Assembly: GCA_002633005.1 (NCBI GenBank)
Contig: NMRA01000324.1
Coordinates: 195,230 to 239,901, forward strand
Source of the DNA: Phoronis australis
Taxonomy: Eukaryota; Animalia; Phoronida
Direction of reading: 5' to 3'
Length of the DNA stretch: 44,672 nucleotides
Positions 1 to 44,672 of this stretch are shown here, one piece after another (the first letter of the stretch is position 1; each line of letters starts with the position of its first letter). The translations under genes and the position numbers were made by a program. Below the pieces are notes generated by a model. The model was not told the DNA's origin. It saw nothing but the letters and a program-made list of their open reading frames with translations, and did no database searches.

Positions 1-757
1 AAGTAAAACAACACACGAATACTTTAACAATAGAATACGTCTATTAATTTGCAGCGTTGTGATTTACAAATTAAAGATTACAATAAGTTGTGAGACTGAC
101 GACTAACTGATTGAGACAAGATATCCCTACTAGAAAACTACTAATCAAAAGTGCCACTGGTTCCCCTACCTACCGCACACGTTAACGCAAAACAAGTCAC
201 AAAAGAACTAACCCTCCAGAACAATCACTAGCCGGTTCAAATTGACTAACAGGCTGAGACCAACGCCCGTGATGAATGTCTATACCTCAGATGTTCTTTT
301 CCCCTTGACTCTTTGGTCACTGAAGTTGTTCGTCCGGCTTCGTCTTAGAAGTTTGAAGTTGCCTTGCAGCTCTGGAGTCGTGCCCCGTAGTCTGGAGTTT
401 TGATCTAAGGTGGATCCAGTCTGCCCTGGTCTCGAGAGTCAGTGCTTTAAATACTAAACTAAGTGGCATCACACGATGGACCCACTCTGCATGTACATAT
501 ATGTCCATCTCTCTATGACGAGCTGAATATAACGAACTAACTGACCACGCGATGGACTCACTCTCCATGTACATATATGTCCATCTCGCTATAACTCAAA
601 ATTCTAGCATAGCTGCCACTATTCCTGTATTATTGCATAACTGCCCCTATTCCTGGGTTTTCAACATCAGAGTACTATTCCTGGATTTAACTATCTCAGA
701 GATAGCAGATCCCCTGAAATTTATTGCACATGGAGGGCATAGCCTTATTATATTACA
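1..757 (-). mobile_element. LTR of a related gypsy family in antisense orientation, inserted into gag (runs off the left edge)
   Basis: The reverse complement begins TGTAATATAATAAGGCTATGCCCTCCATGTGCA at 757, versus TGTGATATAATGAGGCACTGCCTTCCACGTGCA at 9104. Bases ~1-290 align in reverse to ~9620-9907 (e.g. ATACGTCTATTAATTTGCAGCGTTGTGATTTAC is identical). The central part is diverged. Confidence 0.9.
473..595. repeat. Direct repeat pair (~47-bp unit, 76-bp period) within the antisense LTR
   Basis: GATGGACCCACTCTGCATGTACATATATGTCCATCTCTCTATGAC versus GATGGACTCACTCTCCATGTACATATATGTCCATCTCGCTATAAC. Confidence 0.85.
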
Positions 758-1011
758 CTCCTCAAAGATGCAGGATTTGCAACAGAACAAATCATAGGGC
801 GAGGGACTGTCGGGCGCCCAGAACTGTTAACGCCCTAGACAAAGAACCAATCAGATGTTTCTTTTGTAAAAAACCTGGCCACATGAAACGTGGCTGTTTC
901 AGTTTTAAAAGATTTTTGGCCGCCCAAGCGAATCAGAAGCCAGTTAATTACTCTGACAACCCAAGCCCTGCTGATACCACACCACATGACGTTAACCCAC
1001 AGGGAAACTAA
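758..1011 (+). pseudogene. gag: gag 3' end (nucleocapsid, two CCHC zinc knuckles)
   Basis: CRICNRTNHRARDC and CFFCKKPGHMKRGC (CX2CX4HX4C), with stop TAA at 1009-1011. Upstream part is replaced by the inserted LTR. Confidence 0.9.
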
Positions 1012-1043
1012 TGTGCACTGACTCGAGAGCTTCCGCGGGTCAG
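1002..1043 (+). promoter_or_regulatory. Programmed -1 ribosomal frameshift signal (gag-pol)
   Basis: Heptamer G GGA AAC (1002-1008) in the gag frame directly before the stop; pol is in the -1 frame. Stem CTGACTCG(1018-1025)/CGGGTCAG(1036-1043) follows after a 9-nt spacer. Confidence 0.85.
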
Positions 1044-1960
1044 GATGACGTTGTAACTTTATGTTTTTTGGGAAACGAGGATAGTATTCAAGTACAGGTG
1101 GGACAGACGCGAGTCAGAGCGTTAATTGACTCGAGTGCTGCAATATCCGTTATTTCGGAAGTTACATTTGATGAGCTTAAAGGAAAAGACTTGGTAGAAA
1201 TAGTTAATCGAATACCTGTAGTTCAGACAGCGAATAATCAACCTTTGAATGTCCTCGCTTGTGCCCTGTTAAGCTTAAAAATCGGAAACAATATTCTCAA
1301 ACATGAATTTGTGGTGATTCGAGATGTAAATCGAAGAATGATAATTGGAAAAGACTTTCTTCATAAAAATAATTGTCGTGTCTATTTTGATCTTAGAATG
1401 TTAAGGATAAGAGAATTTTACACACCCCTAATTCAAGATTCACTGGTTAAATCTTATGTTAGAGTAATTAAAGAAATTATAGTTAGACCTTATTCCAAGG
1501 TTGTATGTCGCGCTAGAAGTTGCGCCGCCAGGGTTAGCAAAAGGCCACAAATATTCCAGGTGTCACCTTTAACAACCGGATTCCTAAATGCAGAACCTGA
1601 CTTATCAGTTTCAAACGCAGTAATAAAGCCGGGCAAGGCCGGAAAATTTCCGGTGGAAATAATCAATAATTCTGGCCGATATATCGAGATTAAACGAGGA
1701 GTTGCAGTAGGACAGGTTGAAGAACTAAGTAATGCAAATATTGTGAATGTGTTAGATAAATCAACAACAGCCCAGTCGGCTAGTAAACAAACGTTGGATT
1801 TATCCGAGATTGATACACCTGATGAGTATGTTAGCTTAGTGAAAGCATTATTAAAGCAGAATAGCGATGTTTTCGCAGCAACCGATCTCGATTTGGGGAA
1901 AACGAGCACAGTACAAATGCGCATAGACGTGCAAGACGGCACAGTTGTCAAGCAGAGGCC
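1011..1960 (+). pseudogene. pol: pol 5' part: aspartic protease, linker and start of RT
   Basis: ALIDSSAAISVI (catalytic D-S-G altered to D-S-S), IIGKDFL flap motif, then DLGKT...VKQRP pre-RT motif; broken by the insertion at ~1967. Confidence 0.9.
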
Positions 1961-1966
1961 GATAGC

Positions 1967-3221
1967 AAAACAACTGAAAGCGCTCTGAGGAGCGAAACTT
2001 GGCGAAATTAACCAAAAAAAAAACACGTTCGAGAGGACGAGAAAAGACGACGACAGAGATGATGACGAAGATGACAGCTATGACGACGATGGTGGCGATA
2101 ATGGACAACCCTAGTTATGATATCATTCATATAACGAACGTAGAGGTCAGAAATCACTAAGAAATAGGCTACAGTCTTGAGCTACACTTGGCGAAATTAA
2201 CTGAAGAAAAGACGACGTCGGAGATGATGACGAAGATGACGAATATGATGATGGTGGTGGCCATGATGAAGAACATCATAACATTCATATGACGAATTTA
2301 GATGTCATAAATCATTAAGAAATAGGCTGCAGTCTAGTTCAATAGAAGCTAAACCAACCTGAATGCAGCAAGAACGCTCAACAAAGGAGCAGCGTTATCA
2401 CAAAATCACAAATAACTCAAAAAGTAGACGTCGTAGAGAAAAATAGAAAGCATCTTCTGAAAGCCCGTTCAAAGCTCTATCTAAACTGAATGTACCGCTT
2501 AATTCTGTAAATTTTTCGAAAAAAATGAAATTTTGCGTTTTTTTTAAGAATTTCAAACTCAAATAACTCGAAAACGGTAAGTCTGAGAAAAAAATTGTTA
2601 CAGGCCATTTGAAAGATAATACTTCAAAGAGTCTACATGCAAAAAATCACGTCTTTTTCTCTTCCCGTTTAAAATCGCACTCCAGACGATTGAAAATGGG
2701 TCAACATGCGCCATATCCGCCATCTTGAATGCAACTTCCGGTTTTTTGGCTTTGAATAATAGCATGTTACAAGAAACTAACACCTGTAAAAATTCGAAGG
2801 AATTTGTCTGATAATGCGCCCTCTAGAGGAGAAAACGTTTTTAAGCCAAAATCGAGGTGCGCATGCGCGATCGCCGATATTTCCGCCATCTTTAGCCGGA
2901 AGTAAACAATTTCCGGTATACTTGTAGCAAGCTTCCGGTCCATTTACTGTGCCTTTTACGTAAAAAATTGTAGCCTCCAGAAGCATTTGAACCTTTAAAT
3001 GGAAACAAAATGGCCGCCACAGCCGCCATCTTGGATCCGATTTTGACGAAAAACAATAGGCTTCCAGTTCTTCCGGAAGTACGTGTTATGTGTAAATTTC
3101 GTGATGATCGGACGAAAATTGCGACCTGTATCGTGCGAACAAACAAAAAAAAAAACAAAAAAAAAAACAAACATAGTGTCAGAGCAATATACTTGGCAAA
3201 ATTTATTTCGCCAAGTAAAAA
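1967..3221 (-). mobile_element. Helentron-associated non-autonomous element (HINE/DINE-1-like)
   Basis: On the minus strand: T-run, 12-bp subTIR ACTTGGCGAAAT (3216-3205) with an adjacent partial inverted copy (3191-3202), a TTTG-type microsatellite (~3138-3172), a 3' subTIR (1997-2008), hairpin CGCTC-CTCA-GAGCG (1981-1994), and a terminal T-run. No coding capacity; pol resumes exactly after it. Confidence 0.8.
1997..2335. repeat. Diverged tandem duplication (two ~150-190 bp units) inside the HINE, each starting with the subTIR
   Basis: ACTTGGCGAAATTAAC...GAAAAGACGACG..GAGATGATGACGAAGATGAC...AAATCA(C/T)TAAGAAATAGGCT(A/G)CAGTCT occurs at ~1997 and ~2186. Confidence 0.85.
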
Positions 3222-6039
3222 ATAGCTAAAGAAGCCGTGGATAAAATGCTTACTGCGAAAGTCATAGAACCCTCTAGATCCAACTTTTGCTCACCTATAG
3301 TATTAGTAACCAAAAAGGATGGTAGCGCGAGTATTCTGTGTAGACTATAGGAAACTAAACAGTGTAACTAAAGGTTATTCGTTCTTTTTACCGAAAATTG
3401 ATGACATATTGAAAGATCTTAGGGGTTCAAGTATTTATAGTTCATTGGACTTACGTAGTGGTTTCTGGCAGATTCAAATGCACCCTGATGACAAAGAAAA
3501 GACCGCTTTCTCTCCGGGACTTTCAACTGGTCACAATCTCTACCAATTTCAAGTTATGCCATTCGGACTTTGCAATAGTCCCAGTTTCTTCCAAGAACTC
3601 ATGTCAATCGTTTTAGAAGGACTCCCTTTTGCTCGGGCCTATATCGATGATTGCATTATCTACAGTTCAAGTGTCACTGAACACGTCGAACATCTGAAAA
3701 TCGTTTTCCAACGCGTCAGAGAACATAATTTGAAGTTGAAATTGTCCAAATGCCAATTTCGTAAGCCTCAAACGAACTATCTGGGCTTCATAGTAGATAA
3801 AGAAGGGATCCGCCCTGACCCAGCCAAAATTGCGGCTATTAGATCAATGAAACGACCAGCCACAGTAAAAGAAGTAAGGGCACTACAAGGAATCCTGTCA
3901 TACTATCGAAGGTTTATTCCTAACTCGGCGGGCATTATGACTCCATTGACTGAACTGACCAAGAAGTATGCCAGATTTAAATGGACACCTGAATGCGAAA
4001 ACGCTTTCAAATTTATCAAAGAACACCTTTCCGCCGTTCCTATGCTAAATTATCCTGATCCCAAATTGAGTTATATCATATACACCGATGCGAGTGATTT
4101 TGCAATTGGGGCCTGTTTGGTAGAAAAGTGTCAAGATGAAGATGTTGAAAAACCTATCTACTTTATGTCGCAAAAATTGACTGACACACAAAAGCGTTGG
4201 GCAACCATTGAAAAAGAATGTTTCGCAGTATTGATGGCCCTTAAGAAATTCGAACACTACATTTACAATTCCAAAATCACGCTTTTCACGGATCATATGC
4301 CCCTCATTTATTTGCTTAAAAGCGACATACAGAATAAGAAAGTGGCGCAATGGTCGGTACTTATCTCGGCTTATGATGTTGAAATTAAACATATTCCGGG
4401 CAAGGATAACACGATAGCTGACTTGCTGAGCTGAGCGCCCTCCAACGACGATAATGCGATTGACGAGGAAACTCTCGATATAGACGATAGGACTTTTGAG
4501 GTTCAGGCTCCGATAGCACAAGTTAATGAAGTAGATAACAGCAGAATTGATCCTAAATCTCATGAAATGGAGAGTCCTCCAATATTTAATTTTACCTCTG
4601 AATTGCAAATGCCTAAGTTAGAAATGAATATGCAAGAGGAACAAAAGAAAGATCAAGAGTGTAGGGCTATAATCGATGAAATGTCGTCTCCTAAGCCTAG
4701 CAAAAGAATTGGAAATAAGTATTTACTCAAAGAAAATGTCCTATATTGTGTTTCCGACGATCACGGCGACGTAAAGGTTCGTCTATACGTCCCTGAACAG
4801 TTACAGTCGCTAGTCATCAAACAATATCAAGATCAACTAGGACATGCAGGGATAGATCGAACATATCAGTCGTCTAGGAACAGTTATTTCTGGCCTAGAA
4901 TGTTTAAAGACATTGAGAAGTACGTTTCAGAATGCGTTACATGCCAGGAACGAAATCTAAAAGCAGTTAAATCTCCGCTAGGGGCGTCTAATGTTGTGAA
5001 CGGCCCCTGGCAACAAGTAGCAATAGATTGTGTCGGTGTTATGAAGCCGTCACCCAGTGGTAACTGATATATTTTGACTCTCACTGACTGGTTTTCAAAT
5101 TATACGTTGTTGTATCCGATGCCAGATAAAAGTGCCGCCACAATCGCACGAATCCTGACCACTGATACCTTTTGCAGATTCGGTATAATGAACATTTTGG
5201 TCTCAGACAACGGCTCTGAATTTGTAAACAAAACAGTGAAAGATGTTTTGGAATCATTTAACATTCGGCATGTTACCACAAGTTTTTACAATCCAAAAGC
5301 AAATGGCCCAGTCGAACGATCACACAAAGTACTTGGTGACGTTTTGAGTAAATTATGCCGTAGAAACCCGGAACACTGGGACGTCTATCTCAGTCAAGCA
5401 GAGTCATGCTTAAATTTTCATACCAATTATACTGGGTATAGCAGTTATTTTCTTATGTTCGGTAGAGACCATAAACTTCCTGTACATAACATAATGCGGC
5501 CACGTGCTAAGTACGTGGGCGAGGAAGAACATAAGGTTATCCTACAAAACCAACATAGAGTTTTTAGGACAGTTTATCGGGTGATAAAACACCATCAGAA
5601 CAAAAGACTAGCTACCGCGAATAAGGGTAGAGTTTTGGTTGAATTGGAAGTTGGCGATCCCGTGTACCTTAAAAATAATTCTAAAACCAGCAAACTGGAC
5701 CCCACGTGGACAGGCTACTGGCGTGTCCTAGAACGACTGTATGAAAAAACATATGTCATCAGGAATCAGTTAGATGGGACAGTCACCAAGTCGCACATTG
5801 GCAACTTGAGGTGGGCACAAATCGACGACTGGAAGGTGAATGACGACGATTATCCACAAATGAGGAGAGCGCGCTACGCCGTCCCTCCCAGTTCTAGTGA
5901 AGAAAGCGATGTGTCTGACAACGAACCACAGCAAGGTCTACAGGATCATTTCCGCCAAATGAAGGGGGATTCATCTTCCGATGACTCTTACGTACCCTTA
6001 GCGGAACTTCAAAGAAGGCTCCAACAGAGGGGCAAGTGA
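3222..6039 (+). pseudogene. pol: pol 3' part: reverse transcriptase, RNase H, integrase
   Basis: IAKEAVDKML..VIEPSRS..SPIVLVTKKDGS, then a +1 frameshift at ~3332, then FCVDYRKLN, LDLRSGFWQI, MPFGL, YIDD; RNase H TDAS/EKE/TDH; in-frame TGA at 4432 and 5065; integrase GH..CVTC, SDNGSEF, NGPVER and a GPY/F-like WTGYWRV. Confidence 0.95.
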
Positions 6040-6358
6040 AGACGTTGGTTCAGGCGAAGCCAGCGCCTCAGATGGAGGATCCAGGGACCCCATCATCTGG
6101 AAGCGAAGGACCCGTGTCCAAAGCCGAGTCGGATCCGATGACGGACCCCTCCGCACCAAACGACGAACAGCCTATGCCGTCGGATGAGATAGATATTGAC
6201 GTTGCCATGGGACCACGACCAGACGATGACGCCATGGATATGAACGTCCTTGCGACAAAAGTAGAAGCCGAAAGTGTAGAAAAACGAACCAAAATTCCTC
6301 TGCAGCATATTTAGATTTGTGTCGCATGATGTTAGAAACATTTAAGAATGGTCGATAA
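6036..6358 (+). pseudogene. Probable frameshifted acidic, low-complexity C-terminal tail of Pol
   Basis: The D/E/S/P-rich ORF 6036-6314 overlaps the pol stop, lacks its own ATG start and continues the composition of the integrase tail. A further shifted segment reads LDLCRMMLETFKNGR* to 6358. Confidence 0.5.
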
Positions 6359-6534
6359 GTAATTAAGGATTCAAATTTCAGCAGAACCATCTACCTTAAT
6401 AGCATACGTATATTTGAATATTAAGGACGGGACTGTTTCCCGAAAACTATATCTGACCTAAGGGTATCCGAGTCAGTTCTCGGCATGGCAAGTACTTTAA
6501 GTAGTATGAGGAGTGAGTTAAGTAACCTAAGTGA

Positions 6535-6549
6535 TTATTGTTGTTTCAG
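6535..6549 (+). promoter_or_regulatory. Candidate splice acceptor for subgenomic env mRNA
   Basis: TTATTGTTGTTTCAG| lies 7 nt upstream of ATG 6557, which opens a signal peptide; errantivirus env is expressed from a spliced RNA. Confidence 0.6.
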
Positions 6550-6556
6550 AGAGACA

Positions 6557-8586
6557 ATGCAACGATTAACGGGTTTGCTGTTGCTGGCTGGTATCGTGCA
6601 ATGCGTCACTGTCAAAAATGGGGTAGTTTTTGAGAAAATTAATTTATTTTATAGTTCGTGGGGACACTGGTGGGTGACGAGTTTTACTGACCTCACCGAA
6701 TTCTCTGAGTTCATGTCCCAGTTTTCACGGGACATAGAACATGCTTACTATACGCATACTCAAGTAAAGAAAAAGTACGCTGACCCCAAAGATGTCTTGG
6801 GATATTTTTCCAGATTGAGAAAACAAATTGATGATATCAGATTCACGAAAGAGGCCGTAGACGAGTTGTTGACTGGCTATAACACTTTTGCCCAATTTCG
6901 AGGTAACCGAAGCAAACGGAGCCTTCTGCCTTTCATGGGGAAAGTCAGTCATTGGCTATTTGGCACAGCCACTGATGATGATATTAAAGCTATTAGGGAA
7001 ACAATCGATATGATAGTGAGGAACCAAAACAGGATTGTCACTAACGCATTGAAAAGGGTAACCGTAATGAAAGCCACTAGAACCGAAGTAAATAGAAATC
7101 GAGAGACCTTGAATCAGATGACTTGATTCTTTCGACTTATGAAATAGAACAACGTCTTAATAACGTGACTGATCTGCTACATGATGAAATACAGGATTTG
7201 TCTGTCTTCACCAAGAGTTACATACACTTAGAACTCATTTTAAACCATTTGGAATTGGCAACGCAAAAAGCCTTAGGCTATTTAGCTCACATTGAAAGTC
7301 AAATAGGAATAGTGTCTCTGGGACAACTTACTCCAGCGGGGGTTCAGCCGGAAGCATTACGCAATATATTAAAGGACATACGAATAAATCTTCCACGCCA
7401 TTTAAAATTACCTTTTGATCCTGATACGGAGTTGTTCCAACATTATAAGTCTCTCCCGTGCCATACTTCGTGGGAAAATGGACGAATCTTAGTCACGTTT
7501 CGGATATCATTAATTGACACTTACGCACGTATGGAATTATTTCAAACTCATAATCTACCGGCTCCCTTCAATAATTCTAACCGCTCTCACATTTTGGCAA
7601 AGTATTCCTTGGAGGCCACGGCGTTAGCCATAAGCCCAGAACGAACGTCCTATGCCTTACTAGATTATGCCAACATGAAGGCGTGCTCGTCGCTTAGTTT
7701 TTGTGCGACCCGACAACCGTTACGGCCTGTCAATTTGAGCAAGGATTGTGTGGTGGCTCTGTTCATGAAATTTGACGATGCTATCAAAAGGCTCTGTCGT
7801 GTTTTTATTAAAACAAATACAGCCTTACCACAGGCCATATATCTGAGATCTGGCGGGTACGCTGTAGTTAGTAACGAGATTACAAGATTTGCCCTCCTGT
7901 GCAACCACAGTCGCACTAACACTAAATCAGTTACGGTGGACATTGGGGTAAATATGATACACGTCGATTACGGATGCCAGGCCACACACCCAACTATGAC
8001 CCTCCTGGGAACTTTTCACAGGGAATCTAGATACGAGCATCCTGATAGCTTCGCTCGAGTTTTGAGAATTCGGAAAGGATCCTTCACGATGTGGTCTCCT
8101 TATATTGCAGCCTTTCCTAAACATATGGAAGTAAAAATACCGCCACGTCTCGCTCACTTACCCGAAATTTCCCTGGACGGTTTAGTCACTGATTTACGAA
8201 ACTTGGAAATTCCAAAACCTTGGACCCCCGATAATGAATGTTGGTTATATGTCGCTCTAGGAATAGCAGCATCGCTATTAATTTTGTGGTTAATTGTTTT
8301 CTTGAAACGTAGACAAATTGCACGTGCCATACTCGAACAGTATCAGCCTGTGTTAACCGATGGTAGCCGCCCAGTTGCCAGTGCACCGCCAGCGTTCGTA
8401 CTCATGAGCACACCGAACGATGCCCGACAGAAGTCACCGGCTGGGGAGAAACCCAGTGCTGACTACCACCCAACCGTATCGACCCAGTGGAATTGCAAAC
8501 CAATCGAGATGAAGCAATTCGTCCGACGTATGTATCCTACCTTGGATCCGGAAACTGGAGAGGGCCAGAAGGAAACCTCCATGTGA
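6557..8586 (+). pseudogene. env: env: class I fusion glycoprotein (errantivirus Env/baculovirus F-like), one frameshift at ~7123
   Basis: Signal peptide MQRLTGLLLLAGIVQC; furin site RSKR (6908-6919) followed by the fusion peptide SLLPFMGKVSHWLFGTATDDD; heptad region; Cys-rich ectodomain with N-glycosylation sequons; TM WLYVALGIAASLLILWLIVFL-KRR; cytoplasmic tail. Confidence 0.9.
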
Positions 8587-8753
8587 CTTCGAGCTGTCAG
8601 TATACATCGTAGTAGTACTACTGAACCTTACAGTAGAGTACGCTAGATAGTCGCCAGGAAGGTGGTGGTGATTAACATTCCATATAGTCACAAGATATAC
8701 GTAACATATATATATATAAAATATGGAACTATAACCGAGGAACACGATCAACA

Positions 8754-9026
8754 ATGGCAGCCCAGCAACAGGAAGTTGTATACAAAACTTTGCCGGCGGT
8801 ACGACTGGATGTGTCGGTGGACGGCGAGTGGATTATGTTCCGCGTGGACCTAACTGCTGATATGACTGTTCTATCATTAAGCGACTTCGCTGGGGTCCAG
8901 TATTCACGGAGCCGTGCGTACCAGGGGTCCAGGGCGACAGTCAGACGATATCTGGAGGCTGACGACTTCCTTGTTTTATCATTCACTTTTTTATCTATTG
9001 CAGTTGTATGGCGATCACCTGGGTGA
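8754..9026 (+). CDS. Unknown 90-aa ORF between env and the PPT (putative accessory ORF4)
   Basis: Strong Kozak context ACAATGG, uninterrupted frame, protein-like composition; lies inside the element. No family recognised. Confidence 0.5.
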   Translation: MAAQQQEVVYKTLPAVRLDVSVDGEWIMFRVDLTADMTVLSLSDFAGVQYSRSRAYQGSRATVRRYLEADDFLVLSFTFLSIAVVWRSPG

Positions 9027-9091
9027 AACTTTACATTGTCGGAAAATCTACGACTTCCCAAAAATTTATTGTGTAAATGTTTTGGCTTAAC

Positions 9092-9103
9092 AAAAGGGGG
9101 GAG
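9092..9103 (+). promoter_or_regulatory. Polypurine tract
   Basis: AAAAGGGGGGAG immediately before the TG of the LTR. Confidence 0.9.
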
Positions 9104-9959
9104 TGTGATATAATGAGGCACTGCCTTCCACGTGCATGCGAACATGTCTTAAAATGTTCCCAGGGGATGTGCAAACTTCTGTTTTGTGTTCTCCACGTGC
9201 ATGCAAACATGTCTTAGTCTATTCCCAGGGGATGTGTATACTTCTGTGGTAGTTGAGATTCCTAAAGGATGTACATACCTCTGGAGTGGCAATTATATGG
9301 AGATTCCTCAGAGGATAGGCACATCCCTGGTGTAGCAAATATGAGAAGAGTGGCAGTTATGCAAGAATTTTCTATAGGATAGTCAATTAGCTGGTTATAA
9401 GAGAGATGTACTAAAAGAGGTGGGACCATCACGTGATGGCTCCAAAGGTATTATTTAAGACACTAACAGAAGCAGACCAACCAGACCGCACCAAACAGGC
9501 CAACTTGAGTCTTCGAAAACTGCGAAGTCACGATCTCCAGACAGTGAACGGCAGAGACGAGAACCAGGACCGGACGGAAAACCCACGAATCAAGTCTTAA
9601 GTATATACACGTAAGTGAGGAAAAGACATTTAACACAGGTGTTGGTCTCAGCATGTTAGTCAATTCGAACCAGTCTAGCGATTGTTCTAGAGGGTTAGTT
9701 CTGTTGCGACTTGTAGTGTGTTTGCATGTGCGGTTGCTACTGGTAACTAGTGACATTGTTGTTTAGTACTTTCTCTAGCAGTGATATCTCGTCTCATTCA
9801 GTTAATCGTCAGTCTCGCAACTTATTTTACAATATTTTTTGTAAATCACAACGCTGCAAATTAATAGACGTATTTTATTGGTTGAGGTATTCGTGTGTAG
9901 TTTTAATTACTACCACGTGCGCGCCATCTGTCGGCAGCAACACGAATCATTACACCACA
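9104..9959 (+). repeat. 3' LTR (856 bp)
   Basis: TG...CA ends; terminal inverted repeat TGTGATATAATGA / TCATTACACCACA (11/13); ~55-bp tandem repeat in U3 (~9128-9182 and ~9192-9246); TATA-like TATTTAA at ~9452. Confidence 0.9.
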
Positions 9960-10130
9960 GCATCTTCAACTTCTGATCATCCTCAATACACTATAATACC
10001 ACAAGGCATGACGCTCGGAACTAGGAATTCCATGAGTGCTTCAATCCACACAAAAATCTTCCCAAAATCCGTTGTCAGACCTTTTACGCTTATAGTGTAT
10101 CTGGGACGATCAGACTGAGGACGCCTGTGG
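9960..10130. mobile_element. Short internally deleted copy of the long-TIR element family; probable insertion target of the LTR element
   Basis: TCTGATCATCCTCAATACACTATA near the left end is inverted as TATAGTGTATCTGGGACGATCAGA near the right end. 9972-10041 also resembles 10552-10630. Confidence 0.6.
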
Positions 10131-10132
10131 TA

Positions 10133-10527
10133 CAGGGATTTATCGTAGATAAGCCCACCTGATCAAACACCCCTGGGTGTTTATTCGGAAAATTATGCCA
10201 AATACACGCCCATGGGCGTTTATTAGGTGTTACGACTTTTGGTGTTAAGTGTCCATACAGTGGGACGTTTATTTGGAAATTTTCCTCCTAAAAGATCACT
10301 CAGCGTCAACTTTTATAATTTATAAAAATGAACGAGGCGTTGGCGAATAATGCATTTGTTAACAAAAAAATAAAAACGCAGTGTCAAGTCAAGAAAAATT
10401 ATGGCATTCCAATTACACGCCTTCTTTTCACAATAAACGCCCAGCTGTTTATTTGGTGTTGCTACAACGCCTGAAAATTTTTATTTTCTGATTACACGCC
10501 CATGGGCTTATCTACGGAAAAGCCCGG
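10133..10527. mobile_element. Tc1/mariner(pogo)-type MITE with TA target duplication
   Basis: TA|CAGGGATTTATCGTAGATAAGCCCA ... TGGGCTTATCTACGGAAAAGCCCGG|TA; internal palindromes such as AAACACCCCTGGGTGTTT and ACGCCCATGGGCGT. Confidence 0.8.
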
Positions 10528-10529
10528 TA

Positions 10530-12158
10530 CAACTCACAGAAGTCCTCAGTTTCTGACCGTACTTAATACTCTATAAATATGTACCACAAGGTATGACACT
10601 CATGAATAAAAAATTCACGGGTGCTTCACTATTTCACTACAGCCGTCAATAACAAACGCAAAAGTCACTAAATTTGCACAAAACAGGGGTTGAGCAAACC
10701 ATAAGCAATTGTTCTTTCTTCTGATAGCATTTACAGTGTCCTGCTCTGGACAGCCAGTGCGCACAAAATCACGGTCGAACAGAAAATTCTGTCCAAAAAC
10801 CAGATACGTACTGTCCATGAGTCCCACGCGAGTCGATACGGAATTATCTGATAACGTACGGATGGACGGCAATTGCCGATTTATCACGGATGGTTTCAGA
10901 GTGGTCTGGAAAAGTGTGGAGTTATTAATGTCGTAACCTTCCGCAACGAATCCGTACTTTCCATGCAATACATCAAAGGTTAGCATCGGCTTTTGGAAAC
11001 ATTTTTCTGCTTTGATTGCGAATTTGTTGCGAACTCGCTGGGGCAGGAAACCGTAAATGCTAAGCAATTGCATCGCCCTGGATGCTGCAGGCATGCAGGG
11101 GCGATAGTACGTCCCCACAAAAAGTTACAAAGTTCAAAATACAGCAAATAAAATCAAATGAAGTATGCACATATGCAAATGGAGTTATAATTGACACACA
11201 CCCTAAGTCAGGAGAGGATTCAGTCAAGAGCGACGAAAATCTGTCGCGATTTGCCTACACGTAGCCCTTCGGTTGGCCGGTTACAGCCCACAATACTTCC
11301 CATCGCTTTCTGTACGAATTTTGTCTTGTGTATTTTAAAAACGAACGATAGGCCAAGTCCGGTAACCAATTAAGAGGTTTCACCTGGTCAAAAATACATT
11401 CCATACTTAAAACTATGGCTTAAAAAAGCGTTTACTTTCTTCAATGGTTCTTTCTACTTATACACATCTTCGCTTAGATACGGACATTAAGGTGACTTTG
11501 GCGAAGAATACCAACTCCCCTTTTTTCACCACGCGCGCTATAACCACAACGTATTTCAAAAGTCACGTGAGAAAGGCAAAGGCTAGCGCGACACCGAGAG
11601 AAGCGCTTGAGGCTGGAGCGTGACACTGGCACAATAGCATGGGAAGGTAAGATCTGTGTCCCTTGGACTTTTTATTCGTCAACCTTCGTGATTTCACGTA
11701 ACTTCCTCAAAATGGCGCCCGGTAAGAGAAACTCGAGCAAATCGAGACAGATTTTCATCGATTTGTTCAAATCATCTTGGCTGAATCGTCTCCAGACTTA
11801 TGATGCAGTATGTGTTAATTATAAGCCCATGTGCATATATGCATGTTTCATTTGATTTAAATGCTGTATTTTGAAAGTCGTAACTTTTTGGAAGGATGTA
11901 CTATCGCCCCTGTATGCCTGCGTCATCCAGGGCAATGTACAGTAATTGCCTAAGCTACGTGTTGCCTACGTAACAGCTTTCAGAAGAAAAAAACATTTAC
12001 TCGTGGTTTGCCGGACCCGTTTTGCGTACAGTTATTGAGTTTTGGGTTTGATACGGTAGGCTGAAGTGAAGCACCCGTGGAATTCCTAATATCTAGTGTC
12101 ATACCTTATTGAATTCGGAGACGATCAGAAGCTGAGAACGTCTTTGGGATAATTTGTA
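10530..12158. mobile_element. Non-autonomous DNA transposon with very long imperfect inverted arms (foldback-like)
   Basis: Left arm ~10530-11256 is the reverse complement of right arm ~11737-12158 in several blocks, e.g. GCAGGCATGCAGGGGCGATAGTAC / GTACTATCGCCCCTGTATGCCTGC and AAGGTATGACACT / AGTGTCATACCTT. TA at both ends. Boundaries approximate. Confidence 0.75.
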
Positions 12159-12932
12159 TACTCTTACAAACATTACCACGGCATTCAAAGTAAAGAAATA
12201 TGAAAATCACCAGAAATCTGAAGTTCTCTGTCAAACTTCTTCACTATTGTGTCTGTTTCAGACTATAGAAAACCTCTAAACAGCTCAAGTGTTAACGGAA
12301 ATTTCAAAATGGCGGTTAACAATGAGAGTCATTTGGTGGAAAATTTTCTTTAAAATATAAAATTACACTGTACACTAATACATATGGTGTCAATTAAGTT
12401 TTTTATGAAAATTAAGAGTTAAATTAGTGGGCAAGCCTTTAACTGCCCTCATGTGTTGAGGTCTGTGCTCACTGCTCAAACATTATGGCGCCAGCATCGT
12501 TTTTGCACTAGCGGGCCGTTAGGGAAGGGTTCACTAGGTTAGTGTTGTTGGACCGTATTGGACCATTAGTAGCCCAGAAACGTAAACCGGTATGCGGTAC
12601 ACGCGCTAACAAGCAACAAATATTCAGTTCTGGGTCAATACGGTGATGTTTACTGGATATGTCATTATTGAAATTATACGACATTAAATAGTGACTGAAC
12701 GACTGACCGAGGAACAAAAGTAAAACGCAATTAAAATAATTTTGTCAATGTTGAAACCGAAGATTTGAGTCTTATCGACCTTTTCTCATCTTTAAACTCT
12801 ACCTGCTCCAAGAAAAGCAAAACTGAATGGATACCACTAACGTTAGGTATTTTTCCGTCGGCTATCCCTAAGCAAATTAATTCCTCCGGTATTAGCATAT
12901 GGGCTTGAGGTCTCCAACCTAAATTGTGAGCA

Positions 12933-13088
12933 CAGTGACGGATTTAGACGGGGGGGGGGGCAAGGGGGCTATGCCCCCTAAAACTCTCCCTCATTCCATT
13001 TGGCAGTTTGGGGTTTCGAATGTCTGTCGGCAAAATCCTGTCTAATACTGTGCTCTGGCTCCCAAATAAAATCCTGGATCCGCCATTG
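12933..13088. mobile_element. Small MITE with CAGTG(G)CGGAT..AG-type TIRs
   Basis: CAGTGACGGATTTAG ... CTGGATCCGCCATTG with an internal GGGGGC-TAT-GCCCCC hairpin; no clear TSD. Confidence 0.7.
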
Positions 13089-13915
13089 GAGTCTGCTGGA
13101 AAACTAACCAATCATACCATTTAAAAAGATCACCCGATGTGTTACTTGTTTTTAATCAATTTTCGAGTGAACTTGTTGATTTGGGTCTCTGAATCAAGGT
13201 ATTGCTATATCAACAGACTAAGACATCTATATGCAGCAACAGCGTACCTACCCAGAGGGTTTGTTTACCAACTACAGTGTACCCATTTGTGACGCCATTT
13301 TACCACATTTTGCACTTCCACGTATTGTATTCTATAATATTTCTGAAAAAGCTTCCTAAATGTAAAGAAACATTTTTCGCTCGGTTTTCGAATGGGTCAG
13401 GGAGAAATCTGTCCAAGAAACTAAAATTTTACAACTGATGTGAGACTTTACTAACTGGTCTCGCATTTGTACCCACAATCGACACTTCACAACTTTTCAG
13501 TACAATTTAACCTACAAATCTGCTTCGAAGTTTTCAAAATTGGAAACTTGCCAATCGCGTGCTTCCCCTGATAGTCAAATCGTGATTAGCTGAGTATTGG
13601 TTACTTTTAGAACAGGATTGTGCGTACGCGCGATTGAGTTATCAATGAAACAAGCGCTCAGTGCAAACTGTTTGCATTTGAGACACAAAGGGAATTAACT
13701 TTGACGGGTAATACCGATAAATACTTGTTTATTCAACCAAAATTGTGAAGGTGTCGATCGTTGGTACAACGATGCTAGATTTTCGATGACAACCTCCATT
13801 TTATTACAGACCAAGCAGATATCGTAGCCTTTTGCTCCCACCGAGCTTGCTCTTGCTCTATTTTGGTTTACTGATTAAGGGAGAACTAACAAAGTTGACA
13901 TGCAGTCATCGTTAC

Positions 13916-15790
13916 CTGAATTCTTGCTTGACGTATTGGCTGCAACTCATCTCATCACTTGCGTCTTTACAATCGTCTACACCATCACACAATGCCACCT
14001 CTGAGATGCACGTGCCATCACTGCAAGTCCACTGTGATTTTGAGCAACTTCTAGTCGAAGCGTCTGGACTGATTTGACAGAAAACACTTAACAGCACCGG
14101 AAATTGATTTGAGAAATCTGCGTCGCAGTCAACATCAACAATTTTCCAAACAAAGTCTGGATTTTCAAATGCATTACTTTCAAATTCGGGGGAATACAGT
14201 TGTCTACATGTTGATGTTTTCAAGATCCAAACTGGGCCATATTCCGGGCGGAATCTAAAAGCTGGCATTAATATGTTTGCAGTCATTGCATTCGGCGACG
14301 CGATCACACCTCCGATGTTTGAGCATACGGTGGTGGCTTTAGAATATGGGAAAGCATATCCTCGAAGCCCTAGAGTAGTTTCTAATCGGAAACAAGTGTC
14401 ATTAAAATAGGTCCACGACTGGGGGCATTTCTTAATGGTACCACGAAAACCACGTGTCCTTAGTCTTGGTGGAGAGGTTTCTGGATGCGTCATTGGTTTG
14501 CTTGTTTCACAGACTATGCCGACGGAATAGAGCGGGTAGTTGCAGGGGACTAAAAACCAACTGCCACCAATGTAAGGGTTCTGTACAACCATTACAGTAC
14601 ACTTGCTTCCTGGATCATTTAAGGGTTGGTAATTTTGATCGGAAATAAATGACACCGTAAGCGTGCCCGGATAGAACTTCGATCCAGTGTACGGAGCGGC
14701 ATCATCTCCTGGAGTGTACCATTTAGAATAAATGAGTGGATTACCGTCGTTCCATTGATTACCAGTCTCGGCGTAAACGTTTAATCCTAGGAACAACGCG
14801 ACGTACTTTGAGATGGAATACAGCTTTCGTTTCCATTTTGTTTTCAGCATCGATAATATGAACTCATATTCCTCTTTCGTGTTAATGGCCAATAAATGTC
14901 CGCCATCACCAATGCATTTCTCCGAAGCACGCTGCCATGTATTATGAAATATAAACGGTCTCTCGTTTACATGGAGTCTGTAACACTTTTCACTGAAATA
15001 AACTTCATCTGACGAAGAACAATTCAGATTGCTGACATCGGGCACCTTATCGTGTTTTAGAACACGGTAGTCAATTATCAGCGGTGGAAGAATACGTCCT
15101 TCGTTGGGTTGATATCTTATTTCTATCTGGTCTGCCGCGACAGTCAACATTCTGAATGGATCTTTGGTGTATTTGGAACACAACGGTGTGTAAAAATCTG
15201 TTACTGTATTGCTATCTGGGCGATAACTAAACATGTGGCTATTGCAAGCACTCCGCGAGATTACCTCATTGATTTTTATAGTTTTTGACAATATAAAATA
15301 GGCGGAAATATTCAATTCGAACGTAGATGGACTATCAGATTCACTGAGACATGCCTGCGTACTAATACCATAGGTTAATTTCCAGTAGACATAGTCAGTG
15401 CTATCTGCCTGATGTAAAGATCCACAAGCCGACACTAGCTCAGAGACATTATTCCTAGTCATCCTGTATGGCTGGTATATATCACAACTTAGTTTCATAG
15501 ATACGTCAGACTGGACTATATCAAACACAGACAGAATATTTAGATTCGACCACTCAAACGCCGAATGAATACGCATAAGGCGCAGGTGATCTCCCGAGAA
15601 GTTTAAGACTAGTTCCCTTGATATGAGCTGGGTTTTGTCTTTGAAGCATTCTGGCATTTTGTTGACAAACGAAATATAGTGAAGACAACCTCGACTGTTA
15701 TACATTCTCACTGTGTCTGTGAATCGTTTGTAAACGTTAATGCCAGAAATATCTGGACTAATCCGTACGTTAACGTCCAATAACTCATAT
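13916..15790 (-). CDS. Paralogous receptor ectodomain exon, 5'-truncated at an N (unknown region, 2 C-type lectin domains, LDLa)
   Basis: Open frame collinear with the C-terminal half of the 1200-aa ORF. Homology starts exactly at the N at 15791 and ends at TTCAG|GTAAC (donor at 13915). Confidence 0.8.
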
Positions 15791-17987
15791 NAAGTTTGGT
15801 TATTCCTCAAATTGAAAATGGACAAGAAAATATTCAAAATCCAATAAAATTAGACCTCCGTAAGGTGCGATACACCAAATGGTATTTTAAAAGGTTGCAT
15901 TAAGTTCCAAGAAACTCAACTCTTACTGTTTCGAATATAATAAAAATTTAGGTTATTTAAAACAATATTTAGTGACCTCAACTTTATTTGAGTTTAAATA
16001 CAATCTAGGTTATGTCAACAAGTGAAACTATACGTTTTCTCAAATTAGAAAGATCATGGATTTTGAAAATGCGTTTGTTATCAGTTTGTCATTACCATGT
16101 TCACAACTACATTTTTTAATGTAAACTTTTAAAGACTTTTGTGTAAGATTATTTTGGTTATTTGCTTAGTTTGAATGAGTTTTAAACTAAATCACTTTGG
16201 AAAAAGAAATTATGCAGGTGAAAAACAGTATTCTTAAAAGTAGTTGTCAAATAATAAAAGTATACGACATACTGAGAAACCATAACGAAGTTTTGAAATC
16301 GATAGATGGAAAGTTTAATTAAAGTTGCTAGGGACATTTCCGAGAATTCGTATTCCTAAGTTCAAACAAACTTGTTCGATGGGAGCCGAATAACATCGAC
16401 AAACGCTACGACCCTTGTAGGCATCTGTGTGCAAAGACAAAAACGTCCAAACAAGCAAGTTTATTGTGCCAATTTACTAATTACAACTTGACATCAGTTT
16501 CTGGTACTTCAAACATTGCCACACACAGTTTCAAAAGTTTCTCACACAATTGGATGTCAAATTAAACCTCCCCAGAGTCAAACGATGATAATTTTCAAAT
16601 TTCCTCACGTTTGTATGCTAATGTAATACAAAACTAAAAATTGGTTTTAAGTATACACACTGTTTTCGCAGAGAAAATTTGCCAGAGGGGTCAATAAATT
16701 TAGATAAAACAAGAATATGAAAATTAGAAGCCGTGTGCCACATTTTATTATTCATGATTAAAATTACATTTTTGTTTTTGATATTTAATTATTGTATTTA
16801 TGCGCTATTTAAAAGGGGTTTGGAAACAGAATATCCATGTTAACATGTTGCGAAAACTTTAAAGTGATGACGTTTTTGGTTGTCACACGAACGATTCAAT
16901 GAGACAAGTACCGCAACAATCCTTTGCTAAATGTATGACTACATAACGATCATTTTGTCACCACATTTGTCCACGCTATTGCCTGCATAGATAAACTGTA
17001 ATAAAGTACATATGGAACTACACGTTAGAAGCCAGTTTCACTTCTCCTAAGAACTTTGAGAAAAGTAATTGCCATTTGACATAATGTAGAGGTATTAGCA
17101 ACAAAATGTATCGTAACCACCTTTATTAAAGAATGTTTCTTTTAAAAAATATTTTGCTGTAACGTATTACGAGAGTTTGTGATTAAGTTTAGACCTAGAA
17201 AGTCAAGTTTCAACAACGTCATTTTAATGCACTGCACACCAAGTGTAATGTTTATTGATACTCTTCGCTTCATTTAGTTCAACAGACAACATTTCACACA
17301 ACCTCACCGATTGTATAAACAATACAAACCGATCTGCGCACAGTAGCAGCTTTCCTTGAGCCTGCACTTGATTGATTTTGTCGATTCCGTCGCGTCAACC
17401 GACTAAAGACTCCGGCTTACAGTCAGATGTCCCTATTTATGTTCAACGAACTCCGGGCTCAGTTTTTAGTTACATTATTAGAAAATGTAATTAATTGAAA
17501 ATGAGCTTATAATTATGATGAAATTATAGAAAAAAAACATTGCATCTGTGAGTCCATATAGACAAAAATTTTCAAAATTGGACACTTACCAATCGTCTGC
17601 TACTTCTGAACTTCAAATTGGCATTAGCTGCGTATAAAAAATCGGTAACTAACCGAACATGAGCTGTGTATTGGCTACGTTCAGAAGAACAAAATTTTGC
17701 GCATGCACAATTCAGTTTTTAATGTGGCATGCGCGCAGTGCAGGACATTTGCATCTAAGGCATGAACGGAGTTCACTGTAAAGGGCAATACCGTTAAATA
17801 TTGTAAGCATGTCTGTCGTGGGTAAAATAATTATAGATTCTCGATGACTACATAGTTCAATGTACTGCAGACTAAACATATATCTTAGCGGGTTTCCCTG
17901 ACGGAGCTTGAACATTTTTAGCCCTGTTAAAGTCTTAGTTTAACGACTACGCAAGAACCAGCGAAGTTGTCATGAAATGATTATTAC

Positions 17988-20900
17988 CTGAATTCCTGGC
18001 TGACGTATTGACTGCATCTTGTCTCATCACTTGCGTCTTTACAGTGGTCTACACCATCACACAATGCCACTTCTGAGATACACGTGCCATCGCTGCAAGT
18101 CCATTGAGAGATTGAGCAGCTTCTAGTCGAGTCGCCTGAACTGATTTGACACAAAACACTTAACGGCACCGGAGAGTGATTTGAAAGATCTGCGTCGCAG
18201 CCAACATCGACATTTTTCCAAACAAACACCGGATTTTCAAATACATTGCTCTCCATTATGGGGGATTCCAGTAGTCTACATGTCGATGTTTTTAAGATCC
18301 AAACTGGGCCATATTCGGGGCGGAATCTAAACAATGACAATGATATGTTTGCAGTCATTGTATTCGGCGAGGAGACTACGCCTCCGATGTTTGAGCACAT
18401 GGTGGTGGCTATAGAGTATGGTAAACCAAATCTTCGATGCCTCGTACTAGTTTCAAGTCGGAAACAAACGCCATTGAAATAAGTCCACGACTCGGGGCAT
18501 TTCTTATTGGTGCCATGAAAACCCCATGTTTTTAATGTCGTTGAAAATGTTTCTGGATGCTGCATTGGCTTGCTTGTTTCACAGACTACACTGACGGAAA
18601 TACCCGGATGGCTGCAAGGCACGGAAAACCAGCTTCCACCAACATAAGGATTCTGTACGATCATTACAACACACTTGCTTCCTGGATCATTTAAGGGTTG
18701 GTAATGTTGTTTAGAAGTTAAGGAAACCAAATCATTATATGGACGGAACTTCTTTCTTGTGTAGGGAGCGGCGTTATCCCCGGGAGTGTACCATTTAGAA
18801 TACACAATTGGATTACCATCGTTCCATCGTTTATAGTTCTCTGCGTTAACGTTTAATCCTAGGAATAATGCAACGTAATGTGATTGTGAATATATTTTTC
18901 TTTTCCATTTTGTTTTCAACATCAACATTATGAATTCGTATTCCTCTTTTGTGTTAATGGCAAGTACATTTCTACCCCTGCCGATGCATTTCTCTGAAGC
19001 ACTCTGCCGTATATGAGAAGAATGCATTCTTAGACCTATATGCAGTGTGTAACACTTTTCACTGAAATACACTTCATCTGGCGAAGAACATTGTGGATTG
19101 CTGCCATCTGGCACTTTATCAGGCTTTAGAAGTCTGAAGTCAATTATCAGTGGAGGGTGAAATGTGTATCGGGTTTCATATAGTATCATTATCTGGTCAG
19201 CCGCGACAGTCAACATTTGGAACGGATCTTTGTTGTATTTAGAACATAGCGGTTTATAAACATCTGTGACTGTCGACCTATCCATGTAACTGTAATACAA
19301 GTACGAGTCACTGCTGCACGCCTCCATTATAATTTTTTCAGTGATTTCTATAGTTTCTGACAATTTACAATAGGCGGTAATATTCAATTCGAACTTATAC
19401 GGTCTATCAAATTCCCTGAAACACGTCTGCGCAGTTATGCCGTAGGTTAATATCCAGAAAACATTGCTAGTACTCTCGGGCTGGTGTAAAGATCCGCAAG
19501 CCGACACTAAATTAAAGTCATACGTTTTAGTCGTTCTGTATGGCTGGTATATATCGCAACTACGTTTCATAGATAAGTCGGACTCGAGTATGTCAAACAC
19601 AAACAGAAAATTTAGCTTCGACCACCCACGCCGTGAATGAATGCGCATAAGGCGTAAGTGATCCCCCGAAAAGTTTAAGACTAGTTCTTTTGACATGTAA
19701 TGGGTTTCAACCTGTAAGCATTCTGGTAGTTTGTTGACAAACGAAATGTAGTGAAAGCAATCTTGATTTTTCAACATTGTCATTGTGTCTGTGAATCGTT
19801 TGTAAACGTTAATGCCAGAAATATTTGGACTAATCCGTAGGTTAACGTCCACTAACTCATATCCCCTTGCGAATATATTTTGTTGCACAGCCAGGCAGCT
19901 TGCTATGGGTAACTGTATGTTAACAATGTTGTTTCGGACCATAATTCCACGGCACTCGAATTCTTCGATGTAAGCAAGAAATTTTGAATTTTTGTATCCG
20001 AGTACCAATGAGTAGTATACAATGGTTAGGTACGGTGAAGAACTTACAAAAGACGATATGATATGACCCGCTGTAAAATTTGAATTGTTTGCTGAAAAAT
20101 TTCCACATATCGGCCCAACAGCGTCAGAAGTCATGTTTACCCCATCGTATAAGACCAATCCTTGATACCCACAGTTCTCGTGCGCTATCAAATGAATTTT
20201 GGAAAAGAGAAGCTTTAAAAAGAATTTTTTTCGCCTAGTTTCAAAACGCCAGACACAATGTGTTGGCCCAAATCCGTCCCTATCAGAAAAAAATGAAAGC
20301 TTTAACGGAATACGACTTACTGTGTTTACGTCTTTGATTTTTGCAAAATAATGACATGTCGAGTGGTTTTGATTCCTTTTACCCTCGTATGAAATGACTA
20401 TCGATAAATCATTTGTTACAGTACGTGTGTCTAGCTTAACTTCTAATAACCCATGGAATATTTTTGCATTGATAGAGTGATTCGGATTGGTTACGTTTAC
20501 CAATAAAATTTGAGTACTTTGCATGGAAGACAAAGCTCTCGGTCCTTCATAAAATGACAAGTGAAACTCTAGCATTGGTCTTACATTTCTCACAGAGACA
20601 AAACTCTGAAGAACAAGATTATATGGAACAGCAATATACCACAAATACAAATAAAGCATCCGGGTGTGCTTTGCAAAAGAAAACGGCGGATCTTTATAAA
20701 GTATTTCTCTCTTATTTGGTTTAGATGATGTGCTATCGAAATTCACCAATCCAACACCTTTTTCAAGTACTACAAAATGCCACAATTTGTAAGTGGCGTT
20801 GAATTGCCAGCCAACTTGTCTCAATGTAATAGTTATCAAAAGCGCCCTACGCGAGGATGATACATTCCACGGATCTTTTTCACCACACGCCTTTTCGATT

Positions 20901-21586
20901 AGATAAAAAGTCTGATTTCTTGCCTCATATATCTTCATGTTTTCTGTTGAGCATCCGGGAGTATTGGTTGATGTAACAAATTGCGAAATGAGGACTTCTA
21001 TAGTGTGGTCAGGAAGTCCACTGATGTTCCAACTACACTTCAATGGGAATGTCACTGTTGTTTTGACACTTGGTTGAAAAATTCCGATATTTCCAACTGC
21101 TTCAGACACCGTGTGGTAGCAAAGATGCGACGTTTCCTCCAGCAACAGGGACGTGTCAACGACCAGAAAAAGGCGGACGCGAACCGAAGGGTACTTCCGA
21201 TATAGTAAAATTGACATGTTATTGTTTGTTGTAAAAACATCTTTGATTGATGGCCTCGTACATAACAAATGTCTGCTACCGTTTGTAAGCAGTTGTACAT
21301 TAGCCACATTGCAGCTAGCATTGTTTTCAAAATGAAATTCAACAACCATTAAAGTGGCAGTAAAGCCTTTAGGAACTTCAACAAACCATCTGGTTTCGTT
21401 TTCTTGTGCTCTATTTGTATTCGTATATCCAAAGGATATTTCCTTTCTTGTAGCTGAACTGTGTTGACAGCACACAAAAAATAATGCAAATGTCCATCCC
21501 CCGAACATGTGCAGCATCATATGGCTTTGTTGTTTTCTCCAAAATATTGTTCTAACAAGACGTAAGACATGACCCACGAATAACAT
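17988..21586 (-). CDS. Giant first coding exon of a secretory-pathway receptor: signal peptide, 3 CUB-like, 2 C-type lectin, LDLa (GRL101/LGR-like architecture suspected); gene continues via a splice donor
   Basis: 1200-codon open frame. Signal peptide MMLHMFGGWTFALFFVCCQHSSA (ATG 21520 likely). CUB motifs CSWNI..ACG and CVWRF..YDG..GPICG; CTLD motifs KCY..LAINTKEE..LFLGL..WNDG..W..C..VCE and CPESWTYFNGVCF; LDLa CSDGTCISEVALCDGVDHCKDASDE. The apparent stop is the TAA within AG|GTAAT. Confidence 0.88.
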
Positions 21587-23458
21587 GCCGCGCTAGTGTT
21601 CTGTGGCCAAGCTTCAATTGCCAACGGTTTTGTGCATAGAAAAAAGTCTAAAATCGATTTTATTCGCTCAGAAGCGCAAACCCGGAACTGAAAAATAAGT
21701 TTACAAAGCTCTCATCTTTTTATGGCTCACGATTGGACTCTACAAGTTCTGACGCGATCAAAAAAGGCCAACAAACCACAAACAATGAATTGCGCGATAC
21801 TCCCACTGAACGTTAATGAATAGACATTATAAAAACAAGATGTTGAAATGAATATTGTGCCACAAACATTTTAAATGACGTTAATAAAACCAGTATTATT
21901 GTACAAAAACGTTGAATTACAACCATCTTGCGAATAAGCAGATAGGTAAGAGGGTTGTTGAAGCTCTGTTAACAACGAGGACGTACACGTTGAGTATTAA
22001 ATCAATCAAATGAATTCACAATTTACAACTTTGGAAACTTGTTTACTTTGTTATGTGACAAAATGTTCTCTAATTGTGGGTTTAGCGGTTCAAAAGGTTA
22101 TCTTTGTTTTTTGAGTTTGGCAGGCCGGAAAGAAAATTGTCACACTCGGTAGAAACACTAATTAACAGAAGGTGAATCTGATTCGTTTTTAATGTTGTGA
22201 ATTACTTTAGTTGATAAAACTGAACGGCTCATAACGCTTTCCTCATCCAAACTCTGTGTCTCAAAGCTCCTTGATCAGCGCTCCTTTAACTACTTCTGCA
22301 TTCATCTGCTTACACACAATACGACTGCGTCACGAACTACCGTCCTAATTGCCACTCCATGTAACAACTACAATTCCCTTCCACTGGACAGCAAATTTGT
22401 TGACCACAATCCAACGTGTAAGTAACGTCTGTAAGTTGACCTTTGGCCAGGCGAAGATCTTCTGTGTTGTTGTCTCCTCTGCACCATCTCTGCTTCTTGG
22501 TGTTTTAGTATGGAGATATGGATGATGATATGAATAAAGTGGCGCCCACATTTATAGTTGACCACCTTAAAACTAAAACCGGTAATAATTTTCGTTAATG
22601 ACTGGCAATAGTACGGCTACTGACTAACAAAATAATCAGCGGATTCAGAGCTATCAACTCAACTTGGAAAGTTTTCTGACAGGGATAGCATCTACTCGTT
22701 TCTTGTGATTTCGTTTCCAGTATTGCATCTAAGTGATGCCGATTGGTTCAATAACATGCTTGCGAGGAGTGATAACGAAAAACGCCAACCAAGTTATGAA
22801 TGTACTCAGCACTGAATCTCGTCACTACAAGTTCATATTATCAGGGCAATAGGAAGCGACGGGCCGTAAAGCATGTGTCCTCCCAAATTTGCAGGCATCA
22901 AGATTAAATCATCAAAAACACAAAACATTCGTGCTTAGCGCAGAAGTATTAAGACATTCCACTCAAATAACTAAAAATATGAAAAATACAATGAGATTGA
23001 CTGCCATCCAACGGGTGGAATTTTGAACAAGTGAATACCACGATTTGTGAATTACCCAAAAGGATTATTTCCGATGCTTAGTTGTACAATGATACTTAAT
23101 TTTTCCCACAGTATCACAAGAATAGTATTTCTTTTCAGGATCGTTACTAGGAGTTCTTTTTAAGGAACTCGTACATGTCGAAAACACTGTGAAGGCTACG
23201 GTTTGCAATGACCATGTGTTATGGAATGGGGGTACTCAACGTACTTGCAACAATCAACAAAATTTCAGCGTTTTTTGTAGTTCAGCTTTAACCCGTGAAC
23301 CGTTATACATGTAGGTACCTCTGAAATCGCAACAATACATCGAAATACGAATGCCCCGTTTCCAGTCTTCCCCGGGTACCCGTCAAAAATCGGCGAGAAT
23401 GTTTGAGGAAAATGCTTATAACAATCCGTTTCCATGAACAATTTCGTTACATTCTGAA

Positions 23459-23904
23459 TTAGATGTTTATGTATTTACTAAAATCAACAGATTCATGGAT
23501 TAGATTTGCAAATTAGAAGCTAATCTTGTAAGAATTGATGATGTTTCAGTGAACTTGTTTGCAACTTGAAATACCGTATCGGATATCCACGTAGTGAAGT
23601 AGACTTACAGTAGATTATGTTCGCCTATATAGAATAACTCGCAAAGACAAGGGCGACATTCAGACAGATCCCAAATCAAATGACAATAAATGCATTGCAT
23701 TTGACTTAGGTAGAAGATTTGTCGTTGAAACTCACAAACATGACATCTAAGAGAAATTGGTCATTAAATCGAAATAACAGCATTGCTCATGGAATCGATT
23801 GTTGGTTTTTGATTTACATGTTTATGTATCTACGAAGAGCGAATGACTCGTAGATTATTTCTTGACAATTAGAAGCTAATTTTGTAATAAAATACGATGC
23901 TTCA
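23459..23904. repeat. Diverged ~90-bp direct repeat pair
   Basis: ATGTTTATGTAT..AC...GATTA...AATTAGAAGCTAAT(C/T)TTGTAA...GATG(T/C)TTCA at ~23460 and ~23815. Confidence 0.6.
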
Positions 23905-26289
23905 ACAAGGAATTTTGAAACAGCCCCAAATAAAATGAGCATTTCCTGAAACTGGATCATAATAAAATGAATCTTGACCTCAGAGCCAGCACAGACGGTT
24001 AGGAAGGAGATATGAGCTAAGCTACCCGTCTGAAGTGAATCATAGCTGAGTTGACCAACGACTAGCTTTAGTGCATCGAATTTCGCATTTCCACACTGTT
24101 AGATCTCAGCTACAGTTACTTAAGGCAGCTCCCAGCTACCCGCCTGTGCGCTGGTCCCAGACCCATTCTGTCTGAAACTTTGTTGGTTCACGGTTACTCA
24201 AACCCTGATGACTCAGTGCATCCGTTGGGACAGCACCCCCACCTATGGCGGACGTGGGGGATTCGGTTCAAATATGGCGGCATCCGGAGAACGGGGGGAG
24301 GGAGGTGGAACTGGTAGTAAATTTGGTGGTGATAAATCTGGCGAAGTCGAATTGGTTTGTGTCTCACCTACATGTATAACTTTGCCTTTCTACGGCCCTG
24401 ATTAGACACAGTTAGCAGAACTTCGGGCGAGTCTTGTATTAGTTTTTATTTTTTGAATGGAAGCTATAACTTACTTGTATGACCTATGTCATTGGCTGAA
24501 CACATTCATGTATTCAGTGAAAGATCTAGAATGTCAAGAGGGGGTGGGACCCAAGCACAATCTGTAAACGGCAGTTGTTTGCTTCAGGCCCGGAAAGCCC
24601 AAAAACGACACGTTGATGGCGTATAGTTATATCAGACGGATTATAGTAAACACTGACATTCTTATTTATGAGGAATAGTCACATGTGCGAGGTATAAAAC
24701 TCAGGTGACCGTACGTGTACAGAAAATCTATGTTAGTGTGTATCAACAAAATGGAGGGAACTTCAATCACCGGGACCTGCCTGTGAGTCCGCCAAACTTT
24801 AACGGGATTTCAATCAACCCCTGACTACTGAATGGGAGGCAGGAGGTCAAATTGTGAGTGTATTAAGTTAATTAAAGTCATAAGTTTCTATTATTCTCTT
24901 AAGATTAGTCTTATGAGGTTGATATCATAGTGATCACCACTTCCCTGTTGCTTAAGAGGCCTGGAACGTGATTAACAGGCTAAATTGCAATGTTGAAAGT
25001 GGTTCTCTGCCACTAAAACAGACTTCAACCTGCTCACCAATAACTTTAGTTAGAGTTTGTTTGTAATGTATTTTAATGTCTGTTGACATCAAAAGCATTT
25101 TCTTTTAGTTTCAAATTTGCAAAAAAGCGATCTGTCAACTCCTTGGTTAATCATGTCTCTTTGGCAGGGGAAGAAATAGACGTAACACATTTCCCTTACA
25201 CGGAAAATGTGACCTTTTACCTCTAATGACTTTAACTAACTGGATGTGAGCGCATTCGCGCATTTATCATAATTGGGAGGAGATTACAGACTCTGTGATA
25301 ACCACAAAAGACATTTCCATCGAGTGCTTTTCAAAAATAGTAAATTTTGAGCTTTTTCTGGAAATTTTCCACAGGGAAAAGGAGTTTCTCTTCATTAGGC
25401 GTTAAGAGATGGTACTTTCGTCAGGAATTACTTAAAACATATTATTGAAAAGCTACCGTGTTCCATGACTGTCTTACAAGTACGATTTACACTAGCCTTT
25501 TAAAAGCAAGTTCATACAAAGACATGATTTTTCACACGTCGTCTCAATGACGTTCAACATCGGGCTTACGGAGACAATTTTCGAACTTTTTAGCAGATGA
25601 GTCCAGCAAGTGCTAAATAAAACACATTCTGCTTTACTACTTGCGTCCATTTCTTTAGTTACAATGCACACCTAGATCGTTACATTGCGTTAACTTTAGC
25701 AAATGAACTTTGATGACACACACGCGCTCGCTCATTTTTGTCGTGTTGCGGGGTACGATCAAGCGTAGATTTGGACTTACTCTGCGGGTAATCCCGACTC
25801 CACTGGAACTTACAAATCACAGGGACGTTACTTGGAAAATTTAAGGAGGGCTTCGGGTGAGTAATTGAGTTGAAACTGTATCTTTGTTCAATAATTCAAC
25901 TTGCCCTATCGACGATCTCACCGCAGTGACTCATCAGGCGGCGAGTTTTGAACCTGGGATTTCAGCATAATTTTCTAAAAAGTGATCGTAATTTAACAAT
26001 GAAGTTTGATAGAAACTCACCACAGTTTTGTAGAAAGCCTGTCATACGTTACAGATACGTCACAGGGCGTAAATGTGATGATTTCTAGCTTACGGTTTCA
26101 CCGTCTTAGGTTGCGCCTCCCCGAAGCGAATTTTTCTAAGCGCCCTGGACTTTTGTTAGGGCTTATACGGTACCCAAGCTAGAGTGTCAACACCATCAGC
26201 CAGCAGTGTCCACAGGCAATGCAATTACCTGCAGCTGGAAGGTTTCTATGAAAACAACGCTGCTGGATTTTAATGTTCGCGACCTGGTC

Positions 26290-27910
26290 GACTTAAGTTT
26301 GCCAAACCTCATGCTTTTCAAAACTTAAGTTTCTCACGAACATAAATTCTAAAAACTGAACTTGCAAAAAACCTATTCCAAGATACATAAGTTTTTGAAA
26401 CAGCCAAGTTTCAGAATCTTGCGTTTTTCAAAAAATTAGTAAATAAAACAACAAGAATGGATCAACTGAAATTTGAAATTTTCGGAGGTAACAACTTCCT
26501 TTATCAACAAAAACAGAAATAAAGTAAAATCAAACACGAAATGACAATTGACATATAAGATATGGTGTAATGAAAATGATACATTTTTGCGTAAAAAATT
26601 CAATGACATATTTTAAGTTTTTATGTTCAATCCATGAGGTTCTATTGTATTCAGTTTGTNCAAAAAATTAAGTATTTAAGAGCAAGACTTAAGCAAAACT
26701 TAAGTTCTCAAAACAAGAGCTAAAATTCAGCTGAAATTGCAATACGACAAATATTCTGAAAATTGAAATTTACGCTAAATTAAACAAGAGTGGAGTAGAG
26801 TAATACATTTAATATTTGTTATACATCATCCAAAAACAGTAGAGTTTTACTAAGATTCCATACAATGAAGTCAAAACAAAGTCAGGCTAATAACATATTC
26901 ACTGGTGTATCTTTCGCAGTCCTTGACAATATATGAGAATTGAGGGATCAAAAATGGAATGTATAAACAGAAAGCACAAAGTACCAAATCTTGAAACACA
27001 TCCAATGAAGTACTAGGCTACATGCCCAGGAAGGACTACAACAAAAGTCTATGCTGAAATTACACCAATGACACCAGAAATAACACATGGCATAAGATTG
27101 AGAAGCCAGGAATATCCCCAACTGATAGAGAAAAGAGCATAAAATAAAACACAGAACAGGTAACTAACAGTTTGTCCGGAAGAGTTACCAACGTGATTCT
27201 GGGAAAGCAATGACAGGTTGTTCCTGCAATTCCTAGGCAAGAAATGGTGCACTCTTCTGGTCAGGTACAAGTGTCTGATTTGAATACACGCTGGGTATTA
27301 TTGTGCAATTATGCCGCTGTTGGTCGCCAGATATTCCTCTACATTTAGATTTACAAAAAACTGCCATAGTTATTTTTTAAATAAGTCAAGATGTCGTTGT
27401 TTTGTGGCTTGTATTTATATGCATGTTAAGGAAACGTTCGGCAAAACGAATTTGTCCATTTTAAATGGATTCAGTTTTATTAAATACTGGGTTATACGTA
27501 AGTAAACAAGAATTTTTTTCCTGGGAAAAATTGGGAAAACTTCGAGCACTAAGAGTCTAGTATCACACAATATTCAAATTTTCAAAACTTGAAAAAGTAA
27601 GTTTTGATTACATAGAAACCATATAGTTCTCAGAATAGTAGGTTTTCCATACGAAAAACTTTTAAAGTCAGGAAAACGTTTATAATAAGAAAACTTAAAT
27701 TTTGTTAAAAACTTAAAAGTTATCAGAAACACCTAAGTTTTGAAAGCATGAATAACAAGTTAATACTTGAAACTTAAATTTTTATGTGAAAACGTAAGTT
27801 TTGTACCTGAAAAAAACTAAGCTCTCTGAAAAACTTACAATGAGGACGAAAAACTTTAAAAGCTGAACATCTTTTAAAAACCGAGGTTTTTGTAAACACT
27901 TATTTTGAAA
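26290..27910. repeat. AT-rich tracts of degenerate AAAACTTAAGTTTT palindromic motifs (probable subterminal repeats of an old DNA transposon)
   Basis: AAAACTTAAGTT and variants recur at ~26320, ~26695 and densely across ~27580-27910; single N at 26660. Confidence 0.5.
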
Positions 27911-28523
27911 AGGATGTCATTTTTATTTTTTTCTGTCAAATACTTAAGAACTGTAATGGATTGGTTATACTTTTTGTCTTATATTTTTCAAACAAAAAAA
28001 AATTCCTGTCTGCACAAGACACTGTGATTTACCATTTTGAGAGGATATCTATGACTTACTGTTGCAGAAGAGTCTACCAGTCATGAAACAACAGTCACGA
28101 AGTGACCACCACAGACTACTCACACTATAGACGGCATGCCACGAGAGCTCATGTCGTCAAAAGATACATCAAGCGGCAGCAGTGGTTCAGGTCTGCCAGC
28201 AGCTTCAAGTAAATATATCACGTAACATTGTGTAATGATGGTTGTTTCGTCATGCACCAGGTCTGAAAACCATACATGTGGTTTATTGGAATTGAAATCA
28301 CTAAGAACCGTCCATCTAGGAAACATTGGTTATTTCAATGAGCATTTTCAAGAAATTGAAAACATAAATGAATTAACATGAGACGCAGGCGGTATTAGCT
28401 TGACTCCAACATGCGATATAAGAGTAAGAAATACGACACTTGTAACACAAGGCTTTGCATGGGCAAGAAAACTAGGGCATTCAAGGAGAGCGAGGTGAAA
28501 CTTGTAACATTTCAAAATTTGCG

Positions 28524-28656
28524 AGTGGGAAACCTTTCATGTGTGGACATTGTGCTACTGTGTTTGTACAGTCTAGTGGCTTACAAAAACACATGCGAAC
28601 TCACACAAGTGAGAAGCCCTACAAATGTCAACAGCGTGTTACTGGGTTTGCACCAT
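28524..28656 (+). pseudogene. Kruppel-type C2H2 zinc-finger fragment
   Basis: Translates as [43 protein letters not shown]: one intact finger, a TGEKPY-like linker, and a second finger that has lost its ligands. Not in the ORF track. Confidence 0.8.
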
Positions 28657-30037
28657 CAGAGTGTTCAAAGAATTGTTCAGGGCGCCCTTAAGCAGATACA
28701 TTGATATAAAGACCAGTTAAGCACGAGCCTGCAATGCTTCCGTACCAGTGGGACCCACTGAAAATAATATAACAGCCTTGTTATTGGAACATTCCTAGTA
28801 CCTAACCTTAAACAGGTACTCAAATATCAAAGATATTGACGTTTAATCCTGTCCACACCACGACATAACGATGTCTACCTATAAACGTTACAACAACGGC
28901 GTCAGTAATCATAACGAGTTTTAACAGGTTACGTCAAAAATAGAGTTTGTTGATCACGAACCTCATCACCAAGACTGTGAAAACTCTAGATATTAACTAT
29001 TTACTCACGGAAAGTCGAAAACCTGTTGTCTTTCAATTGCTATTTAGTGTGAAAACAATTTGTCAATTTTTTGGGTGACGTGGATATCCTTTTTGGTGGA
29101 AGAATACACTGTATATTAAAAAGTAAAGTACATTGACACATCCTCGCAACTGTATCATTAACGTGACCATTTCCATTTGAAAGGCACATTGACAGCCGAG
29201 TAACGATTTCATTAACACCGCTCACTTCATTTGATACAAAAGCTCAATATGTAATCACAAAATTTACTTATTAATATTGACGAACATATCTAAAGAACCT
29301 GGAGTGTTTTAGCCTGAATTAATCACTCAACAGAGGAAGGGATGGGATGCCAATGAGTCGTTTAAGCGAAGAAACGCAAAAATATGCTTTTACCTTAATT
29401 TTGCATTGAACGGTTGGGAATGGTACTTTTGTACTTCACCTTTTATGTTAGTCCCAACCTTTGCATTATTTCCTGTAGCCGATTATGTGACTTAATTAAA
29501 GAAATAATTCAGAAAGTATTAACATACCTGATTCGAAAGGTATCCAAACAAGTATGAACAAGTATTTCAAAATAGCATGAGATAGGTATATGTCAACAAG
29601 CCTTGTTTAACGTATGGCAAACACTCAACTGCTATCAAAAATAATCTCTTGACTTTTTACATCCTACTCATTTATTCACTCTAGTAGATATTGGCGAAGA
29701 TGGATTGCCGTTCAGCCGTTAGCCAAAGAACTCAATTGTATTTCAAGTGTACAACTATGTACTTCAATAGCACTAACAATGGCAGCAATTCAAACCCGAC
29801 CTCATTGAAACAATGACGAGCATTTTAAATTGAACATTTTTGAAATTACTTCTAACCTGCCTTATATTACTTGCCGTTTGACTCTTCTATACCAAACATT
29901 GTTGACTTACTCGAATAAATGTCAAGTCTTTGCAGTTTTGGTAATTAGTTTTTGGAAAACGCATAAGATCACTACGACTTGTGATATCAACACTGATCGG
30001 TACCATCACCACTTTGTGTCGTCAGTTATCCTATGCT

Positions 30038-30186
30038 CATGGGCGAGACACCATAGGGGGCTGGTGGGTCTATAGCCACCCATTTTTTTCAGTGGTCCTG
30101 CGCACATGGTCCAAGGGCGGTGCATCACAGGGGGAGGGGGGCTGGCTGGCTATAGCCCCGCAATTTTTAGTGCTGCGCCGCCCATG
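30038..30186. mobile_element. Small MITE-like element
   Basis: CATGGGCG ... CGCCCATG termini with two internal GGGGGCTGG..CTATAGCC units. Confidence 0.55.
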
Positions 30187-32257
30187 AAGCTACATCCGAT
30201 TTCTAACTAAACTAGATGTTAGATATTTGTTTCATACGACTGTGAACGGAAGCTCATGTTGGCAGACATTTCAACATACGACGCAAAAACCCTTAATTCG
30301 GTATTTCATGAACTGTGTTTGGTTGCCTCACGGACCTGCGACTATGGTCTACAAATATCCCTTGTCAACAAAAAAATTGTTCTGAAAATCGCATTTGCGT
30401 TTTTCATTTTTTCTGTTTTTCCACATTAATTGTATTTTACAAGGAAGTGTGTTCGCTTCCGAATAATTTTATTCAAGTTGCAAGTGTCACAATAAGTGGT
30501 ACTTCAGGATGAGATGCACGCACGTCAGAGAATCAATGCCGGGGCACGTTCCGTAGCGCTACTCACTGAAGAGGCACTTGCGGAAAAGGAAATAGTTTCT
30601 CCAATTATGTTTTTTCTTTCAACTACACCGATCAGTCACCTCACTGACTGCTATTTTTGCTTGTACTGTAGGAAGGCTTCAGGGCATGTCACAAAGGACT
30701 AGCTTCTCGTTGGTATTACATGATCTTGCCAATGATGTAAGTGGTTTCAGACTGACTCAACGGGGACTCTAGCACATGCAAAGGTAGCGAATCCCCCTTA
30801 CACAAACTTGCTAATCCTGTGATGACAGATTAAAATAATTGGTGAAAGAGTGTAAGTATGAAATTGGTGAGCAGTCAATTACTAACACGCAATGATTGTG
30901 TTCTGTACAAGTCTACACGAACTCTGAATGCAGTTGTTTGATTTGTGATGAAAAGCATGTGGTTTGGGACGTCTGTCAGCTCCACTCACACGAGTGGTTG
31001 TTCTGCGGCACAGCAACAATGTTCGTAAGCATAGAAGTCCAATATAGTGAAACCAAGGTTTCTATTGGACACATCCTCTAAATAGAGAATGGAATACATT
31101 CGCTCATATGAAAAATTCTTTAATTATCATTGACACATTTGTTTTTCAAACGCGTTATTGAATATGAATGCCAATTAATAAGGTTTTTGCTTAATACCCG
31201 TTTTTGACTTAAGTGATTTTAAGATTATCGTACGCAGCTTTCACAGGATTTAACAACACATTATAGTAATGATCCTACTGTGTTCCAACAAATCCTATAC
31301 ATGTTTACCTCAAAAGCTAGGGCTAGAATTCCCCTTACGTTCAACCATCTCAGAATAATTGGTTTGCGAGTATTTTCCGGTATTAATAGGCCTAGCACAT
31401 CAGTTGGAACACGTCATACAAAACAATGAAGAATCCGGCACATTGAAAACAAACCAAAAAGAAAAAGGAAATCATTTGCTTAAACAGCTCCGCAAATGGT
31501 TCGTTCAAACACATCATTCAAGCTGATTCCAGCCAATCAGGATGTGGTACGTCTAAAAACTGCGGCCACCATCTTTGTCTCAATTGGTTACGAGCACAAA
31601 AGAACTGGTTTTACAACTCAGATCAACGTTATACGAAAGAAAACTGCGAACCTCTGATAAAAGCATATGTCAATTGGAAATAGGTCTGAGTAAGAAACTG
31701 AAGGAAACTGATAATCAATAATTATCTCAAATGATTTTAAGATTACGTGGAACATAGATCTTAGTCTTTAGCCGACTACCGAAAAATTGAAAAATTTTAA
31801 ACTGAGTAGTAATAGAAATTTTTTGAAAAATAGAAGTGCTGTCGAAATTGATTGCAGAGTATTAGCAATATGCCTTTAATTGAATGAAGCGACCATGTCC
31901 CCTTATGCAAAAATAACGAAACAGCTAGAAAGTTGCCTATATCAAAAAACAGCACTCAAACGCCAGTATATGCATCATCGTGTGGCTTTGCAATTTTCTC
32001 CAACGTGGTGATTTTCCGAACACAGGCAACATAGAACATGCCGCAATTGTATTTTGTTGCCAAGCTTCAGAGCCCATGATTTTTGCATAAATATGGTATA
32101 AAAAAATCGTGGAATCTTGTAGGCTCAGAAGCCGTTACCAGGAACCCGAATAATCAAACCTCATGGTTAAAAAACCGCTGCGCAATTACACGACGTTATT
32201 TCCATTTTCCCTTAATTCTTAAACTGAATGTGAAACAAACAAGAGCTGGTGAACTGA

Positions 32258-32375
32258 TATTAACCATAATTAATTTGAGAAGAAGGCAACACGACTCAAT
32301 GAAGATAGGTTTCTGAAACGCTACTAGCGCCATCTATACCTGAAACCGTGGAAGCATTATACAGTCCTTACAGTC
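32258..32375. repeat. Dispersed repeat, second copy at ~37463-37562
   Basis: TTAACCATAAT...AAGATA...TCTG(A/G)AACGCT..TAGCGCCATC.AT..CTGAAAC...CATTAT(A/G)CAGTCCTT in both places. Confidence 0.6.
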
Positions 32376-32949
32376 AACATGCCATCTCCTTCACGTAGCT
32401 AGACCCTACAGAAGACTACAAAACAGTGTAGACATACTTAAAAGTACAATTGGTTAAACGCACGACACTTTTCATTGTTCACAGTCTTCATTCCGTTGCG
32501 TTCATACCTTCGGAACAAAACTCTACTTTCAACTGAACATAGATAAAATAACTGACCTAGCGACATAATTAAGACACACGATATTTCGAAATATAATATA
32601 CTTGTTTCATTCTCAAGTGAAGATAAAATGATGCAGTAATGCCACCACAGAGGATAAGCTGATGACACACACAATGGGACACGGCGGGTGTGAAATACTG
32701 CAAGGAATGACGGATGAAGGTGGGTAAATGGAAAGTCACGCAAACAACTCTAACGTGCGGCGCAACCCTGATTGCTCATTCAAAACAGGCTTCTCAAAAG
32801 CAATTAAAAGGGACACTAATCGCAGTACGTCGTGCTTCACGTAACGAATTGACGTGTTTTCCACTCAATGGTCATTGGCTCTGGTCAGTGAATTATTCTG
32901 GCGATTTCCTGTCCCTGGCGTAACACAGCAACGCAAACTGACTATCACC

Positions 32950-34800
32950 TGCAGTTTCATCCAAAACACCACTAGAATTCCTAACACCCTAGTAGAAGTA
33001 TCATTACACAAAGAATCGTCTCCATTATCAGCACACCTTCTTGAGTGCTGAACTCCTTCAGTTCATGCTTATAACTAGATGAATTGGGTACCTTTACTTG
33101 TCGTCAATAATGAAATAAGTGCAACGATTCACATTTGCCCAAAGTCAACACTGTCTTCTTCCAATGGGACATTAGCGAGATGAGACAGGTTCAACGATTC
33201 ACAAGTTTTCACATCGTTAACTACTTGACACTGATGACACGAGCTCTGGGCAGAATTACACGACCAATCCATTTTCGGAAATCATACTTTGTCACGTAAG
33301 GGACACTTGGTCTTTATCAGGCCTTGATGGCCTTCGTCAAGGATGTGGGCACAACAGTACCACGTACTAGACGCAGAACCACCTGGCCGTTGGTGCAGGT
33401 GGGTTCGTTTTGGACCTGACAAAATAGCAACGTGAGCCTCTGCCATGGCTGGATTCTCAAACGGTGCCTTCAAATGTTGCGTGCAAATAGGACAGATCCA
33501 TTCCCATAGTACCATATTTGTTGACGTGGACTCGGCAGTTCATCGCGAGACAATGCATTCGGTAACGACGAGTTCACCATAGCCATCACAAGACTCTCAC
33601 CAGACTTGGATACATGACAGTCGTCAACACATAATGCACTTTCTTTAGGATTCTTCAAACCATCAGTGTGGTACACGGTGACTCATTTCCGAAGCTTTAA
33701 ACGCCAATTGTCCACGCGGACTGACGCAAGTGACGCTTTATGATTTGCTACCTAGAAATGCCTGTCTATCAGGTACGCACAAAAATTATTACATGCCCAC
33801 ACCATGGCCAATGCCTCACGATCTAGATGACAGCCCCTTGATAAAACATGGTACGGTGCTTTGCTCTCATACATGTACGCTAAATCGTGATCGCCTTGGC
33901 AAAGAATTACACTCAGACCATGTGCACTAGCATCAACTATTAGATGCGTATCTTTGCTCAGATCAAAGTAGGCCATCGCTTGCTGCTGGAATTTTGCCCC
34001 ATTGAAAAGTAGACTCCCTTTTGGTCAACACACAAATTGGCTGCACCAAGTTCGCATAGCCGCGAATGAACCTGGAAAATAGTTGGTCATGCCCAACAAA
34101 CTACGGCAAGCACTAACGTTAGCTGGTGGGTCTGACTTCACCTTTAGAGGTTCAAGACCCACACCTTTAAAGGGTCAGGACGCACACGTTCTGCAGCCGA
34201 CAATACACTGCCATGCATTTAACCAACGACATGTGAAACTCGCATTTGTTTTTGTTTAGACGTTTAAGTGGCGCATGAAGATCATTGTCATGTGCTGCTC
34301 CATCCTTACGGAAGAGTGTGTTATCGTCACTGGTGTTCTTTACTCTAGGTTTGCCACTTATAGCCGAGGTAGTAACGTCTTGAAAGTTTACTGCTGAGGC
34401 ATTTATGCCAGATGTCATTCGTTTATAAAGGAATATACTCCGATTTGTAATAAAAACACTACTATAGGGGAATTGTGAAGCTCGATCTGATCATAGCCAT
34501 AGTTAAGTCAACTTTTCTAAAGACAGTTACGTCATTAGGGTCATGAATCAATTCATCGACAGATGGCATCAAATGCCTGTCGCGAAAAATAGCGTTATTC
34601 GGTTCCCTCATGTCAACGCACAGCTGAAAGCTGCATGATTATTTCCGTTCCAGTACGAGAACTAGAGGTCTCACCAGGACGTCGGGCCGCTAGCTGGCTC
34701 AATCATGGCATCCTTCTCCAACAGATCCTGAAGAGAGGCATCGGGGGTAGTGGGATTCGCCGATGAGTGTGCTGTACCGACATCACATTCGGATCAACGT
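32950..34800 (-). pseudogene. pol: Heavily degraded gypsy (Mag-clade-like) pol relic: RT-RH-IN
   Basis: Minus-strand fragments: IEPASGPTSW, LCVDMREPNNAIFRDRHLMPSVDELIHD, GYDQIELH, VKNTSDD, LNKNKCEF, MAYFDLSKDTHLIVDASAHGL, REALAMVWAC, EGHQGLIKTKCPLRDKV, CHQCQ; many frameshifts and stops; no LTRs seen. Confidence 0.85.
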
Positions 34801-36091
34801 CGTTACGCACATGCGTAGTGAAATGAGTATCCCGACTGACTGACCAGCCAGTCGGGATACAGCCGTGCCGTTATCAGTTTGACAGTGTCAAACCAATGCT
34901 TACACAGTCAGATCTTTTATTTTCTGTTTTCATCTGATGCTCACATAATCAAGCAATTATGTTGTAAACAGCGTGCTGACGCTTTCCGATATTTAAAAAT
35001 TCTATTTGCACACGACTTTCAACAAATGTTGTAAAGCAGATGTATGCTGTGTGTAATAGTTTCACCAAAAAACGTCGAGTGTAGAAAAACGGTTGATATT
35101 CAGAGAAATTAGACCTATTATTCTCTGTTGATTCCTTTGTGTGACTGTAATCTGTAACCAGCTTAACAACAGTCTTGTGTACCAATAAGCGTGCTGGACA
35201 AGGTTAATAAAGCGTGATTCTACTATGATCATGATTTTAATGGAAATTTCTTTACGTTTACTCTCCAGGAGAATGGTACGTATCTTGTAATTTATTTTTC
35301 ACGTTTCGCGATTTGACAAGGCCCGTCAACAAATGATGCTACCGGTTAAACATGGCGTATTGATTGCTAACCACGCTATTTCGTTTTATAGAAGTTCCGA
35401 CAATAAAAACGGCACACAGTGTGTGTCGTTTTAATTGCCAGTGTCACTTAACGATCAACTTCGAAGACTGTCCAGCCGATTGCCGTCTCGTCTCGGAATG
35501 TCGAAGTCGATGAAAAAGTTCCAAACACTAGTAAAAGGCTTTGCGGAACCACAGGGGGACACTTGGTAAAACTGGTATTAGGTTGAATCTTGAGAAAACG
35601 AGCAACACCTTGACCACCGTGACATTCAGCGCCATAAATAGCAGACGGCAATCATATTTATTAGCATGCGTATAAGTGGCTGAAACCAACTCAGAAGCGT
35701 AGCCGAGTTCGTCATCGTCAGTGTTTTATAGCCTAAACTAAACGTTAGGGTTGATCCCCTGAACGTTTTGATTTTTGCGTTTGTTCTGGCAACTGTTTAC
35801 AAAATGTCCGTATTCGCTTTGATTCTTACATTTTATTCCTCTCAAAGGAAACCGACCTACATGTACGTGGGGCCAGTCATCATCACTTTTGAAGCATTTA
35901 GAGAAAGTCACCTGGGTCTAGCGCTCGCCAGATTGTTTTACAAGCAAAGCCTGCAATGATTCCTCCATACACTGTATTTGACCTCTAGAGCACAAGCCTC
36001 ATCAATCATAAATGTAGCTTTTAATGTCAGGTCAGGTGTTTTCAGAACCATACACCGAAGTTTCTTAGTGACAAGCCACTGTATTACTTGA

Positions 36092-36995
36092 GGATAATTC
36101 TAAAACCCCTTCGAACCCTCGACACCCACACCTATCGACCCACTTCCCCCTAGGCCAGCAACCCCTCTCCCAACGACGCACGACCCCCTCGAGCCACGAC
36201 CTGTGGCAATAGAGTTGTTTTTTCGATTTTTACACCTTGCATAATCTTATTATGTCGCTGAGTGACTTCCCCATAAGACATACCTGTACCTCCACGCAAG
36301 TCTGCTCTGGCTAAAGTCTGATGATTAAAACAGAAAGTGGCGTGAGAACGTGATCTAAAAAAGCTCATTGTGAGCGCGCTATCGTCGTTACGAAAATAAT
36401 TCCACGAGCAGCTACCAATGTCAATGGCCCAGTTTTTCTAAACTTAGGGAGACAGTATGTTAACGTGGATGAACATACTTTCACAATATTAATATTTGTT
36501 TTCTGGTATACACTCGTTTACAATTTATTCCATATAACGTTGAAATAATTTTAATAAGCAGCTTGTTTGTTCAAACTGCATGTACTGATGAAATTACAGT
36601 TTTGTCGGTTCCCCAAACTCTCCACAAAAAGGATTAAATTTGCAACTCAATGAAGAGCAGACGAGACGATTACGCTCCTGCCGGTAACGACATTTGTGGC
36701 ATTTGTAGGTCTTTGATTTGATTTGGTCGCGTTGTTTATTACTGTTTTGGCTTTGAAACTTGACAAATAGACTATCTTAATTTCAAAAAACAGGGACAAG
36801 CCAGCCTAGCTCACGACCTAAATCATTGGTCCTGCAAGTCAGCGCTTGTTCTATGTTCACATTAAGTCAAGCTTGCGCAGACTGGGTCAAGGTGGTGATG
36901 GGCCGTGAGTCGTGTGGTCGAGAGGTTGTGGGTCGAGGGGGTGATGAGTCGAGGGGGTCTTGGGTCTAGGGGGTCGAAGGGTTTTGGAACTATCC
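36092..36995. mobile_element. Mutator-like (MULE) non-autonomous element
   Basis: TIRs GGATAATTCTAAAACCCCTTCGA / TCGAAGGGTTTTGGAACTATCC with subterminal TCGACCC repeats; 9-bp flanking repeat ATTACTTGA (36083-36091) / ATTACTTGT (36996-37004). Confidence 0.8.
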
Positions 36996-38899
36996 ATTAC
37001 TTGTAATTACGAGCTCACAACTTGCAGCCAATTGCCTTAGTCGTGTGGGAAATTTGTCTATCGTCTAATTGGTGTTTTTGGCCAATCGAGATTGATAATA
37101 AATTTGTTTCAAATTGAACGTTACGCTTAGAATCAAAGTAGTCTTTCAGTAATCTCTTGACACCACGGAAATTATCAGTGTTAGAAAAGGTTTCAAATTG
37201 TCATATAGCGCCGAACCCTCATAGTGAAGCTCCCCCCGTCACTTGGAATTGCAAATGTCTGAAGCAACAAAAAGAATCTCTAAATTTTTAACCCATTTTG
37301 TACATCGCTGGGCTACGTTGCAATCCGATGACACGTCAAACGACCGCCACGACGAAATTCCTGCAGCCACATTTTTAGTTAAACCTCAAACCGCCTAGGT
37401 ACTGGAACTCTGCCTCGTCGCCAGTTTAGGGTATGTAGAACAAACAAGGAACAATGAACAGAAATTAACCATAATAACTTGACTAAATTAAGATAATAGT
37501 CTGGAACGCTTTTAGCGCCATCAATGGCTGAAACTAAAATCATTATGCAGTCCTTGCTGTTAAAAGGACAGCTCTGTAATCTCTAACACTGTCAACTAAA
37601 AGTTAAAGAAACAACAGATAATAATTTACGAAATACTTACCACGTACTTTACTGATGTAGAAATAAGACAAGAGGTTGAGGTAAATAGTGCACCGAAAAC
37701 ATTTTTTTCCAAATGACGTGATTGAAGGCACTTCATTTTACGAAAAGAGTAAATTACAACACAACAAAACCCTTGATGTATGTATGCCCGTGAGCAGCTA
37801 GACAACTGTATCGTCCAAGACCTAATAACAATAAGCACACTTGCGGACGCAAACACCTCGTATTGAATTAACGAAATGTAGTAAATATCTATCCGTTCGC
37901 ACCTTCTTTGCTTTTAGTAACTTTTTACAAAATTCAGTTCTGAAAAGACTGCATACATGTATACATGGACTTGAGAGTTTAAAGTCTAGTTGCCAAAAAG
38001 TTGATCCTGCATTACTGTTTACTGTAAAGTTTTCTTTTTGGAAATTTATTATATGTGGTTAGGAGAGTAAAAGTAACTTATTTGCATTTTGTGCAACTTT
38101 GATCATTTCGAATTTTGCCTAATTTCCACACTCTGAATATGATACAGTGTAGAATCCTGCAATTTATGGTTCCCAATGTTTTTGGGATGGAGAGTCCATT
38201 TCTGATATTATTTTATGGATGCAAGGTCAAAGTCAAGGTCAAATGAGATGTCTATTGTCACGTTGAACTGGAACAGGGAAAATTTATTTCGTTTGCTCGA
38301 CAAAATGTTAAATTTATGGGAAATGCGGTATTATCATGTCTGTGATTCCATTATATCAAGAAAAAGGGAAAGTCAAATACTGGAATAGGATACCCTCCCA
38401 ATATCTCAATAATTAATTTAAGATAATATTGTACCAGACCTACTCATGCCGCTCAGTAAGGCCCATCGCACTGATCACCTTGGACCATCTTTATGTTTTA
38501 TTAGTTGAAACAAAGCTGATGATCTGGGGACTTGACTCAAGCGACCAGCAGTGTGCCCCATGTGACTCGAAAACACAACCTTGAGTGGAGGAAGGACACT
38601 TTGTCATGCTGCCTGCTCATATTGAATAGGGTTACATGTATGTGTATAGATTACGCGTAATCCGTGCAGGGTAAATATGCGAAGACTAGTATGAGCACTA
38701 TTACTAATCCAGGGAAAACTAATAAACTATAACTTCCGGAACTATAAATAATATAAATTTCCCGGCTTTGAAAAACCGCCTGGCTTCTTCTACTGGGGAT
38801 TGATGACTCACTTGTTTTAAAGAAAATCCCACCCCATGCGTCGGTGTTCATAGAGAACAGCTTCAAGGCAATGGACCACAAGTCACTGACTGCAATAAG

Positions 38900-40750
38900 T
38901 TCAACTTTACACCCCCGTGTCTACTCATATAAGGGTTATTATAGTCTCTGACAGCTCGTTCAAACGAAGAACTAGTCTCTGTCCAGTACCCTCACGTCTT
39001 GTGACCTCTCTTGTTAGCGGCACTTGCTCAGGTCAAATCTCTGAAATGTTCCATTATGTCCAAAATACTACTCTTCCACTTCTCCATTTGATTCTTGGCG
39101 TCTACTGGCATCTTAGACGTCCCATAATTTAAAAGGTCGGATTCGTCAGTGTTGTCACAAGTGATTCTGATGGTTTGGGTGCCTTCTTCCACCATTTTCA
39201 ACCTTTACCTATACAACGTCTGCTTGAGCATGTGTAATTACACAATCAGTCTTCTTGACCTGCTCGATGTTGAATAGAAGAGAGTAGCTTCATACACATA
39301 GAAGGTTGTTTAACATAGTGTTATTAAGAATAGTTTAGCGGCAAAGGGATGTTAAGGAACAGGAGTTAGTATGTCTTCCTCAACATTTGCTCATGTAATC
39401 GTCTCATAATCCTTTGTGTGGGAATCTTTGTGGACATATTTTTCAAAGCTAAAAATTGTTTCACAAGATGGAGAATAGCGGACTAGTGAAGTGCCGAGGC
39501 TTTACCTAAATCTCATGTAGTTCCGGAAACACTCTAAACTACCAGCTACAAAAGCTGGACAACATCAACAAACATTGTGCACCACCGTAGCAGAATGATT
39601 TGGAACATAACGCGAAGAGATTTGACCAAATTGACATTGTCACCCTTCCTCAGATTGCCGTATTTGCAAATCTGGGCTGTAAGGAGTGGACTCAATAAGT
39701 TCAAACTGAAGAATATCAGCTATGTTAAGGTCACATTGCTGTCTTACGACTATCAGGAATCTTGAACAGCGTCTGAACACCATGCCCGTCCCTTGGCAGT
39801 ACAGGCGTCCTCAGCATCTCCAGCATTTTGACATTTTCTTAATTGGTTTGTAAAATACACTGCTTACCAAAACTAAAAATCTGACTCCTCTGCTCATGCC
39901 CAATGACCAGCTCGTTCTGGAATCTTCTCGGCGATTGTAGATGTTATGGAGATATGACTGCTGGTCAGTGAGTGGGTGTCTGTGCTTCTCTATCTCCTCC
40001 GCAATATTTCTCTAGTCATCCTCGTCCACGTCCACAACTCCCTTCTTGTACTTAGTCTTTTTCCTGTCACTCCACCACGTGCCGTTTGCTCTTCATGACC
40101 TTCATTCCACATTGTGTTCTCCATGACAGTATCAAGCTGGGCACACCCACTGAAACTCTTTTACCACATGACCGCTTTATTGCTCGGCTCTCATTAAAAT
40201 GCACCAGAACCTTTTGCTCGAATTGGTCAGCTGGTACTACAGTCGTCCAAGTTGGGACAGCTGTGTGCAGCTTCGAGTAGAATTTTTTGACATCACACAC
40301 AGCAAACTTCAATATAAAGTGCCAAAAAATTGTGTCAAGTTGCTAAAGGTGGTACAAACTTTTTGCCAGAAATGTCTTAGTCCAACATTTGTTGTACGTT
40401 TGTCGAACTTTTGTAATTTTGTCATAGCTTTGGTTGACGTTATTGTGCCTAGCTGTTAATTGTTTTTTATGAATAGAGTTCCGTGCAAACTGAAAATTAA
40501 GACAACGTATATGGAGGCGCTATTGTATTCTAGTGGAAAAGAATTTCCACATTGTTTGATTTATTTTGAAAAATGCTACACCAGCGCAGGTACCGTACAC
40601 AATTATGATTACTTGCTTTGAAGAAATGTGTCAACATCTCCTTGAGACTTGGTTGTTGAAGGACCATCTTTAGGCAAACCATCAGCTTTTCATAAGACTT
40701 GACCCCATTTGGGTTGACATTGAGTACATGTAACAACATGGCAGTAATGA
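38900..40750 (-). pseudogene. Degraded Academ-like transposase/XPG-nuclease relic
   Basis: Minus-strand fragments: DVDEDD*RNIAEEIEKHRHPLTDQQSYLHNIYN, IADILQFEL, KYGNLRKGDNVNLVK, EGTQTIRITCDNTD (like the XPG-type SDDTD motif), QMEKWKSSILDI. Family recalled from motif resemblance; ends not resolved. Confidence 0.6.
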
Positions 40751-42820
40751 GATTGTATACCTAAAGATCTTCGGTTCTAGCCTTTATGTTGACTATACAG
40801 GAGTGTAACAGGTTAATACTCTGATGACCTGTATGCCACCGTTCCGAAAAAAACAGCTACTCCAAAAAAAAACACCGTTACTACGATTTTTTACTCGATC
40901 TTCCTAAATTTTCTCAAAAATTCACGAATGGTTTATTAATTTGTTACTTACTAACAAAATAACAACACAAAAATAAATTTGGACAATGAAGTCCAATGAC
41001 TTATTTCTGCCATTAATACTGACTTTGTAGTTAACAATTCTTGTATACCATTTCTTTGAAGCTCCCTTGATCGAGAGAAAATGTATAATATTAAATGCGC
41101 GCACCCGCCATGGCGGAATCCGCCATCTTGAATTGCAAAAAATGCCCAAAGTTGCACTACGTGCAACCAAGCTAATTTTGTTTTCCTGGTCATATTTAAT
41201 ATATTTCAACAAAACACTTTACAGAAGTCAACGTTGCTGGATTCCCTATGTGAGCTATTGGGCTGGCAACAAGACTACATCTTGGTTTTAATATGAGTGG
41301 CTGGAAAGAGAATGATTAAACTCGGGAATGAACTTATTGTGGGTGAACACTATGAAGGCTATTTAAACCTAATCTCTTTCTGACGACTTGTTTCGTTGAG
41401 AAATTGATAAGTATTAGTTATCTGGTATTATGTTTTTCTGTAGACATAAGGGGCCATCTCCTGTGTAGACTGATAATTACGCTTGCATCTTCTTAGAGGG
41501 CGATAGCGTTCTTATGATAATTACATGTAATATACCCGTATGTAGCCCCAGTTATTTTGAAGGGTAGAGATGCATTCCTGGTTATCATCTCTCTCTTATG
41601 TTTTTGCAATGTATTGGATTTGAAATTAGCCAACGTTGAGTAAGTCATCTATTGTTTTGTTAATTATAGCTTCTAGAACAATCTGACGAAATCTGAGTTC
41701 ATGGAATTGTGTATTTTTTGTATACTTTGACTTAATTTTTTTCCAATTCCGACCATGCAGCTTATGAATTAGTTACCAAAGTTTCCGATAGATGTAGCCG
41801 TTGAGTGTAAACGGTATTCCAAGATGGCTGCACCCATGATCTACTGCTACCTGTGGTATTTTTCATTATGTTTTACTGTAGGCTACTACTTAGTCATTCA
41901 TATTTTGAGTTTAATTTTTATTTATTATTTTTAGATTAAACTTCTTGTCGACCTTACAACTAACTTTCATGCAATAAATGATTGTTTATACTTTGAAGTT
42001 CAAGTCTGAAGTTATAACTCACATACAATTCCAGTACCAGGTCAGTCAGGCAATTTGCGTTTACTCAACTACGGGTTGATCCAATGAAGTAAACTGCGGG
42101 AAGGTCTTCTGTAGGTGTAACCTCATCAAATGACAAATTTTCTTTAAACGATTCAACGGATTGTAACGGCTTACTCCTGTGCAAGCAACCGCTAACATAG
42201 CCTACTACTGTGTAACGAACGACAGTCCTCTTCGTCACTACACGTACCAAATATTATTCTCTTCTCTTCCACTGTGCTGCAACCTCATTGCCACCGTCCC
42301 TGGTCACGCAATGAGGGTATGTAATATCACAGTACAAGAATAAATTACTTTGTATGTTGACTTTTGTCCTTACTATGGTCGTTTCAGAATCTCCTGTGTG
42401 GTGGTCTTACTCCCTTGCGCTATTTCTTCAGTTCAACGAAAAAAGTTCTACTAGTTTTAGTCACTAGATTCTCAAAGTATTCTCGAGTGCAGACAATCTA
42501 ACCCACTAAGGTATCGGCCCAAGTGTCGCATACAGAAATCACATCAAACACAATTCTCTACTTCCACGCTGATGTCATTTACATGTAAGCCTATGATAGC
42601 GGTTATATGTTGCGTGTGTGTACATGTAGTAACTGTTGTAATGAAGTTATCATTCGGTAAAGATTTAACAAAATAACCGATCATTAAGTAGGCACGTAAC
42701 GATAGTACAGTATAAAGTGAATATAGTGACGACCGCGTATAAAATTCCATACAGAACGGGCATACTGTACATTATTTCGTTTGTATACACTCGAATTCAT
42801 TAAACAAAAAACACGTTTAA

Positions 42821-44471
42821 GGGAGAATGCCACCGATTTAACTAGTCTTTTTCACCGTCTTACTAGGTCTAGATCCACATAGCCTCTTATACGGTTGACC
42901 TCACCTTGCCGAGAAGTGTTGCGTTAACCAGTGAGGAAGTTGAGAAACGCCACAGCAACGTCAGTAGTTCGTCTGCAAAGTGAATGCTTCTATATTGCGG
43001 TGCATCGTTACCGCTTGTCCGAGCTATCAAGCTGCCAAGAAAGCGGGTATATCATTTTTTCGACGTCCTTGAGAGCCCAAACTGCTTAGGAAAGGGCTCT
43101 GGGGTAGTGAAGTATGAAAGGTAGGCTGTTATTAGCAAGTATGAGGCCGTGAAACATCTTCGTGTCTGTGGCCGTCATTTCGTCGACAGTGATTTCTCTG
43201 ACGAAATCCGGCTTACCAAAGAACTATCCAATACGCTCCGTTGCCTGTGTATGTTCACGGCGTCTTTCTAGTTTCCTTGATCAGTGTACTCCGGTTCCAA
43301 CTGATAGCCTGTGAAACCTAAAAGTCCGAACCCTGAAGTCTTCGTCACCTGAGCTCTTGACTAAGTCGGGATTGGCACGGGGCGTGTTGCCATGTACACG
43401 TTTATTATTCTGCTTTCCGTTTCAAAATGAATTATTTTCATCCTAACCAATGCTTATATGAAACTGAAACAAAGTCTGTCTCATTATATACAATTTGTAA
43501 TGCCTTGGAGTGCTGGTGAGTGAAAATGTTTTGAGAAGCCAGCAATGAATAAACCACTGCGTTACCGGCTTTTGATGCCGGCAACAAAGGTAATTGACCG
43601 GGCACCGGTCCGTGTCAGCGGATGCTAAATTAGTGTTTGCTGACGGAAAGCTGTTGTGAAACAGTTATTCTAGTTTATATGCTATGGTCACATTTTATGA
43701 AAATCTTTATTTAGATGTAAAAATACAAAATTGAAATCATTGTTACTGTACAACCTTTGCCCTGACAGTTTGTTGAAAGGGAACCCGACTTTGCGGCCAA
43801 CGACAAGTAAGTGGATTTTTAATTTCGTGGCTAATTTTCATAAATAATTACGTGCACATTATTGGTTTGGCTCACTAATATATTCTTTTCGTGACTGGAG
43901 GTTAAGTTTCCAAGTTCGTGCCAGTCCCGGCGGCTGCGACGGGCCTAATCGGGTTCCGAGTCACTGGCCGGGATAACAAGCGCTTTGTGTGCATAGAACT
44001 CAAACAATCGCAAGTATAACAAGACAGATCTAGGTTCTCCTGTCTGTATTTCACGAAAGAATACTTCGATTTTATCTCCGAACAGACTCTAAACTCGTCA
44101 GTAATACGGACCTCTGTAAATTGGCTTGCTGAACTTTGTAGGGTACGGTGTGTCCAAATACGACTGAGTAAATCCGTAACAGAGAAATAAAAACAGGTTT
44201 TTATCAGAACTCGGTGTAATTTTAAGGGTTTTACATCGAAGTTTGATGATTTATTGGTGTTAAACGATGAATTCAAGCGATAAGCTGACACCAGTAACTG
44301 TGTTGTGAACTGCTGAACAGACTGCGTTTGAAACCAACCACGTCATTGGATAATTTCAACAGTTACGTCTGCCGTCAGGTGTCAGGTAACGCAACAGAAC
44401 GTGCCGATGTAGAGTAGAGCTACTCGATCTAAATTGATACAAAATAGGTTGTTTTTGGGTGGCATGCTCCT
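42821..44471 (+). mobile_element. Kolobok-like non-autonomous DNA transposon
   Basis: TTAA|GGGAGAATGCCACC ... GGTGGCATGCTCCT|TTAA (12/14 TIR, TTAA TSD, purine-purine termini); contains a THAP relic. Confidence 0.8.
42984..43196 (+). pseudogene. THAP zinc-finger relic (N-terminus of the transposase)
   Basis: RCIVTACPSYQAAKKAGISFFRRP*EPKLLRK ... KHLRVCGRHFVDSDF fits the THAP C-x4-C..F..P..C..HF signature, with a stop and frameshifts. Confidence 0.8.
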
Positions 44472-44672
44472 TTAATCTTATTAAGGATACGTGGCATGGA
44501 TCCCGGGCATGAGGATAAAAAGCTTATTGGTTGAGTAGCGTCAGAAATGCTAATGCAACTTCGAGCATATTTTCAAAAGCGTTTTTGTGGAAATACATAA
44601 AAAGCCACGATAGTCGGTGGGCCAGATCTCGTAGCGTTCATCCTTGTGAGTACTTTGGGGGGGGGGGGGGGG

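What the first reader, a model, noticed from the sequence alone, without database searches (positions are those of the whole stretch)
13916..21586. Tandem giant 'variable' ectodomain exons sharing one splice phase: possible protocadherin/UGT1-style receptor array
Seen: two paralogous multi-kb exons both end CSQYVxQEF-AG|GTAA (phase 2). I find no LDLa/LRR/TM exon between them or before the retroelement. Known: 'EFR|C' opens the next LDLa repeat, and CUB/CTLD-LDLa ectodomains in invertebrates often precede LRR and 7TM regions (GRL101-like GPCRs). Inference: each large exon may be an alternative first exon spliced to shared constant exons left of the window, giving a diversified recognition repertoire from one locus.
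Basis: partly seen in the sequence, partly recalled or inferred. Interest (0 to 1): 0.8.

Follow-up and report, generated by a model that had tools for sequence, protein, structure and literature searches.

The report
Duplicated GRL101-like lectin receptor front exons
Two related giant coding blocks encode the sugar- and protein-binding front part of what is likely a GRL101-type cell-surface receptor, and they most likely belong to separate duplicated genes split by an assembly gap rather than being interchangeable front ends of one gene, although that second reading could not be excluded.

Summary
On the minus strand a 1200-codon frame (21586-17988) and a paralog (15790-13916; 69% identical protein) both end in the same phase-2 AG|GTAA after an LDLa repeat. 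No LDLa/LRR/7TM exon lies elsewhere in the window.

The protocadherin-style reading gains no positive support. The shared phase follows from one duplication that also copied about 330 bp of intron. The N at 15791 cuts copy 2's exon and hides at least 1.7 kb if copy 2 is whole, so copy 1's own downstream exons may lie there. About 13 of the 13.9 kb below copy 2 is retroelement and repeats. In snails, such receptors form tandem clusters of whole, mostly single-ORF genes, each with its own 7TM.

RNA gave no junction at copy 2's donor, so the decisive test is open. Unexpected: a roughly 1-kb, probably antisense RNA inside copy 2's exon, loosely recalling protocadherin-alpha. The scan noted a GRL101-like front end before, in a clam.

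Verdict: tandem GRL101-like paralogs (about 0.65); shared constant exons about 0.13.

The parts
17988..21586 (-). Copy 1: single 3599-bp coding block, likely the first coding exon. Predicted order: N-terminal leader, CUB (aa about 183-253) and further CUB-like beta domains, C-type lectin domain 1 (about 839-1005), C-type lectin-like domain 2 (about 1030-1149), LDLa (1156-1191). No 19-residue window above 1.6 hydropathy, so no membrane helix and no strongly hydrophobic signal peptide by that test.
17984..17987 (-). Putative phase-2 splice donor GTAA of copy 1; read-through meets TAA at once. Use not shown.
17659..17987 (-). Intron start duplicated together with the exon (homologous to 13915-13585)
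15792..17658 (.). Sequence between copy 1 and the gap; no LDLa/LRR/7TM coding piece
15791..15791 (.). Single-N assembly gap of unknown size that cuts copy 2's exon; three DNA contigs at 80% likeness or more continue here with exon-like sequence matching copy 1 at 19892-19863 (28 of 30 letters, compared by eye)
13916..15790 (-). Copy 2: visible 3' 1875 bp of the paralogous block (beta domain, CTLD, CTLD-like, LDLa), open frame, dN/dS 0.46 against copy 1
13912..13915 (-). Putative phase-2 splice donor GTAA of copy 2; use not shown
14020..15030 (+). About 1 kb of RNA coverage inside copy 2's exon, first mate on the minus strand (antisense to the gene if the library is of the usual kind); plus-strand AATAAA at 14891 and 14997 near the fading end; no splice or poly(A) loose end listed
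31943..32447 (-). Decayed relic B: similar to copy 1's leader and ATG region (157/245 identical, frameshifted, no long frame); its upstream part resembles relic A
37433..37760 (-). Decayed relic A: similar to copy 1's upstream flank 21923-21738 (67%) and to relic B's upstream part (149/235)

Best explanation
The two blocks are paralogous coding stretches for a CUB/C-type-lectin/LDLa ectodomain and are likely the giant first exons of separate, tandemly duplicated GRL101-like receptor genes, each predicted to splice to its own LDLa-LRR-7TM exons. Shown: the frames, the domains, the paralogy including intron start, the gap, and relatives with LDLa-LRR-7TM behind this region. Inferred: copy 1's remaining roughly 810 codons lie in the unsized gap at 15791, and copy 2's lie left of the window beyond an intron swollen by a retroelement and repeats. 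Also inferred: the receptor would bind an outside ligand (glycan, microbial surface or chemical cue) through its lectin/CUB region and signal through a rhodopsin-type 7TM and G protein. Diversity would then come from gene duplication, divergence and loss (two decayed 5' relics upstream), not from exon choice.
For: 34 of 57 CTLD-region hits among 190 stored proteins have a 7TM (near-duplicates included). Full architecture in separate gene models from Lingula (two LOCs), Lineus (two), Macrostomum, amphioxus and Saccoglossus. In Biomphalaria sudanica 12 GRL101-like genes cluster in 440 kb (PMC12297450, passages). In its Supplementary Data 7, 9 of the 11 rows with reference coordinates that I saw span exactly 3 x protein length (single ORFs of 3.3-3.5 kb), 10 of 11 have 7 TM helices, and both orientations occur; giant exons and whole-gene clusters are therefore family traits. 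Apple snails carry 29-132 GRL101 genes with tandem clusters (PMC6573481, passage). The duplication unit includes intron sequence, which explains the shared phase. The gap cuts copy 2's exon. Purifying selection between copies, dN/dS 0.46 (bootstrap 0.36-0.60), LDLa 0.16, fits functional genes. Among 49 stored 7TM proteins no pair had the same 7TM with a different ectodomain: 54 of 64 printed pairs had N-terminal identity of 0.95 or more, and 10 were uninformative.
Against: No downstream exon is seen for either copy: none in 2.2 kb below copy 1 and none in 13.9 kb below copy 2. All four related pieces (two blocks, two relics) face the same way, as a variable-exon array would. In the snail genes lectin-to-7TM is one exon, whereas here an intron apparently falls just after the first LDLa, exactly where a variable/constant boundary would sit. 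The probable antisense RNA in copy 2 resembles protocadherin-alpha exons. The shared-7TM test is weak: the pairs mostly come from the same 90% clusters, clustering at 50% could hide such pairs, and no relative closer than about 35% was found. The gap size is unknown, and no genome was held.
Confidence: 0.65

Rival explanations
1. Protocadherin/UGT1-style array: each giant exon has its own promoter and would splice to one shared set of LDLa-LRR-7TM exons left of the window, possibly with antisense transcription from within the chosen exon.
For: Same orientation and phase; no constant exon in the sequenced DNA; copy 1 has low RNA coverage reaching the bin that holds its ATG and none in the next bin upstream, which fits a promoter of its own; decayed 5' relics upstream; about 1 kb of probable antisense RNA starting about 100 bases inside copy 2's donor in two runs, recalling exon-internal antisense promoters of Pcdh-alpha (10.1101/360206, passages).
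Against: Phase, orientation and relics are equally expected of tandem genes. The gap may hide exons. No such design turned up for this family in the paper searches or among stored relatives. The RNA here fades by about 15030, at least 0.75 kb short of the gap and so far from any promoter, whereas the Pcdh-alpha RNA is transcribed through the sense promoter. No comparable signal on copy 1.
Confidence: 0.13
2. Orphan or truncated duplicates: one or both blocks have no downstream exons left and are either decaying or would be read through the donor to the TAA, giving a secreted CUB-lectin-LDLa protein.
For: A stop follows the donor at once in both copies; a retroelement and repeats fill the DNA below copy 2; sense RNA is very low and run X7 shows a little sense coverage in copy 2's intron bin, 0.57; partial GRL101 genes occur in the snail cluster.
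Against: Frames are intact with dN/dS below 1; the canonical donor and the junction peptide are conserved in both copies at dS 0.43; two X5 sense reads cover only 28 bases of the bin 13836-13927, which is what two reads clipped about 2 bases past the donor would give (my arithmetic; below the tool's 3-read threshold, a hint only).
Confidence: 0.14
3. Scaffolding artefact: the contigs on either side of N15791 (and N26660) are not true neighbours, so the two paralogs need not be in tandem at all.
For: The N falls inside a coding exon and no contig bridging it is listed; collapsed paralogs often mislead scaffolders (own knowledge); summed DNA depth at the LDLa end is 232 against 64 on a flank, hinting at further copies (the tool warns that depth is no copy number).
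Against: Related 5' relics elsewhere in the same window suggest a local cluster; tandem clusters are usual for the family.
Confidence: 0.08

Closest known systems
Biomphalaria sudanica SudRes2 cluster of GRL101-like CTL-LDL-LRR-7TM genes (PMC12297450)
   Same: Lectin-like domain before LDLa, multi-kb coding exons, tandem paralogs, partial copies, hyperdiverse region
   Different: There the whole lectin-to-7TM protein (about 1100-1170 aa) is mostly one ORF; here the block is longer at the front (CUB-like domains, 1200 aa) and stops at a putative donor after the first LDLa
Uncharacterised long GRL101-like models: Lingula XP_013411505 and XP_013411659, Lineus XP_064640791 and XP_064640008, Macrostomum PAA57333/PAA85960, amphioxus XP_078576616, Saccoglossus XP_006821766
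   Same: CUB...C-type lectin, LDLa repeats, LRR, 7TM; matches of 27-35% in the lectin-LDLa region
   Different: Only distant relatives; their exon structure was not visible to me; the middle of the ectodomain here (aa about 403-705) has no confident model or family
Lymnaea GRL101 / type C2 LGR (12 LDLa, 6 LRR, 7TM; Tensen 1994 as described in PMC8286064)
   Same: Predicted LDLa-LRR-7TM backbone
   Different: No CUB/lectin front end described for it; LRR and 7TM are not visible in this window
Vertebrate clustered protocadherin-alpha and UGT1A variable/constant loci
   Same: Tandem large first exons with one splice phase; for Pcdh-alpha, antisense RNA from within the exon
   Different: No shared constant exon shown here; the antisense RNA is short and does not reach a promoter; no sequence relation. 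UGT1A details are recalled, not from a call.

Membership tests
GRL101-like LGR (CTL-LDL-LRR-7TM type) | C-type lectin-like domain N-terminal to LDLa | tested here: met
   Lectin_C E 2.3e-4 (just under the cut-off) in copy 1 and 1.2e-9 in copy 2; LDLa above cut-off in both; tandem-CTLD fold matches
GRL101-like LGR (CTL-LDL-LRR-7TM type) | Closest relatives of the non-repeat region are GRL101-like receptors | tested here: met
   34 of 57 hits to aa 830-1150 carry a 7TM; the rest are mostly short or cut proteins; database names 'GRL101-like'
GRL101-like LGR (CTL-LDL-LRR-7TM type) | Further LDLa repeats, LRRs and a rhodopsin-type 7TM in the same protein | tested here: inconclusive
   Absent from the window; gap unsized, no genome, no junction reads
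Variable/constant exon array (Pcdh-alpha/gamma, UGT1A type) | Tandem paralogous first exons, same orientation, same donor phase | tested here: met
   necessary but also true of tandem genes
Variable/constant exon array (Pcdh-alpha/gamma, UGT1A type) | Each first exon spliced to the same downstream exon | tested here: inconclusive
   No joint or loose end at 13916 reached 3 reads; 17988 not among the rows shown
Variable/constant exon array (Pcdh-alpha/gamma, UGT1A type) | No constant exons between the variable exons | tested here: inconclusive
   True of the sequenced DNA, but the gap at 15791 is unsized
Variable/constant exon array (Pcdh-alpha/gamma, UGT1A type) | Own promoter per exon | not testable with these tools
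   Copy 2's 5' end is in the gap; copy 1 coverage was too low for a start site
Pcdh-alpha antisense mechanism | Antisense RNA from within the exon runs through the sense promoter | tested here: not met
   Coverage ends by about 15030-15120 and is zero from 15124 to the gap in both runs; nuclear RNA was not sampled, so a longer unstable precursor is not excluded

The most novel reading that the evidence does not exclude
An invertebrate GPCR locus built like clustered protocadherin-alpha: several promoter-bearing 3.6-kb exons, each a complete CUB-lectin-lectin-LDLa recognition module, splice to one shared LDLa-LRR-7TM signalling tail, with exon-internal antisense transcription marking or choosing the active exon.
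Probability: 0.13. Interest if true: 0.85.

Novelty: new member of a known kind. Interest (0 to 1): 0.3.

Why it matters
On the likely reading this is one more animal lineage with a fast-evolving tandem set of lectin-tipped GRL101-like receptors. The family has been linked to parasite resistance in African snails and to chemosensing in apple snails, but no ligand turned up in what I read. That is useful annotation of modest surprise. If the shared-constant reading were true, it would be a variable/constant exon design in a GPCR, for which my paper searches found no precedent, and a way to diversify recognition while keeping one signalling module.

Tried and rejected
No genome held. Word-index protein search of aa 700-1200: 0 of 2726 candidates passed; with an alignment, 1 of 7987, the query itself. 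Related loci: none in viral contigs, 0 of 16 pattern matches confirmed in prokaryote genomes, 0 of 590 in metagenomes; a 20-sequence alignment had no usable conserved stretch. No RNA holder listed by the run index; the RNA runs laid were additions by species label. The first lay was swamped by repeats, so the donor rows may have been among those not shown. The second lay covered copy 2 only, at 80% likeness, and copy-1-like reads in X6 did not reach the donor. The 2015 RNA contigs (X8) held no piece of the exon: 1 contig laid, on a short repeat. The ESM Atlas gave only generic CUB/lectin/LDLa clusters. The AlphaFold model is poor overall (mean pLDDT 52.5; aa 403-705 unmodelled) and was used only for domain boundaries. 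Scan for acceptors followed by a Cys codon: 4 sites below donor 1 and 8 below donor 2, none opening an LDLa. My first idea that the two upstream relics were one copy split by an insertion was dropped, because they also match each other; my by-eye guess of an RT relic between them got no tblastn hit. The first control for relic B was contaminated by relic A and was redone (119 against at most 38 in 568 windows; 121 against at most 55 in 566). Positive selection between the copies was not found. I left the third protein search unused because the 1.8-billion-protein search showed no close relative.
Full report
Observation. The minus strand carries an open frame from the ATG at 21586 to 17984 (1200 codons) and a second from the N at 15791 to 13912. 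Both end in an LDLa repeat followed by CSQYVxQEF-AG|GTAA, with last exon bases 17988 and 13916, phase 2. They are 433/627 identical in protein and 77% in DNA over 2235 bp, the match running about 330 bp beyond both donors. A profile and tblastn built from the post-LDLa parts of 17 relatives found nothing else in the window.

Anatomy. Pfam finds CUB (2 stretches, best aa 183-253), Lectin_C (861-993, just under its cut-off) and LDLa (1156-1191) in copy 1, and Lectin_C and LDLa in copy 2. A model from a 39-sequence alignment is poor overall (mean pLDDT 52.5) but has well-scored segments at about 181-270, 831-1005 and 1030-1190, with weaker beta domains at about 64-144, 311-402 and 708-820. Its best fold matches are tandem C-type lectin proteins and CUB proteins, and the second lectin-like domain weakly matches lectin chains by sequence (best E 0.003). 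No membrane helix, and no strongly hydrophobic leader, was found by a 19-residue hydropathy scan; there are 20 N-glycosylation motifs. Between the copies dN/dS is 0.46 (0.36-0.60), lowest in LDLa (0.16) and highest in the second lectin-like domain (0.73): constrained but fast-evolving.

Relatives. HMMER over 1.84 billion representatives gave 360 hits and no close relative. I took 38 of the 150 listed, those matching more than one short repeat, to Pfam; 20 of the 38 showed 7tm_1 among the five families displayed. Among all 190 stored proteins, 57 match aa 830-1150 and 34 of these have a 7TM; the other 23 are mostly short or cut (cluster near-duplicates are counted). Named ones are GRL101-like or uncharacterised models from Lingula, Lineus, Macrostomum, amphioxus, Saccoglossus and sea urchin. 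One unnamed 1171-aa protein, P0039, also runs CUB to lectin to a first LDLa and then stops.

Why the array reading is not established. First, both copies descend from one duplication that included the intron start, so a shared phase is automatic. Second, N15791 falls in the middle of copy 2's coding block. Three DNA contigs of run X2 continue there with sequence matching copy 1 at 19892-19863 in 28 of 30 letters (by-eye comparison; the table does not say whether one of them is copy 2 itself, and one is probably copy 1). If copy 2 is whole, the gap holds at least its 575 missing codons and may hold copy 1's downstream exons as well. Third, below copy 2 lie a gypsy-type retroelement (about 1-9900) and high-copy repeats (10000-13370; DNA depth up to 7059 against about 13 on copy 1), so a long exon-free stretch is unremarkable. 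Fourth, the family's known habit is whole-gene clusters: 12 GRL101-like CTL-LDL-LRR-7TM genes in 440 kb in Biomphalaria sudanica (PMC12297450; I saw search passages, and places 1-60 of 81 in Supplementary Data 7). In that table 9 of 11 rows with reference coordinates span exactly three times the protein length, 10 of 11 have seven helices, and both orientations occur. Apple snails have 29-132 GRL101 genes with tandem clusters expressed in tentacles and palps (PMC6573481, one passage). PMC8286064 (passages) describes the classical single-copy GRL101. Among 49 stored 7TM proteins no pair shared a 7TM with different ectodomains (54 of 64 printed pairs at 0.95 or more N-terminal identity, 10 uninformative), a weak test because of clustering.

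RNA. The index listed no RNA holder; three raw-read RNA runs were added by species label, and about 18-19% of each was read. Copy 1 has sparse coverage with the first mate on plus (sense in the usual library type): up to 2.6-fold in X6 and 2.1-fold in X7, reaching the bin with the ATG and absent from the next bin upstream. No joint or loose end at 13916 reached the 3-read threshold, and 17988 was not among the rows shown, so the decisive test failed for lack of reads. A hint only: two X5 sense reads cover 28 bases of the bin 13836-13927, as two reads clipped two bases past the donor would (my arithmetic). Against it, X7 shows 0.57-fold sense coverage in the intron bin, which may be read-through, precursor or a short repeat there.

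Unexpected result, against my preferred reading or at least not explained by it. X5 and X6 show up to 30-fold coverage with the first mate on minus, from about 14020 to about 14940 (X6) or 15030 (X5), and none from 15124 to the gap. If the libraries are of the usual kind, which I could not verify on a control gene, this is a roughly 1-kb unspliced antisense RNA starting about 100 bases inside the donor and fading near plus-strand AATAAA at 14891 and 14997. About half or more of these reads carry other letters: of the 16 best-supported RNA differences (352 rows were not shown) 10 change the amino acid and 9 equal copy 1's letter. So a divergent allele or a third close paralog is transcribed the same way. 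Protocadherin-alpha exons have exon-internal antisense promoters (10.1101/360206, passages), but that RNA passes through the sense promoter, which this one is not seen to do, and copy 1 shows no comparable signal. It is a resemblance, not a test met.

Surroundings. Two decayed pieces related to copy 1's 5' end lie upstream in the same orientation, at 32447-31943 and 37760-37433 (scores 119 and 121 against control maxima 38 and 55). They fit birth-and-death of tandem genes, dead variable exons, or in part a dispersed repeat. Summed DNA depth at the LDLa end (232 against 64 on a flank) hints at three to four similar copies; the tool warns against reading depth as copy number.

Mechanism and verdict. 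Shown: two paralogous giant ectodomain blocks with GRL101-like relatives. Inferred: each is the first exon of its own LDLa-LRR-7TM receptor gene, binding an external ligand through the lectin/CUB region and signalling through a G protein, with a role in defence or chemosensing suggested only by analogy to snails (0.65). Rivals: shared constant exons 0.13, orphan or secreted form 0.14, mis-scaffolding 0.08. Seven paper searches (listings only, apart from the four papers named) found no variable/constant design for this family; the library lacks most subscription journals, and bioRxiv supplements were closed. UGT1A details and scaffolder behaviour are recalled. An earlier scan note on a clam GRL101-like front end agrees but was not checked. 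Interest 0.3: a new member of a known kind, with a small open chance of something much more interesting that one junction experiment would settle.

Noticed in passing
window 996-8586 (+): Gypsy-type LTR retroelement: protease, RT, RNase H and integrase in stop-interrupted frames, followed by two env-like frames with weak Baculo_F hits (E 1e-3 and 3.8e-6).
   Followed up: partly
window 1-289 and 9908-9616: 83% identical copies in inverted, not direct, orientation around the retroelement; possibly LTRs of two separate insertions.
   Followed up: no
window 14020-15030 (+): About 1 kb of probable antisense RNA inside copy 2's exon in two RNA runs, from at least two sequence variants; more abundant than sense RNA of either copy.
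   Followed up: partly
window 13718-13758: Short repeat in the duplicated intron start; also in an abundant 496-nt contig of X8, in 133 X6 reads and in several DNA contigs.
   Followed up: no
window 37760-37433 and 32447-31943 (-): Two decayed pieces related to copy 1's upstream flank and start, and to each other.
   Followed up: partly
window 26660: Second single-N gap, between copy 1 and the upstream relics.
   Followed up: no
window 10000-13370 and 17455-17560: High-copy repeats that collect many RNA reads from other loci.
   Followed up: no
proteins P0094 (end) and P0006, P0044, P0014 (starts): Unnamed relatives on large contigs end or begin in the middle of the first lectin domain, suggesting two giant exons split there in other animals; inferred from protein ends only.
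   Followed up: no
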